Assembly (NCBI GenBank): GCA_001820255.1
Contig: MHPA01000016.1
Coordinates: forward strand, 7,288 to 58,758
Source: Candidatus Staskawiczbacteria bacterium RIFCSPLOWO2_01_FULL_38_12b
Lineage (GTDB): Bacteria; Patescibacteriota; Minisyncoccia; Minisyncoccales; Staskawiczbacteraceae
Direction of reading: 5' to 3'
Length of the DNA: 51,471 bases
In this document: one piece after another, positions 1 to 51,471 of the stretch
Numbering within the stretch: the stretch's first letter is position 1
How the letters are laid out: each line of letters starts with the position of its first letter
Program-made: the position numbers and the translations under genes
Notes under the pieces: model-generated
What the model was told of the DNA's origin: nothing
The model's database searches: none
Seen by the model: only the letters and a program-made list of their open reading frames with translations

Positions 1-227
1 AAAATAAGGTAAGAATTATTTCTTAAGATGCGGTAATCAAAAAAACTGATTGCCAGCATGCATGCAAGTCCGACGGCAAAAAAAACAAGCTGTTTTTGGA
101 AATCCGAAAAATCATTTTTAGCCATGCCATAGCTATAGATTCCCACCAAACCAAAAACCGTTATCAAAACAACGGAACTTATCAAAATCCAATCCAGTTT
201 TTTAAGATGATTTGTATAAAAACCCAT
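1..227 (-). CDS. SEDS-family (FtsW/RodA/SpoVE) protein, N-terminal fragment; the gene continues past the left window edge
   Basis: Reverse translation from the ATG at 225-227 gives MGFYTNHLKKLDWILISSVVLITVFGLVGIYSYGMAKNDFSDFQKQLVFFAVGLACMLAISFFDYRILRNNSYL, open to the window edge. The LDW..L...GL..IYS and KQL...G pattern is typical of RodA/FtsW N-termini. It is absent from the ORF track because no stop lies in the window. Confidence 0.65.
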   Translation of the reverse strand, partial: MGFYTNHLKKLDWILISSVVLITVFGLVGIYSYGMAKNDFSDFQKQLVFFAVGLACMLAISFFDYRILRNNSYLI

Positions 228-230
228 GTA

Positions 231-2228
231 TCATGTTATTATGTTTAAAAATTCTTTTTCGCTGATGATGGCGACTTTAAGTTTTTGCGCTTTGGCTAAT
301 TTTGAACCGGGGTTTTTGCCTGCCACCAAAAAATCAGTATGGGCAGAAACCGACTCTGAAATGTTACCGCCCAGCGCCCTGACTTTTTCTTTGGCAAGAT
401 TACGGTCAATGGCATCCATGGTGCCGGTAAAAACAAACATTTTGCCCGATAACTTTCCTTGGGATAATTTTTTGGGATTTTTTATCACAATACCAACCTT
501 ATCAAATTTATCCAAAAGCCTGATATTGCCCTTATCATTAAACCACTGATGAACCGATGCTGCAACCACCGGACCGACATGCAACATTGATTCAAAATCA
601 GATAACGTGGCATGCTTTAATTTTTCCAAAGAGCCAAAATGCAAAGCCAGATCCGCCGCCGTTTCTTGGCCGATATTACGAATACCCAGTGCATACAAAA
701 ATTTTGCCAGGGTTATTTCTTTTTTTTGGGCAATTGATTCTATCAGGTTTGCCGCTGACTTTTCTGCAAACCGTTCTAAAACAGCAACATCTCCTTCTTT
801 TAATTCAAACATATCGGCAAGATCCAAAACTAACCCTTCATCTAATAATCGGTCAATAATTTTAGGGCCCAACCCTGCAATATCAAAAGCTCCCTTGGAA
901 ACAAAGTGGTAAAAGTTTCTGCGCTGGCGCGCAAAACATTTTTGATTGAGGCATCGCCACACCACGTCTTCCGCTGATTTTTGCAATGCGGTTTTACAGC
1001 TAGGACAAACCCGCGGCATGGTAAAACTTTTTTCCCGGCCGGTTCTTAATTCCGGCAGCACTTTTATGATATTGGGAATCACATCCCCTGCACGCCCCAC
1101 AATGACACTGTCGCCGATTTTTACGTCCAGCCTTTTTATTTCATCTTCGTTGTGCAATGTGGCTCGTGAAATAGTAATACCCGATAACGAAACCGGTTCT
1201 AAAACGGCTACCGGAGTAATGGCTCCAGTACGGCCCACTTGCAATCGTATATCTAAAATGTTAGTGGTAGTTTGATTTTGGGGAAATTTAAAAGCAATGG
1301 CGCCGCGGGGAGTTTTGCCCACTACTCCTAATGTTTCAAATAAAGCATGGTCATTAACCATAACCACCACGCCATCAATTTCATAGGGCAATTCATTGCG
1401 ATGCTTGCTCCAATATTGATGAAAAGAATATACTTGATCTAAAGATTTGCAGTACTTGTTATTATTATTTATCTTAAATCCCAGTTCTTGCAAGGCGATA
1501 TGTTTTTGCTGGTGGGTGTCAGTTTTATATCCGCCAATAATATCGTAAGCAAAAGAATCCAAGTTTCTGGAAGCGGTTATTTTAGGATCAAGCTGCCTTA
1601 CAGAACCGGCGGCGATATTTCTTGGATTGGCATATAAAGCCAAACCTTTTTCTTTTTGGATTTTATTTATCGCATTAAATTCTTTTTTAGAAATAAAAAC
1701 TTCCCCGCGCACCACCAAAGACGGAACTTTGGTGTGCAGGGCAAGGGGGATGGATTCCACCGTTTTGATATTTTGGGTAATATCTTCGCCAACCGAGCCA
1801 TCTCCCCGAGTGGATCCGGTTTTTAACAGGCCGTTTTCGTATTCAAGTTCAATGGCCAAGCCGTCTATTTTTAACTCGCAGTAAAAATCTATCTGATTTT
1901 TTTTTGCCGGGGGTAACAGTTTTAAAACCCTAGCGAGCCACTCTTGCATATCCTCTTTTGAAAAAGCGTCGTTTAACGAAAGCATTCTTTCCCGATGTGT
2001 CACTTTTTTAAATTCTTTAAGGGGCTGGCCTCCTATCCTTTGCGTAGGCGAATCAGAAGTAATAAATTCCGGAAATTGTTGCTCCAAATCAAAAAGCTCT
2101 TTTTTTAAAGAGTCCAGTGCCGCATCTGATATTTCTTGCTTATCCAATACGTGATACAGATATCGATGATGATTAATAAGATCCCGAAGTTTTTTTATCC
2201 TTTGGGAAATTTCATTTTTTTGAGCCAT
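231..2228 (-). CDS. ligA: NAD-dependent DNA ligase
   Basis: 665-aa ORF with the adenylation motif CELKIDG (KxDG), a four-Cys zinc finger (CPSC...C..KC), an HhH region and a C-terminal BRCT-like end (FVFTGTM...GGNISESVS). Confidence 0.95.
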   Translation of the reverse strand: MAQKNEISQRIKKLRDLINHHRYLYHVLDKQEISDAALDSLKKELFDLEQQFPEFITSDSPTQRIGGQPLKEFKKVTHRERMLSLNDAFSKEDMQEWLARVLKLLPPAKKNQIDFYCELKIDGLAIELEYENGLLKTGSTRGDGSVGEDITQNIKTVESIPLALHTKVPSLVVRGEVFISKKEFNAINKIQKEKGLALYANPRNIAAGSVRQLDPKITASRNLDSFAYDIIGGYKTDTHQQKHIALQELGFKINNNNKYCKSLDQVYSFHQYWSKHRNELPYEIDGVVVMVNDHALFETLGVVGKTPRGAIAFKFPQNQTTTNILDIRLQVGRTGAITPVAVLEPVSLSGITISRATLHNEDEIKRLDVKIGDSVIVGRAGDVIPNIIKVLPELRTGREKSFTMPRVCPSCKTALQKSAEDVVWRCLNQKCFARQRRNFYHFVSKGAFDIAGLGPKIIDRLLDEGLVLDLADMFELKEGDVAVLERFAEKSAANLIESIAQKKEITLAKFLYALGIRNIGQETAADLALHFGSLEKLKHATLSDFESMLHVGPVVAASVHQWFNDKGNIRLLDKFDKVGIVIKNPKKLSQGKLSGKMFVFTGTMDAIDRNLAKEKVRALGGNISESVSAHTDFLVAGKNPGSKLAKAQKLKVAIISEKEFLNIIT

Positions 2229-2229
2229 A

Positions 2230-2718
2230 TCAATCGGAATTTAATTCAATTTGCCTGACTAAATCCTGGTAAAGCCCTTTTGAATGGATTAAAAAATTTG
2301 AAACACTTTCAACAGTGGTTACTGTTGCATCCACCGTATAGGTTCTGCCGCCAAAAGCGGATTCATAGGTAATTTCACAATTTGTGCAATCATCAACTGC
2401 GCAACCGCTAGCAACCAGTGGCGTAGCCATGCAAATATTGCATTGGGTATCCGGATCAGTGCTAAGATTACTGCAGGCATCGCATAGATTGCACACCCCC
2501 CTATTTGCACCACCTACCAGTTGTTTTCTATCAAAATATAAGGTTTTTTCTATCCCGCTATCGGCAGCAAAAAATGAAGATATAGAGTTTCCTATACTGC
2601 CCAATGCTTTAATCTCATTAGATAATATCGTACTTATAGATAATATAATAGCAAGCATGATGGTCATGATAAAAAAAGAAATAATAACAGAAACCCCTTT
2701 TTGTGAATTATGATACAT
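2230..2718 (-). CDS. PilX-like minor pilin / pilus-associated Cys-rich membrane-anchored protein
   Basis: The N-terminus QKGVSVIISFFIMTIMLAIILSISTIL resembles a PilX_N-type hydrophobic anchor without the G|F cleavage motif. The exposed part has 10 Cys. It is the last gene of the pilus cluster. Confidence 0.5.
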   Translation of the reverse strand: MYHNSQKGVSVIISFFIMTIMLAIILSISTILSNEIKALGSIGNSISSFFAADSGIEKTLYFDRKQLVGGANRGVCNLCDACSNLSTDPDTQCNICMATPLVASGCAVDDCTNCEITYESAFGGRTYTVDATVTTVESVSNFLIHSKGLYQDLVRQIELNSD

Positions 2719-2800
2719 GTAAATTAATTTCTATTAAATATATAATGACTTAATTTCTAAACACCGACGACGGTTTTGAAAATTTGTTTTATTGATAATT

Positions 2801-2845
2801 GATTGAAAATTGTAAATTGAAAATTCTGCGCCGCATATGGCGCAG
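2801..2845 (+). repeat. GATTGAAAATTG...AAAATTCTGCGC element with GC hairpin (copy 1)
   Basis: GATTGAAAATTGTAAATTGAAAATTCTGCGCCGCATATGGCGCAG. The hairpin is CTGCGCC-GCATAT-GGCGCAG. Confidence 0.85.
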
Positions 2846-2848
2846 TTG

Positions 2849-3496
2849 CTATGGTATATTTAAGTTTCTTGCCGAAACCGTAGTTTGGATTATCTTTTGC
2901 TGCTGGCTTCCAGGGATATTGCTTGTCGCAGCCAATACAATAGTTACTCTTGGCTGGATTGCGTCGGCATCAGATGCAGTGCGCGCCGTTTTATCTCCGT
3001 TAATAATAAAATTGGCGTTGTTTATGGTATATTTAACCCCTCCTGACATAAAAGGAGAGATCGTAACCGGATCTTGCCCCCAATCAGAAACCTTTAGGGC
3101 ATTGTTTTCAAAATAAAATTCTGTCTGGCGGCTACTGTCCGATGAATTAATAAATTTTATACCACTACAAGCTTCAGTGACGCCATTATCACAGTGTGTA
3201 AGCACATACATATTACCCTGACCTAAAAACCCGCCAACCACAGTATCTTTTTCGGCGGTCCTGATGGCCTTTGACATATATTCCATGGCGTAACTGGCCT
3301 GATTTAATATTTCCTGCTGTTGCAACATTCTTTTTTGATGCTGCACCATTGAAAGGAAAATACCTGCCAAAACGCCGATAACAATTAAAAATATCGACAA
3401 CACCACTATCATTTCTATGATAGTAAATCCTTTCTGCTTTATGGAACATGGAACATGGAACATGGAACAAATTACACTTTTTGGATAGTACTCCAT
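2849..3496 (-). CDS. Prepilin-type N-terminal cleavage/methylation domain protein (pseudopilin)
   Basis: Class III signal motif KQKGFTIIEMIVVLSIFLIVIGVL. The first 11 codons are encoded by the (ATGGAAC)4 repeat, so the real start may be the Met at 3463. Confidence 0.8.
   Translation of the reverse strand: MEYYPKSVICSMFHVPCSIKQKGFTIIEMIVVLSIFLIVIGVLAGIFLSMVQHQKRMLQQQEILNQASYAMEYMSKAIRTAEKDTVVGGFLGQGNMYVLTHCDNGVTEACSGIKFINSSDSSRQTEFYFENNALKVSDWGQDPVTISPFMSGGVKYTINNANFIINGDKTARTASDADAIQPRVTIVLAATSNIPGSQQQKIIQTTVSARNLNIP
3441..3468. repeat. Tandem heptamer (ATGGAAC)x4
   Basis: Perfect 4 x 7 nt. On the minus strand it reads (GTTCCAT)4 and is translated as MFHVPCS at the start of the pseudopilin ORF. 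Confidence 0.95.
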
Positions 3497-3552
3497 AACA
3501 TTTTACCGATCTCTTCACTTAATAATATTGCCTTTTTGTAGTCGGTCTCCAT

Positions 3553-3711
3553 TAGACCTGTTGCGAAATAAGAATCTACTGCAAATTCCATATTTTTGCC
3601 AAAAATTTGCAATAATTTTCAAACTTAGCGAAGCTAAATTTTAAAATTCTATCAAATTTTTGGCTAAAAATCTGAAATTTTCGTTGCGATTCTTATTTCG
3701 CAACAGGTCTA
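3553..3711. repeat. Long imperfect hairpin A (arms TAGACCTGTTGCGAAATAAGAATC / GATTCTTATTTCGCAACAGGTCTA)
   Basis: 24-nt perfect terminal inverted repeat at 3553-3576 and 3688-3711. Inner arms GCCAAAAATTTGCAATAATTTT / AAAATTCTATCAAATTTTTGGC, apex TTAGC-GAA-GCTAA. It contains the 3' end of the four-helix-bundle ORF. Confidence 0.9.
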
Positions 3712-3979
3712 TTAAATAATTTTCTTTTAAGGAAAAATGCAAAAGATACTTTGCTTCTTTTAAGGAACCATAAGAAATTTCTAAGAAGTTCCTATACACC
3801 TTACTTTTTATTCTGGCATAACCCTCTATATAATTTAATATCACAGAAAGCGCAGATCTTCTTAATTGAGAAGTGACCCCATATAGTTCGTCTTTAGGGA
3901 AATTCTTACTAATTCTATAAACCAAATGAACAAATTCATCCATCTTAATCTTTAAATTTTCGTGAAATCGTTGTTCCAT
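3641..3979 (-). CDS. Four-helix-bundle protein (23S rRNA intervening-sequence protein family)
   Basis: 112 aa. The stretch LYGVTSQLRRSALSVILNYIEGYARIKSKVYRNFLEISYGSLKEAKYLLHFS matches the family signature (Q.rRa..Si..NiaEG......f..fl.ia.GS..E....l). Its last ~23 codons lie inside long hairpin A. Confidence 0.8.
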   Translation of the reverse strand: MEQRFHENLKIKMDEFVHLVYRISKNFPKDELYGVTSQLRRSALSVILNYIEGYARIKSKVYRNFLEISYGSLKEAKYLLHFSLKENYLIDLLRNKNRNENFRFLAKNLIEF

Positions 3980-3980
3980 G

Positions 3981-4001
3981 TTATGTGTTTTATGTTATGT
4001 G
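3981..4001. repeat. Tandem heptamer (TTATGTG-like)x3, reading (CACATAA)n on the minus strand
   Basis: TTATGTG TTTTATG TTATGTG, immediately upstream of the four-helix-bundle ORF start. Confidence 0.9.
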
Positions 4002-4004
4002 ACA

Positions 4005-4538
4005 CTAGTACCAATTGTACAAATATTCGGCAGTATTAAAACTATATGACTGGCTATTGTAGCTCCATGTCACCAATACGTCCACATACAATACATCATC
4101 TGTTCCTGATACCGGACTTATAGTAATTTCTCTTTTGAATATTGTGGGGGTGCTTCCTACGTCATGGTCATAAAGACCGTCGCCATTTAACCCTAAAAAA
4201 CTACCATCATAGGGAACCAACAAAGAAGCAGTTTGGGTTTTATAGTCTGCCATGCATCCTGCAATACAACCCACAAGTCCGTCAGACCACGAAAAAGTGG
4301 GATTTTGGGAAATGGTAATAAAATTATTATCCCTTAGATTTCTTATTATTTCCACTCCTTCCTGAGCCAAATAAGCTGCGGTAAAACGGTTGGAAATAAT
4401 ATAGCTTGAACTCACCAGCCAAAAAAAGGCCTGGTAAACTAACATGACCCCAAAGGACAGGATTGAAATGGTAATGATCATTTCAATTAACGTAAACCCA
4501 GCCGCCTTTTTTTGTTTTTTAAATAAATTTTTCATCAT
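4005..4538 (-). CDS. Prepilin-type N-terminal cleavage/methylation domain protein (pseudopilin)
   Basis: KKAAGFTLIEMIITISILSFGVMLVY class III signal peptide, followed by a 177-aa beta-rich tail. Confidence 0.8.
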   Translation of the reverse strand: MMKNLFKKQKKAAGFTLIEMIITISILSFGVMLVYQAFFWLVSSSYIISNRFTAAYLAQEGVEIIRNLRDNNFITISQNPTFSWSDGLVGCIAGCMADYKTQTASLLVPYDGSFLGLNGDGLYDHDVGSTPTIFKREITISPVSGTDDVLYVDVLVTWSYNSQSYSFNTAEYLYNWY

Positions 4539-4545
4539 GGTTTAT

Positions 4546-4706
4546 TAGACTTGTCCCTAAATAAAATTCGGAGCGAAAATTCAAGATTTCGGAGCGGCAA
4601 ATGTGATAGAATTTTTAGATTTAGCTTTAGCTAAGTCTAAAAATTATGGCACATTTGCCGCCGAAAGGTTGAATTTGCAGCCGAATTTTATTTAGGGACA
4701 AGTCTA
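4546..4706. repeat. Long hairpin B (arms TAGACTTGTCCCTAAATAAAATTCGG / CCGAATTTTATTTAGGGACAAGTCTA)
   Basis: 26-nt perfect inverted repeat filling the whole spacer between two pseudopilin genes. The core GATAGAATTTTTAGATTTAGCTTTAGCTAAGTCTAAAAATTATGGCA is related to the core of A, in opposite orientation. Confidence 0.9.
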
Positions 4707-5321
4707 TTGAACCTCTGCTAAACCCGCATTATTTACGTAGGCATTTTTAGTTTGTGTCGGATCAATTTCAGATTGGAAAGTAATAGTTAGTTCAAGTAAT
4801 CCATCAGGGCAATCCGGGTCGGGATCCCCCGCACAATCCGATGTCCATAGGATTTTTGTCAGCGGAATCGGAGGCAAAAAATCAACAGACGCCTTATCAA
4901 CACTATCTAAATTGCTCATTACCACCCCTGGCTCAAGATTAACCGTTTCTACCACATAATCCGTGATTGATCCGTCATAAAAACGATTCCCATCAACGTC
5001 AGCATACATGACATATTGTTTTGGATTTGCCAGATCAACATACACTCCATACCCTTCTACCTGATGCAAAACACCTTCAGAGTCCCTGTATTGGCTAGTC
5101 GATAGGGCCATGCCTTGCACCCTTCTTATATCCTGCGCAAATTTATAGGCAGTCCTGGAAAGAGCAAATTGTGATCGGGTTTTGGTAAAATTTGAAATTA
5201 AAATAACTAAAAGCATTGAAGTAACCGCAACCACGACTATTAATTCAACCAGAGTAAATCCAGCATCACTTTCGTCAAACAATCGAAATTTAGTTATTAA
5301 CGTATTGTTACGATTGAACAT
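4704..5321 (-). CDS. Prepilin-type N-terminal cleavage/methylation domain protein (pseudopilin)
   Basis: DAGFTLVELIVVVAVTSMLLVILISNF motif. The track ORF extends to 5465, but that extension runs into hairpin D. The Met at 5321 (MFNRNNTLITKFRLFDESDAGFTLVE) gives a normal leader. Confidence 0.75.
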   Translation of the reverse strand: MFNRNNTLITKFRLFDESDAGFTLVELIVVVAVTSMLLVILISNFTKTRSQFALSRTAYKFAQDIRRVQGMALSTSQYRDSEGVLHQVEGYGVYVDLANPKQYVMYADVDGNRFYDGSITDYVVETVNLEPGVVMSNLDSVDKASVDFLPPIPLTKILWTSDCAGDPDPDCPDGLLELTITFQSEIDPTQTKNAYVNNAGLAEVQ

Positions 5322-5349
5322 AATAGGCTCACTGATTAAACCTTTATTA

Positions 5350-5553
5350 AGGCCTCGTCCACAAATAACATCCACCTTTTCATCCAATTTGTGCACCATC
5401 TGCGTCCCAAAAAATAGCATGCGTAGCCTTACTACGCCTCCTATTTTTTTGAACACATCTGGCACACATCTTAGTAGGGACGCGAGGCATAATTTGTAGC
5501 AACAAATTCGCCCCGTCCTCGAAAAGCCTGGATGTTATTTGTGGACGAGGCCT
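5350..5553. repeat. Long hairpin D (arms AGGCCTCGTCCACAAATAACATCCA / TGGATGTTATTTGTGGACGAGGCCT)
   Basis: 25-nt perfect inverted repeat between a pseudopilin gene and pilD. The apex contains GCGTAG-CCTTA-CTACGC. Confidence 0.9.
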
Positions 5554-6376
5554 AAAACACCAAAAAATGCGTATACCAAAAAATTATCTGGTCGCCAAAA
5601 AACATTGCCAAAAATGTTCCTAAAATGAGAAACGGAGCAAATGGCAGTTCGCTTTTTAATCCCTTTTTGCCAAAAAACATCAACCCTAACCCTATTATAG
5701 CACCAAAAAAGAAAGACAAAAATAGACCCGCCAAAATATTGGGAAACCCCAGCACCAGGCCCAGTAAGATTGCCAATTTTACGTCGCCAAAACCCATCCA
5801 GCGACCCTTGGATATTAAATAAATAGAAAGAAAGAAGCCAGAGGCAATTAAGGCAGCTAAAAGAAAATTTCCAATACCTAATACCCAATTTCCAATGAAA
5901 ACACTATAAAGCAAACGAAAAATAAAAGTAATTGCTATTGCCGGGAATAAAACCTTGTCGGGGATTAAGTAAAATTTTAAATCATAGACAAATATAACTA
6001 TTAAAACCGAGGCGATATACCATAAGAATAATAGATCAATAACATTTAAAAATTGAAAAATTTCAAATTGATTGATGATTGAAAATTGAAAATTGAAAAT
6101 TAGCAAAAATATCAATCCGGTCGCCACTTCCACCGCCGGATATTGCCATGATATTTTTTTATGGCAATAACGGCAACTTCCTTGTAAAAAAAGATAACTT
6201 ACCACCGGAATCAAATCCAGCCACATTAATTGATGGCGGCACCGGGGGCAATACGATCTGCCTTTTACGAAACCTTCGTCTTTTTCTAATCGTAAAATCA
6301 CCACATTCAAAAAACTGCCGATACAAAGACCGATCAAGAATACAAGAAAAGAAAAAGTAGTATTGACTTCTATCAT
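5552..6376 (-). CDS. pilD: Prepilin peptidase / N-methyltransferase (A24 family)
   Basis: N-terminal CPRCRHQL...CRYCHKKISWQYP zinc-ribbon motif, eight hydrophobic segments, and FGDVKLAILLG / GAIIG aspartyl-protease motifs. Confidence 0.9.
   Translation of the reverse strand: MIEVNTTFSFLVFLIGLCIGSFLNVVILRLEKDEGFVKGRSYCPRCRHQLMWLDLIPVVSYLFLQGSCRYCHKKISWQYPAVEVATGLIFLLIFNFQFSIINQFEIFQFLNVIDLLFLWYIASVLIVIFVYDLKFYLIPDKVLFPAIAITFIFRLLYSVFIGNWVLGIGNFLLAALIASGFFLSIYLISKGRWMGFGDVKLAILLGLVLGFPNILAGLFLSFFFGAIIGLGLMFFGKKGLKSELPFAPFLILGTFLAMFFGDQIIFWYTHFLVF
6080..6100. repeat. Tandem heptamer (TGAAAAT)x3 inside the pilD coding sequence
   Basis: Perfect 3 x 7 nt within an AT-rich low-complexity tract at 6048-6103. 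It is translated on the minus strand as FNFQFSIINQFEIFQF. Confidence 0.9.
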
Positions 6377-6444
6377 TCAGTTATTTTACCACAAAATCTC
6401 AGAGGGAAAAAATGACCTATTTCGGTCAGATAGTTATATGATTT

Positions 6445-6529
6445 GACACGCGATAGCGAATGTCGCCCCCTGATAAAAACCAAACCTAAAATATCGACAA
6501 TGCTCTTGTACAAGCGGTAGCGTTCACAA
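6445..6529 (+). repeat. Two copies of a small hairpin motif (TGT.C.AG.G.TAGCG...ACA) downstream of the PaaX-like gene
   Basis: GACACGCGATAGCGAATGTC (6445-6464) and TTGTACAAGCGGTAGCGTTCACAA (6506-6529). Confidence 0.7.
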
Positions 6530-6548
6530 CGGTATAACTTATTGAAAT

Positions 6549-7064
6549 TTATAAATCAAAATGGTTTTTCAACCTAACGTCATCATAGATATTATCTGCA
6601 ATAATAATATTAACAAAATCACCTATGTCGAAAAACTCGGATAAAAAATGGACCTCCTTCTCGCATGGGTAGGGGCATACAAAAACACTTTTTTGTAATT
6701 GGTAAAAGTTTAATTCTTGTAATTTTTGCCTTAAGGCATCTCTTCCATTTTTCTTTTTTTCCGGAATATCAAAAGCCACTATACGCCACTTTTTATCCCA
6801 AACTTTCTGTTTTGTAATCTCTAGCTTTTCAATATTAATTTCTTTAATTTTTCTTTTTCCCTTCTTTGTGAGTTGTATAATAAATTTACCATCTTCTTTC
6901 TCCTGTAAAATAATCAGTTTATTTTCTCTTAATCTTCTTAGAGATTTCACTATTTTTTGCTCATTAGTTTTGTTTTTACTATATTTTTTATTTTTGATAA
7001 TCGCCCTCGCTATATTTATTAAAAAATAAGGCGATGTAGATGCAACAACCACCATACCAGCCAA
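6549..7064 (-). CDS. PaaX-like winged-helix plus Cas2-fold domain protein (putative regulator)
   Basis: WDKKWRIVAFDIPEKKKNGRDALRQKLQELNFYQLQKSVFVCPYPCEKEV resembles the Cas2-like/PaaX middle domain. It is preceded by a wHTH-like KSLRRLRENKLIILQEK segment. A hydrophobic N-terminus may start further upstream at a non-ATG codon (the in-frame stop is at about 7107). Confidence 0.45.
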   Translation of the reverse strand: MAGMVVVASTSPYFLINIARAIIKNKKYSKNKTNEQKIVKSLRRLRENKLIILQEKEDGKFIIQLTKKGKRKIKEINIEKLEITKQKVWDKKWRIVAFDIPEKKKNGRDALRQKLQELNFYQLQKSVFVCPYPCEKEVHFLSEFFDIGDFVNIIIADNIYDDVRLKNHFDL

Positions 7065-7135
7065 AGCGATAGTGAGAAGAATTTCTTTAGTTATTGTATC
7101 TTTCTTTCATTGCCATAGTATAACATAAGACTAAC

Positions 7136-7273
7136 CTTGTGCAAGCGATAGCGCCTACAAGAACAACAACTAAAAAAAGAAACCCTCAAAGTTTTAGCTT
7201 GGCTTAGAATGACACTACCCCTGCCCGTAGTATCATGCAAAAATACTCTTGTGCCAGTGATAGCGTTCACAGA
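7136..7273 (+). repeat. Two further copies of the same hairpin motif upstream of the PaaX-like gene
   Basis: CTTGTGCAAGCGATAGCGCCTACAAG (7136-7161) and CTCTTGTGCCAGTGATAGCGTTCACAGAG (7246-7273). The copies at 6506 and 7246 share CTCTTGT.C.AG.G.TAGCGTTCACA. Confidence 0.75.
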
Positions 7274-7319
7274 GTTAACAAGTAATGTTTAATGCCAAAA
7301 AAGAATACTATCATTTCAG

Positions 7320-7350
7320 AGGCTTTGGAGGGTCCGACCCTCCAAAGCCT
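7320..7350. repeat. Perfect 15-nt-arm palindrome
   Basis: AGGCTTTGGAGGGTC-C-GACCCTCCAAAGCCT. Confidence 0.9.
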
Positions 7351-7457
7351 ATTATTATAATTTTTGGAACAAAAAATGGCGTCAGTCCATAAAGTGTCAG
7401 TCCATAAAGCAAAATAAATAAAATAAAGCCTGCTGCTTATTTTATTGCCCGCTTATC

Positions 7458-7499
7458 AATAACAAAACAACAGGTTTTGACACCTGTTGTTTTGTTATT
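7458..7499 (-). terminator. Probable terminator hairpin after the major-pilin gene
   Basis: AATAACAAAACAACAGGT (7458-7475) pairs with ACCTGTTGTTTTGTTATT (7482-7499), an 18-bp perfect stem. The 3' arm on the minus strand is U-rich. It lies 51 nt downstream of the pilin stop. Confidence 0.55.
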
Positions 7500-7549
7500 A
7501 CATAACGACCAATCCCGTTTCTCATTAAAAAATAATCCCAACAAACTAA

Positions 7550-8011
7550 CTAACCATCAGTACAAACTCCCACATCAGCAGTAACACATCTATCTGCACA
7601 GGTAGCTACGGTTACTTTTTTGTAACCAGTGGTGTCTACACAAAAAGTGCTACCAGCGGGTTCGCTACTAGTAGTATTCATAGTTGAACAAGCACAAAAA
7701 GCACTGGCTATTTCACTATAGGTGACAGTACCACCTGACGCCGCATCAGCTGCGTCTGCAGGATTTGTGTAAGATGCAGTTAAAACAAAATCAACATATG
7801 TACTAGGATTTGCGTCATCATAATATACTGCCGCATTTGTTAATATGGTTGACATATTTCCCTTTATATTAGCGTTCTTACTCTTGCCAATATATTGCGT
7901 TACGTTAACCAATACAATACCAGTTAATACCGCAATAATAGCAACAACTACCAATAATTCAATGATAGTAAAACCTTTTTTATTACGAGACGAATTTATT
8001 ATTTTTTGCAT
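7550..8011 (-). CDS. Type IV pilin (major-pilin-like)
   Basis: NKKGFTIIELLVVVAIIAVLTGIVLVNV class III signal and alpha1-N helix, with C-terminal Cys pairs. It is followed by a strong hairpin at 7458-7499. Confidence 0.85.
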   Translation of the reverse strand: MQKIINSSRNKKGFTIIELLVVVAIIAVLTGIVLVNVTQYIGKSKNANIKGNMSTILTNAAVYYDDANPSTYVDFVLTASYTNPADAADAASGGTVTYSEIASAFCACSTMNTTSSEPAGSTFCVDTTGYKKVTVATCADRCVTADVGVCTDG

Positions 8012-8139
8012 TTTTTAAATTAATTTATTTAATTAAAAGATCTCGACCTTTTTAAATATCTTGATTAACACTATTATAATATTTATAAGCACAATACTCA
8101 ATAATAATAACTGTGGATAACTTGTACTTTTAAATACTG

Positions 8140-8628
8140 CTATGGAAGCTGAAAACAGTGCGCAAGAGAAGCGGTGCAAATATTAATACAACCGCCTATG
8201 TCATTAAATTTTTGCTTTGTTCCAGTAGAATCAACGCAAAAAAGATCGTTTGCGGTAATCATTAATGCTGAACAAGCACACCAGGCGGTATTGCTAGCAT
8301 TAACCTGGCAAACAGGAGAAAAACCACCATTGGCGGAAATAATTGCATCATAAATTGGTTTTCCAGAAACCATATAGGTAGCGCAAAGGTTGGCATAGGT
8401 GCCGTTGCCCAATGCAGGATCTTCAAAGTATGCCGCTGAATTAATCAATAAAGAAGATAGGTTCCCTTGAATCGCAGAATTTTTCCCCCTGTTAACATAT
8501 TTGGTTATATTCGCCAACACAATGCCAGTTAAAACAGTAATAATAGCAACTACTACCAATAGCTCAATAATGGTAAATCCAGCACCATTTTTACCCTTTG
8601 CACTTTTAATATTATTTACCATATACAC
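8140..8628 (-). CDS. Type IV pilin (paralog)
   Basis: GAGFTIIELLVVVAIITVLTGIVLANI, with N-terminal helix near-identical to the neighbouring pilin and a divergent Cys-containing head. Confidence 0.85.
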   Translation of the reverse strand: MYMVNNIKSAKGKNGAGFTIIELLVVVAIITVLTGIVLANITKYVNRGKNSAIQGNLSSLLINSAAYFEDPALGNGTYANLCATYMVSGKPIYDAIISANGGFSPVCQVNASNTAWCACSALMITANDLFCVDSTGTKQKFNDIGGCINICTASLAHCFQLP

Positions 8629-8691
8629 TATAATGTAATTTTTTTATAATATGAGGATTTTCGTCAAAAATGGTGTCAAGTTTTTTGATTT

Positions 8692-9900
8692 TTATACATT
8701 CCCCAAAGTGGAATACAGGGGAGCAAATACGGAAATCGCCAAAAGACCCACAACGACCCCTAAAAATATAATCAACATGGGTTCTAAAAGGGTCAAAAAC
8801 AAATCAATGGACCGCTTAATCTCTTTTTGGTAAAAATTTACCACTTCCATTAGTGTTTTGTCCAGTTTGCCGGTTTCCTCACCCACTTTAATCATTTGGA
8901 TAACAAAAGAAGGAAAATAATCCTGGTGCTTTGCCAAAACAGAGCTGATTTTTTCCCCTTCAGAAACCCCTTTTTCCACTTCGTTTACAATTAGCTTATA
9001 CACACTGTTGTTGACCGTATCTGATGTGATTTTTAACGAATTATTAATTGAGATTCCCGCACTCATCAAAGTAGAAATATTACCGCAAAATCTGGCAAGA
9101 AATACTTTGCGAAAGATATCGCCTAAAAACGGTATTTTTAACGAATAGGTGTCGTATAATTTTTTACCCTGGGCTGTTTTAAAATAAAAAATAATAAAAA
9201 CCACAAAAATAAAAAACGCTGATAGTATCATCCACCAAAAATTCCCCAAAAAGGCGTAAAAATTAAGCGTAATAACGGTAAAAGTCGAGGGGTCAATACT
9301 GGATTGCCTGATAAGGTCTTCAATTTTAGGAAGCAAGAAAATAATAATAATGTTAACCACTACAAAAAGAACCGATATGGTAAACAGGGGATAAATCATC
9401 GCCTGGCGCACTTGTGCAATAATATCGTGTTCTCGTTCCAAGTGATCCGAAATATAGTAAAGGGTTTGGGAAATTTTTCCAGAAATTTCACCGGATTTAA
9501 TCAAATTCACATAAAAAGTGTCAAACACTTTGGGAAAATGGCCAAATGCTTCTGAAAGCGACACGCCTTCCTCTACCAAGCCAGCAACCTCCAAGATAGT
9601 TTTTTTAAAATTATCCTTATTGGTTTGCACTGCTAAACTAGAAAGGCTTTGCATAACCGGAACCCGGGATTCCAGCATCACCGCCAGCTGGCGTGAAAAT
9701 ATCGCAAGATCTTTTTTTGAGACATTTCTCTCAAATTTTATATTTTTTAAAACAAATTGCCCCGTATTTTCTTCGGTTAATGAGGTTACAAAAATATTAT
9801 ATTTTTGCAAAATAGCGGCGGCAATTTCCGGAGAAGAGGCTTCAATAATTCCTGTTTCCGATTTGCCATCTTTGGTTCTGGCTTTGTAGTTAAACTTCAT
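8692..9900 (-). CDS. pilC: Type IV pilus platform protein (GspF/PilC family)
   Basis: 402 aa with a duplicated T2SSF-type domain, three TM segments and a C-terminal LEPMLIIFLGVVVG motif. Confidence 0.9.
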   Translation of the reverse strand: MKFNYKARTKDGKSETGIIEASSPEIAAAILQKYNIFVTSLTEENTGQFVLKNIKFERNVSKKDLAIFSRQLAVMLESRVPVMQSLSSLAVQTNKDNFKKTILEVAGLVEEGVSLSEAFGHFPKVFDTFYVNLIKSGEISGKISQTLYYISDHLEREHDIIAQVRQAMIYPLFTISVLFVVVNIIIIFLLPKIEDLIRQSSIDPSTFTVITLNFYAFLGNFWWMILSAFFIFVVFIIFYFKTAQGKKLYDTYSLKIPFLGDIFRKVFLARFCGNISTLMSAGISINNSLKITSDTVNNSVYKLIVNEVEKGVSEGEKISSVLAKHQDYFPSFVIQMIKVGEETGKLDKTLMEVVNFYQKEIKRSIDLFLTLLEPMLIIFLGVVVGLLAISVFAPLYSTLGNV

Positions 9901-9918
9901 TTTAATGCGATGCTAATA

Positions 9919-10093
9919 TACTTTGAATTACGAAACTCACCTTGAAAACGAGTTTCGGGGTCTTTTTCCCAGATTTTGGCTACAAATTCGCTATAACTTT
10001 TAAACTTATGCGTGGCTAAGTTTAAAAGTTCTATCAAATTTCTATCTCAAAATCTGAAAAAAATCCCTCCGAAGAGTTTCGTAATTCAAAGTA
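9919..10093. repeat. Long hairpin C (arms TACTTTGAATTACGAAACTC / GAGTTTCGTAATTCAAAGTA)
   Basis: 20-nt perfect inverted repeat filling the pilC-pilT spacer. The core AAACTTATGCGTGGCTAAGTTTAAAAGTTCTATCAAATTT is related to the core of A. Confidence 0.9.
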
Positions 10094-10103
10094 ATATACG
10101 AAT

Positions 10104-11168
10104 TTACCCCAATAAATTTTTAAGTTCCATTGGATTGGCAGAATAATCAATAGCGCTTTTTGGAGAAATTTCTTTTCTTCTTACCAGGTCAATTAATGCC
10201 CTATTTAAAGAAATCATGCCGTCTTTACTGGAAGTTTCAATGACTGCCGGTATCTCATGATTTTTATTTTCTCTTATTAAATTAGAAATCGCATTATTGC
10301 AAAGCATCACTTCGCATACTGGAATAAATCCTCCGTTAATTCTGGGAATCAGTCGTTGGGAGATAACCCCCAAGAGCGACCCTGCCAACTGAAACCTAAT
10401 TTGGTTTTGCTGTTCAGCGGGAAATACGTCAACCATCCGGTGGATTGACTGGGAAGCTGAATTGGTATGGAGCGTTGCAAATACCAGGTGTCCCGTTTCG
10501 GCGGCGGTTATGGTAGTGGAAATCGTTTCAAGATCCCTCATTTCTCCTACCATAATGACATCGGGGTTCTGGCGGAAAGTAGCTTTTAGGGCATTGGCAA
10601 AGCTATTGGTGTCGGTTAACACTTCCCTTTGCTCAATAACGGATTTATCGCCCTGATAAATATACTCTATGGGATTTTCAATGGTAATAATATGCATCGC
10701 CTTGGTATGGTTTATTTCATCTAAAAGAGCTGCTAAGGTAGTTGATTTACCTTGCCCGGATGCGCCGGTAATCAATAAAAGCCCTTGGGATTTATGGGTA
10801 AATTCATGTAAAATAGGAGGGAGGTGCAAATCTTCAATCGTCCTTATTGTTGAGGAAATAAGGCGCAAGGCCAAGCTTATAGAATCTCTCTGAAAAAAAA
10901 TATTCACACGAAACCGTGCTTGTCCATCAAAGTCGTAGGAAAAATCTATTTCTTTTTCCAGCAAAAACTTTTGTTTCTGCGGTTCGGTTAGCAGGGCAAA
11001 GGCAAATCCCTTGGAAACCTCAGCGGTAACTTTCTTTTCATCAATCAAAGGGATTAACTGTCCTGTAATTCTTATGACGGGCGGATGGCCGATTGAAATA
11101 AGCAAATCGGAAGCTTCTTGCTCAATAGTCATGCTTAAAATTTTTTTAAATGTTTGCAGATAATCCAT
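10104..11168 (-). CDS. pilT: Type IV pilus retraction ATPase
   Basis: 354 aa. Walker A GASGQGKSTT, Asp box, Walker B IMVGEMRD, His box ATLHTN. There is no N-terminal GspE_N domain, which is the PilT-type architecture. Confidence 0.88.
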   Translation of the reverse strand: MDYLQTFKKILSMTIEQEASDLLISIGHPPVIRITGQLIPLIDEKKVTAEVSKGFAFALLTEPQKQKFLLEKEIDFSYDFDGQARFRVNIFFQRDSISLALRLISSTIRTIEDLHLPPILHEFTHKSQGLLLITGASGQGKSTTLAALLDEINHTKAMHIITIENPIEYIYQGDKSVIEQREVLTDTNSFANALKATFRQNPDVIMVGEMRDLETISTTITAAETGHLVFATLHTNSASQSIHRMVDVFPAEQQNQIRFQLAGSLLGVISQRLIPRINGGFIPVCEVMLCNNAISNLIRENKNHEIPAVIETSSKDGMISLNRALIDLVRRKEISPKSAIDYSANPMELKNLLG

Positions 11169-11180
11169 AACTTAAATGAC

Positions 11181-11270
11181 TAATTAACCTAATTATTCTA
11201 ATTAATCTAAATAAATCTCAATTCTTTAAAGTTTAGAATAATTAGAGCAATTAGAGTAATTAGGTTAATT
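11181..11270. repeat. Hairpin built from inverted tandem 9-mers (ATTANTCTA units)
   Basis: Left arm TAATTAACCTAATTATTCTAATTAATCTAAA, right arm TTTAGAATAATTAGAGCAATTAGAGTAATTAGGTTAATT. It fills the pilT / REC-gene spacer. Confidence 0.85.
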
Positions 11271-11635
11271 TATTTTAAAATTTCTTTTACTGCCTTAATG
11301 ATATCTTCCGGGGTGCTCTGTATCTTTAAAAAATATTTAATTACTCCCAAGTGCGCAATATCATCAAGGTGTTCTTGTTTATCAAGATTTGAAACAATGA
11401 TTACTTTTAGATTTTTTAAACTTTGATCGCTTCGTATGGTTCTTAAGAGTTCCCACCCATCCATGTTGGGTAAAATAATATCTAACACCAATAAATCGGG
11501 GTAATTATTTTTTAATTTTTCCAAAGCCATTTTGCCATCTTTTGCGGTATCTATCAAAAAACCCTCCTTCCGAAACTGGTTGGCATAAATGTCTACAATA
11601 AATGGATCGTCTTCGACTAATAAAATCTTTTTCAT
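11270..11635 (-). CDS. Stand-alone response-regulator receiver (CheY-like)
   Basis: 121 aa. ILLVEDD acidic pocket, LLVLDIILPNMDG phospho-acceptor Asp, IIVSN and K residues. No output domain. Confidence 0.85.
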   Translation of the reverse strand: MKKILLVEDDPFIVDIYANQFRKEGFLIDTAKDGKMALEKLKNNYPDLLVLDIILPNMDGWELLRTIRSDQSLKNLKVIIVSNLDKQEHLDDIAHLGVIKYFLKIQSTPEDIIKAVKEILK

Positions 11636-11654
11636 AATTTCTTGTGAGAAATTT

Positions 11655-11735
11655 CCTACGAATTACGAATCTTTGCGAATTACGAATACGGTTTTCGTAT
11701 TATTCGTAATTCGCAAAGATTCGTAATTCGTAAGG
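11655..11735. repeat. Hairpin built from inverted TACGAAT heptamer units
   Basis: CCTACGAATTACGAATCTTTGCGAATTACGAATACG pairs with CGTATTATTCGTAATTCGCAAAGATTCGTAATTCGTAAGG (stem of about 36 bp with small bulges). It fills the REC-gene / pilB spacer. Confidence 0.9.
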
Positions 11736-11740
11736 GTTTT

Positions 11741-13462
11741 TTAGGTTTCTTGCGTAACCCTAATGACTTCATCAACGGTGGTTTGTCCGGACAACACGTT
11801 AATAATGCCTTCTTGAGCCATGGTTAACATTCCTTCTTTTTGGGCTTGTTTTAAAATTAAGGATTCTTCCGGATTTTTTAAAATAATATCAATGATTGCC
11901 GGAGATATTGATAACACCTCAAAAAGACCCATCCTCCCTTTGTAGCCTTTAAAATTACATGATTCACAACCCTTGATTTCGTAAATGGATAGCGAAGGCG
12001 AAACACTAATATCCTTTTTGGCAAATGCGGGCATATCCTTTAAAATTTCAAAAATATATTTTTTTACTTTTTCACTGGGAGTTACTTTCTTTTTACATCT
12101 TGAGCAAAGGGTCCTTATCAATCTTTGGGCGATTACCACCCTTAAGGTAGAAGGGATTAAAAAGGGACGCACCCCCATATCGATTAACCTTGGGATAACC
12201 CCCACGGCAGAATTAGTGTGGAGTGTGGACAATACAATGTGCCCGGTCAGGGCAGCGTTAATCACCAAGCCGGCAGTTTCTTCGTCCCTGACTTCTCCCA
12301 CCATAATAATATTGGGGTCTTGTCGTAAAATCTGCCGCAACCCCTCGGCAAAACTATAGCCGATATCGGCTTTAATCTGGGATTGATTAACCCCCGCAAT
12401 GGAATATTCAATAGGGTCTTCAATAGTAACCACATTCACCGTTTCCTGGTTTAAAATACGCATCAGGCCATAAAGGGTGGTGGTTTTTCCGGATCCGGTC
12501 GGACCCGAAGATAAAATCAACCCATAAGGCATTTTTAAAGCTTTTTTGATAATTTCAAGATTCCTTTCGGAAAATCCCATTTTATCAAAAGGTTTTAACC
12601 CTTCTTCAGGATCCAATACTCTGATTTCAACTTTTTCTCCATATAAAATAGGAAACGTAGCTACTCTAAAATCAATTTCTTTATTATTAATTTTAGCTGA
12701 AAACCTGCCATCTTGGGGTATTCTGTTTTCATCAATTTTGAGGTTGGACAAAATTTTAATGCGCGACACAATAGAAGGGTGTACGCTTAAAGGTAAAAAA
12801 AGGCTTAAATGCAAAACTCCATCCTGGCGAAACCGAATATTGAGCCTTTCACGATTGGGTTCAATATGGATATCAGACGCCCCCCCCTCAATGGCGTGGC
12901 GCAAAATAACCAGCACCATTTTTATAACCGGAGCTTCCTCGGTGATTTTTAACGTACTTTGATCTTGTTCTAATGAATCAGCACCCTCTTTGTTGTCCTC
13001 TTTTAATTCTTCTAATGCTTTTTTCGTTTCTATTTCTAGGGTCTTATACTGCTTTAGTATATTATTTAAATCGGAAAACGTAATGAGGTGAATTTCGTAG
13101 ACAAAATTCTCTTTTCGACTTAAAAACCTTAACGCATTCTGGCTGGCAATATCTTCCGGATACACCATTCCTATGCCAACGGTATTGCCTTTTTTAAATA
13201 ACGGAACCATCTTATAATTTAAGGCGGCAGCTCCGGATATTAACTCCAGCACCTCCTGGGGAACCTCTTTTTTTTCAAGCTTGATAAGGGGCACATTCAC
13301 AAACTTGCTTTTTAGTTCAAATAAAGCATTTTCAGAAATAATTTTATTTTCAAATATAATCTCCTCTTCCGTTTTACCGCGGCTTTTCATATCAGCAACG
13401 AGCTGATTCATTTTTTGATCGCTTATAATGCCATTGCCGTATAATTCTTGAATTAATTTCAT
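11741..13462 (-). CDS. pilB: Type IV pilus assembly ATPase (GspE/PilB family)
   Basis: 573 aa. N-terminal T2SE_N-like domain, Walker A SSGPTGSGKTTT, IMVGEVRD, STLHTN, and the tetra-Cys motif CSRC...CESC. Confidence 0.9.
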   Translation of the reverse strand: MKLIQELYGNGIISDQKMNQLVADMKSRGKTEEEIIFENKIISENALFELKSKFVNVPLIKLEKKEVPQEVLELISGAAALNYKMVPLFKKGNTVGIGMVYPEDIASQNALRFLSRKENFVYEIHLITFSDLNNILKQYKTLEIETKKALEELKEDNKEGADSLEQDQSTLKITEEAPVIKMVLVILRHAIEGGASDIHIEPNRERLNIRFRQDGVLHLSLFLPLSVHPSIVSRIKILSNLKIDENRIPQDGRFSAKINNKEIDFRVATFPILYGEKVEIRVLDPEEGLKPFDKMGFSERNLEIIKKALKMPYGLILSSGPTGSGKTTTLYGLMRILNQETVNVVTIEDPIEYSIAGVNQSQIKADIGYSFAEGLRQILRQDPNIIMVGEVRDEETAGLVINAALTGHIVLSTLHTNSAVGVIPRLIDMGVRPFLIPSTLRVVIAQRLIRTLCSRCKKKVTPSEKVKKYIFEILKDMPAFAKKDISVSPSLSIYEIKGCESCNFKGYKGRMGLFEVLSISPAIIDIILKNPEESLILKQAQKEGMLTMAQEGIINVLSGQTTVDEVIRVTQET

Positions 13463-13488
13463 GTTCTTTAAGTTTCAAGCTTTAAGTT

Positions 13489-13893
13489 TCAATAAGAAAC
13501 AAAAGGCTCGCTTCTACCTAAGTTAACTTCTTTTAACATTAAAACCCTATAGCCGGATTTTTCTAAAAGCTTTTGAGCGTCCTCGTTGGTAGCCGCTAAA
13601 ATGGTACCACTCATTTGCTGGTCATCTTGATCTTGGACAATGTAGTCAAATTCAGTTTCCAATCGGGTAAATGGTTCTAAAGCTTTAACTTTTTCGGAGT
13701 CTAGAATCTTAAAATTTATCACCACATCCGGCTGATCAAAAGACATATCGGGGGGGATATTTTTATTTTTATTAATAAGTTCGGGAAGAAACATTACCAG
13801 AGAAATAGCGATAAAAATAAAAAACAGTGAAACCATCATGATTCCAAAAAACATTCTTTGTCTTTTTTTGGGTGATATAAAAACTATGGCCAT
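13489..13893 (-). CDS. Single-pass membrane protein of the pilus operon (function unknown)
   Basis: 134 aa with one N-terminal TM (FFGIMMVSLFFIFIAISLVMFL). It sits between the pilO-like gene and pilB with short spacers. Confidence 0.5.
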   Translation of the reverse strand: MAIVFISPKKRQRMFFGIMMVSLFFIFIAISLVMFLPELINKNKNIPPDMSFDQPDVVINFKILDSEKVKALEPFTRLETEFDYIVQDQDDQQMSGTILAATNEDAQKLLEKSGYRVLMLKEVNLGRSEPFVSY

Positions 13894-13945
13894 ATTCTAG
13901 GGATTTTTCTCAATTTTTAAGATATAAAGTTCCATATTCAAACAA

Positions 13946-14500
13946 TTAATACGTGTGGGTTTGTAATTCTAACACAAAATCATATATTTTTTGCTGGTTT
14001 TCTAAAGTGGCTACATCTTGGGAGGCGGAAGGCGACCTGAAAGAAATAGAGCTTAATTCAAATAATCGCACCGATTTATCTAATGAAGAAAGGAAATTTT
14101 TTAAACTCGCATAATTTCCCATTATATTGATTCTGAAAGTGACATTTCTAATTTTATGTTCAGCCGTAGGTGGAGAAATTTTTGAAAACGTTACTGACCT
14201 TACTATCAATCCATTTTCTTTTCCCTTTTTTTGAAAAAAGAACACCAATGGGGCAAGGGAAAAATCCGTAGGTAAGGCAGCATCAATATTTGCCAGGGAG
14301 TCTTGTTTGCTTTCTATTATAGCAACGAGATTTGCTATGTTTGAAAAATAAAGAGCCTTGCTATTATATTCTGCCTCTTTCTTATATAAGCTATTTTGCA
14401 CATCGCCAACTTCTTGGTATTTGGGAATTACAAAAAGAAATACCAATATTGATGTGATAAAAATAATGATGACCGTAGAAGTTAATTTATTTATTTCCAT
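13946..14500 (-). CDS. PilO-like pilus alignment protein
   Basis: 184 aa. N-terminal TM, a coiled-coil segment, then ALPTDFSLAPLVFFFQKKGKENGLIVRSVTF. The position after the pilN-like gene fits pilMNO order. Confidence 0.55.
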   Translation of the reverse strand: MEINKLTSTVIIIFITSILVFLFVIPKYQEVGDVQNSLYKKEAEYNSKALYFSNIANLVAIIESKQDSLANIDAALPTDFSLAPLVFFFQKKGKENGLIVRSVTFSKISPPTAEHKIRNVTFRINIMGNYASLKNFLSSLDKSVRLFELSSISFRSPSASQDVATLENQQKIYDFVLELQTHTY

Positions 14501-14505
14501 GATTA

Positions 14506-15132
14506 TTAATTACTGATGTCGCTTGAACTTAATGGACTTTCGCCAACATCTGTTTGCTCGCTTGATGGTGCTTGGTAAAAACCAACAAAACCATTGGGGT
14601 AATAACTAAAGAGGGCGGGATGCAAAGAAAGCTCCAGGGTAAATGTAGTTTTTCCATTTCCAGAAACCTGGGAATTTAAAACATCAACAGCATTAATATA
14701 GTCCTTGCTATCCTCAAATATATGCACTTGATGGCTTAGTATTTCCATATTTTCTGACTCTCCGGATAATCTAACCTTGTTTTGAACTTCAGAAACATCA
14801 AAACTTGAAAACCAGACTTTTGGCAAAGTTTTTTGTTCTATGAAGCTAAAAATATTGGAAGAAATCTTGTGGTTGTCAACAAGGATATTGAATTCTTCTA
14901 TTTTTCTTTTGTAATCAAGCACTTTTTTTTCATTTGCTTTTTCCTGCTCGGTGCCATAGGCAAGCATTTTTTCTTCAAGCTTGCTTATCTTTTGATGCTG
15001 GACATATATTTTAACCGTAAAAAGGAGGTAACAAAAAATAGCGATCAGCAATAATCCGAATGCAGCATAAAAAACAGGATCCATCCATTTTAATTGCTTG
15101 TCTTTTAATTGGTACAATGATCGAAAATTCAT
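14506..15132 (-). CDS. PilN-like pilus alignment protein
   Basis: 208 aa. Short cytoplasmic N-terminus, one TM (VFYAAFGLLLIAIFCYLLF) and a coiled coil. It lies directly downstream of pilM. Confidence 0.5.
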   Translation of the reverse strand: MNFRSLYQLKDKQLKWMDPVFYAAFGLLLIAIFCYLLFTVKIYVQHQKISKLEEKMLAYGTEQEKANEKKVLDYKRKIEEFNILVDNHKISSNIFSFIEQKTLPKVWFSSFDVSEVQNKVRLSGESENMEILSHQVHIFEDSKDYINAVDVLNSQVSGNGKTTFTLELSLHPALFSYYPNGFVGFYQAPSSEQTDVGESPLSSSDISN

Positions 15133-15144
15133 AGTTAATTAAAT

Positions 15145-15263
15145 CAGAAATTCGAATGTCGAAATTCGAAAAAAATTTAAATTACCAAAATTCAAAATCT
15201 AAAATGCATTTTAGTTATTTAAAGATTTGGATTTTTGATTTGTTTCGGATTTCGAGTTTCGTG
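15145..15263. repeat. Imperfect hairpin with 7-nt periodic arms (GAAATTC / GAATTTC-type units)
   Basis: The left arm reads GAAATTC GAATGTC GAAATTC GAAAAAA ... AATCTAA AATGC. The right arm reads GCATTTT AG... GATTTGT TTCGGAT TTCGAGT TTCGTG. The centre is AAAATGCATTTT. Confidence 0.7.
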
Positions 15264-15298
15264 CTTCAAGCTTACTTCATTATACACCAAAAATAATA

Positions 15299-16366
15299 CT
15301 ACTTCTCCAGTCCTCCCAAGGCCACCCCTGTCGCCGCTGAAAACCTGGGAGCCATTATCTTAAGGGTTTGGTCAAGAATCGGGGGGTATAAAAATTCTGA
15401 AAAACAATTTGGAACGTATACTTCTTTTTTAAGGCTTTCGGCAAAATACTCTTTTAATCCCGGCAGATTGGCCGTGCCTCCTGTCAAAAAAATTTCGTCA
15501 ATTTGCTTTTGCCCTCCGTGCAAAAACTCAGCACAAACGCCTTTTATTTCAATTAAGAGGGGAGACAATAAAAGATATAAGGTTTTAACTACGTCGCTTC
15601 TTGGATGCAAAAGTCCTTCTTTATTTTTTATGTTTTCTGCTTGATCCAAAGCTACCCCCAATCCAGAAGAAACCACATTTGATAATTGGCTGCTGTTAAA
15701 GGTGAAACTGTAGCTCTTTTTTAAAAAACCTTTTTCAATAATGTTTATGGTTGAACTCTGAACTCCGATATCCACCAAGCAGACTATTTTTTTATTATTT
15801 CTTATCAACGCCCTGGTAATACCCAGCGCTTCGGCTTCCAGGGCGTATAACTGGAGACCGGCCATTTTTGCCATGGCCTGATACTCTTGGATCACTTGAT
15901 TTGGCACCGCCAGTAAAAATACTCCAAATGAAGAATTTTTACTACCGGGTGAATTTGGCATTATCTTCCAATCCAAGGTAACCTCCGAAATGGGCAGGGT
16001 GATGTATTGAGATGCATTATAACGGATGGCTTCCGGAATTTCTTTTTCCGTCATAAAAGGAATATCAAACGAAGTGCAAAATGTGGAAAAATCAGGTATG
16101 GAAAAAATGGCTTCTTTTGTTTTTATTTTTGCCTCCTCTAAAATTCCCCGTATGGCCTCTGAAGTAACATTATTTGAAAGCAAGTAACTGCCCTTTTGGG
16201 TATTTGACAAGGATTCCTTGTAAAGATATTCTGATTTTATCTCGCCGTAATTTTCCAATGTTTTGCCTTCCCCCCAGCGGGAAATTTCCACCACCTTAAC
16301 AGAGGAAGTGCCAATATCCACCCCGATCATTTTTTTAGGGAAAAACATTTTAAAGGGATTAAACAT
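15299..16366 (-). CDS. pilM: Type IV pilus assembly protein PilM (actin-like ATPase fold)
   Basis: 355 aa. IGVDIGTSSVKVVEI phosphate-1 motif, VCLVDIGVQSSTINI, and IFLTGGTANLPGL. Confidence 0.85.
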   Translation of the reverse strand: MFNPFKMFFPKKMIGVDIGTSSVKVVEISRWGEGKTLENYGEIKSEYLYKESLSNTQKGSYLLSNNVTSEAIRGILEEAKIKTKEAIFSIPDFSTFCTSFDIPFMTEKEIPEAIRYNASQYITLPISEVTLDWKIMPNSPGSKNSSFGVFLLAVPNQVIQEYQAMAKMAGLQLYALEAEALGITRALIRNNKKIVCLVDIGVQSSTINIIEKGFLKKSYSFTFNSSQLSNVVSSGLGVALDQAENIKNKEGLLHPRSDVVKTLYLLLSPLLIEIKGVCAEFLHGGQKQIDEIFLTGGTANLPGLKEYFAESLKKEVYVPNCFSEFLYPPILDQTLKIMAPRFSAATGVALGGLEK

Positions 16367-16370
16367 GATG

Positions 16371-16533
16371 AATTTGAAATTTGAAATTTACCCGCCTGCG
16401 CCAAGGCTTTGGCGGGCAGGCAATTTGAATTCAATATTTCAATGATTAAATACTTTAATTTGAAAACACGACAGATTTTAATTATTTCAAATTTGATATT
16501 TTCAAATTGATTTCAAATTTCAAATTTCAAATT
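16371..16533. repeat. Divergent pilM/comF spacer: inverted (AATTTGA)n blocks plus a GC-rich hairpin
   Basis: AATTTGAAATTTGAAATTT at the left and AAATTTCAAATTTCAAATT at the right. The GC hairpin is at 16391-20 (CCCGCCTGCGCC...GGCGGGCAGG). It shares the ATGATTAAAT motif with 28146-28282. Confidence 0.8.
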
Positions 16534-16562
16534 AACTGTATTATACTTTAAATATAAAAACT

Positions 16563-17306
16563 ATGACATACCCAAACCATGTGGATAAAGTAAAAACATT
16601 ATTATTGGAATTACTTTTTCCTTCTTTTTGTTTGGGATGCCAAAAAGAAGGCACTTATCTTTGCCTGGATTGCAAATCTGTTTTGGAAATTTCGGAATTT
16701 AATTATTGCTTATGCAATAAAAATCCTCTGCGCCTGCCCAATGACAGCAACCATGGCAAGTGCCAAAGATGCCAGGATAAAAAGTTATCCGGCTTGTATT
16801 TTGCCTTGCCCTACAAAGAAAAGTTCCTTACCAGAAAATTAGTGCGCCAGTTTAAATATTCGCCGCACATAAAAGCTTTAGCAAAACCTCTGGCCGGTAT
16901 TTTACTGGAACACTTTATAATAACCGGCAAAAATACCAACGAAATTTGGAATAATAGCCTTTTAGTACCGGTTCCTATGGAAATAAAAAAATTAAAAAGC
17001 CGCGGATACAATCAGGCAGAGGGGTTAGGAAAAGAGCTAGGACATATGGTAGATGTCCCATTGGTTTTGGATAATTTAGTTAAAATAAAAAAGACCTTGC
17101 CTCAAATGGAACTTTCGGCAAAAGAACGGATGCAAAATGTAAAAAACGCTTTTTTGGTAAAAAATCCCAAGGAAATTTCCGGCAAAAAAATATTTTTGAT
17201 TGACGACGTCTATACTACCGGATCCACCATGGAAGAATGCGCCGGCGTCCTGCGGGACGCCGGCGCCAAATCCGTCTTTGGAATTGCCATCGCCCGAGAG
17301 GGCTAA
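16563..17306 (+). CDS. comF: ComF-family protein (phosphoribosyltransferase domain, competence-associated)
   Basis: N-terminal Cys-rich zinc motif (CLGC...CLDC...C..C), LVPVP, and the PRT motif IFLIDDVYTTGST. It is divergent from pilM. Confidence 0.85.
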   Translation: MTYPNHVDKVKTLLLELLFPSFCLGCQKEGTYLCLDCKSVLEISEFNYCLCNKNPLRLPNDSNHGKCQRCQDKKLSGLYFALPYKEKFLTRKLVRQFKYSPHIKALAKPLAGILLEHFIITGKNTNEIWNNSLLVPVPMEIKKLKSRGYNQAEGLGKELGHMVDVPLVLDNLVKIKKTLPQMELSAKERMQNVKNAFLVKNPKEISGKKIFLIDDVYTTGSTMEECAGVLRDAGAKSVFGIAIAREG

Positions 17307-17334
17307 TAACAAACCTTATTAAGTGACAAGTCTA

Positions 17335-18906
17335 CTAAAGATCGTTTCCCGAATAAGACAAATTAAAACTTTTGTTAATTAAAGGAAAATCCGGCACCAC
17401 ATTTAAAGGACCAGCTTCTCCAACCAAGGACCAATTTAAAAATGACGGATCACAGGGCGCAACCCTGCTTATGTTCCCCGCCAAGTCAGTGGTGATAACA
17501 TATATTATTTGACCTCTCCATCCTTCAACCATGCCAATGGCCAGGGCATTTTTTTTAAATACCGTGGTATTGCGAGGGGTCAAGATGGGGCCCTTCGGTA
17601 ATTTAGTTAATGCATTTTGAATAAGGTTCATTGAAGCATAGACTTCTTTAACACGGACCCGAAATCGGGCATACACATCACCGCCCGACTCAGTTTCGAT
17701 GGTATTAAAACCTAATTCATCATAGGCCGCATAGGGAAAATCAACACGTATATCGCTCAAAATGCCCACTGCTTTGGCGGCAACCCCCAGGGCGCCGTAA
17801 TCTTTAGCGGTTTTTGGCAAAAGCACGCCGGTGCCTTTTAATCGATTTAAAAGCGAGGCGCTATTTTGGGCAATTGCAATGATTTCAAAAAAATCTTTTT
17901 GTATCTTTTCAAGGTCTTTGCCTAAAACAATTATTTCTTTGGCATTAATGTCTTTGGTAACTCCTCCAATAGTGTTTACATTGCGCAAAAATCGGCTTTT
18001 GGTCAGCCTTTCATTAATTTGCATGATCATTTCTCGTAACCTTGCCCCATTTGCACCGCCAAAATTAAATCCCGTATCAATCATGATGGCGCCAATATCG
18101 CCAAAATGGTTTGCCAGCCTTTCTAATTCTGCATATATAACGCGTAAATAAAGAGCACGTTTTGGAGGCAAAGCATCGCTTAATTGTTCTGCCGCTTGGC
18201 AAAAAGCCAATGAATGGCTAAACGAACTATCACCGGAAATTTTCTCACAAAGACGTAATTTATTACTAAGGGGAAGCGTTTCAAATAACTTTTCACTGCC
18301 TTTATGGACAAATCCAAGTTTTGCTTCCAAGAGCATAATTTCTTCTCCAGCCACGCTAAACCTAAAGTGGCCCGGCTCTATGATTCCCGCATGGATCGGG
18401 CCGACGGGAATTTCATATATCCCTTCACCCTCAACTTTTTGGAATTGATAAGTTCCATGGATTTCTTTTACTTTTGTCTGCCAGTCAAAATCCTTTCTTA
18501 ATGGGAATAGATTAGCCGGCCAGTTTTCATGCAAAATGATGGGTCGCAGGTCGGGATGCAAAACAGGAGTGAGGCCAAAAAAAGTGTGTATCTTTTTTTC
18601 AAAATTACAAGCGCTATGGATAGCCGGGGTCAGTGAAGGAAATGTAACGGTATTTTGCAGACGAATAAAAGGCACCACAAACATATTTTTTTTTGAAATG
18701 CCAAACACATACCAAATTTTAAACCCCTCTTTTTCTGCTCTTTCGTCAGTTGCGGTGATTAGGTGCAGTGGCAGGTTTTTATTAGCATGCAAATTAGTTG
18801 CGATTTCTTTGATATGCAAAGCTGGCACTTCAAAGAAAGCGATATTGCCGCAAATTTCAACTTTTACGTTTTTGGGGAGGTATTGTTGTATGTCTTCTAT
18901 ATTCAT
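17335..18906 (-). CDS. Fused NuoC-like / [NiFe]-hydrogenase large-subunit-like protein (HycE/HyfG/NuoD family) lacking all four metal-binding Cys
   Basis: The N-terminal 30-kDa (NuoC) domain is followed by YEIPVGPIHAGIIEPGHFRF. The L1 position reads EKISGDSSFSHS instead of ERxCGxCSxxHS. The C-terminus reads SFNLSYSGNDL instead of S.DPCxxCxDR. Start chosen at the Met at 18906, because the track start overlaps the upstream gene. Confidence 0.85.
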   Translation of the reverse strand: MNIEDIQQYLPKNVKVEICGNIAFFEVPALHIKEIATNLHANKNLPLHLITATDERAEKEGFKIWYVFGISKKNMFVVPFIRLQNTVTFPSLTPAIHSACNFEKKIHTFFGLTPVLHPDLRPIILHENWPANLFPLRKDFDWQTKVKEIHGTYQFQKVEGEGIYEIPVGPIHAGIIEPGHFRFSVAGEEIMLLEAKLGFVHKGSEKLFETLPLSNKLRLCEKISGDSSFSHSLAFCQAAEQLSDALPPKRALYLRVIYAELERLANHFGDIGAIMIDTGFNFGGANGARLREMIMQINERLTKSRFLRNVNTIGGVTKDINAKEIIVLGKDLEKIQKDFFEIIAIAQNSASLLNRLKGTGVLLPKTAKDYGALGVAAKAVGILSDIRVDFPYAAYDELGFNTIETESGGDVYARFRVRVKEVYASMNLIQNALTKLPKGPILTPRNTTVFKKNALAIGMVEGWRGQIIYVITTDLAGNISRVAPCDPSFLNWSLVGEAGPLNVVPDFPLINKSFNLSYSGNDL

Positions 18907-18920
18907 AATGATGGGTACGT

Positions 18921-20390
18921 TTAATAATGCGCAGCGATATTGCCAAGCAATGTATATAAAAATGGCGGAATGTAAAAACTCAAACATAACACCAAAATAA
19001 TAAGCATGGCAGGGGGAAGCAAGAGCCAAATACTTTCTTTTTCTGTTTTCATATCGGCGGGAGCCTGTCCAAACACCATGGCGCTGGCGTGTTTTAAAAA
19101 GCCGATAAATAAAATCGTCATCAATACTATAATCGTAACAACGATAAAAAGATGGTTTTTGATGCCGGCAGAAAGAATGAATAGTTTAGTAAAAAATATT
19201 CCAAATGGAGGCGCACCGGTTATGGCAAAAAATCCGGTCAAAAAGAGTGCCGCCGTAATGGGAATAGTACTCATCGCCCCTTTGACATTGGCGATTTTGG
19301 CAGAATGATATTTAAGAAGCAGATTCCCTGATGAGAAAAAAAGCGCCGATTTAATAAAAGAATGGTATATCATGTGAAGCATGGCCGCAAAAATACCCAA
19401 TCCCCCAAACCCAAAACCAAGAGCCATGATTCCCGCATTTTCAATGCTTGAGTAAGCCAATACCCTCTTGTAATTCCTGGCAACAAAGATAATGGCCGCG
19501 GCAATGGCTACTGACAGCAAACCAAACGCCATAAATAAATTTTGGCTAAATGACGGCCCTGCCACCGCATCGGTTATTATTTTAAATTTCAAAATAATGG
19601 CAAAAGCAACCGGCAATAAGGCTCCCGAAAATAATGCGCCAATAGGAGCAGGTGTTTTACTGTAAGCATCCGGTTTCCAGGTATGCATTGGAGCAAATCC
19701 CACTTTAGTTCCATAACCCACAAAGACAAAGATAAAAGCCACTTTAATAACCAAAGGGTCAAGGCTGGCGGCATTTGCGGCAAGCGCCTGCCAGCTGACA
19801 AGCTCGTTTGCGGGAAACAAATTAGCGGCGGGAAAAAACAACAACGTCCCAAAAAATGCCAGCAGTATGCCAACAGAATTGATGATTAAATATTTCCATG
19901 CGCCTTCAATAGCGGAGGGCTTATTATAAAAACTGATTAAAAACGCTGTAGAAAGGGTGGTAGCTTCAATAAAAATCCAAGCAAATATGGGGCTGGAAAC
20001 GGTAATAGCCAAAAACATCATCGCCATAAAAAGATTCAATAAAATAAAGTATTCCCTTACCCTTGACTGCAGATGGCTTACCCCTGAAAATCCGATGATA
20101 TTTTTAGCGGTTTCTTGGCGAAGGTACTCAATAGAATACACGGTCGCAGCAAAACCGACAAACGCAATAATAAGCATCACCACGGCTGCCAGCGCATCCA
20201 CAGAAAAAAATGAAGAATCGTACGTGCCAAAACGGGCAACCTGAAAAGAAATACTCATTGACGCCAATAATGCAACGCCCGAAGCAATCAGCGAAGAGAT
20301 TTCAATAACCCTTCTATGCCCAGACAAAAGGCACAGCAGTGTTGCGATAAAAAAAGAAATAAAAATAAATAGTAATTCTGTATTGTACAT
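18921..20390 (-). CDS. Proton-conducting antiporter-like subunit (HyfF / NuoN / MrpD family)
   Basis: 489 aa, about 14 TM segments, with the motifs GAPPFGIFFTKL and MHTWKPDAY typical of NuoM/N/Mrp-type subunits. Confidence 0.85.
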   Translation of the reverse strand: MYNTELLFIFISFFIATLLCLLSGHRRVIEISSLIASGVALLASMSISFQVARFGTYDSSFFSVDALAAVVMLIIAFVGFAATVYSIEYLRQETAKNIIGFSGVSHLQSRVREYFILLNLFMAMMFLAITVSSPIFAWIFIEATTLSTAFLISFYNKPSAIEGAWKYLIINSVGILLAFFGTLLFFPAANLFPANELVSWQALAANAASLDPLVIKVAFIFVFVGYGTKVGFAPMHTWKPDAYSKTPAPIGALFSGALLPVAFAIILKFKIITDAVAGPSFSQNLFMAFGLLSVAIAAAIIFVARNYKRVLAYSSIENAGIMALGFGFGGLGIFAAMLHMIYHSFIKSALFFSSGNLLLKYHSAKIANVKGAMSTIPITAALFLTGFFAITGAPPFGIFFTKLFILSAGIKNHLFIVVTIIVLMTILFIGFLKHASAMVFGQAPADMKTEKESIWLLLPPAMLIILVLCLSFYIPPFLYTLLGNIAAHY

Positions 20391-20415
20391 ATAGTTTACT
20401 TTAAATTACTTCAAA

Positions 20416-21063
20416 CTAATCTTTTAATTTCCTCATATCGGTGACATCAAGCGATCCAAAATGCTGGTAAATCATTGATACAAACATGGTGGCGATAATG
20501 AGCCAGATAGAAATATCAAACAGAATGCCAATCTGCAAGCTGGGCGATTGTTCCAGTCCGGCAAAAATAGCAAAAGCCACAATACTGTTTTCCAGCGAAA
20601 GAATACCGATGATTTGCGATAGTGCGCTTTTACGGTTGATAATCAAAAAAAGTGATAAAAAAATCATAGAAAGCGCCAGCGAAAGCAACATTTCATGAGC
20701 AGGAATAATACTGGTAAGCGGTGCGAATCTATAAGAATGGGCTATGGCGGCAAGCATGGCTAAAATCGCAAGCGTAATAGGAGTATTTAAATAGGTGCTT
20801 GCGGAAAATATCAATTCATTTTTTTTAATTAATCTGATAAAAAATCCTGGCGCCAAAATTACCTTGACGGTAAATACCAACAAAGCAATAAACAACAGCG
20901 AAATATAACCGGTTTCAAAAAAGGAATTAAGCAACAGTATCACGATGGTAAAAGACTGGACTGCGTATGCAAAAACCGCATCAAGGTTCTTTTTTGAAAT
21001 ATGCAAAAAGACAATGGTTAAAAAAATGATTTGCAATAAAAATTGTAAAAATAAAATATTCAT
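20416..21063 (-). CDS. Hydrogenase-4 component E-like small membrane subunit (HyfE / NuoK-related)
   Basis: 215 aa, about 7 TM segments, sitting between the HyfC-like and HyfF-like genes as in hyf operons. Confidence 0.65.
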   Translation of the reverse strand: MNILFLQFLLQIIFLTIVFLHISKKNLDAVFAYAVQSFTIVILLLNSFFETGYISLLFIALLVFTVKVILAPGFFIRLIKKNELIFSASTYLNTPITLAILAMLAAIAHSYRFAPLTSIIPAHEMLLSLALSMIFLSLFLIINRKSALSQIIGILSLENSIVAFAIFAGLEQSPSLQIGILFDISIWLIIATMFVSMIYQHFGSLDVTDMRKLKD

Positions 21064-21076
21064 TTAACAAATAGAA

Positions 21077-22009
21077 TTAATGTATCAGAATAATAGCCAC
21101 GACGTTAAAAATAAAAGCAATAATTAAAAGATCGGGCAAGCGAAAAAATCGAAACTTGGCGATACTCGATTCTAATACGGCAATCACCAAGCAAAAAATA
21201 ACTATTTTTATCATAAAAATAACCATGCCCAGCATAACTGCACTAATACCGGCACTTTGGGCTATACCCAAAGGAAAAAACAGATTGGAGGCTAAGGCGA
21301 TAAAAATAAGAAGTTTGTTGGCCGACGCCCATTCCATAAGCGCTAATTTTTTCCCTGAATACTCTAAAATCATCGCTTCATGGATCATGGTCAACTCCAA
21401 ATGGGTGGCCGGATTATCAAAAGGGAAACGGGCGGTTTCAGCTAGTAATACTATAAAAAACCCGAAAAAGGCAAGGGTGCCGGAAAGCAAATATTGGCTC
21501 TGGTAAAGTAAGCCGGTTTGGGAAATGGTAAACACATTAGTACTACCGCTAATAAGCGCGACCGTTAATAGTGAAAAAATAAATCCTCCTTCTGCCAAAG
21601 CAGCTACCGTCATTTCGCGGCTTGAGCCAAATCCCCCAAATGCACTGCCGGTATCAATCCCCGCCAGTGCCAAAAAGAATGTGCCAATGGCAAGGGTGTA
21701 TATGATAATCAACAAGTCCCCGGTAACAGTATTATTAATAAATGATGCAAAAAGCGGAATGCTTGCCCCTATGATAATGGTTACGGTAAAAACAATATAG
21801 GGTGCGCATCGGAAAATCCACGAAGCATCTTTGCTTATTACTTCATCTTTATGGAAAAGTTTCCATAAATCCTGGTATGGCTGGAAAATTCCGGCTCCTT
21901 GGCGATTTTGAAGTTTGGCTTTTATTTTTCTGATAATGCCAACACAAAGCGGCGCCACGGCTGGCACCAATATAATTTGAATTATCCAAATAATAATATC
22001 AATAAACAT
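21077..22009 (-). CDS. NuoH / HycD / HyfC-family membrane subunit
   Basis: 310 aa. RFPFDNPATHLELTMIHEAMILEYSG matches the conserved NuoH/HycD loop (PFD..E.E.EL..G...EYSG). Confidence 0.85.
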   Translation of the reverse strand: MFIDIIIWIIQIILVPAVAPLCVGIIRKIKAKLQNRQGAGIFQPYQDLWKLFHKDEVISKDASWIFRCAPYIVFTVTIIIGASIPLFASFINNTVTGDLLIIIYTLAIGTFFLALAGIDTGSAFGGFGSSREMTVAALAEGGFIFSLLTVALISGSTNVFTISQTGLLYQSQYLLSGTLAFFGFFIVLLAETARFPFDNPATHLELTMIHEAMILEYSGKKLALMEWASANKLLIFIALASNLFFPLGIAQSAGISAVMLGMVIFMIKIVIFCLVIAVLESSIAKFRFFRLPDLLIIAFIFNVVAIILIH

Positions 22010-22011
22010 GG

Positions 22012-24060
22012 TTATAATACAAAAAGCAATGAGATTATTAGGGCAATAAAAATATAAAGAATATACATATTGGTATTGCCACTTTGAATGCTTTTCACCC
22101 GTAAAGCTATGAGGCTAACCATTCGGTTAAGCGGTTGGTAAAAATAAGACTGATAGACATCTTGGACTCCCAAAGTAATGGTACGGGACTTTGGCAAATA
22201 CCGGCTTTGCGCATCATGGTATTCAATGTCATGTTGGATGCTAGGCCTTAAAATACCCTTAAAAATAGTAACAATTGAGCGGGAGAATCCCGTAGCGGTT
22301 ATTTCCATGCGGCCGGTTAAATCAGTTCCGCAATCCCAGGTCGCTCCAGTTTCAATTTTTTGATTTTTATTAATAACAAATGTAACAATATAAAACACCA
22401 AGCCGGCCACAAACACAAAACATATACATAAAAAAAGTAAAGAAACAGATCCAAAATTATTCCCCACGACAACCTGTTGGCCGGATGATGAGATTAAAGA
22501 AGCGGTACCTTTAAAAATAGCAAGGTTTTTCCCGACGCTTTCCAAAAACACCACTACATGTGAAGATCCTATTCCAAACAGAAGGCATAGCAGTGCCATT
22601 GCACCCATCCCAATACGCAAAGAAAGGGAAGATTCTTTAGCGCCGCTTGTGTGACTGCTTCTTGGGCGGGCTAAAAATGTCACCCCGAAAGCTTTGACAA
22701 AACAAGCTAGCGCCAATCCGCCGGTAAATGCCAGTGAGCCGGCAGCCAAAATAAAAATCCATTTTTCATACAAAGATAATGATGCTATCCCCAAAAAAAG
22801 CGACTGAAAGGTTAGCCATTCACTGAAAAATCCATTAAAGGGAGGAAGCGCAGATATTGCCATGGATCCGACAAGAAAAAAGAATGCGGTGTAGGGCATA
22901 TATTTAATAAGGCCTCCATATTCTTCTATGTTGCGTGTATGCGTTTGATTAATAACGGAACCGGCGCCCAAAAAAAGCAGGGATTTAAACGTGGCGTGAT
23001 TTAAGGTGTGGAAAAGCGCGGCAGTAAGGCTTAAAAGCGCCAGCGGCAACATATTAAGCGACAAAAAAGTCAGCGCACCGCCAAGCCCCAGCAAAATAAT
23101 GCCGATATTTTCTATGCTGTGGTAGGCCAACAGCCTTTTTATGTCATGTTCGGTAAGCGCATACAGCACTCCCAGCAAAGAAGATATTGAACCCAAAACA
23201 AGCAACGCAAGCCCCCACCACACCGGAACCGGCCAAAGCATGCCAAAGAAAATCCTGATCATCATATAAATGCCGGTTTTAATCATTACGCCAGACATTA
23301 ATGCCGAAACATGCGAAGGGGCGGCCGGATGGGCATCGGGAAGCCAAATATGAAACGGGACAATACCGCATTTTGTGCCAAAACCAATAATAGTGAAAAT
23401 AAAAATCGTATTTTTTATGGATAAGGGAATAGAAGAAGCGCCAGATTGTATAGCCTCAAATTCAAACGAACCGGTAAATTTATATAACAATAAAGCGGCG
23501 GTTATAATAAAAGCCGTGCCGACATGAGTCATAATGAGATATAAAAAACCGGCTTTCACGTTTTGCGGGTCGTTACGATCGTAGACCACTAAAAAATATG
23601 ACGTAATAGACATGACCTCCCAAGCAATCAGAAAAAAGAGCCAATTTGAAGAAGATACCACTAAAAGCATTCCTAAAATAAACAGGTTATAAAAAAATCC
23701 GAGAGCGCCAATATCATACTTTTTATAAAAATGCTTCACGTATCCGATAGCATACACAGAACAAAAAAGAGAAATTAATGAAATAATAAAAATAAAAAAG
23801 GCGGACAACTTGTCGATATGAAAAGATAACGAAAAAAACGGCACAGCAAATGCGCCCAAAGAAAAAGACAAGTCATCGCCGCCAGACGCCATTAACGCTA
23901 CAAAAAAAAGTCCAGAGAGGGATCCCAATATAGCAAAAAAATGACTCCAAATATTGGCAAACGTATCGTGCTTTCTCAATAATAAAGCTCCGATACCTCC
24001 TATGGCAAAAAATGATAATACTGCGACAAAAGTTATTTGAGAAATAATACTATTTATCAT
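22012..24060 (-). CDS. NuoL / HyfB / HycC-family antiporter-like subunit
   Basis: 682 aa, more than 15 TM segments, with FHIWLPDAHPAAPSHVSALMSGVMIKTGIY and HTLNHATFKSLLFLGAGSV motifs. Confidence 0.85.
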   Translation of the reverse strand: MINSIISQITFVAVLSFFAIGGIGALLLRKHDTFANIWSHFFAILGSLSGLFFVALMASGGDDLSFSLGAFAVPFFSLSFHIDKLSAFFIFIISLISLFCSVYAIGYVKHFYKKYDIGALGFFYNLFILGMLLVVSSSNWLFFLIAWEVMSITSYFLVVYDRNDPQNVKAGFLYLIMTHVGTAFIITAALLLYKFTGSFEFEAIQSGASSIPLSIKNTIFIFTIIGFGTKCGIVPFHIWLPDAHPAAPSHVSALMSGVMIKTGIYMMIRIFFGMLWPVPVWWGLALLVLGSISSLLGVLYALTEHDIKRLLAYHSIENIGIILLGLGGALTFLSLNMLPLALLSLTAALFHTLNHATFKSLLFLGAGSVINQTHTRNIEEYGGLIKYMPYTAFFFLVGSMAISALPPFNGFFSEWLTFQSLFLGIASLSLYEKWIFILAAGSLAFTGGLALACFVKAFGVTFLARPRSSHTSGAKESSLSLRIGMGAMALLCLLFGIGSSHVVVFLESVGKNLAIFKGTASLISSSGQQVVVGNNFGSVSLLFLCICFVFVAGLVFYIVTFVINKNQKIETGATWDCGTDLTGRMEITATGFSRSIVTIFKGILRPSIQHDIEYHDAQSRYLPKSRTITLGVQDVYQSYFYQPLNRMVSLIALRVKSIQSGNTNMYILYIFIALIISLLFVL

Positions 24061-24217
24061 ACCTCTAAGAAACTGTTTAGTAACCCCATATTTGCGCTAA
24101 AGTTATTTTTCCCGGCTGCAAATTTGCTGTCATTCGTCGGCTTGCCACACGGGCAAACCTCCTTACGCTATCAAATTTTCGCTCAGGAAAAAAAACTTTA
24201 TCATCAAAAGAGGGTTA

Positions 24218-24745
24218 TTAAACAGTTTCTAATATTTCAAGAATATGTAAAAGTCCGTAAAGAATTGCTTTAGGGCTTGGCGGATCTCCCGGAATAGCAT
24301 AATCTACCGGTATCAGGGCATTGACTCCACCAACAACCGCATAAGAATTTTTATAGATACCGCCGTCTATGGCATCATCGCCAACCGCTACTACAATTTT
24401 TGGATTAGGGGTTGCTTGGTAAGCTCTTGTTAAAGCTTCTGCCATATTACAAGTTACCGGACCGGTTACCAAAAGCATATCCGCATGCCTTGGCGAAGCA
24501 ACAAAATGGATTCCAAAACGCTCAATATCATAAAAGGCATTGGAAAGAGCAACCAGTTCCTGTTCGCAAGCGTTATCGGAACCGGCATCTACTTGCCGTA
24601 TCGCCAAGGAACCCTTAAATAATTTCCTTACCTTTTGTTGTATTTTTTCACCGATAACGATAATTTCCGTTTGCTCTTTGGTAATCTCGGTTTTTGAAAT
24701 AGTGAGCCTTGGATTTTTTAGTATTTTTAAAAAAAGTTTAAACAT
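24218..24745 (-). CDS. NuoB / HycG-like small subunit with Fe-S ligands replaced (Cys to Asp at 3 of 4 positions)
   Basis: DIERFGIHFVASPRHADMLLVTGPVT is the NuoB/HycG core. The ligand positions read GSDNACE (canonical GSCNGCE), VGDDAIDGG (G.CA..GG) and IPGDPPSP (PGCPP.P). Confidence 0.85.
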   Translation of the reverse strand: MFKLFLKILKNPRLTISKTEITKEQTEIIVIGEKIQQKVRKLFKGSLAIRQVDAGSDNACEQELVALSNAFYDIERFGIHFVASPRHADMLLVTGPVTCNMAEALTRAYQATPNPKIVVAVGDDAIDGGIYKNSYAVVGGVNALIPVDYAIPGDPPSPKAILYGLLHILEILETV

Positions 24746-24863
24746 ACATTAATTTTTATAGCATCACAATAATGTCATAATAACAACAATTATAATACTC
24801 TAATAAACGTGATTTTGCAAATTAATAAGAAAAAAACCTGAAACTGATTTCAGATTTTTCTAT

Positions 24864-24951
24864 TGGCGGAGAGGGTGGGATTTGAACCCACGAGACTCGT
24901 AAGAGTCGCGGTTTTCAAGACCGCTCCGTTAAGCCGCTCCGGCACCTCTCC
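24864..24951 (-). tRNA. tRNA-Ser (anticodon TGA), CCA encoded
   Basis: Manual fold of the reverse complement: acceptor GGAGAGG/CCTCTCC, anticodon stem GCGGT/ACCGC with loop CTTGAAA, long variable arm GACTCTTACGAGTC, T arm GTGGG-TTCAAAT-CCCAC, then GCCA. Confidence 0.9.
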
Positions 24952-25021
24952 AATCAAGATACTACCATACTAGTTACCATTTTTCAAATTTGCAGTAAAT
25001 TCTTAATACGCAACAGGTCTT

Positions 25022-25435
25022 TTGATGAGGGTTTCAGTTTCAAGAATAAAAATCGTAATATTTTGTAATGAAAAACTAGGATTAAAAACAGGTAATAAAG
25101 TCAAACAACAAGTTGATATCCCAAATTGGATTAAAGGTAACCTAGAATTTGAAAAAGCATGTATGCGAGGCTTAATGGATACTGATGGATGCGTTTTCCA
25201 TGAATGCCATAATATAAAAGGCAAAAAATATTGTTATCCAAGGCTTTCTTTTGTGACAGCCTCAATACCTTTACGAAATTCTGTTGTTGGAATCTTGCAA
25301 AAATTACATTTGAACCCCAAGATTAGAGGCACCAATCAAAGGTATGTACAAATAGAAGAAAAAGAAAAAATCAAAGAATATTTCAAGTTGATTGGAAGTA
25401 GTAATCCTAAACACTTGAATAAATTGAATTTTTGA
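25022..25435 (+). pseudogene. LAGLIDADG homing-endonuclease remnant (C-terminal half only)
   Basis: IPNWIKGNLEFEKACMRGLMDTDGCVFH carries a LAGLIDADG-type motif (GLMDTDG) about 50 aa into a 137-aa TTG-start ORF. No first-domain sequence is present. An in-frame stop lies at 25004-25006, just upstream. Confidence 0.6.
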
Positions 25436-25453
25436 AGCATTATTAAACAAATT

Positions 25454-25536
25454 AGGAGGAGTCGCATAACGGTATTGCAAAGGATTGCTAATCCTTGCCC
25501 TTTCGGGGGCCTGTGGGTTCGATTCCCACCTCCTCC
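25454..25536 (+). tRNA. tRNA-Ser (anticodon GCT)
   Basis: Manual fold: acceptor GGAGGAG/CTCCTCC, 3-bp D stem GCA/TGC, anticodon stem AAGGA/TCCTT with loop TTGCTAA, variable arm GCCC-TTTC-GGGGGC, T arm GTGGG-TTCGATT-CCCAC, discriminator G. Confidence 0.85.
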
Positions 25537-25576
25537 GCTTTTGTAATTAATATCGAAGATTAACTCTTATTTAGAC

Positions 25577-26494
25577 ATGCATAACCAAAAAGGATTTATT
25601 AATGTTATATTGCTCATTATTGCAATCCTTGTTTTTTTGGGCGCAGGGACTTATATTGCCTTGTATCAAAAAATAATAAATCCGTTTCCGCTAAGGCCAA
25701 ATCCCATACCCGTAGTATGCACCCAGGAAGCAAAACAATGCCCCGATGGTTCGTACGTAAGCCGCACCGGCCCAAATTGCGATTTTGCATCGTGTCCGAC
25801 AATACATCCAACGCAAAATCCCAACGAAAAACAAATCTCTTTACAAGAAGGACAGCGGGAAGCATCGCTATTGATCCAAAAAATTTATTCTGACTACGTA
25901 ACGGGCCTTAATTATCCTGAATATCCGGTAGCAACGAATCAGGGCTATCCCATAACCTTGCATATTGGAGAAACCGCCAGCAATGGATGCACCATCACTT
26001 TGACACTTATTAAAATTAATGGAGACACTGCTGTATTTACAGAAAAAACAGATTTTAACAGAATTTGCCCGATATGCCTTGCAAAAAATACATTAATTAA
26101 CACGCCTGGCGGCACAATCCCTGTACAAAATTTGCAAGAAGGAATGGCAGTTTGGAGCGTTGATGAATTTGGAAATAAAATTTCTGCCATCATTACCAAA
26201 ACCTCAAAAACTCCCGTTCCAAAAGACCATCAGATGGTTCATATCATTCTTAAAGATAAACGGGAAATTTTTGCCTCGCCAGGGCATCCCGTTGGAGACG
26301 GCAGGATTTTCAACGACCTTTTTATTGGCGACTTGCTTGATGGAAGCCGCATCATAACTGCAGAAAAAACTTTGTACGATAAAAGTTACACCTACGACAT
26401 TTTACCCTCCGGGCCAACGGGATTTTACTTTGCCGGATACAATACTGCACCCGGCTCTGCCAACGGAATTCTTATAGACAACACGCTTCACTAA
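25577..26494 (+). CDS. Membrane-anchored secreted protein with a C-terminal Hint (Hedgehog/intein-like) domain
   Basis: N-terminal TM (FINVILLIIAILVFLGAG), a Cys motif CTQEAKQCPDGSYVSRTGPNCDFASCP, and a beta-rich middle. From Cys167 onward: CLAKNTLINTPGGTIPVQNLQEGMAVW (Hint block A), SPGHP (block B-like), and YDILPSG...NGILIDNT (C-terminal blocks). Confidence 0.6.
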   Translation: MHNQKGFINVILLIIAILVFLGAGTYIALYQKIINPFPLRPNPIPVVCTQEAKQCPDGSYVSRTGPNCDFASCPTIHPTQNPNEKQISLQEGQREASLLIQKIYSDYVTGLNYPEYPVATNQGYPITLHIGETASNGCTITLTLIKINGDTAVFTEKTDFNRICPICLAKNTLINTPGGTIPVQNLQEGMAVWSVDEFGNKISAIITKTSKTPVPKDHQMVHIILKDKREIFASPGHPVGDGRIFNDLFIGDLLDGSRIITAEKTLYDKSYTYDILPSGPTGFYFAGYNTAPGSANGILIDNTLH

Positions 26495-26550
26495 GCGTAT
26501 AATGGAAACATAGCGAAAGGTCGCGGGAAAATAAATAATTTTAAAAAAAT

Positions 26551-26739
26551 ATGGCAGACGAACAAATAACAAAAGAAGAGGCAATGGCGCTGTGCTCATG
26601 CGGATCGGGAAAAATGTATGGTGTATGTTGTGGCATGATGAAACTCTGTTTTTGCGGATCAGGAAATCCGGTAGGACAATGCTGTATGGCAGACCCAAAA
26701 GCTCATGGAGTAGATGACGCAGATAAGCCTGCGATGTAA
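26551..26739 (+). CDS. Small protein with two SEC-C-type metal-binding motifs
   Basis: CSCGSGKMYGVCCG and CFCGSGNPVGQCC both fit the SEC-C motif C.CGSG..y..CCg. 62 aa, followed by an intrinsic terminator. Confidence 0.6.
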   Translation: MADEQITKEEAMALCSCGSGKMYGVCCGMMKLCFCGSGNPVGQCCMADPKAHGVDDADKPAM

Positions 26740-26757
26740 TTTTTTAGACGAAAAAAA

Positions 26758-26791
26758 ACACCGTCTGGCAACTGCCAGATGGTGTTTTTTA
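26758..26791 (+). terminator. Rho-independent terminator
   Basis: Stem ACACCGTCTGGCA / TGCCAGATGGTGT with a 2-3 nt loop, followed by TTTTTTATT. Confidence 0.8.
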
Positions 26792-26831
26792 TTGAAAAAG
26801 TCTGAAAATTAATATACCATAATACATATAT

Positions 26832-26906
26832 GCCCTCATAGTTTAATGGACAGAATGCGAGCTTGCGGAGCTTGCGATGTAGGTTCGATTCCTACTGGGG
26901 GCACCA
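26832..26906 (+). tRNA. tRNA-Arg (anticodon GCG), CCA encoded
   Basis: Manual fold: acceptor GCCCTCA/TGGGGGC (one G-U pair), anticodon stem CGAGC/GCTTG with loop TTGCGGA, T arm GTAGG-TTCGATT-CCTAC, then ACCA. Confidence 0.8.
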
Positions 26907-26911
26907 AATTT

Positions 26912-27991
26912 ATGCGAACGCCACTTTCGGAAAAAAAACTCCAAGAACTCATTGAAAAAATTGAGCCCTTTAAGGTCGGTTTTGACGCAATTGGAGAACA
27001 CGTCATCATCACCGATGAAAATGCTAATATCCTTTACGCAAATAAAGGAGTAGAAGAGCAAACTGGATTTTCCATCCAAGAGATTATCGGAAAAACTCCC
27101 GCCGATGTATGGGGCGGCAAGATGCCAAAAGATTTTTATAAAACATTATGGCACACCATCAAAACAGAAAAAAAACCGTTTGTAGGGGAATTAAATAATG
27201 TAAAAAAAGACGGTACTAAGTACTGGCAAGAAATACATATTCATCCGATATTTAATCACGATGGTACGATAAAGTTTTTCATCGCCATAGAGCCTAATAT
27301 CACCGAAAGGAAGGAAAAAGAAAAATTCAAAGAAGAATTTATTTCTATTATTTCCCACCAATTAAAAAATCCCCTCACCGTGATGAAATGGACCCTGGAA
27401 ATATTAGCCAAGATAGAAGGAGCCACCTCAAGCGATCAAAAGAGAATAAAAGTAGTCCTTGAAAACACACAATCAATTATTGATTTGGTAAACGACCTCA
27501 CTATTATTTCAAAAATTGGCAAGATAGATACTCAAACCAACATTGACCTTTTTACGGTCATTAATTCAATCATTGAACAGGCCAAAGTAGCCAACCGCAA
27601 TACCGTCATTGAATTTAAAAAAGATATGGAGCCTTGCATCATAAAAAGCAATTCCACGCTTTCTTTTGAAGTATTTAAAAATCTTATTTTCAATGCCGCA
27701 GAATATTCAGATAAAGATCATGGAATAGTTAATATTCATTTGAAAAAAGAAAATGATTATTATCTTTTTTCCGTAGAAAATAACGGTATTGAAATTCCTA
27801 AAAATGAGCAAAGTAAGATATTTTCAAAATTTTTCCGCGCATCTAATGCATCCGACAGGAAAGAAAGCGGCACCGGATTGGGCCTGTTTATCGCAAAAAT
27901 GATATGCGACTATTTTGGGTGGCAAATTTCATTTAAAAGCCCGACTGACAAAGGCAATGGAGCGATTTTTCACCTAAAAATACCGATTTAG
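26912..27991 (+). CDS. Cytoplasmic PAS-domain sensor histidine kinase
   Basis: PAS region (HVIITDENANILYANKGVEEQTGFSIQEIIGK), H box FISIISHQLKNPLT, N box NLIFNAAEYS, G boxes GTGLGLFIAKMI. Start moved to the Met at 26912 because the track ORF start lies inside tRNA-Arg. Confidence 0.85.
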   Translation: MRTPLSEKKLQELIEKIEPFKVGFDAIGEHVIITDENANILYANKGVEEQTGFSIQEIIGKTPADVWGGKMPKDFYKTLWHTIKTEKKPFVGELNNVKKDGTKYWQEIHIHPIFNHDGTIKFFIAIEPNITERKEKEKFKEEFISIISHQLKNPLTVMKWTLEILAKIEGATSSDQKRIKVVLENTQSIIDLVNDLTIISKIGKIDTQTNIDLFTVINSIIEQAKVANRNTVIEFKKDMEPCIIKSNSTLSFEVFKNLIFNAAEYSDKDHGIVNIHLKKENDYYLFSVENNGIEIPKNEQSKIFSKFFRASNASDRKESGTGLGLFIAKMICDYFGWQISFKSPTDKGNGAIFHLKIPI

Positions 27992-28145
27992 ATATTTTTA
28001 GTAAAAATATTGTTAAAAACTCCATAAAAATATGGGGTTTTTAGTTACTACTCCGTATTGTTAAACTTATCCACAGCCTCTACGACAAAAACAGAACTTG
28101 ATGTAAAAAAACTAAAAGAGTAAAATGTAAGTTGCATATAAAAAA

Positions 28146-28282
28146 TAATTTGAAATTTAAAATTTGAATTTTTAAGTCAATTTGAAATGATTAAATGGTT
28201 TGATTTGCCGACATTTTCATTTGTGAAAATGTCGGCACCTACTTATTGAAAATTTTAATATTGGAAATTGAAAATTCAATTT
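28146..28282. repeat. AATTTGAAA/TGAAAAT repeat block with GC hairpin upstream of nrdA
   Basis: AATTTGAAATTTAAAATTTGAATTT ... GAAATGATTAAAT ... a perfect hairpin TGCCGACATTTTCA-TTTG-TGAAAATGTCGGCA (28205-28236) ... GGAAATTGAAAATTCAATTTT. Confidence 0.8.
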
Positions 28283-28303
28283 TAAACAAAGTTTAAAATT
28301 GCC

Positions 28304-31036
28304 ATGGAGCTTACCATTACAAAACGAGACGGTACCAAAGAATTATTCAATGCGGACAAGATAAATCGCTCTATTGAGCGCGCCGCCTTTGGCATGATAG
28401 ACCCCATCGCCAAAGTTACCCAGGTTGCCACCGATACCAAAGTTACACTCTATAACGGAATCACCAGTGAAGAGTTAGACCAAGCCACCATCAATGCGGC
28501 CGTACAAAACATAAAAGAAAACCCCGACTACGACAAAATTGCCACCCGATTGCTGTTAAAAACGGTTTATAAACACGTCTTGGGAGATTTTAGCGACAGC
28601 CAGGAGCAATTAAAAAAAATACACCAGGAATATTTTCCAAGCTACATTAAAAAGGGCGTGCAAGACGGAATTTTAGACCCACAGATGGAAAAAAACTTTG
28701 ATCTGGAACGCCTGGCAAATTTTTTGGATATTTTAAGAGATGAATTATTTATTTACTCAGGATTAGACGGATTGCTTCACCGCTATTCGGTAAAAGATAA
28801 AAATCAAAAACCGTTTGAAACCCCGCAATATTTTTTTATGAGAGTCGCCATGGGCCTTTCCTACAACGAAAAGGATCCAAACGAATGGGCGATAAAATTT
28901 TATGAAAAAATGTCCCAACATGAATATATCGCCGGCGGATCCACCAATATTTATTCCGGAACGGCCACTCCCTCCCTTTCCAACTGTTTTTTACTGGAAA
29001 TCCACGACGATATGTCGCATATCTCAAAATCAGTTGCCGATGTCATGTTGCTTTCAAAAGCTTCCGGAGGCATCGGCGCTTCCATTACCAAGCTAAGGGC
29101 TACCGGCTCGCCTTTATCTTCCAATAATACCACTTCGTCAGGGCCCACGCCTTTTGCAAAAATCATTGATACGGCAATCAGAGCCATTCAAAGAGGCGGA
29201 AAGAAAAAAGGCGCCCTGTGTTTTTATATGGAAAACTGGCACATTGATTTTCCTGATTTTGTCAACTGGAAGCAAAGCGCAGGCGACGATTACTTAAGAA
29301 TGAGGACTGCAGACACTGCGGTTTTTATTTCTGATGAATTCATGAAACGGGTGGAATCCAAAGCCGACTGGTATATGTTTGACCCCAAAGAAACCGCCGA
29401 TTTAAATGAACTGTACGGGATAGCATTTTCAAAAAGATACAACGAATATATAAAAATGGCCGAAGAAGGAAAATTACGAATGTGGAAAAAAGTTCCCGCC
29501 ACCGAACAATATCGACAAATTTTGGTGAGCCTGCAAACTACCTCGCACCCCTGGCTTACCTTTAAAGATTCTATTAATTTACGGGCGTTAAATAACAATA
29601 CTGGCACGATTCATATGTCAAATTTGTGCACGGAAATTTGCCTGCCCCAAGACAAAGACAATATTGCGGTATGCAACCTGGCTTCAATAAATATTGCTGC
29701 GCACTTAAAGAAAAAACAAATTGACTGGCAAAAATTAGAAGAATCAGCCAGGCTGGCGGTGCGCCAACTGGACAATTTAATAGATATCAATAAACTGCCC
29801 ATACCGGAAGCAAGGCGATCAGATAGTGAAAACCGGGCCATTGGCCTTGGGGTCATGGGTTTTTCCGACGCCATAGAGCAATTGGGAATTCCCTACGATA
29901 GCCCTCACGCTTATGATTTTACCGATAAAATTTTTGAATTCATCAGCCACATGGCCATTGACGAAAGCGCAAATTTGGCGCAAGAGCGCGGAAGTTACAA
30001 AAATTTTGCGGGATCAGGCTGGTCAAAGGGAATGGTTCCCGTTGACACTATGGAAATCCTAGAAAAAGAACGGGGAAGCGCCATTGACGTTGATAAAAAA
30101 TCAAAGCAAAATTGGCTGGATTGGGAAACTCTGCGAGGCAAAGTAAAAAAAGGCATAAGAAACGCCACCTTGATGGCAGTAGCTCCCAATGCTAATATCG
30201 GCTTGGTAGCCGGAACTACTCCAGGAATTGACCCGCGCTTTGCGCAAGTTTTTTCACGCAATAAAATTTCCGGAAAGTATTTGGACATCAACCACAACTT
30301 AGTTACCGAGTTAAAAAATATGAACCTATGGGATATGGTAAAAGACAAAATTATTGAATTGCAAGGGGATGTTTCTTCCATAGAAGAAATTCCGGCCCAT
30401 ATCCGGGACATTTACAAGACTTCGTTTTCTGTTTCGCCCTACGCCTTTATAGAGGTTGCCGCAAGAGCCCAAAAATGGGTTGACCAGGCCTTGAGCCGAA
30501 ATATGTATTTGGATGACCGAGATATCGACAAAACCATGGATATTTATTTTACCGGCTGGAAAAAGGGATTAAAGTCAACCTATTATTTACATATGAAGCC
30601 ACGCCACAGCGCCGAGCAAAGCACGGTGGCGGTCAACAAATCGGCCAAATTAGGTAAAATGGGATTTGCGGCGGCATTTAAAACCAAGGAAGAAGTCATT
30701 ATTACAGAAAACATTGAAGTAAAAATTATGGAAACTGCGGTTTTGCAAGACCCCGACCAAAGCGACGACCCTATCCAGGAAGAGGAAGTGATAGAAAATA
30801 AAGCGGCAGAAAGAATTATTGAAGCCGTGCCCGAAAAAGAGCCTTTTAACGTTGTCCAAAACAAGCCCGTTTCACATCAAATTTTCTCAAAGGTACAAAC
30901 ACAGCTTCCCAATCCGCAACAACTTCCCGCACAACAACCCGAACACTTCCAAACAAAGATAATTGATGGTAGGTTATATAAAATCCACATGCCATCGGAT
31001 CCGCAGGAAAACTTCACCTGCGACGGATGCCAATAG
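28304..31036 (+). CDS. nrdA: Class I ribonucleoside-diphosphate reductase alpha subunit with ATP-cone and a long low-complexity C-terminal tail
   Basis: ATP-cone (ITKRDGTKELFNADKI), catalytic motifs SNCFL, NLCTEI and LMAVAPN, and a C-terminal CDGC redox pair. About 130 extra residues rich in E/Q/P precede the tail. Confidence 0.95.
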   Translation: MELTITKRDGTKELFNADKINRSIERAAFGMIDPIAKVTQVATDTKVTLYNGITSEELDQATINAAVQNIKENPDYDKIATRLLLKTVYKHVLGDFSDSQEQLKKIHQEYFPSYIKKGVQDGILDPQMEKNFDLERLANFLDILRDELFIYSGLDGLLHRYSVKDKNQKPFETPQYFFMRVAMGLSYNEKDPNEWAIKFYEKMSQHEYIAGGSTNIYSGTATPSLSNCFLLEIHDDMSHISKSVADVMLLSKASGGIGASITKLRATGSPLSSNNTTSSGPTPFAKIIDTAIRAIQRGGKKKGALCFYMENWHIDFPDFVNWKQSAGDDYLRMRTADTAVFISDEFMKRVESKADWYMFDPKETADLNELYGIAFSKRYNEYIKMAEEGKLRMWKKVPATEQYRQILVSLQTTSHPWLTFKDSINLRALNNNTGTIHMSNLCTEICLPQDKDNIAVCNLASINIAAHLKKKQIDWQKLEESARLAVRQLDNLIDINKLPIPEARRSDSENRAIGLGVMGFSDAIEQLGIPYDSPHAYDFTDKIFEFISHMAIDESANLAQERGSYKNFAGSGWSKGMVPVDTMEILEKERGSAIDVDKKSKQNWLDWETLRGKVKKGIRNATLMAVAPNANIGLVAGTTPGIDPRFAQVFSRNKISGKYLDINHNLVTELKNMNLWDMVKDKIIELQGDVSSIEEIPAHIRDIYKTSFSVSPYAFIEVAARAQKWVDQALSRNMYLDDRDIDKTMDIYFTGWKKGLKSTYYLHMKPRHSAEQSTVAVNKSAKLGKMGFAAAFKTKEEVIITENIEVKIMETAVLQDPDQSDDPIQEEEVIENKAAERIIEAVPEKEPFNVVQNKPVSHQIFSKVQTQLPNPQQLPAQQPEHFQTKIIDGRLYKIHMPSDPQENFTCDGCQ

Positions 31037-31185
31037 GATGAAATTCCAAATTCAAATCACCAAATCCCAAATAAATTCTAATTTTTAAATTACTAAAATC
31101 TGAAGTGTTCGTCATTGCCGCAAAAACCGCAAGTTTGCGGCACAATCCAGTTTGACTTTCGTAGTAAAAAACACTACATTTAACC

Positions 31186-31366
31186 CATGGACATCACATC
31201 CAGAAACCGCACTTAAGTCGCCGGCGGTCTGGCAATATTGGGCGGCTTGGAGCAAAAAGTTTGCGAGGCGTAGCCGTAGCTACAGCTCGCACACTTTTTG
31301 TGAAAACTGCCCAAGACTGACAAATCCGGCAAGACTTGGAGTGCGGTTTCTGGATGTGATGTCCAT
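31186..31366. repeat. Long hairpin F (arms CATGGACATCACATCCAGAAACCGCACT / AGTGCGGTTTCTGGATGTGATGTCCAT)
   Basis: 27-28-nt perfect inverted repeat. The apex CAAAAAGTTTGCGAGGCGTAGCCGTAGCTACAGCTCGCACACTTTTTG carries the same GCGTAGC...GCTAC apical motif as D and E. Confidence 0.9.
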
Positions 31367-31550
31367 ATGCCAAAATTAACTCAACAAGTTACTAAAAAAG
31401 ACATCCAAGTAAAAATATCATATTCAGACAACAGAGTAATGGGGGGTTTAGAAAAAATGGAGTTTAATGTATGTAAAAAAATTGATGCGCTTATTTTAAA
31501 ATGCGAAAATTTCTTAAAAAGGCTCTCTATAAAATATAGAGATTAACACT

Positions 31551-31838
31551 ATGAAAAATAAAAAAATCACTATTGATGATTTAGCGTTGATGATGAAGAA
31601 GGGCTTTGATGGGGTTGACCGAAAGCTTGATATTCAGGATGAAAAAATATCGGAAATAAAAACAGAAATCAGGGCGCTTGATTTGAAATTCAGCCAGAAA
31701 ATGAATGAACTCACCACTACACTTGATAGATTTTTAAAAAGAATGACCGATATGGAAGATGAGTTTGCTATGATGAAAAACGATCTTAATAGAATGAAAA
31801 AAGTAATAAGGGAAAAATTAGGCGTAGATTTAACGTAA
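31551..31838 (+). CDS. Small coiled-coil protein (paralog of 50123-50398)
   Basis: 95 aa. KKITIDDLALMMKKGFDGVDRKLD...LDRFLKRMTDMEDEF has the same N-terminal KKIT motif and heptad-like pattern as the 91-aa ORF at 50123-50398. Confidence 0.45.
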   Translation: MKNKKITIDDLALMMKKGFDGVDRKLDIQDEKISEIKTEIRALDLKFSQKMNELTTTLDRFLKRMTDMEDEFAMMKNDLNRMKKVIREKLGVDLT

Positions 31839-31847
31839 AGAATTTTT

Positions 31848-31940
31848 AATCCATAACCCACCGAATCCGCAGGAAAACTTCACGCTTGCCCCGTAGTGAA
31901 ATTGCAGTTTCTACTACTGGGGTGCGACGGATGTCAGTGA
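31848..31940 (+). pseudogene. Relic copy of the nrdA 3' end, disrupted by a 38-nt hairpin
   Basis: 31848-31883 matches 30982-31017 at 31 of 36 nt. 31923-31940 (TGCGACGGATGTCAGTGA) encodes CDGCQ-stop, like 31019-31036, but with synonymous differences. A 38-nt insert lies at 31885-31922. Confidence 0.75.
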
Positions 31941-31991
31941 TAAGTAATTGCAAATGCAAAAATCAAATTGTAAAATTACAATTAAAAATTT

Positions 31992-32522
31992 ATGTCAAAT
32001 AAAAAAGAAATAGTTGGTTTCATTAAAGAACAAATAAAACAGAATACTCCAAAATCTCAAATTGAAAATGAATTATCTTCAAAATATGAACGAAAAGAAT
32101 ACGAAAAAATCCTAAAAGATTTTCCCGAACCTTCGCTAAAAGAAAAATACAAGCTACTTAATAATACTCTTATTGCTTGTGTTAGTATTATGACATTGTT
32201 TAAGCTGCTAACAATCGTAGAAATTGGTTCAGAATTTGGAGTAATAGCAGTACTAATATTTCTTGTTATTGGATTACTGATACCGATATATTTGGTAATC
32301 TATTTATTACAGTATCGCAGAGGTGCCTATATTATTACTATTGCATTAACAGTGCTATCCTTGCGTAATTTTTTTGACGGGGTTGATGAAATATTTACAT
32401 CAGGCAATTGGCTATACATCGGAATATTTTTCTTTGGATTAATTTTAGTTATACTTTTAATCTTAATACCTGCGATTCTTTTGAAAAAGCTTTGGCCAAA
32501 ACAATTAGTAAAAAGTTTATAA
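31992..32522 (+). CDS. Hypothetical membrane protein (4 predicted TM segments)
   Basis: 176 aa. A charged N-terminal 60 aa is followed by four hydrophobic stretches. Confidence 0.5.
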   Translation: MSNKKEIVGFIKEQIKQNTPKSQIENELSSKYERKEYEKILKDFPEPSLKEKYKLLNNTLIACVSIMTLFKLLTIVEIGSEFGVIAVLIFLVIGLLIPIYLVIYLLQYRRGAYIITIALTVLSLRNFFDGVDEIFTSGNWLYIGIFFFGLILVILLILIPAILLKKLWPKQLVKSL

Positions 32523-32605
32523 AAAAGTTGTATCGCTATTGAGAGGTAAAAGCACGAAACAACTTACTTCAGTACTGAATAGTTTTATTACCATTAATAA
32601 ATAAT

Positions 32606-33598
32606 ATGATTTTAGGAAAAGCATCACCAGAAGATATGAATCTTCACCCCATGCGCTACCAGTGGGCTTACGATCTTTATAATCAGGCCGTCAGAAACAC
32701 TTGGTTTCCCCACGAAATCGCCTTAAAAGAAGACCTGGAAGATTGGAACAAAATGACCGAGGACGAACGCCATGCGGTAAAGTTTACCATGGCTTTTTTC
32801 AATCCTGCTGAATTAATTGTAAACCGCGTACTGGCGCTGGGAGTATATCCTTATCTTAAATCTCCCGAATGCCACTTGTATTTGGCAAAACAAATGTGGG
32901 AAGAGGCAAACCACTGCGTGGCTTTTGAATATGTACTGGAAACATTCCCCTTTGACCGCGAAAAAATATTTCAAGTGCATTTGGAAACTCCTTCCATGCA
33001 AGCCAAAGAAAGCTACGTGATGAAATATTTAAAAAGGATGACCGAAGAAAAACTGGATATTGAAACCACCGAAGGCAAAAAGGATTTTATCCGCAATATG
33101 GTGGCCTATAATATTGTCATGGAAGGCATTTGGTTTTACAGTGGCTTTATGGTGGCTTTGTCGTTTCGACAAAGAAACCAACTGCGCAATTTCGGATCCA
33201 TGATTGACTGGGTGTTGCGCGACGAATCATTGCACTTAAAATTTGGCATACAATTAATCCAAACCGTGCTGGAAGAAAACAGTGAATTATTAACCGAAGA
33301 ATTCGCCAACGAAATAAAATCCATTATTGTGGAAGGCGTAAACATTGAAAATGCCTATAATAAAGATTTATTCCCCAATGGAATTTTAGGGTTAAATGCG
33401 GATTACGTAAACCAATATGTCCAATATGTAGCAGATCGAAGATTACTGGAACTTGGCCTGCCAAAACAATACAACGTAACTAATCCGGCAAAATGGATGT
33501 CAACGGCTACCGATGTACTGGAACTGGTAAACTTCTTTGAAGCGCAAAACACCAAGTATGAGGTGGACTCGGGCCATACACAAAAGCCAAAAGCGTAA
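32606..33598 (+). CDS. nrdB: Class I ribonucleoside-diphosphate reductase beta subunit
   Basis: Di-iron and radical motifs: EEANHCVAFEYV, VMEGIWFYSGF, RDESLHLKF. Confidence 0.95.
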   Translation: MILGKASPEDMNLHPMRYQWAYDLYNQAVRNTWFPHEIALKEDLEDWNKMTEDERHAVKFTMAFFNPAELIVNRVLALGVYPYLKSPECHLYLAKQMWEEANHCVAFEYVLETFPFDREKIFQVHLETPSMQAKESYVMKYLKRMTEEKLDIETTEGKKDFIRNMVAYNIVMEGIWFYSGFMVALSFRQRNQLRNFGSMIDWVLRDESLHLKFGIQLIQTVLEENSELLTEEFANEIKSIIVEGVNIENAYNKDLFPNGILGLNADYVNQYVQYVADRRLLELGLPKQYNVTNPAKWMSTATDVLELVNFFEAQNTKYEVDSGHTQKPKA

Positions 33599-33633
33599 TT
33601 TCGGATTAATTAGGCTATTAATATAAAAAATTT

Positions 33634-34131
33634 ATGCCGAAAAAATTTGAAGAACGACCAGAAGAAACACCAGAGGAAGAAGGTTTAATTTTAAAATTTC
33701 CATCTCCAAAGGAAGAGATTAAAAATCCTGATGTTTCCATAGAATCAGAAGAACAAAAAGGGGAGGAAGAGTATGAAGGCAGTAATGTTATTCGAGGCAA
33801 TTTTTCAAGAGAAAAAAGCGGATTTAAACGACCCAAATTGACATCCGAATTTTATATTCCACCAGAAGATGTTGACAGATTCAAATGGAATGAATCTTTG
33901 AGAAAAGCAGGAAATGAAATACTACCATTTTTATGGTCATTAAAGGGTTCTATATCTAAAAAAGCTCTTGGCGATAGTGCTGTTGCTATTCAAAAATTTT
34001 CTAACACAGAACTCGTGGAAATAATTTTAGACTCAGCTGAGGGTGACTGGAATAAAAAACCAGCATACTATACTGCGTTAGCTAATGAAATGATGGCTAG
34101 AGGCCTAAATCCAGATGAGATAAAGCAATAA
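33634..34131 (+). CDS. Hypothetical acidic protein
   Basis: 165-aa ORF in the operon-like gap after nrdB. No recognisable motif. Confidence 0.45.
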   Translation: MPKKFEERPEETPEEEGLILKFPSPKEEIKNPDVSIESEEQKGEEEYEGSNVIRGNFSREKSGFKRPKLTSEFYIPPEDVDRFKWNESLRKAGNEILPFLWSLKGSISKKALGDSAVAIQKFSNTELVEIILDSAEGDWNKKPAYYTALANEMMARGLNPDEIKQ

Positions 34132-34208
34132 ATTCTATAAAAAAGCTCGAACGAAAGTTTTAGGGTTTTTTTGTTGTTTTAATAACAATGGTTTGTTAAT
34201 ATATACTC

Positions 34209-36386
34209 ATGATTGAATTATCAACCCCTATTGAAGACGTGCCTAATATCGGCTCGGCTTATCATAAAAAGTTAAAAAAACTGGGAATTAAAACCGTCCA
34301 GGATTTGCTGTTTTATTTTCCTTTACGATACGAGGATTTTTCTAATATTATTCCTATTAAAGACATAAAAGTTGGTGAAGTTGCATGCGTGCAAGGCAGA
34401 ATTATTGAAATAGAAAATACCCAAACGTTTAAAAAGTATATGACCATTACCGAAGCTCTCGTAGAAGATGAAACCGGTTCAATAAAAGCCTTGTGGTTTA
34501 ACCAACCGTTTTTAACCAAATCATTAAAAGAAGATGATTTTGTGTGCTTGGCTGGAAAAGTCACTTTAAGTAAAAATGGGGTATATTTAAATAATCCGGT
34601 CTTTGAAAAAATCAGTGACATTGATGATAACCCTTCGACTTCGCTCAGGGCAAGCAATTTAACGCATACCGGCCGGATTATTCCGGTATATTCTGAAACC
34701 AAAGGCGTAAGCAGTAAATGGTTGCGATATATGATAAAGCCCTTGCTTGAATATTTTTTTGATAAAGTTGGTGAAATACTTCCGGAAGAAATTTTAAAGA
34801 AACACAAATTTTTGGCGGTTAAAGAAGCGATCTGGCAAATTCATTTCCCGGATTCTTTTGAAGCCGCAGATGCGGCAAAAGCGCGGTTTAGTTTTGAAGA
34901 TTTATTTTTACTGCAACTTTCCATTTTAAAACAGCGCGCCAAATTAATGCAAAAAACAGCGCTGGCCTGCGCCATGGATGCCAAATTAATGAAAGAATTT
35001 ACCGAAAGCCTGCCATTTCAATTAACCGATTCGCAAAAACAGTGCAGCTATCAAATTTTAAAAGATTTGGAAAAATCGGTGCCGATGTCGCGGTTACTAG
35101 AAGGAGATGTTGGAAGCGGCAAAACGGTCGTGGCAACCATGGCCGCACTAAGCGCCGTAAAAAATGGCTACCAAGTGGCGTTTATGGCGCCAACGGAAAT
35201 TTTGACCAGCCAGCATTTTAAGGGCATTTCAAAAATGTTAGAAAAATTTGGCACCACCATTGGATATTTAACCGGCAAAGAAAGTTTTATTTATAAAGCG
35301 GGAAAAATCCAAGAAATTAAGAAAAAAGACTTGCTGCTAGAATTGGAATTCGGGCAAATCAATATCTTAATCGGCACGCATTCGTTAATCCAAAAAACGA
35401 TAAAATTCTCAAAATTAGCGTTAGTTATTTTAGATGAACAGCACCGGTTTGGGGTCAGCCAGCGCGCCCAATTAATCAAAGACCAAAAAATAATCCCCCA
35501 CTTGCTTTCCATGACGGCTACCCCGATTCCAAGAACTTTGGCATTAACCGTGTATGGCGATTTGGATTTGTCACTAATAAAAGAAATGCCCAAAAACCGC
35601 AAAAAAATAAAAACAGTCATTGTGGATCCAAAAGACCGCAAAGCCGCTTACGAATTTATCCAAAAAGAAGTGCGCGACGGTAAAGGAGTTTTTGTCATCT
35701 GCCCCAAAATCGGCAGGGAAGAAAATGAAAATAGCGCACTGCCGATTACCGGATCTTTTGCGGTTTCCAATTATAACCCAAGCCTCTTTGGTGTTTTAGA
35801 AATGAAAACGGTAAAACAAGAATACGAAAAACTTTCCAAAGAAATTTTCCCGGATTTACGCATTACCATGCTCCACGGAAAAATGAAAACTGAAGAAAAG
35901 CAACGGGTGATGCTGGATTTTAAAAAAGGGGAAATTGATATTTTAGTTTCTACATCAGTAGTAGAAGTCGGAGTAGATGTGCCCAGGGCAACCGTTATGA
36001 TGATTGAAGGAGCCGAGCGCTTTGGTTTGGCGCAACTGCATCAATTCCGCGGCAGAGTCGGCAGAAGCGACATGCAATCATACTGCTTTTTATTTACCAC
36101 CAGTCCCGACCAATTAAACCGAAAACGCTTAAAAGCATTGGTTGATTCTGATAATGGCTTTGAGCTGGCGCAAAAAGATTTGGAAATTCGCGGCCCAGGG
36201 CAATTGTACGGCGCACAGCAATGGGGGCTTCCGGATGTGGCCATGGAAGGCATGTTAAATATATTTTTGGTGGAAAAAACCCGAACCGCCGCAAAAGAAA
36301 TATTAGAAAAAGACCCCGAATTAAAAGGATATCCTTTACTTTTAGAACAGTTGGGGCAATTTAAATCAAAAATCCATTTTGAGTAA
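34209..36386 (+). CDS. recG: ATP-dependent DNA helicase RecG
   Basis: 725 aa. N-terminal wedge/OB region, helicase motifs GDVGSGKT, DEQHRFG, SMTATPIPRT and QLHQFRGRVGR, and a C-terminal TRG-like region. Confidence 0.93.
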   Translation: MIELSTPIEDVPNIGSAYHKKLKKLGIKTVQDLLFYFPLRYEDFSNIIPIKDIKVGEVACVQGRIIEIENTQTFKKYMTITEALVEDETGSIKALWFNQPFLTKSLKEDDFVCLAGKVTLSKNGVYLNNPVFEKISDIDDNPSTSLRASNLTHTGRIIPVYSETKGVSSKWLRYMIKPLLEYFFDKVGEILPEEILKKHKFLAVKEAIWQIHFPDSFEAADAAKARFSFEDLFLLQLSILKQRAKLMQKTALACAMDAKLMKEFTESLPFQLTDSQKQCSYQILKDLEKSVPMSRLLEGDVGSGKTVVATMAALSAVKNGYQVAFMAPTEILTSQHFKGISKMLEKFGTTIGYLTGKESFIYKAGKIQEIKKKDLLLELEFGQINILIGTHSLIQKTIKFSKLALVILDEQHRFGVSQRAQLIKDQKIIPHLLSMTATPIPRTLALTVYGDLDLSLIKEMPKNRKKIKTVIVDPKDRKAAYEFIQKEVRDGKGVFVICPKIGREENENSALPITGSFAVSNYNPSLFGVLEMKTVKQEYEKLSKEIFPDLRITMLHGKMKTEEKQRVMLDFKKGEIDILVSTSVVEVGVDVPRATVMMIEGAERFGLAQLHQFRGRVGRSDMQSYCFLFTTSPDQLNRKRLKALVDSDNGFELAQKDLEIRGPGQLYGAQQWGLPDVAMEGMLNIFLVEKTRTAAKEILEKDPELKGYPLLLEQLGQFKSKIHFE
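34631..34655 (+). repeat. 25-nt motif CCCTTCGACTTCGCTCAGGGCAAGC inside recG
   Basis: It differs at 2 positions from 41265-41289 in tsaD. It is related to TCCTTCGGCGTGGCTCAGAACAAGTC at 38423-38448 (intergenic). Confidence 0.85.
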
Positions 36387-36421
36387 AAAAAAGACCGCCT
36401 CATGTGTTGCGGACTTTTACT

Positions 36422-36700
36422 TTAGCTGCAAAGTTCTCTTATGATGGGGAATATGGTTCCATCCGAATTTTGAAAATGATTTTTGCGATTGCCGTTTTCA
36501 TAGATTAAAATAATGCGTGCACTTTTTTTGCTATTCATGGCACAAAAGTTTTTTAATGTTAAAAGACAGAGTTTTGGATTATTAACATGAATCCAAAGAT
36601 CTTGGTGGACTATTTGCCCAAAAGAATCAAGTGGAGTCACGTATAATTCTACGATGGAATTTAACATTTTTTTCTCCAAGAGAAGTTGTATTGATGTCAA
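36422..36700 (-). CDS. Hypothetical protein
   Basis: 92-aa ORF filling the gap between recG and the GT2 gene. No motif recognised, so it may be spurious. Confidence 0.3.
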   Translation of the reverse strand: MTSIQLLLEKKMLNSIVELYVTPLDSFGQIVHQDLWIHVNNPKLCLLTLKNFCAMNSKKSARIILIYENGNRKNHFQNSDGTIFPIIRELCS

Positions 36701-36766
36701 TGAGCCAATCTACGTTTTTGGGTAACGGAAAAAATAAAGAATCTTTGAATTAATAACATTCTGTAA

Positions 36767-38302
36767 TCAACTCCTGATTTTTTCCGTTACCCAAAAACCC
36801 ATGTATTTTCCCAGCATCAGCCGCATTTGGGCATCCAATGCCGGGAAAGCGCCAAAAATGATCAAGGTAAAAGGCAAAAATATCCATTGGAAAAAAATGG
36901 TTATTTTTTTTAATTTGCTTACCCCCTTGGGAATTGGAGGCAAAAGCATAGTGGAAAGCACTGCGGAAACCATCATGCCCACCAATGAAATCGTCATGAC
37001 CCTGCTGGTTAAAATCGGTAAATTAAAAGACAGCATCGTAACATTAAATTTATTTCCACCTAAAAATATCGGCAGCCAGCCCAGCGCAAAAAGCAACAGT
37101 GATGCGGTAGCCCAAGACCAATATCCGTCGATTAAGGTGTATGAATGAGAAATCTTTTTCCAAAACGGAATATCCTTATTTTGTAAAAAACCGTAGAGCG
37201 TGTAAGGAATTTCAGCACACCCCCACGCCCAGCGCTTTTGCTGCTTGTATTGGTTTACCATTGATGTAAAAATGCTGGGAGAATCCACTGCGTCCATGGA
37301 AACCAAATAGTAAATAGGAACCACCCGATAATCCCCGTTGTAATAAAGGTATGCCCGCCAAAAAATCCGGGAGTCGTCGCAGACCACATTTGAGGGATAC
37401 CCTACTTCAAAAAATACTTTTGCAGGGATGGCGTGGCTTGAGTAGGTGGTAAGTTTTTCCGACCGCTCTTGTTGGATCATTTGCCAAAAAGTGTTTGATG
37501 TAGATACCACCCTGGCAAAAAAGGTAACGGTCCAAATGTTATTATTGTATACGGGAATCGGCTGATAACTTGCCCGCAGAGGATTTTCTTCGGTTAAATA
37601 ATACCAGGTCAAACAAGAAAAATACTGGGGATACACTTTAGTATCAACATCAAACGAAGAAATTAAAATATCTTCATAGGGAATTTTCAACACGTCAATA
37701 ATGGCGTTTTTTACCATGTTTCCGGCGTAAGCCACATTAGATCCTTTACCGGCTATTTCCCCTTTGATATTTTTTGGATGCACTACGATTAAAAATTTAA
37801 AAAACTTGCCGGCGTATGCCTTTTCTATTTTTCTGGCTATTTCTTTAAATTCTTCACCCGCCCTTTCTTCTATGGCCAAAACAATAATTAATTTTTCCTT
37901 AGGATACGTTGAAGACGCCAATGAATCAAGGCTTTCTTTTATAATATGCTCTCCTTCTTTATAAGTTGGCAAAATGACCACGTGGTATATTTTTTTCCAA
38001 TTTTTATGTTTGATTTTTTTAAGCATTTGCAACCAGTCTTTTCTCATATGTCTTTTCGTTTTTATATAACCGACAATCTGATGCAAAGAAAAATAAAAAA
38101 TCCTGAATAAATAATAAAAACAAAAACAGATGATAAAAATTGACACCCACAAAGGAATAAGCCATGAAAAAACAAGAACCCCTAAAAGAGTTCCAAAGCT
38201 TACCATTCCCGGGATCATTTCAAAAAAACGATATAATCCTCTTTCTTTTTTATCTTCAATATCGCTGGCTTTTGAAATATCCAGATATTCTTTTTTATCC
38301 AT
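36767..38302 (-). CDS. Processive family-2 glycosyltransferase (membrane-embedded synthase, CesA/NodC-like)
   Basis: VILPTYKEGEHIIKESLDSL (GT-A start), FDVDT (DxD), QQKRWAWG (QxxRW) and flanking TM helices. Start set at the Met at 38302, because the track ORF N-terminus overlaps tRNA-Glu. Confidence 0.75.
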   Translation of the reverse strand: MDKKEYLDISKASDIEDKKERGLYRFFEMIPGMVSFGTLLGVLVFSWLIPLWVSIFIICFCFYYLFRIFYFSLHQIVGYIKTKRHMRKDWLQMLKKIKHKNWKKIYHVVILPTYKEGEHIIKESLDSLASSTYPKEKLIIVLAIEERAGEEFKEIARKIEKAYAGKFFKFLIVVHPKNIKGEIAGKGSNVAYAGNMVKNAIIDVLKIPYEDILISSFDVDTKVYPQYFSCLTWYYLTEENPLRASYQPIPVYNNNIWTVTFFARVVSTSNTFWQMIQQERSEKLTTYSSHAIPAKVFFEVGYPSNVVCDDSRIFWRAYLYYNGDYRVVPIYYLVSMDAVDSPSIFTSMVNQYKQQKRWAWGCAEIPYTLYGFLQNKDIPFWKKISHSYTLIDGYWSWATASLLLFALGWLPIFLGGNKFNVTMLSFNLPILTSRVMTISLVGMMVSAVLSTMLLPPIPKGVSKLKKITIFFQWIFLPFTLIIFGAFPALDAQMRLMLGKYMGFWVTEKIRS

Positions 38303-38304
38303 AG

Positions 38305-38379
38305 CGGTCCCACCGGGATTTGAACCCGGGTTACAAGAGTGAAAATCTTGTGTCCTAGACCAGGCTAGACGATGGGACC
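38305..38379 (-). tRNA. tRNA-Glu (anticodon TTC)
   Basis: The reverse complement GGTCCCATCGTCTAGCCTGGTCTAGGACACAAGATTTTCACTCTTGTAACCCGGGTTCAAATCCCGGTGGGACCG has anticodon stem CAAGA/TCTTG with loop TTTTCAC and T arm CCGGG-TTCAAAT-CCCGG. Confidence 0.88.
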
Positions 38380-38383
38380 AGGT

Positions 38384-38424
38384 TGCGCACGCCACGGCGT
38401 GCGCAGAATTTTCAATTTTCAATC
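38384..38424 (-). repeat. GATTGAAAATTGAAAATTCTGCGC element with GC hairpin (copy 2), directly 5' of tRNA-Glu
   Basis: The reverse complement reads GATTGAAAATTGAAAATTCTGCGCACGCCGTGGCGTGCGCA. The first 24 nt match copy 1, apart from one extra heptamer in copy 1. Confidence 0.85.
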
Positions 38425-38525
38425 CTTCGGCGTGGCTCAGAACAAGTCAAATCCCAATTATCTGATTACCAAATGATACCGATATTCTACGTCTAAAATT
38501 GAAAAAAATCAATGGCAAAGCCTAA

Positions 38526-39239
38526 TTAACTCTTATATTTTCCGGTAACTAAATTCCATCTTATCCTTGATAAATCCAGAAGCATTTTTAACATTCCCAA
38601 AAAGCGCACTTTGGTTTGGACATCATTGGCCCACACAACCGGAACTTCTTTAATGGTATGACCCATTTTTTTAGCAATAACTAATATTTCAGAATCAAAC
38701 GCAAAACCATTAATGTTGCATAAAGGCAAAATATCTTTTACGGCTTTGGCATTCAATAATTTAAAACCGCACTGGATGTCTTTAATATTAAAAAGACCCG
38801 TCGCCAACCTGGCCAACAGACCATAAAAAATACCCAGAATTCTTCTGTGCAGTGGTTGTGAATTAATAATTTTAGATCCTTGCATGTTACGGGATCCTAT
38901 AATAATATCGTAATTTTTCGCATATGGTAAGAAATTTGAGAGCTCTTTAATAGAGGTAGAATTATCAGCATCCATAAATAACCTATACTCGCCTTTTGCT
39001 CTTAATAATCCCTGCTTGACCACATAGCCCTTGCCATAATTTTTTTCATTACTCATTATGGTTAAATTTGGAATTTCTAACTTCCTGACAACTTCTACTG
39101 TTGCGTCATGTGAACCATCGTTAACAACAATAATTTCATAATCGTATCTTTGCAAAGACAAATAATCATTAAGTTGGAGCAAGGTTTTTTTGATCCTTTT
39201 TTCTTCGTTATAAGCAGGTATGACAACCGATAAAAACAT
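38526..39239 (-). CDS. Family-2 glycosyltransferase, polyprenol-phosphate sugar synthase-like (Dpm1/DPG-synthase type)
   Basis: LSVVIPAYNEEKRI, VVNDGSHD and MDADNST motifs. 237 aa and soluble. Confidence 0.85.
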   Translation of the reverse strand: MFLSVVIPAYNEEKRIKKTLLQLNDYLSLQRYDYEIIVVNDGSHDATVEVVRKLEIPNLTIMSNEKNYGKGYVVKQGLLRAKGEYRLFMDADNSTSIKELSNFLPYAKNYDIIIGSRNMQGSKIINSQPLHRRILGIFYGLLARLATGLFNIKDIQCGFKLLNAKAVKDILPLCNINGFAFDSEILVIAKKMGHTIKEVPVVWANDVQTKVRFLGMLKMLLDLSRIRWNLVTGKYKS

Positions 39240-39242
39240 GTG

Positions 39243-40817
39243 TTATTTTGTTAAAATTATAGCAATGTCGTCCTCATACACTGTCTGCCAGCCAGAATCA
39301 ATCAATAGGTTATAAATACTTTTTGAGGGATAATTGATTCCTAGTTTTTCAAAAATCCACTTATACTTTTGCAACATGCCCGAAAATTGATTTTTGGGCT
39401 TTTCTTGGTAGGTTATATATTTTATAGCTTGATCTTTTTTGTCCTTGCTTAAAAAAATTATCTTAATATCATATTTTTTTAAAAGTTCTTTTGCGCCAGC
39501 TTGCGCTTCCATTATTTTAATGTAGTCGCCAAACACAAATTGATTGTTTTGGCGCCAGCTTGGCATTCTTCCATCGATAAATACTTTCCGTTCGGGCAAT
39601 TTCCAAATTAAATATCCGCCCCAGTTGTATTCATTTAACATGTTTTCTGAAAGCGGCACACTTTTTAAAAAAGATACTGCTTTTTCAAGACGGTATTCTG
39701 CATTAAAACCAGTGTGATTTGTAAAACTAGTAGCAAAAATACAAAAAGAAAAAATAATGGCACCCGTTACTGATAAAAAAATTCTCCAGGCAGAGCTACT
39801 CATTGATTTTGATGTTGCCTCTTGCCTGGCATGCAAAAATAAATCTCCAAAAACAGGAATCGTAAAAATAACGAAAATTAAAAAGTAACGCTGGTTGCAA
39901 AAAGCTAAAAATAAAAATAATAAAGAAAAAATAATATCATTAACATCAAGGCTTCTATGAAACTTGATTATAGTAATACTGCACAGAAATATAAATAAAG
40001 ATATATAAAGCCATATAAATAACGAGCTTGTGGAAATTAAAGGCATCCACTCTAAAATATGAAATCTTAAAAAATTATCCCCGACGGTTCTAAAAACTTC
40101 TTGGTAAATTCTTAAGCCATAGGGATTTATTACGGTCGCAAAAAAAGAAAAGGCCAATACAGAGGCTATGGTTACTACTTTTTGATACGATTGCTCCTTT
40201 ATATTTAAAAAATGCAGTTGCGGAATTTTTTGAATAACACCCGTCTTTTTGAAAATTTCCAAACATAAGACTACCAGCAATATGCAAAGTCCGGCAAAAA
40301 ATCCGGCATGCAAATTAACCCACAATACCAATAGCAACGGCAAAAAATAAATTAATTTAGAGTTATTATTTAAAAATTTATTAATTATTCTCCACACTAT
40401 CGCAACAAATAGTACTGTTAAAAGCTGGGGCCGGATTCCCAAAAAAGAAGCGGTGGCCCAATACCCAAAAAATATGGGAAGAGCCAGATCAATAAAAGAT
40501 TGCCCGGGTTTTGCGACAATAAAAAAAGAAGCCGTATAAAGGACTAAAAAAACCAACAACAAAAAATAAAAACCGTATATTGAATAAACCTTGTACATCA
40601 ATACATCGGTTAGCCATTCGTGGTCAATCCAATGAAAATCAGGCATCGTATAAGAATACCAATCTTGTTGGGGTACTCCTTCTTGTAAAATCAATTCCCC
40701 GGTACGCACGTGCCAGCCAAAATCCGGATCTTGCCAGCCGGAAGTGATAAAAAAACCACAAGAAACCAGTACAATAAAAAGAATTAAAAAATAAAAAAAA
40801 TGGCTTTTTTTAATCAT
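39243..40817 (-). CDS. Polytopic membrane protein, putative GT-C-type glycosyltransferase
   Basis: 524 aa with more than 10 TM segments. It has a first-loop acidic motif (DPDFGWHVRTGE...HEW) and a C-terminal soluble domain. It overlaps or abuts the Dpm-like gene (3-nt gap). Function is inferred from context. Confidence 0.5.
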   Translation of the reverse strand: MIKKSHFFYFLILFIVLVSCGFFITSGWQDPDFGWHVRTGELILQEGVPQQDWYSYTMPDFHWIDHEWLTDVLMYKVYSIYGFYFLLLVFLVLYTASFFIVAKPGQSFIDLALPIFFGYWATASFLGIRPQLLTVLFVAIVWRIINKFLNNNSKLIYFLPLLLVLWVNLHAGFFAGLCILLVVLCLEIFKKTGVIQKIPQLHFLNIKEQSYQKVVTIASVLAFSFFATVINPYGLRIYQEVFRTVGDNFLRFHILEWMPLISTSSLFIWLYISLFIFLCSITIIKFHRSLDVNDIIFSLLFLFLAFCNQRYFLIFVIFTIPVFGDLFLHARQEATSKSMSSSAWRIFLSVTGAIIFSFCIFATSFTNHTGFNAEYRLEKAVSFLKSVPLSENMLNEYNWGGYLIWKLPERKVFIDGRMPSWRQNNQFVFGDYIKIMEAQAGAKELLKKYDIKIIFLSKDKKDQAIKYITYQEKPKNQFSGMLQKYKWIFEKLGINYPSKSIYNLLIDSGWQTVYEDDIAIILTK

Positions 40818-40922
40818 TGAAATTCAATCATGGTAGCATAAAAAATCCCTTATTTCAAACATTAAAACTGACCGATTATTTTAAATTATAAAATATCATG
40901 TATACTGAATACCGTAAATAAT

Positions 40923-42116
40923 ATGAAAATATTAGCCATCGAAACATCTTGCGACGATACGGGAATAGCAGTGCTTCAAGCCTCAGGCTCCAAGTTTCAA
41001 GTTTTAAGCAACATCGTTTCCTCTCAGCAAATCCATGCAAATTATGGCGGGGTTTTCCCCATGATGGCAAAACGGGAACACCAGTGCAATTTAATACCCG
41101 TTTTAACCCAAGCTTTAAAAGAATCAAAATTACTTAAAAATAAAAGTCTTACAAATTTCACACCTTTGAAATTTGTAAGACAATTTAAAACGGTTGAAAA
41201 AATACTAGAAAAAGAAAATACTCTTTTTGAATCCGTAAAAGAATTTTTGGAAACCTACGAAAAACCCTTTGACTACGCTCAGGGCAAGCCCGCCATTGAC
41301 GCAATTGCAGTTACCAATGGACCGGGACTTGAGCCATGTCTTTGGGTTGGCGTAAATTTTGCCAAAGTTTTAAGTTATTTTTGGGATATTCCGGTGATTC
41401 CCGTAAATCATATCGAGGCTCACATTTTAGTTAATTTTCTGGAAAATCCCAAGATGGCATTTCCTGCAATATCGCTCATTGTTTCTGGCGGACACACCCA
41501 ATTGATTTTGGTAAAAAAAGTTGGCAGTTATGAAATTATCGGTGAAACGAGGGATGACGCCGCCGGTGAATGTTTTGACAAAGCCGCCAGAATTTTAGGT
41601 CTGGGTTATCCGGGAGGACCTGAAATTGCGCGCATAGCAGCGCAATTTCAGCCGAGCACTCAACGCTTGAGTGCTCTGGCAAATCCTATCATTTTGCCTC
41701 GCCCCATGATAAATTCCAAAGATTATGATTTTAGTTTTTCCGGTTTAAAAACCGCCATTCTATATAAAGTAAGGGATACTAAGCCAAAAATAGTAAAATC
41801 TGAAAAATTCATTCAAGAAATGTGTTTTGCCGTACAAGATGCCATTTGCGATGTATTGATTAAAAAAACTCTGCAAGCAGCAAAAGACTATAAAGCTAAA
41901 ACCATTATTCTTGGAGGCGGCGTTTCGGCAAACCAAGAATTACGAAAACAACTGGTAAAAAAAGTCCGACAAGAAATTCCAACTACAAAATACTTAATTC
42001 CAAATTCTGCATTGTCCACAGATAATGCTCTTATGATTGCCATCGCCGGATATCTTAACAAAGCAAAAAAAATCGCGTGGCAGAAGTTATCTGTCGACGC
42101 GAATTTGAGGATTTAA
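40923..42116 (+). CDS. tsaD: tRNA N6-adenosine threonylcarbamoyltransferase (Kae1/TsaD family) with insertions
   Basis: ILAIETSCDDTGIAV, IAVTNGPGLEPCL, VNHIEAHI, SGGHTQL, DDAAGECFDK and GGGVSAN motifs. It carries about 55 extra residues after ALKESKL. Confidence 0.92.
   Translation: MKILAIETSCDDTGIAVLQASGSKFQVLSNIVSSQQIHANYGGVFPMMAKREHQCNLIPVLTQALKESKLLKNKSLTNFTPLKFVRQFKTVEKILEKENTLFESVKEFLETYEKPFDYAQGKPAIDAIAVTNGPGLEPCLWVGVNFAKVLSYFWDIPVIPVNHIEAHILVNFLENPKMAFPAISLIVSGGHTQLILVKKVGSYEIIGETRDDAAGECFDKAARILGLGYPGGPEIARIAAQFQPSTQRLSALANPIILPRPMINSKDYDFSFSGLKTAILYKVRDTKPKIVKSEKFIQEMCFAVQDAICDVLIKKTLQAAKDYKAKTIILGGGVSANQELRKQLVKKVRQEIPTTKYLIPNSALSTDNALMIAIAGYLNKAKKIAWQKLSVDANLRI
41265..41290 (+). 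repeat. 25-nt motif CCCTTTGACTACGCTCAGGGCAAGC inside tsaD
   Basis: Translated here as PFDYAQGKP. The recG copy is read in another frame as PSTSLRAS. Confidence 0.85.
41654..41676. repeat. Perfect 10-bp inverted repeat inside tsaD
   Basis: GAGCACTCAA-CGC-TTGAGTGCTC, translated as STQRLSAL within a segment that looks like an insertion (QFQPSTQRLSALANP). Confidence 0.85.
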
Positions 42117-42123
42117 TAGGTTC

Positions 42124-42384
42124 TCACACCCATTTATGCCTCTTGTTTTTCCTAACATAGCGGCGTCTAATATTCTGAGCCATTTCCTTTTTTTTGTAAT
42201 GTCCGCAGAATCCATAGTTTGCGAGCAGGAGCCGATAATAGGGGCTCGTTTTTTCTTTTTTTATTTTCTCAATTTTTTTACGGGCATCTTCTACTGAACT
42301 CGCTGACACAACTTCTCTGCCACCTCCAAAGCCCTTGAAAGTTTCGGGTTCATACTGTTTTGACTCACAAAAGAAAAACGACAT
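42124..42384 (-). CDS. Hypothetical basic protein
   Basis: 86-aa ORF between tsaD and valS. No motif recognised. Confidence 0.3.
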   Translation of the reverse strand: MSFFFCESKQYEPETFKGFGGGREVVSASSVEDARKKIEKIKKEKTSPYYRLLLANYGFCGHYKKKEMAQNIRRRYVRKNKRHKWV

Positions 42385-42511
42385 AGTATCCTCCGCTATT
42401 TTAAGGCATAGCTGCCTACGAAAAAATTGTCCAGGAACTAAATATAGTTTATACTATAAAACTTTTATTGTCAATATTTTCTGCTTCGGATAAATAAGTT
42501 AAAATCAAGTA

Positions 42512-44698
42512 ATGGAAACGCTAAAAAACGGACAACCATACGACGCCAAACAAGTTGAAGATAACATTTACAAACTGTGGGAAGACAGCGGTTTTTTCTC
42601 GCCTGACAAATTGTCAGGCACGCAGATTAACGCAGATTCAATGCGGATTAACGCAGATAAACGCAAACCATTCACGATAATTATGCCGCCGGCCAATGCC
42701 AATGGCAATTTACATGCCGGGCATGCTTTGGTGATGACCATTGAAGATATTATGACCCGCTATAAACGAATGCGGGGATTTAAGGCTTTATGGCTTCCAG
42801 GGTTGGATCACGCCGGTTTTGAAACCCAGGTGGTATATGAAAAGAAACTGGAAAAAGAGGGAAGGAGCCGGTTTAAAATGAAACCCGAAGAATTATACCA
42901 GGAAATTTTGCAATTCACCTTGGAAAATAAAAAAAATATTGAAGGGCAAATTAAAAAAATGGGGGCTTCGTGTGATTGGTCGCGCGAAAAGTTTACCTTA
43001 GATAAAGATATTGTAACCATCGTTTATCAAACATTTGAAAAATTATATGACAAAGGACTGGTATATCGGGGTAAAAAAATAATCAATTGGTGTAGCAAGC
43101 ATCAAACTTCTCTTTCAGATTTGGAAACCAAAGATGCCGAGCAAATTGATAAACTCTACTATTTAAAATACGGGCCTTTTGTGATTGCCACAGTGCGCCC
43201 TGAAACTAAGTTTGGCGACAAGTACGTGGTAATGCACCAAAAAGACCCGCGATACGCCAATTACAAACATGGGCAGAAAATTGCCTTGGAGTGGATAAAC
43301 GGCCCTATAGAGGCAACGGTGATTAAAGACGAAGCTATAGACATGGACTTTGGCACGGGAGCCATGACCATCACCCCATGGCACGATGCGGTAGATTTTG
43401 AAATTGCCCAAAAACACAGCCTAGATAAAGAGCAGATTATTGATTTTTATGGAAAACTGTTGCCGATTGCCGGTGAATTTTCGGGAATGAAAATCACCGA
43501 AGCACGCCAAAAAATCATAGAAAAATTGCAAGCAAAAGGTTTGGTGGAAAAAATCGAAGAAAACTACAAGCATGTGGTTAAAAGATGCTATAAATGCGAA
43601 ACACTCATTGAACCCCAAATAAAAGATCAATGGTTTTTAAAAATGGAAAGCTTGGCAAAGCCGGTCATAGCATCAATTCAGGCAAACAAAGTGACCTTTA
43701 TTCCAAAACATTATAAAAAAATATCCTTGCATTGGCTAAAAAATATTACCGATTGGCCTCTTTCACGCCAAATTGTCTGGGGTATTCCCATACCGGCAAA
43801 AATTTGTGAAAAATGCCAAAGTGCTATAATTGATACTACCCATCCCGAAATAAATCCTTCGGATTTAAACGGGACCTGCGGGAAGTGCGGCGGTAATTTA
43901 ATAAAAGAAACCGATACGTTTGATACCTGGTTTTCTTCAGGGCAGTGGCCGTTTGCAACTTTGCAAGCCGGCCAAAAAAATGATTTTAAGACTTTTTACC
44001 CCACCGATGTGATGGAAACCGCCGGTGAAATCATCTTTTTTTGGGTGGCAAGGATGTTAATGCTCGGGCTTTATACCACCAAAAAACTGCCATTTACAAC
44101 GGTGTACTTGCACGGATTGGTATTGGATGCCAAAGGAGAAAAAATGTCAAAGAGCAAGGGGAATGTAATCAATCCCATGGAATTAATTGATAAATACGGA
44201 ACTGACTCCTTAAGGATAAGCCTGGTCATAGGAAACACTCCGGGCACTTCCCTTGCCTTGGATGAAAATAGAATCAGGGGGTACAAAAATTTTGCCAATA
44301 AAATTTGGAACGCCAGCCGGTTTGTGGTGATGAATTTAAAAGACTATAATCCTAAGGCAAAAATTTCGCTAAATACTGCGCAAAAGAAAAATATAAAGGA
44401 ACTGCAAAAACTGGTTAAAGAAACCACAAAACTAATGGATGATTACAAGTTTTATATCGCCGCAGAAAAAATATATCACTATTTTTGGCATACCTTTTGT
44501 GATAAAATAATAGAAGAAAGCAAAGAAGCATTGGCTGATCCAAAAAGTCGCACGGCCACACAATATATGCTTTTGGAAATACTTACAAATTCATTAAAAC
44601 TACTGCACCCTTTCATGCCTTTTATTACCGAAGAAATTTATCAGCAATTACCGATTAAGGATAAAAAGTTGTTGATGATTGAGCGATGGCCAAAATAA
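42512..44698 (+). CDS. valS: Valine--tRNA ligase (short form)
   Basis: HIGH-type PPANANGNLHAGHA, KMSKS motif (KMSKSKGN), a CP1 editing domain and Zn-type CxxC pairs. It ends without a long coiled-coil. Confidence 0.95.
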   Translation: METLKNGQPYDAKQVEDNIYKLWEDSGFFSPDKLSGTQINADSMRINADKRKPFTIIMPPANANGNLHAGHALVMTIEDIMTRYKRMRGFKALWLPGLDHAGFETQVVYEKKLEKEGRSRFKMKPEELYQEILQFTLENKKNIEGQIKKMGASCDWSREKFTLDKDIVTIVYQTFEKLYDKGLVYRGKKIINWCSKHQTSLSDLETKDAEQIDKLYYLKYGPFVIATVRPETKFGDKYVVMHQKDPRYANYKHGQKIALEWINGPIEATVIKDEAIDMDFGTGAMTITPWHDAVDFEIAQKHSLDKEQIIDFYGKLLPIAGEFSGMKITEARQKIIEKLQAKGLVEKIEENYKHVVKRCYKCETLIEPQIKDQWFLKMESLAKPVIASIQANKVTFIPKHYKKISLHWLKNITDWPLSRQIVWGIPIPAKICEKCQSAIIDTTHPEINPSDLNGTCGKCGGNLIKETDTFDTWFSSGQWPFATLQAGQKNDFKTFYPTDVMETAGEIIFFWVARMLMLGLYTTKKLPFTTVYLHGLVLDAKGEKMSKSKGNVINPMELIDKYGTDSLRISLVIGNTPGTSLALDENRIRGYKNFANKIWNASRFVVMNLKDYNPKAKISLNTAQKKNIKELQKLVKETTKLMDDYKFYIAAEKIYHYFWHTFCDKIIEESKEALADPKSRTATQYMLLEILTNSLKLLHPFMPFITEEIYQQLPIKDKKLLMIERWPK
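42601..42666 (+). repeat. Palindrome plus degenerate tandem CGCAGATTAA units inside the valS 5' region
   Basis: GCCTGACAA-A-TTGTCAGGC (42601-42619) followed by ACGCAGATTA ACGCAGATTC AATGCGGATT AACGCAGATA AACGCAAA. Translated as SPDKLSGTQINADSMRINADKRK. Confidence 0.85.
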
Positions 44699-44700
44699 CT

Positions 44701-44728
44701 CACATAACACATAACATAGAATACATAA
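44701..44728. repeat. Tandem heptamer (CACATAA-like)x4
   Basis: CACATAA CACATAA CATAGAA TACATAA, directly after the valS stop. Confidence 0.9.
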
Positions 44729-44751
44729 CAAAAAAACGGCGTCGTAGTTTT

Positions 44752-44779
44752 GTTTCATGTTCCATGTTTCATGTTCCAT
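44752..44779. repeat. Tandem heptamer (GTTYCAT)x4
   Basis: GTTTCAT GTTCCAT GTTTCAT GTTCCAT. It is the same unit as 3441-3468 and lies 23 nt after the CACATAA block. Confidence 0.95.
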
Positions 44780-44785
44780 GAAGTA

Positions 44786-45532
44786 ATGGAGTACTATCGC
44801 ATCCCTCTATATATTTTATTTGGAATTTTGCCGAGTGTTGCTTGGCTTTTTTATTACCTTAAAAAAGACCTGCATCCTGAACCCAAAAGGATGATTATAA
44901 AAATTTTTTTAATGGGAAGCGTCATCACCGTGCCAGTACTGCTTATCCAAATAGGGCTTTCCTTGGCATTGCACCAGCTTCAAAATGGCGAATTTTTTAG
45001 CCAACACTTTATTATTCTGGCGATAGTAAAATGGTTTATAGTTATTGCATTCACCGAGGAGTTGTTAAAATACCTGATAGTCAAAGTCAATATTTTTGAC
45101 AATTATGCACTCGACGAGCCACTGGATATCATGCTGTATATGATGGTTGCCGCACTGGGTTTTGCCGCAGTGGAAAATATCCTTTATTTATTTTCGCCCC
45201 TGGATGTCTCTTCTTTTGATATGCTCATCAAGACCACCATCACCATAAGCTTTATCCGTTTTGTAGGAGCCACCTTACTGCATGCGCTTTGTTCGGGCCT
45301 GACAGGATACTTTATTGCCCTCTCTTTTCTTGACCCTAAAAAAAAGGTATTATTAAGCATAGGGGGATTGGGCATTGCGACATTCTTGCATGGGCTTTAT
45401 GATTTTTCCATCGCAACATTGATTTATCCAATAAACTTTTTAATCCCTAGCATGATACTTTTTGGCCTATTACTGTTTATCATTACGGCTTTTGATAAAG
45501 TAAAAAAAATGAAAAGCATTTGTAAAATCTAG
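44786..45532 (+). CDS. PrsW-family intramembrane metalloprotease
   Basis: FTEELLKY (EExxK), HALCSGLTGY and HGLYDF motifs in a 7-TM protein. Start set at the Met at 44786, because the track start is encoded by the heptamer repeat. Confidence 0.8.
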   Translation: MEYYRIPLYILFGILPSVAWLFYYLKKDLHPEPKRMIIKIFLMGSVITVPVLLIQIGLSLALHQLQNGEFFSQHFIILAIVKWFIVIAFTEELLKYLIVKVNIFDNYALDEPLDIMLYMMVAALGFAAVENILYLFSPLDVSSFDMLIKTTITISFIRFVGATLLHALCSGLTGYFIALSFLDPKKKVLLSIGGLGIATFLHGLYDFSIATLIYPINFLIPSMILFGLLLFIITAFDKVKKMKSICKI

Positions 45533-45606
45533 GGTCTAGCGCCTAGGGGCTAGGGTTCAGTGAACGATTTTTTCACTAGACGCTAGACGCTAAACCCTAG
45601 ACCCTA
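45530..45606. repeat. Imperfect 34-nt-arm hairpin of CTAGNNN heptamer units between prsW and hsp20
   Basis: TAGGGTCTAGCGCCTAGGGGCTAGGGTTCAGTGA pairs with TCACTAGACGCTAGACGCTAAACCCTAGACCCTA (25 of 34 Watson-Crick matches by eye). It ends 7 nt before the hsp20 ATG. Confidence 0.8.
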
Positions 45607-45613
45607 ATAAAAA

Positions 45614-46021
45614 ATGGCTAAAAAAATAAAATTAAGAGGAGAAATACAATCTAATACTAGCGCCGTAACGGAAGAAAACAAGGTGATATTTAACCAAGAA
45701 GGGGAGTTGGTGGTTGATGTGTTTGAAACCAATACTGATTTTGTGGTACTGGCGGCCATTGCGGGAACCAATATTAAAGATTTGGACATTTCTGTTGAAA
45801 AAGAAATGATGGTGATAAAAGGAAACCGGCCGGATCCCCATGACATTCCCGAAAAAAAATATTTTTACCAAGAGTGTTACTTCGGGCCGTTTTCAAGAAA
45901 AATCGTATTACCAGAAAATATTTATACCGAAAAAGCATCGGCAGAAATGGACAAAGGAATGCTTACGGTTACCATTCCTAAAAAAGACGTTGAAGAAAAA
46001 ATCGAAATAAAAACCTCGTAA
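45614..46021 (+). CDS. Hsp20 / alpha-crystallin family small heat-shock protein
   Basis: VVDVFETNTDFVVLAAIAGTNIKDLDISVEKEMMVIKGNR ... GPFSRKIVLPENI ... AEMDKGMLTVTIPKK is the ACD fold signature. Confidence 0.9.
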   Translation: MAKKIKLRGEIQSNTSAVTEENKVIFNQEGELVVDVFETNTDFVVLAAIAGTNIKDLDISVEKEMMVIKGNRPDPHDIPEKKYFYQECYFGPFSRKIVLPENIYTEKASAEMDKGMLTVTIPKKDVEEKIEIKTS

Positions 46022-46034
46022 TTTAAATAAAAAA

Positions 46035-46073
46035 AGCCGCCCCGAACCCAATGTGGTTCTGGAGCGGCTTTTC
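46035..46073 (+). terminator. Rho-independent terminator after hsp20
   Basis: Stem AGCCGCCCCGAACC / GGTTCTGGAGCGGCT followed by TTTTCAATTTT. Confidence 0.75.
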
Positions 46074-46078
46074 AATTT

Positions 46079-46165
46079 TGGTGCGGACGGTGGGACTCGA
46101 ACCCACAAGCTCTTGCGAGCGCTAGCTCCTAAGGCTAGTGCGGTTGCCAATTTCGCCACGTCCGC
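46079..46165 (-). tRNA. tRNA-Leu (anticodon TAG), CCA encoded
   Basis: Reverse complement: acceptor GCGGACG/CGTCCGC, anticodon stem CTAGC/GCTAG with loop CTTAGGA, long variable arm, T arm GTGGG-TTCGAGT-CCCAC, then ACCA. Confidence 0.9.
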
Positions 46166-46243
46166 AGTATGCAAGTTTCCCAGAAATTTTATAGTACCAA
46201 TCTCGCACTCTTTTACGCAAAAAATAACAACTCAGTATTGTTC

Positions 46244-46681
46244 TTAATCTTCAGCACAAAAGCAACTAGAACCGCCCACGCTCGTAGAAGTGCATGTTCG
46301 CCCGGGTACACATTCTCCGCCACATGTAGGAGCAACACTCTCCCCACATGTTAGAACAGGTGTTTCCCCAATAATCTCCTCTATAATATTTACCGCGGAA
46401 AAAGCCGCTATGCCAACCGCAATTCCCACAAGCGCCCATATAAAGGCGCTTTTGCCCCTTGAAAGTTTTGCGACATCGCCGGCGGCGGTTACAAATAAAA
46501 ACCCGGCATAAATAAGCATGATCACCACTGAAGCAATAAACAACGGCCACACTATAATTTCCAACAATCTATCTATAATGCCCTTAAACCATTCGGCCGG
46601 AGTTGGCGATGCCGCCAAAGCAACCATGGGCAATAATACTAATACCATTAAAGATGCTAGTGCAATTATTTTTTTGTTCAT
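46244..46681 (-). CDS. TrbC/VirB2-like (T4SS-pilin-type) membrane protein with a C-terminal 6-Cys module
   Basis: Signal peptide MNKKIIALASLMVLVLLPMVALA, TM1 WPLFIASVVIMLIYAGFLFVTAAGD, loop VAKLSRGKS, TM2 IWALVGIAVGIAAFSAV, and tail CGESVAPTCGGECVPGRTCTSTSVGGSSCFC. Confidence 0.7.
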   Translation of the reverse strand: MNKKIIALASLMVLVLLPMVALAASPTPAEWFKGIIDRLLEIIVWPLFIASVVIMLIYAGFLFVTAAGDVAKLSRGKSAFIWALVGIAVGIAAFSAVNIIEEIIGETPVLTCGESVAPTCGGECVPGRTCTSTSVGGSSCFCAED

Positions 46682-46702
46682 TTAAGATATTACACCTTTA
46701 TT

Positions 46703-47140
46703 TTAATTACAAATACAATTTTCACTAAGGCCGACGATGCATGCTTGTCCAGCCGGACATGTTCCATCGCATGCAGGGGCAGTATCTCCGCAAACCGCGG
46801 GTGGTGGCGGTGGCGGAAAAAGAATATTGTTGACAATAAAAGGCATGGATGATGCCAGAAACGCTATAGCAAGCCCAATCGTTCCCCCTATTACCGCCTT
46901 GCCCGCTAAAGATAATTTACCTACTTCCCCATTGGCCGTTAAATATAAAAATCCGGCCCAAATAAACATTCCCATGGCAATGGCGATAAATATCGGCCAA
47001 ATAAAAGCAAAGATGCCATCAATGGCTGCCCTGATATCAAGATCGTCCCCGGGCATATCAGGATAGCTTATCGCAAAAACGGCAACGGGCAAAACCAAGA
47101 ATGTTGCCAAAGCAAATAAAACAATTATTTTTTTATTCAT
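46703..47140 (-). CDS. TrbC/VirB2-like membrane protein with poly-Pro linker and a C-terminal 6-Cys module
   Basis: Same signal-peptide/TM-loop-TM core (IWAGFLYLTANGEVGKLSLAGKAVIGGTIGLAIAF), then PPPPPPAVCGDTAPACDGTCPAGQACIVGLSENCIC. Confidence 0.7.
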   Translation of the reverse strand: MNKKIIVLFALATFLVLPVAVFAISYPDMPGDDLDIRAAIDGIFAFIWPIFIAIAMGMFIWAGFLYLTANGEVGKLSLAGKAVIGGTIGLAIAFLASSMPFIVNNILFPPPPPPAVCGDTAPACDGTCPAGQACIVGLSENCICN

Positions 47141-47158
47141 TAATATTCAAAATTAAAG

Positions 47159-47500
47159 TTATATACCAAGAGCAAATTTAACCAAAAAAGGAATGGAAAA
47201 TGCCAATACCCCTACCGCCACCCCAACCGATCCCCATATTACCGCGCTCCTTGCCCCTCCCGCCTTGGTTACATCCCCATTGGCTAATAAAAACATAAAA
47301 CCCGCAATAACAAACATGACCACCGAAAAACCGGCAAATAACGGCCATATAAAACTAAACACTGCGTCAATAATAGTCATCACATTAACATTTGCTCCTG
47401 GCGGAAAACTGGGAATATTTATGGCAAGTACCGCAACCGGTAAAAAAAGCAAGGTTAACGCAGTAAATGTGGGGGCTATTTTTTTGTTCATTATATTCAA
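47159..47500 (-). CDS. TrbC/VirB2-like membrane protein (core only)
   Basis: IWPLFAGFSVVMFVIAGFMFLLANGDVTKAGGARSAVIWGSVGVAVGVLAFSIPF. Confidence 0.7.
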   Translation of the reverse strand: MNIMNKKIAPTFTALTLLFLPVAVLAINIPSFPPGANVNVMTIIDAVFSFIWPLFAGFSVVMFVIAGFMFLLANGDVTKAGGARSAVIWGSVGVAVGVLAFSIPFLVKFALGI

Positions 47501-47550
47501 AATTTTTTAAGATGCGCTATTTAATATTCAAAAAATTTTAAAACACACAT

Positions 47551-47883
47551 TTATACATTCAACGCAAACTTAACCATAAAAGGGATGGAAAATGACAATA
47601 AACCTACTCCCACTCCAACTGAAGCCCATATCATGGCGTTTCTTGCTAATAATATTTTACCTGGCTCGCCATTTGCCGTTAAAAACATAAACGCCGCAAC
47701 AATAAACATTATCACAGAAAAACCGGCAAATAACGGCCACAAAATACTAAATATAGGGTCAAAAATATTAATAGGGGCATTTTGAATAACACCCGGTAAA
47801 GGTATTAGCGTGACCGCCAAGCTAGTTGCGGGAAACATTAACGCCATCAGTAAATAAAATAAAATAATTAATTTTTTATTCAT
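47551..47883 (-). CDS. TrbC/VirB2-like membrane protein (core only)
   Basis: MNKKLIILFYLLMALMFPATSLA ... LWPLFAGFSVIMFIVAAFMFLTANGEPGKILLARNAMIWASVGVGVGLLSFSIPF. Start set at the Met at 47883, because the longer track ORF runs into hairpin E. Confidence 0.7.
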   Translation of the reverse strand: MNKKLIILFYLLMALMFPATSLAVTLIPLPGVIQNAPINIFDPIFSILWPLFAGFSVIMFIVAAFMFLTANGEPGKILLARNAMIWASVGVGVGLLSFSIPFMVKFALNV

Positions 47884-47890
47884 GTTTTTT

Positions 47891-48097
47891 AATTTACCTT
47901 GAATTACCAAATGCTTTAGCGGTATTTTTCCCGAATTCGGAGATAGAAATTTGATCTGCCTGTGCAAAAGCAGACAGGTAGAATTTTTAGGCGTAGCTAC
48001 GCATACGCATAAAAATTATAGCAAATTTATAGCCCGAATTCGGGAAAAAGACCCGAAAATTCTTTTTCATGTGGCATTTCTAAATTCAAGGTAATTT
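47891..48097. repeat. Long hairpin E (arms AATTTACCTTGAATTACCAAATGC / GCATTTCTAAATTCAAGGTAATTT)
   Basis: Imperfect outer arms, inner arms TTTTTCCCGAATTCGG / CCCGAATTCGGGAAAAAG. The core GGTAGAATTTTTAGGCGTAGCTACGCATACGCATAAAAATTATAGCAAATTT is related to the core of B. Confidence 0.85.
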
Positions 48098-48115
48098 AAA
48101 TGACCAACTGTAAAC

Positions 48116-48166
48116 CAACTCCGTTAAAAGATGCTGCAACGGTACCCCTCGCTTTTAACGGAGTTG
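48116..48166. repeat. Hairpin (15-bp stem) downstream of the pilin-like gene at 48189-48542
   Basis: CAACTCCGTTAAAAG (48116-48130) pairs with CTTTTAACGGAGTTG (48152-48166). Confidence 0.85.
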
Positions 48167-48188
48167 ATGTATCTTTAAGATAAATTAC

Positions 48189-48542
48189 CTAAACTCCAAT
48201 GCCCGTGAACACGTTTCTTACAATATAAGGGATTGAGAATGAAATTAATGCTATGCCCAAACCCGCAACTGCCCATACAACAGATTGTCTCGCTGCTCCC
48301 ACTTTAGCTGGATCTCCACTAGATGTCAAAAACAAAAATGCCGCTATAATGAACATTATTACAGCAACTGCTGCCATTATCGGCCAAACCAAACCTAATA
48401 CGGCATTTAAAATATCCCAAACAGTAATACCGGGAACTACGTTTGGCTCAGGTATTGGGTTGAATGCGGCAAATGCAATAACCGGCGATGTTAATAGCGC
48501 AGTCAATACGGTTGAAGTTAATAAACTTAATTTTTTATTCAT
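48189..48542 (-). CDS. TrbC/VirB2-like membrane protein (core only)
   Basis: VWPIMAAVAVIMFIIAAFLFLTSSGDPAKVGAARQSVVWAVAGLGIALISFSIPY. Confidence 0.7.
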   Translation of the reverse strand: MNKKLSLLTSTVLTALLTSPVIAFAAFNPIPEPNVVPGITVWDILNAVLGLVWPIMAAVAVIMFIIAAFLFLTSSGDPAKVGAARQSVVWAVAGLGIALISFSIPYIVRNVFTGIGV

Positions 48543-48551
48543 TTTGATTTT

Positions 48552-48660
48552 TTACCCTGTTAAATACCGCAAAGCGGTAATTTCGAAATAGGGTCGCAAG
48601 AATTATCCGCTTTAGCGAACATTCTCGACCCGGTCCTGGCGAAATTATTTAACCGGGTGA
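48552..48660. repeat. Long imperfect hairpin in the spacer between pilin-like genes
   Basis: Arms TTACCCTGTTAAATA...TAATTTCG...GGGTCGCAAGAAT pair with ATTCTCGACCC...CGAAATTA...TATTTAACCGGGTGA. Confidence 0.6.
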
Positions 48661-48824
48661 ACTTTTTAATAATATAAATAGCTTTGCTATTTATGCGTTA
48701 CTATATATCGACCTTTATTTATTCAGCACCATTTTCATACTACAATCAATAATTCAAAGAATAATTATACTAAGAAAGCGGTGCTGGATTTATTAATATT
48801 ATCACACTCTTTTTATATAGGGAA

Positions 48825-49397
48825 TTAACTTGGCGGCTCTCCTATTATCACTTTTACTAAGGCAATTAATCCGTCGCCGGCCAAAGCAATAGCGGCTCCT
48901 ATTAATGCCCAAAATAATGCCTTTTTCGCTTTTTCGATTTGGTCGGCTTTGCCTGCGGCCGTTACAAAAAGAATTCCCGCCCAAACCAGCATCAATACCG
49001 CCAACGCTTTCATAATATCAAATATGTAACCGGTAATTTTTGTGATAAGCGTTGGAAAATCATTGGCACAAATAGTACTCGATCCCCCACACAAGGGATT
49101 TAATAGATTAATACCAAAACCGACAACCCCATCATCACCCCAGTCCCCACCTCCTCCACCACCATCACCATCGCCAACCCCTCCACAGGTGGAAAGCCCA
49201 GAATCCGGAACATTACAGTAACAACCTGGAGTGGATCGGCTAGGCTCAAGGTCACATTTAGTATGAGATTCAGGGTCACCAGGAAGAGGACAATCAGAAT
49301 CAGTAGCACAAAATATACCTACTTCTGAAGCCAAAATCGAACCCGCTGATCCTAAAAAAATAACTACCACTAATAATAAAAGTAAACTATATTTCAT
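48825..49397 (-). CDS. TrbC/VirB2-like membrane protein with an N-terminal Cys-rich module and a Gly/Asp linker
   Basis: After the signal peptide comes CATDSDCPLPGDPESHTKCDLEPSRSTPGCYCNVPDSGLSTCGG, then GDGDGGGGGGDWGDDG, then NPLCGGSSTICANDFPTLITKI plus the core LMLVWAGILFVTAAGKADQIEKAKKALFWALIGAAIALAG. Confidence 0.7.
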   Translation of the reverse strand: MKYSLLLLLVVVIFLGSAGSILASEVGIFCATDSDCPLPGDPESHTKCDLEPSRSTPGCYCNVPDSGLSTCGGVGDGDGGGGGGDWGDDGVVGFGINLLNPLCGGSSTICANDFPTLITKITGYIFDIMKALAVLMLVWAGILFVTAAGKADQIEKAKKALFWALIGAAIALAGDGLIALVKVIIGEPPS

Positions 49398-49466
49398 TAT
49401 ATTATGTTACAAACAATAATGCAAAGCGATATCCACACGGTCCAATAGAATCCAAATATTGCAAAA

Positions 49467-49982
49467 TTAAGCCGGTGGCTCTCCTATCACGCCTTTTACC
49501 ACCGCAATAAATCCCGTACCGGCCAATGCAATGGCGGCTCCTATGACCGCATAAAATAACACTTTTTTTGCTTTTTCAACTTGACCGGCTTTCCCCGCAG
49601 AAGTGACAAAAAGGATTCCCGCCCAAACAAACATCAATACCGCCAACGATCCGATAATGCTGACGATATAGGTGGTAATTTTAGTTATAAGACCGGGAAA
49701 ATCATTGACGCAATTAGCACTACCCGGTCCTTCAAAACACAAAGGATTAGGAAGGTTGGTGCCAACGTTATTAGAACAGTTAGGGAAGCCCGCACCCGGA
49801 TTCATACAGTAACAACCCGGAGGTGATCCAGGAGTGTAAGCACATTGAGTCTCAGTCAAAGCGCTGCCGGCAACAGGGCACTCGGAACTACTGGAACAGG
49901 GTCCGCCAGCTAAAACCAAACTCGCCGATCCTAAAAAAGCCACCGCCACAAATATAAATAATAAAAGTAAACTATGTTTCAT
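49467..49982 (-). CDS. TrbC/VirB2-like membrane protein with an N-terminal Cys-rich module
   Basis: CSSSSECPVAGSALTETQCAYTPGSPPGCYCMNPGAGFPNCSN...NPLCFEGPGSANCVNDFPGLITKI plus the core LMFVWAGILFVTSAGKAGQVEKAKKVLFYAVIGAAIALAG. It is a close paralog of 48825-49397. Confidence 0.7.
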   Translation of the reverse strand: MKHSLLLLFIFVAVAFLGSASLVLAGGPCSSSSECPVAGSALTETQCAYTPGSPPGCYCMNPGAGFPNCSNNVGTNLPNPLCFEGPGSANCVNDFPGLITKITTYIVSIIGSLAVLMFVWAGILFVTSAGKAGQVEKAKKVLFYAVIGAAIALAGTGFIAVVKGVIGEPPA

Positions 49983-49991
49983 ATTTAAAAC

Positions 49992-50105
49992 TTAGAATCT
50001 TGAATATGGTATTTTGAGGCTTGAATTGAATATAGAATTTAGAATATAAAACTTGCATTCAGTGTTCTTTTTATTCTATTCTAGCTTCAAGATACAAGAT
50101 TCTAA
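49992..50105. repeat. Imperfect hairpin of TAGAAT/TTGAAT heptamer-like units
   Basis: TTAGAATCTTGAATATGG...AGAATTTAGAATATAAAAC pairs with GTTCTTTTTATTCTATTCTAGCTTCAAGATACAAGATTCTAA. Confidence 0.7.
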
Positions 50106-50122
50106 ATTCATAACCCACCCGA

Positions 50123-50398
50123 TTACTTTTTTGGCACATTTAGCATATTTTCAATGTAGTCCATCCGCATTGGCAATTTTTCTTCATGGTAAGTGTCAAT
50201 AAAACCATTAACTTTTTCTTTCACTTCCTTTAAATCTTTTTCAACTTTATCTAACCTGTTTTCAACTTTATCAAATCTTTCATCTACTTTGTAAAATTTC
50301 CCGTCAACATGTTCTTGAGCCGTTTGAAAACTGCCGCGTATCATCTCCGCCAATTCATTAATAGTAGTTATTTTTTTATTATCTTTTCTTGGGTCCAT
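50123..50398 (-). CDS. Small coiled-coil protein (paralog of 31551-31838)
   Basis: 91 aa: NKKITTINELAEMIRGSFQTAQEHVDGKFYKVDERFDKVENRLDKVEKDLKEVKEKV. Confidence 0.45.
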   Translation of the reverse strand: MDPRKDNKKITTINELAEMIRGSFQTAQEHVDGKFYKVDERFDKVENRLDKVEKDLKEVKEKVNGFIDTYHEEKLPMRMDYIENMLNVPKK

Positions 50399-50465
50399 AG
50401 TTTCTAAATTTTTATTGATAATTTTTTGGATTAGTTCGTATTATTCGCAACAATGGTATCCTAGA

Positions 50466-50987
50466 TTACTTGACAAAAAGCAACGCGTAATGAGAGTCTG
50501 CTACTGTAAATTCTTTTTTTAGTGAAAATCCCAAGGGCGCAATGATTTTTTTTAATTGATCAGGGCTTATGGCGCCTTCTTTCGGGCCAAATGGCGCATG
50601 TTCAAACCAATCTATCACCAACAATTCTCCCCCTGACTTCAATATTCTTTTTGCTTCCTCCAGTATAGCATACTTATTTTCCACTTGAAATAAAACGCTG
50701 GGGATAAGCACCAAGTTTAAAGAATCATCCGGCAATCCAGAGGCGCTGGGCAATTCTAAATCGCAAAGCACCATTGACACATTGGTAGCATGTTTTAACC
50801 GCAACTTGGTTTTTAGTGCCGATAATTTTTCCTCCTGAATATCAAAGGCATACACCCTGCCATGGTTTAATATTTTTGCCAGAGCTATGGTAAAATCAGC
50901 CGATCCACAGCCAAACTCAGCAGCCACCATATCTTTTTTCAGGTTCAGATACTGCAATACTTCGTCTACTTTTAAAAAATCAGTCAT
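50466..50987 (-). CDS. Class I SAM-dependent methyltransferase
   Basis: Motif I VAAEFGCGSADFT, an acidic post-I residue (YAFDI), and GGELLVIDW (motif IV-like). 173 aa. Confidence 0.85.
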   Translation of the reverse strand: MTDFLKVDEVLQYLNLKKDMVAAEFGCGSADFTIALAKILNHGRVYAFDIQEEKLSALKTKLRLKHATNVSMVLCDLELPSASGLPDDSLNLVLIPSVLFQVENKYAILEEAKRILKSGGELLVIDWFEHAPFGPKEGAISPDQLKKIIAPLGFSLKKEFTVADSHYALLFVK

Positions 50988-51064
50988 ATCGCAAAATTTC
51001 TATATATTGACCAGGCGCCACACCCGCACGGCGCCTGGTCGTAACGATGTTTTAAAGTAAAATA

Positions 51065-51471
51065 TTAACTAGCAGGCGGACCATTGACCGTAAAGTCAGA
51101 TGCACTAGAGGTAGAAATATTTTTACTTGGCGACTCAATCTTAACTCGTAAACTTACCGGGTAACTGGTGGAAGGTAGGTTGTATTTTGTAATACTCCAA
51201 TCATAATACCCCTGGGTTGCCAAAACGGAACTGGTAATTGTTTTTATATTTAAATATGGGTTAGATGGCATATAGGTTGTTATAGTAACCCTGTCAGTAG
51301 AGGCAAATCCAATGGTTGTCCAAGTGATACGGGGAATATCTCCCACTTGCATGGTTTCCCCGCCATTTGGATATACTATTGAAATACTTGCCGATCCCTG
51401 ATTTGTACCAGAGTTGACCGTAATATCAGAAGCGCTAGAGGTAGAAATATTTTTACCGCTTACATCTATTT
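51065..51471 (-). pseudogene. Tandem-repeat Ig-like-domain surface protein, 5' end off the window, apparently frameshifted near 51356-51361
   Basis: The downstream ORF (51352-51065) encodes MQVGDIPRITWTT...KNISTSSASDFTVNGPPAS. The adjacent frame is open from the window edge to 51280 and encodes ...KNISTSSASDITVNSGTNQGSASISIVYPNGG. One extra G/C in the run at 51356-51361 would join them as ...YPNGGETMQVGDIPRITW. Confidence 0.5.

Follow-up and report, generated by a model that had tools for sequence, protein, structure and literature searches.

A probable chromosomal array of seven VirB2-like pilin genes in a groundwater Candidatus Staskawiczbacteria genome

Results

A seven-gene pilin-like array

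Seven co-directional genes on the reverse strand at 46244-49982 of the window (the whole 51,471-nt stretch of DNA analysed), each encoding a Sec-type signal peptide and a helical hairpin, probably form a chromosomal array that encodes VirB2-like (PF18895) pilins of the Patescibacteria T4SS-like system, subunits that would assemble together in fixed roles for contact with a host cell; we hold this combined reading with moderate confidence. The genome is that of a very small bacterium, a Candidatus Staskawiczbacteria from the Rifle aquifer (groundwater), class Paceibacteria. The array is of an already published type and is a typical example, not a discovery.

The sequence-only reading had proposed seven paralogs of TrbC/VirB2-like identity here, and the open reading frames were indeed found in place with a shared core (Table 1). 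All seven proteins have a basic N-terminus, a ~19-residue hydrophobic stretch and, at residues 23-25, a signal peptidase I site of the AxA type; two more hydrophobic helices follow, joined by a short K/R-containing loop. Topology prediction fits the proposed layout of signal peptide plus helical hairpin; in the mature hairpin both termini are predicted to lie outside and the short basic loop inside. The hairpin is visible in AlphaFold2 models of P5 (pLDDT 75.9, H41-73/H78-115) and P7 (H95-127/H132-166, with the Cys-rich module at pLDDT <50). Identity between paralogues across the array is 27-53%, and direct repeats in the DNA back their paralogy. A profile made from the seven proteins matched exactly those seven ORFs across the window and none besides; P1 scored 122 bits on it and aligned with the other members over one common core at 27-41% identity.

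Pfam searches agreed with the proposed identity for P2-P7, which passed the PF18895 (T4SS_pilin) gathering cut-off of 26.6 bits with scores of 27.3-37.8 bits. P1, a clear paralogue of the rest, fell below threshold on both PF18895 (20.3 bits) and TrbC/VirB2 PF04956 (22 bits). That 22 bits was the top score for the canonical TrbC/VirB2 models, none of which reached threshold (cut-off 27.9). Relatives of P7 match both PF18895 and PF04956, and an hhalign comparison of the two subtype profiles shows them to be homologous (probability 99.9%). At E <= 0.001 the PF18895-type family numbers 53,108 cluster representatives. Profile searches against all solved structures found no conjugative pilin, and Foldseek with the P5 model was uninformative, returning only unrelated membrane proteins (best E = 0.39).

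Table 1. Features of the array and its surroundings, in window coordinates.
Feature	Position	Strand	Description
tRNA-Leu(TAG)	46029-46165 including terminator; tRNA 46079-46165	-	ARAGORN and Rfam; co-directional with the array
P1	46244-46681	-	145 aa; last gene; subtype C (EWFKGIIDRLLEIIVWP); C-terminal 6-Cys tail
P2	46703-47140	-	145 aa; poly-Pro linker and C-terminal 6-Cys tail (CGDTAPACDGTCPAGQAC...CIC); PF18895 27.8 bits
P3	47159-47491	-	110 aa; subtype B; PF18895 28.4 bits
P4	47551-47883	-	110 aa from MNKK start; subtype B; PF18895 27.3 bits
P5-P4 spacer	47884-48188	-	structured; MFE -102.8 kcal/mol, z = -7.6; inverted repeats I2, I4
P5	48189-48542	-	117 aa; subtype B (MNKK...WPI...FLFLTSSGDPAK...FSIPYIVRN); PF18895 37.8 bits
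P6-P5 spacer	48543-48824	-	structured; MFE -77.3 kcal/mol, z = -5.4; inverted repeats I1, I9, I16
P6	48825-49397	-	190 aa; second subtype A pilin; PF18895 36.7 bits
P7	49467-49982	-	171 aa; first array gene; subtype A; PF18895 35.3 bits
Leader upstream of P7	49983-50122	-	moderately structured, z = -4.0
91-aa coiled-coil protein	50123-50398	-	between methyltransferase and array; only weak coiled-coil-type matches
Class I SAM-dependent methyltransferase	50466-50987	-	Pfam Methyltransf_31/11/25

Subtypes, fusions and Cys-rich modules

Co-directional arrays of 2-8 genes were present in all 18 related loci fetched, most of which share a housekeeping position in the order gyrA, SAM methyltransferase, array, then valS and tsaD. 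The description of the array as an orphan is therefore accurate in that the window holds no T4SS genes, but the orphan state is a conserved arrangement.

At least three old subtypes occur in the same order in related genomes: A (P7 and P6), B (P5, P4, P3 and the core of P2) and C (P1), with a 6-Cys-tail last gene. Recent duplications have occurred inside subtypes: P6 is a lineage-specific duplicate of P7 (53% identity; a common 257-nt DNA repeat, 75% identical), and P3 is a recent duplicate of P4 (52% identity; DNA repeats D1 and D3, 73-79% identity). The counterpart of P7 and P6 in other arrays is always gene 1, and P7, which lies within the subtype A clade, is 49-57% identical to gene 1 in six related arrays. 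P1 matches late-position genes, grouping with L009_5, L008_5, L012_4 and L011_6 at 43-49% identity. The paralogue most conserved between genomes is P5, with 45-53% identity to its orthologues versus 39% to the closest paralogue in the window. The true start of P4 is the MNKK ATG; public contigs call the 110-aa protein and not the longer ORF to 47967.

The Cys-rich add-ons are all on the side predicted to be outside: P6 and P7 have theirs at the N-terminus, P1 and P2 at the C-terminus. In P7, which has a conserved loop (LPNPLC...C.NDFP), a variable 8-Cys module sits between signal peptide and hairpin, and P6 has its own N-terminal module, 8-Cys and Gly/Asp-rich. The P2 tail motif also closes the last gene of two other arrays, L009 (11920-12426) and L011 (11862-12290).

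Natural fusions were also found among the relatives. Gene 1 of L012 is an A+B two-hairpin fusion, with 54% identity to P7 and 47% identity to P3, and three proteins (P0056, P0058 and P0059) are single chains with 6-8 hairpins and one signal peptide. Such polytopic single-chain versions are equally compatible with a membrane-embedded bundle and with an extracellular filament.

Flanking genes, spacers and T4SS machinery

The flanks are as the sequence-only reading described them, with tRNA-Leu and hsp20 on one side and a coiled-coil gene and a methyltransferase on the other. A bidirectional intrinsic terminator after tRNA-Leu, read from the sequence as the hairpin AGCCGCTCCAGAACC...GGTTCGGGGCGGCT followed by T7, is common to hsp20. 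The coiled-coil gene was seen only in Staskawiczbacteria-type loci, one of which (L010) has two paralogues at the same position. The SAM methyltransferase, which has no specific NCBIfam family match, is a conserved upstream partner of the array: a homologue lies directly upstream in 12 of the 18 related loci, and in L008, L009 and L012 its stop overlaps the start of the first pilin.

The genes had been described as separated by long hairpins, which holds for the two long structured spacers on either side of P5 but not for the remaining junctions, which are 18-69 nt. In the P5-P4 spacer a near-perfect 20-bp hairpin begins 18 nt past the P5 stop codon, and inspection of the letters revealed no T-run after it; the P6-P5 spacer has no Rfam family match. 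Spacers as structured as these were also found elsewhere in the window, and long hairpins are a genome-wide trait and no part of the design of the array. The leader is the sole site that varies among public strain contigs over an 11-kb stretch, apart from assembly-quality differences in valS; L005 and L006 differ there by a 7-bp indel (ATTCTAA) and four SNPs at 50016-50051.

No VirB4, VirB6, VirD4 or other T4SS ATPase or channel gene was found across ~71 kb, made up of the window and ~10 kb on either side, in line with the earlier statement that the window holds no T4SS component, and the full type IV pilus reported alongside was recovered as a complete cluster at 2849-16366. VirB4 is present in 15 of 16 Staskawiczbacteria assemblies from Table S1 of PMC12102498, and genes for the ATPase and the channel (VirB4, VirB3/PrgI, VirB6) are presumably located elsewhere in this genome. 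In one related locus, L018, genes for PrgI and a VirB4-like ATPase adjoin the array. The sole match in the plasmid collection came from an actinomycete: a PF18895 gene with 36% identity to P7, immediately followed downstream by genes for PrgI, a VirB4-like ATPase and a coupling protein (T4CP).

Discussion

Proposed function and alternatives

Two roles had been suggested for the array, a multi-subunit assembly and a repertoire for variation, and the evidence leans to the first and away from the second. The conserved subtype order, the fusions, the outer-side Cys modules and the methyltransferase partner together favour a fixed multi-subunit assembly. Its subunits may be made and assembled together in fixed roles, giving one surface filament or envelope-spanning conduit in which a major subunit is accompanied by decorated minor or tip subunits. 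Such a structure would serve contact or exchange with a host cell and would not be an interchangeable variant set. We infer co-expression and co-assembly from gene order and fusions only.

It is unlikely that the hairpin proteins instead form a membrane-embedded ring or bundle of a monoderm T4SS channel, or another envelope complex, and are T4SS-related without being strict pilins. Gram-positive T4SSs are generally described without pili, and the literature consulted reports none for any member of the PF18895-type family; reviews nonetheless deem a pilus plausible, though none has been demonstrated. The 6-8 hairpins per chain amount to 12-16 membrane helices, a polytopic-like arrangement, but outer-side Cys-rich and PKD-bearing extensions suggest surface display. 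Likewise, neither sequence nor fold searches found a solved pilin, yet Pfam ties the family to TrbC/VirB2.

A repertoire of interchangeable pilin variants, changing surface specificity or evading host defence like the Bartonella and Anaplasma virB2 paralogues, is also a speculation in PMC12102498 and seems to us quite unlikely. Paralogue identity is low, and subtype B has been duplicated independently (P4/P3 in the window, genes 2-4 in both L011 and L010), but the subtypes and their order are kept between genomes with only ~50% protein identity, and natural fusions join different subtypes in one chain. Among relatives, subtype A varies widely in the length and sequence of its N-terminal Cys-rich inserts, and the only polymorphism among strain contigs, which includes a 7-bp repeat-unit indel, lies before the first gene; the coding sequences, however, are identical across all public contigs recovered. 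The array gave no sign of gene conversion: no highly similar stretch exceeds 26 nt and long near-identical tracts are missing. Silent cassettes, invertible elements and recombinase genes are all absent at the locus.

Very improbable is an origin outside T4SSs as small secreted membrane peptides (bacteriocin-, holin- or immunity-like) that match PF18895 through hydrophobic composition: the Pfam matches score modestly (27-38 bits), helical hairpins are information-poor, with only unrelated membrane proteins in the fold search, and T4SS genes were not found in the window and ~10 kb on each side, but six independent matches over a curated threshold and subtype relatives matching both pilin models make composition alone an unlikely source, and the family is embedded in T4SS gene clusters in the actinomycete, in L018 and in S. 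epibionticum, where a homologous array lies inside an essential T4SS cluster.

Comparison with known systems

VirB2 of Agrobacterium, TrbC of RP4 and TraA of F have the same signal peptide, two hydrophobic helices and short basic loop, with both termini predicted to face outwards, and matches to PF04956 here are weak. The array differs from these canonical conjugative pilins in having no PF04956 match at threshold and no detectable similarity to solved pilin structures, and in its monoderm host, its seven paralogues versus a single gene and its lack of an adjoining virB/trb operon. The Mbov_0395 pilin-like protein of the Mycoplasma ICE (NCBIfam NF045849) is likewise a small hairpin protein of monoderm conjugation, but P5 falls short of the 40-bit cut-off of its model, at 34.9 bits, and Mbov_0395 is a lone gene of a mobile element, unlike the chromosomal array here. 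Tandem copies of a T4SS pilin gene (virB2) in an organism dependent on another cell also occur in Bartonella (Trw) and Anaplasma phagocytophilum. Those copies are thought to diversify surface structures, whereas the present array has old subtypes in an order kept across genomes, with neither coding variation between strain contigs nor signs of gene conversion.

The closest likeness is to the VirB2-like arrays published from Patescibacteria in 2023-2025 (PMC12102498, PMC10633639, PMC12857230), including the Nanosynbacter lyticus TM7x 'Sec secreted array'. Quinonero-Coronel et al. (2025, PMC12102498) described 441 such arrays of 2-11 genes each in 383 Patescibacteria assemblies, with paralogue identity averaging 25% and reaching at most 54%, compared with 27-53% here. 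Shared features are PF18895, with PF04956 in relatives, a tandem co-directional layout, a conserved fold with divergent sequence, and a chromosomal, non-mobile setting without a relaxase. The six-pilin array of Southlakia epibionticum ML1 is essential and lies inside a T4SS cluster (Wang et al., 2023, PMC10633639), whereas here and in most of the Paceibacteria-type loci fetched the array lies between gyrA/methyltransferase and valS/tsaD, with no VirB4 for at least 10 kb. The literature consulted on Patescibacteria arrays does not mention a conserved subtype order, Cys-rich decorations, a methyltransferase partner or multi-hairpin fusions, and it is in the conserved order, the natural fusions, the outer-side Cys-rich modules and the methyltransferase partner that this array and its relatives go beyond those accounts.

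Gene content of the array

The sequence-only reading described seven co-directional genes at 46244-49982, and all seven were found on the minus strand (P7, the first gene, to P1, the last; see table). Their proteins align over a common core, direct repeats connect the ORFs at the DNA level, and a profile built from the array recovers P1-P7 and nothing else in the 51-kb window. Exact protein look-ups traced the source proteins to OGZ73045-OGZ73080 of Candidatus Staskawiczbacteria from the Rifle aquifer, publicly annotated as hypothetical; public records likewise name the seven genes "hypothetical", with the UniProt label "EGF-like" for P7. On the public contigs behind L001-L004, a 112-aa opposite-strand ORF was called instead of P5, and precomputed Pfam matches are absent for P1 and P2; automated counts would therefore give four pilins, not seven.

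The proposed identity as TrbC/VirB2-like (T4SS) pilins is supported by matches to PF18895 (T4SS_pilin) as well as by topology. Six of the seven genes (P2-P7) scored 27.3-37.8 bits, above the PF18895 gathering threshold of 26.6 bits. P1 fell below it at 20.3 bits and scored 122 bits on the array profile, and despite the sub-threshold Pfam score its sequence marks it as a clear paralogue of the other array pilins. No array gene reached the gathering threshold of PF04956 (TrbC/VirB2; 27.9 bits), the best scores being 22 bits for P1 and 18.8 bits for P2, and the Pfam scan gave no match at all to this family for P3-P7; NCBIfam returned a sub-threshold match only, to the Mbov_0395 pilin-like conjugal transfer protein. 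Among 34 relatives of P7, 12 carry precomputed matches to PF18895 and PF04956 together. The two subtype profiles are homologous (hhalign probability 99.9%), and an exhaustive profile search of the pilin family yielded 53,108 cluster representatives at E <= 0.001. The sole tblastn match in a plasmid collection came from Embleya: a gene without annotation that shares 36% identity with P7 and scores 63.6 bits on PF18895. Immediately downstream of it lie a 563-aa ORF, PrgI, a VirB4-like ATPase and a gene for a coupling protein. An identity as type IV pilus (T4P) pilins was rejected for the array, as none of P1-P7 match PF07963, the N-methylation motif of prepilin leaders cut by PilD, and all have Sec-type AxA sites; genuine T4P pilins in the window do match PF07963.

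Predicted topology and structure

The predicted layout of a signal peptide followed by a helical hairpin was borne out. Hydropathy analysis showed a basic N-terminus and then a hydrophobic stretch of ~19 residues in P1-P7. Residues 23-25 of each protein form an AxA-type site for signal peptidase I, and two hydrophobic helices separated by a short K/R-containing loop follow it. AlphaFold2 models placed the hairpin helices at 41-73 and 78-115 in P5 (pLDDT 75.9) and at 95-127 and 132-166 in P7. Four of the proteins have cysteine-bearing segments on what is predicted to be the outer side, with even counts: P7 and P6 have eight cysteines each, all ahead of helix 1, and P2 and P1 have six each, all past helix 2. 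The Cys-rich module of P7 was given no confident fold by AlphaFold2 (pLDDT < 50).

When all PDB sequences were searched with profiles from the two subtype alignments, no relevant match and no related solved structure came up. Foldseek comparison of the P5 model with the PDB returned unrelated helical membrane proteins (best E = 0.39); a two-helix hairpin carries too little signal for the comparison with solved conjugative pilins to be informative. Such hairpin proteins might instead have a membrane-embedded, non-filament role, an alternative that we regard as unlikely; in the literature reviewed, an extracellular pilus has been demonstrated for no member of the Patescibacteria.

Coordinates of the array genes, neighbouring genes and other features in the window and in related loci
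Feature	Sequence	Coordinates	Strand
P7, co-directional ORF	window	49467-49982	-
P6, co-directional ORF	window	48825-49397	-
P5, co-directional ORF	window	48189-48542	-
P4, co-directional ORF	window	47551-47883	-
P3, co-directional ORF	window	47159-47491	-
P2, co-directional ORF	window	46703-47140	-
P1, co-directional ORF	window	46244-46681	-
ORF miscalled over P5	window	48253-48591	+
ORF miscalled over P5	L001	11392-11730	
Indel and SNPs in the leader upstream of P7	window	50016-50051	
tRNA-Leu(TAG) and hairpin with T7 run	window	46029-46165	-
Class I SAM methyltransferase	window	50466-50987	
Upstream methyltransferase	L007	8503-9030	
Upstream methyltransferase	L008	8979-9497	
Upstream methyltransferase	L009	8867-9406	
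Upstream methyltransferase	L011	8883-9425	
Upstream methyltransferase	L012	8269-8790	
Upstream methyltransferase	L016	105-623	
SBP_bac_1/8 protein	L015	8030-9328	
SBP_bac_1/8 protein	L020	3514-4806	
SBP_bac_1/8 protein	L021	4278-5552	
SBP_bac_1/8 protein	L022	7662-8987	
SBP_bac_1/8 protein	L023	8113-9405	
"Polypilin"	L012	8787-9587	
"Polypilin"	L017	630-1295	
"Polypilin"	L020	8832-9578	
1212-aa protein	L020	4803-8441	
Structured spacer, z = -16.7	window	4539-4703	
Structured spacer, z = -13.3	window	9901-10103	
Structured spacer, z = -11.1	window	31037-31550	
Structured spacer, z = -6.6	window	7065-7549	
Near-perfect hairpins between pilin genes	L007	9779-10000, 10343-10620	
Complex I/Mrp-like module	window	17335-24745	
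23S rRNA intervening-sequence protein gene and PaaX_M/Cas2-like gene	window	3641-3979, 6549-7064	
Cas1-like gene and intein-interrupted GyrA	L001	365-931, 3352-7110	

Chromosomal surroundings

A scan of gene content agreed with the sequence-only reading that VirB4, VirB6, VirD4 and relaxase are absent from the window; none of the four was found within 10 kb past either end, nor was T4SS machinery (VirB4, VirB3/PrgI, VirB6) seen alongside the array over this extended region. The rest of the window is ordinary Patescibacteria chromosome, including LigA, ribonucleotide reductase, RecG, TsaD, ValRS, PrsW and Hsp20. Of the 10-kb flanks, one encodes FtsW, RpoB and RpoC, the other a Kre9-like wall protein, an intein-bearing GyrA and Cas1. 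The Cas1-like gene, which stands alone, and the interrupted GyrA gene lie just past the window. The same genome was also said to encode a full type IV pilus, and a complete cluster is indeed present in the window; two genes within it encode a PaaX_M/Cas2-like protein and an intervening-sequence protein of 23S rRNA. A compact complex I/Mrp-like module was found as well, with a fused 30-kDa/49-kDa subunit, two antiporter-like subunits and NuoH-, NuoK- and NuoB-like subunits; no NuoE, F or G was seen in it. This group is described as lacking a respiratory chain, which makes the module unusual.

The scan for related loci, which used the closer P5 group as query against a collection of one genome per species from which the source species was absent, yielded 18 loci whose best-matching genes are 32-54% identical to P5. 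All 18 have co-directional arrays of two to eight pilin-like genes. ORFs of 830 aa upstream of related arrays were considered as VirB4 candidates and rejected, all ten being GyrA, and the 700-aa ORFs downstream are ValRS. In L011, L012 and L022 an opposite-strand ValRS follows the array, with TsaD also present in the first two, as is the case in the window. L018 is the one locus where PrgI and a VirB4-like ATPase adjoin the array. With GyrA, ValRS and TsaD recurring as neighbours and virB4 adjacent in this single locus, placement among housekeeping genes and apart from virB4 is thus a conserved feature of arrays in this part of the phylum. The array is most likely an "orphan" only in the sense that its machinery is encoded at another place in the genome.

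A small class I SAM methyltransferase gene precedes the array in the window. Of the 18 related loci, 12 have a homologue directly upstream of the array, and in L008, L009 and L012 the end of this gene overlaps, at its stop, the start of the first pilin gene. The upstream methyltransferase matched no specific NCBIfam family, and it goes unmentioned in the literature we consulted on Patescibacteria pilin arrays. The pairing could reflect either a functional link or merely synteny inherited with gyrA. Five more distant loci have a membrane-anchored extracellular SBP_bac_1/8 protein of ~430 aa upstream of the pilin genes, preceded by a methyltransferase homologue in four (none was found in L020), and this solute-binding neighbour is suggestive of a role in uptake.

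Subtypes, order and fusions

Comparison with other arrays separated the pilins into subtypes A (P7, P6), B (P5, P4, P3 and the P2 core) and C (P1). The best match of P7 and P6 is always gene 1 of other arrays (43-57% identity), and together these make up a clade of their own; the subtype is marked by a conserved LPNPLC...C.NDFP loop and AGILFVTSAG...IGAAIALAG hairpin. P5 resembles its orthologues from other genomes (45-53%) more than the paralogues in its own array (39%), P1 clusters with late-position genes of other arrays, and the six-Cys tail of P2 reappears on the last gene of L009 and L011. P7/P6 and P4/P3 are recent duplicate pairs, 53% and 52% identical, respectively.

Fusions occur in nature across subtypes: gene 1 of L012 joins a subtype A hairpin (54% to P7) to a subtype B hairpin (47% to P3). 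Two to eight hairpin domains were found in 68 of the best 150 of the 53,108 family representatives, and three of these representatives, P0056, P0058 and P0059, string six to eight hairpins into a single chain that has one signal peptide and no internal ones. These "polypilins" measure 606, 820 and 552 aa, and further examples occur in L012, L017 and L020. L020 also encodes a 1212-aa protein with 74 cysteines, a PKD domain and a pilin-type hairpin at its end, which would be a pilin with a very large outer-side domain.

The conserved order, the orthology by position and the cross-subtype fusions favour co-assembly of the array paralogues, in which they would have distinct roles. Of the two readings first offered for the array, these observations thus favour the multi-subunit assembly. 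The other, a repertoire for variation among the pilins, is disfavoured, and we judge it quite improbable. All seven coding sequences are identical on the six public contigs examined, which is weak evidence against a repertoire because the contigs share one field site. There are no long identical tracts hinting at gene conversion, the longest highly similar tract being 26 nt. The sole difference within the locus among public strain contigs is in the leader upstream of P7, where L005 and L006 have a 7-bp indel (one ATTCTAA copy) and four SNPs, outside the coding sequences. An antigenic or phase-variable cassette system does not fit the array, given the absence of coding variation among these contigs and of long gene-conversion tracts.

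Spacers and transcription signals

The long hairpins noted around the array genes are real in part: the two long spacers around P5 fold far better than shuffled sequence, and related arrays carry similar spacers, with near-perfect hairpins of at least 40 bp between pilin genes in relatives such as L007. As a special feature of the array they were rejected, since spacers elsewhere in the window match or exceed them in structure (z down to -16.7), and we regard the hairpins as a genome-wide trait rather than array design, possibly terminators or RNA-stability elements. No sequence conservation was found between the array spacers and those of relatives, and the array spacers had no Rfam match. 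Scans for sigma-70 promoters (14 sites, 13.8 expected) and terminators (8 sites, 5.2 expected) were at background. A tRNA-Leu(TAG) gene, co-directional with the pilin genes, lies 3' of the last one, and the array and the tRNA may be co-transcribed; beyond it, a long hairpin with a T7 run is a possible two-way terminator shared with hsp20.

Discussion

We consider it rather probable that the array genes encode Sec-exported hairpin subunits, from which a T4SS encoded elsewhere in the genome would build a single multi-subunit structure on the cell surface for interaction with a host. The ordered subtypes, the natural fusions, the additions confined to the outer side, and the methyltransferase and solute-binding neighbours argue for distinct paralogue roles in one assembly. 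A more specific proposal, which we offer tentatively and hold to be possible but doubtful, is that the array encodes the components of one hetero-oligomeric surface conduit in which every subunit has a fixed role, not a set of redundant pilins. The conserved subtype A subunit would come first, the expanded subtype B would build the body, and subtype C and the six-Cys-tailed subunit would take the final positions; in other lineages the parts would be fused, with up to eight hairpins in one chain. Such a conduit would have the conserved SAM methyltransferase as a cytoplasmic partner and, in other lineages, the membrane-anchored solute-binding protein as a second; if the proposal is true, the latter would point to uptake of host molecules, not export.

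Pilin arrays of this sort have been surveyed previously. Searches for PF18895 and PF04956 across 3,035 genomes of Patescibacteria found 383 assemblies that together carry 441 VirB2 arrays, each of 2-11 genes; identity within arrays averaged 25% and reached at most 54% (PMC12102498). The shared trait of those arrays is at least two tandem PF18895/PF04956 genes on a Patescibacteria chromosome, of which there are seven here, and the identity of 27-53% within the window array fits their divergence (PMC12102498). In the same study a pilin gene was near virB4 in 1,135 of 1,948 VirB4-positive, pilin-bearing assemblies, and among the assemblies listed in its Table S1, 15 of 16 Staskawiczbacteria have VirB4 (PMC12102498). 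In Southlakia epibionticum an essential pilin series lies within the T4SS cluster (PMC10633639), whereas the window array has no T4SS machinery nearby; a 2025 review drew attention to the Southlakia series because it may represent a pilus of a monoderm organism. For the sole genetically tractable Patescibacterium, both the T4SS-like system and the pilin array are indispensable to epibiotic life (PMC10633639, PMC11665869, PMC12857230). In light of the published arrays, the window array is therefore a member of an already described kind, its novelty is low and it adds no new kind of system; what the comparison lends is testable structure to the question of what the T4SS-like system of Patescibacteria does.
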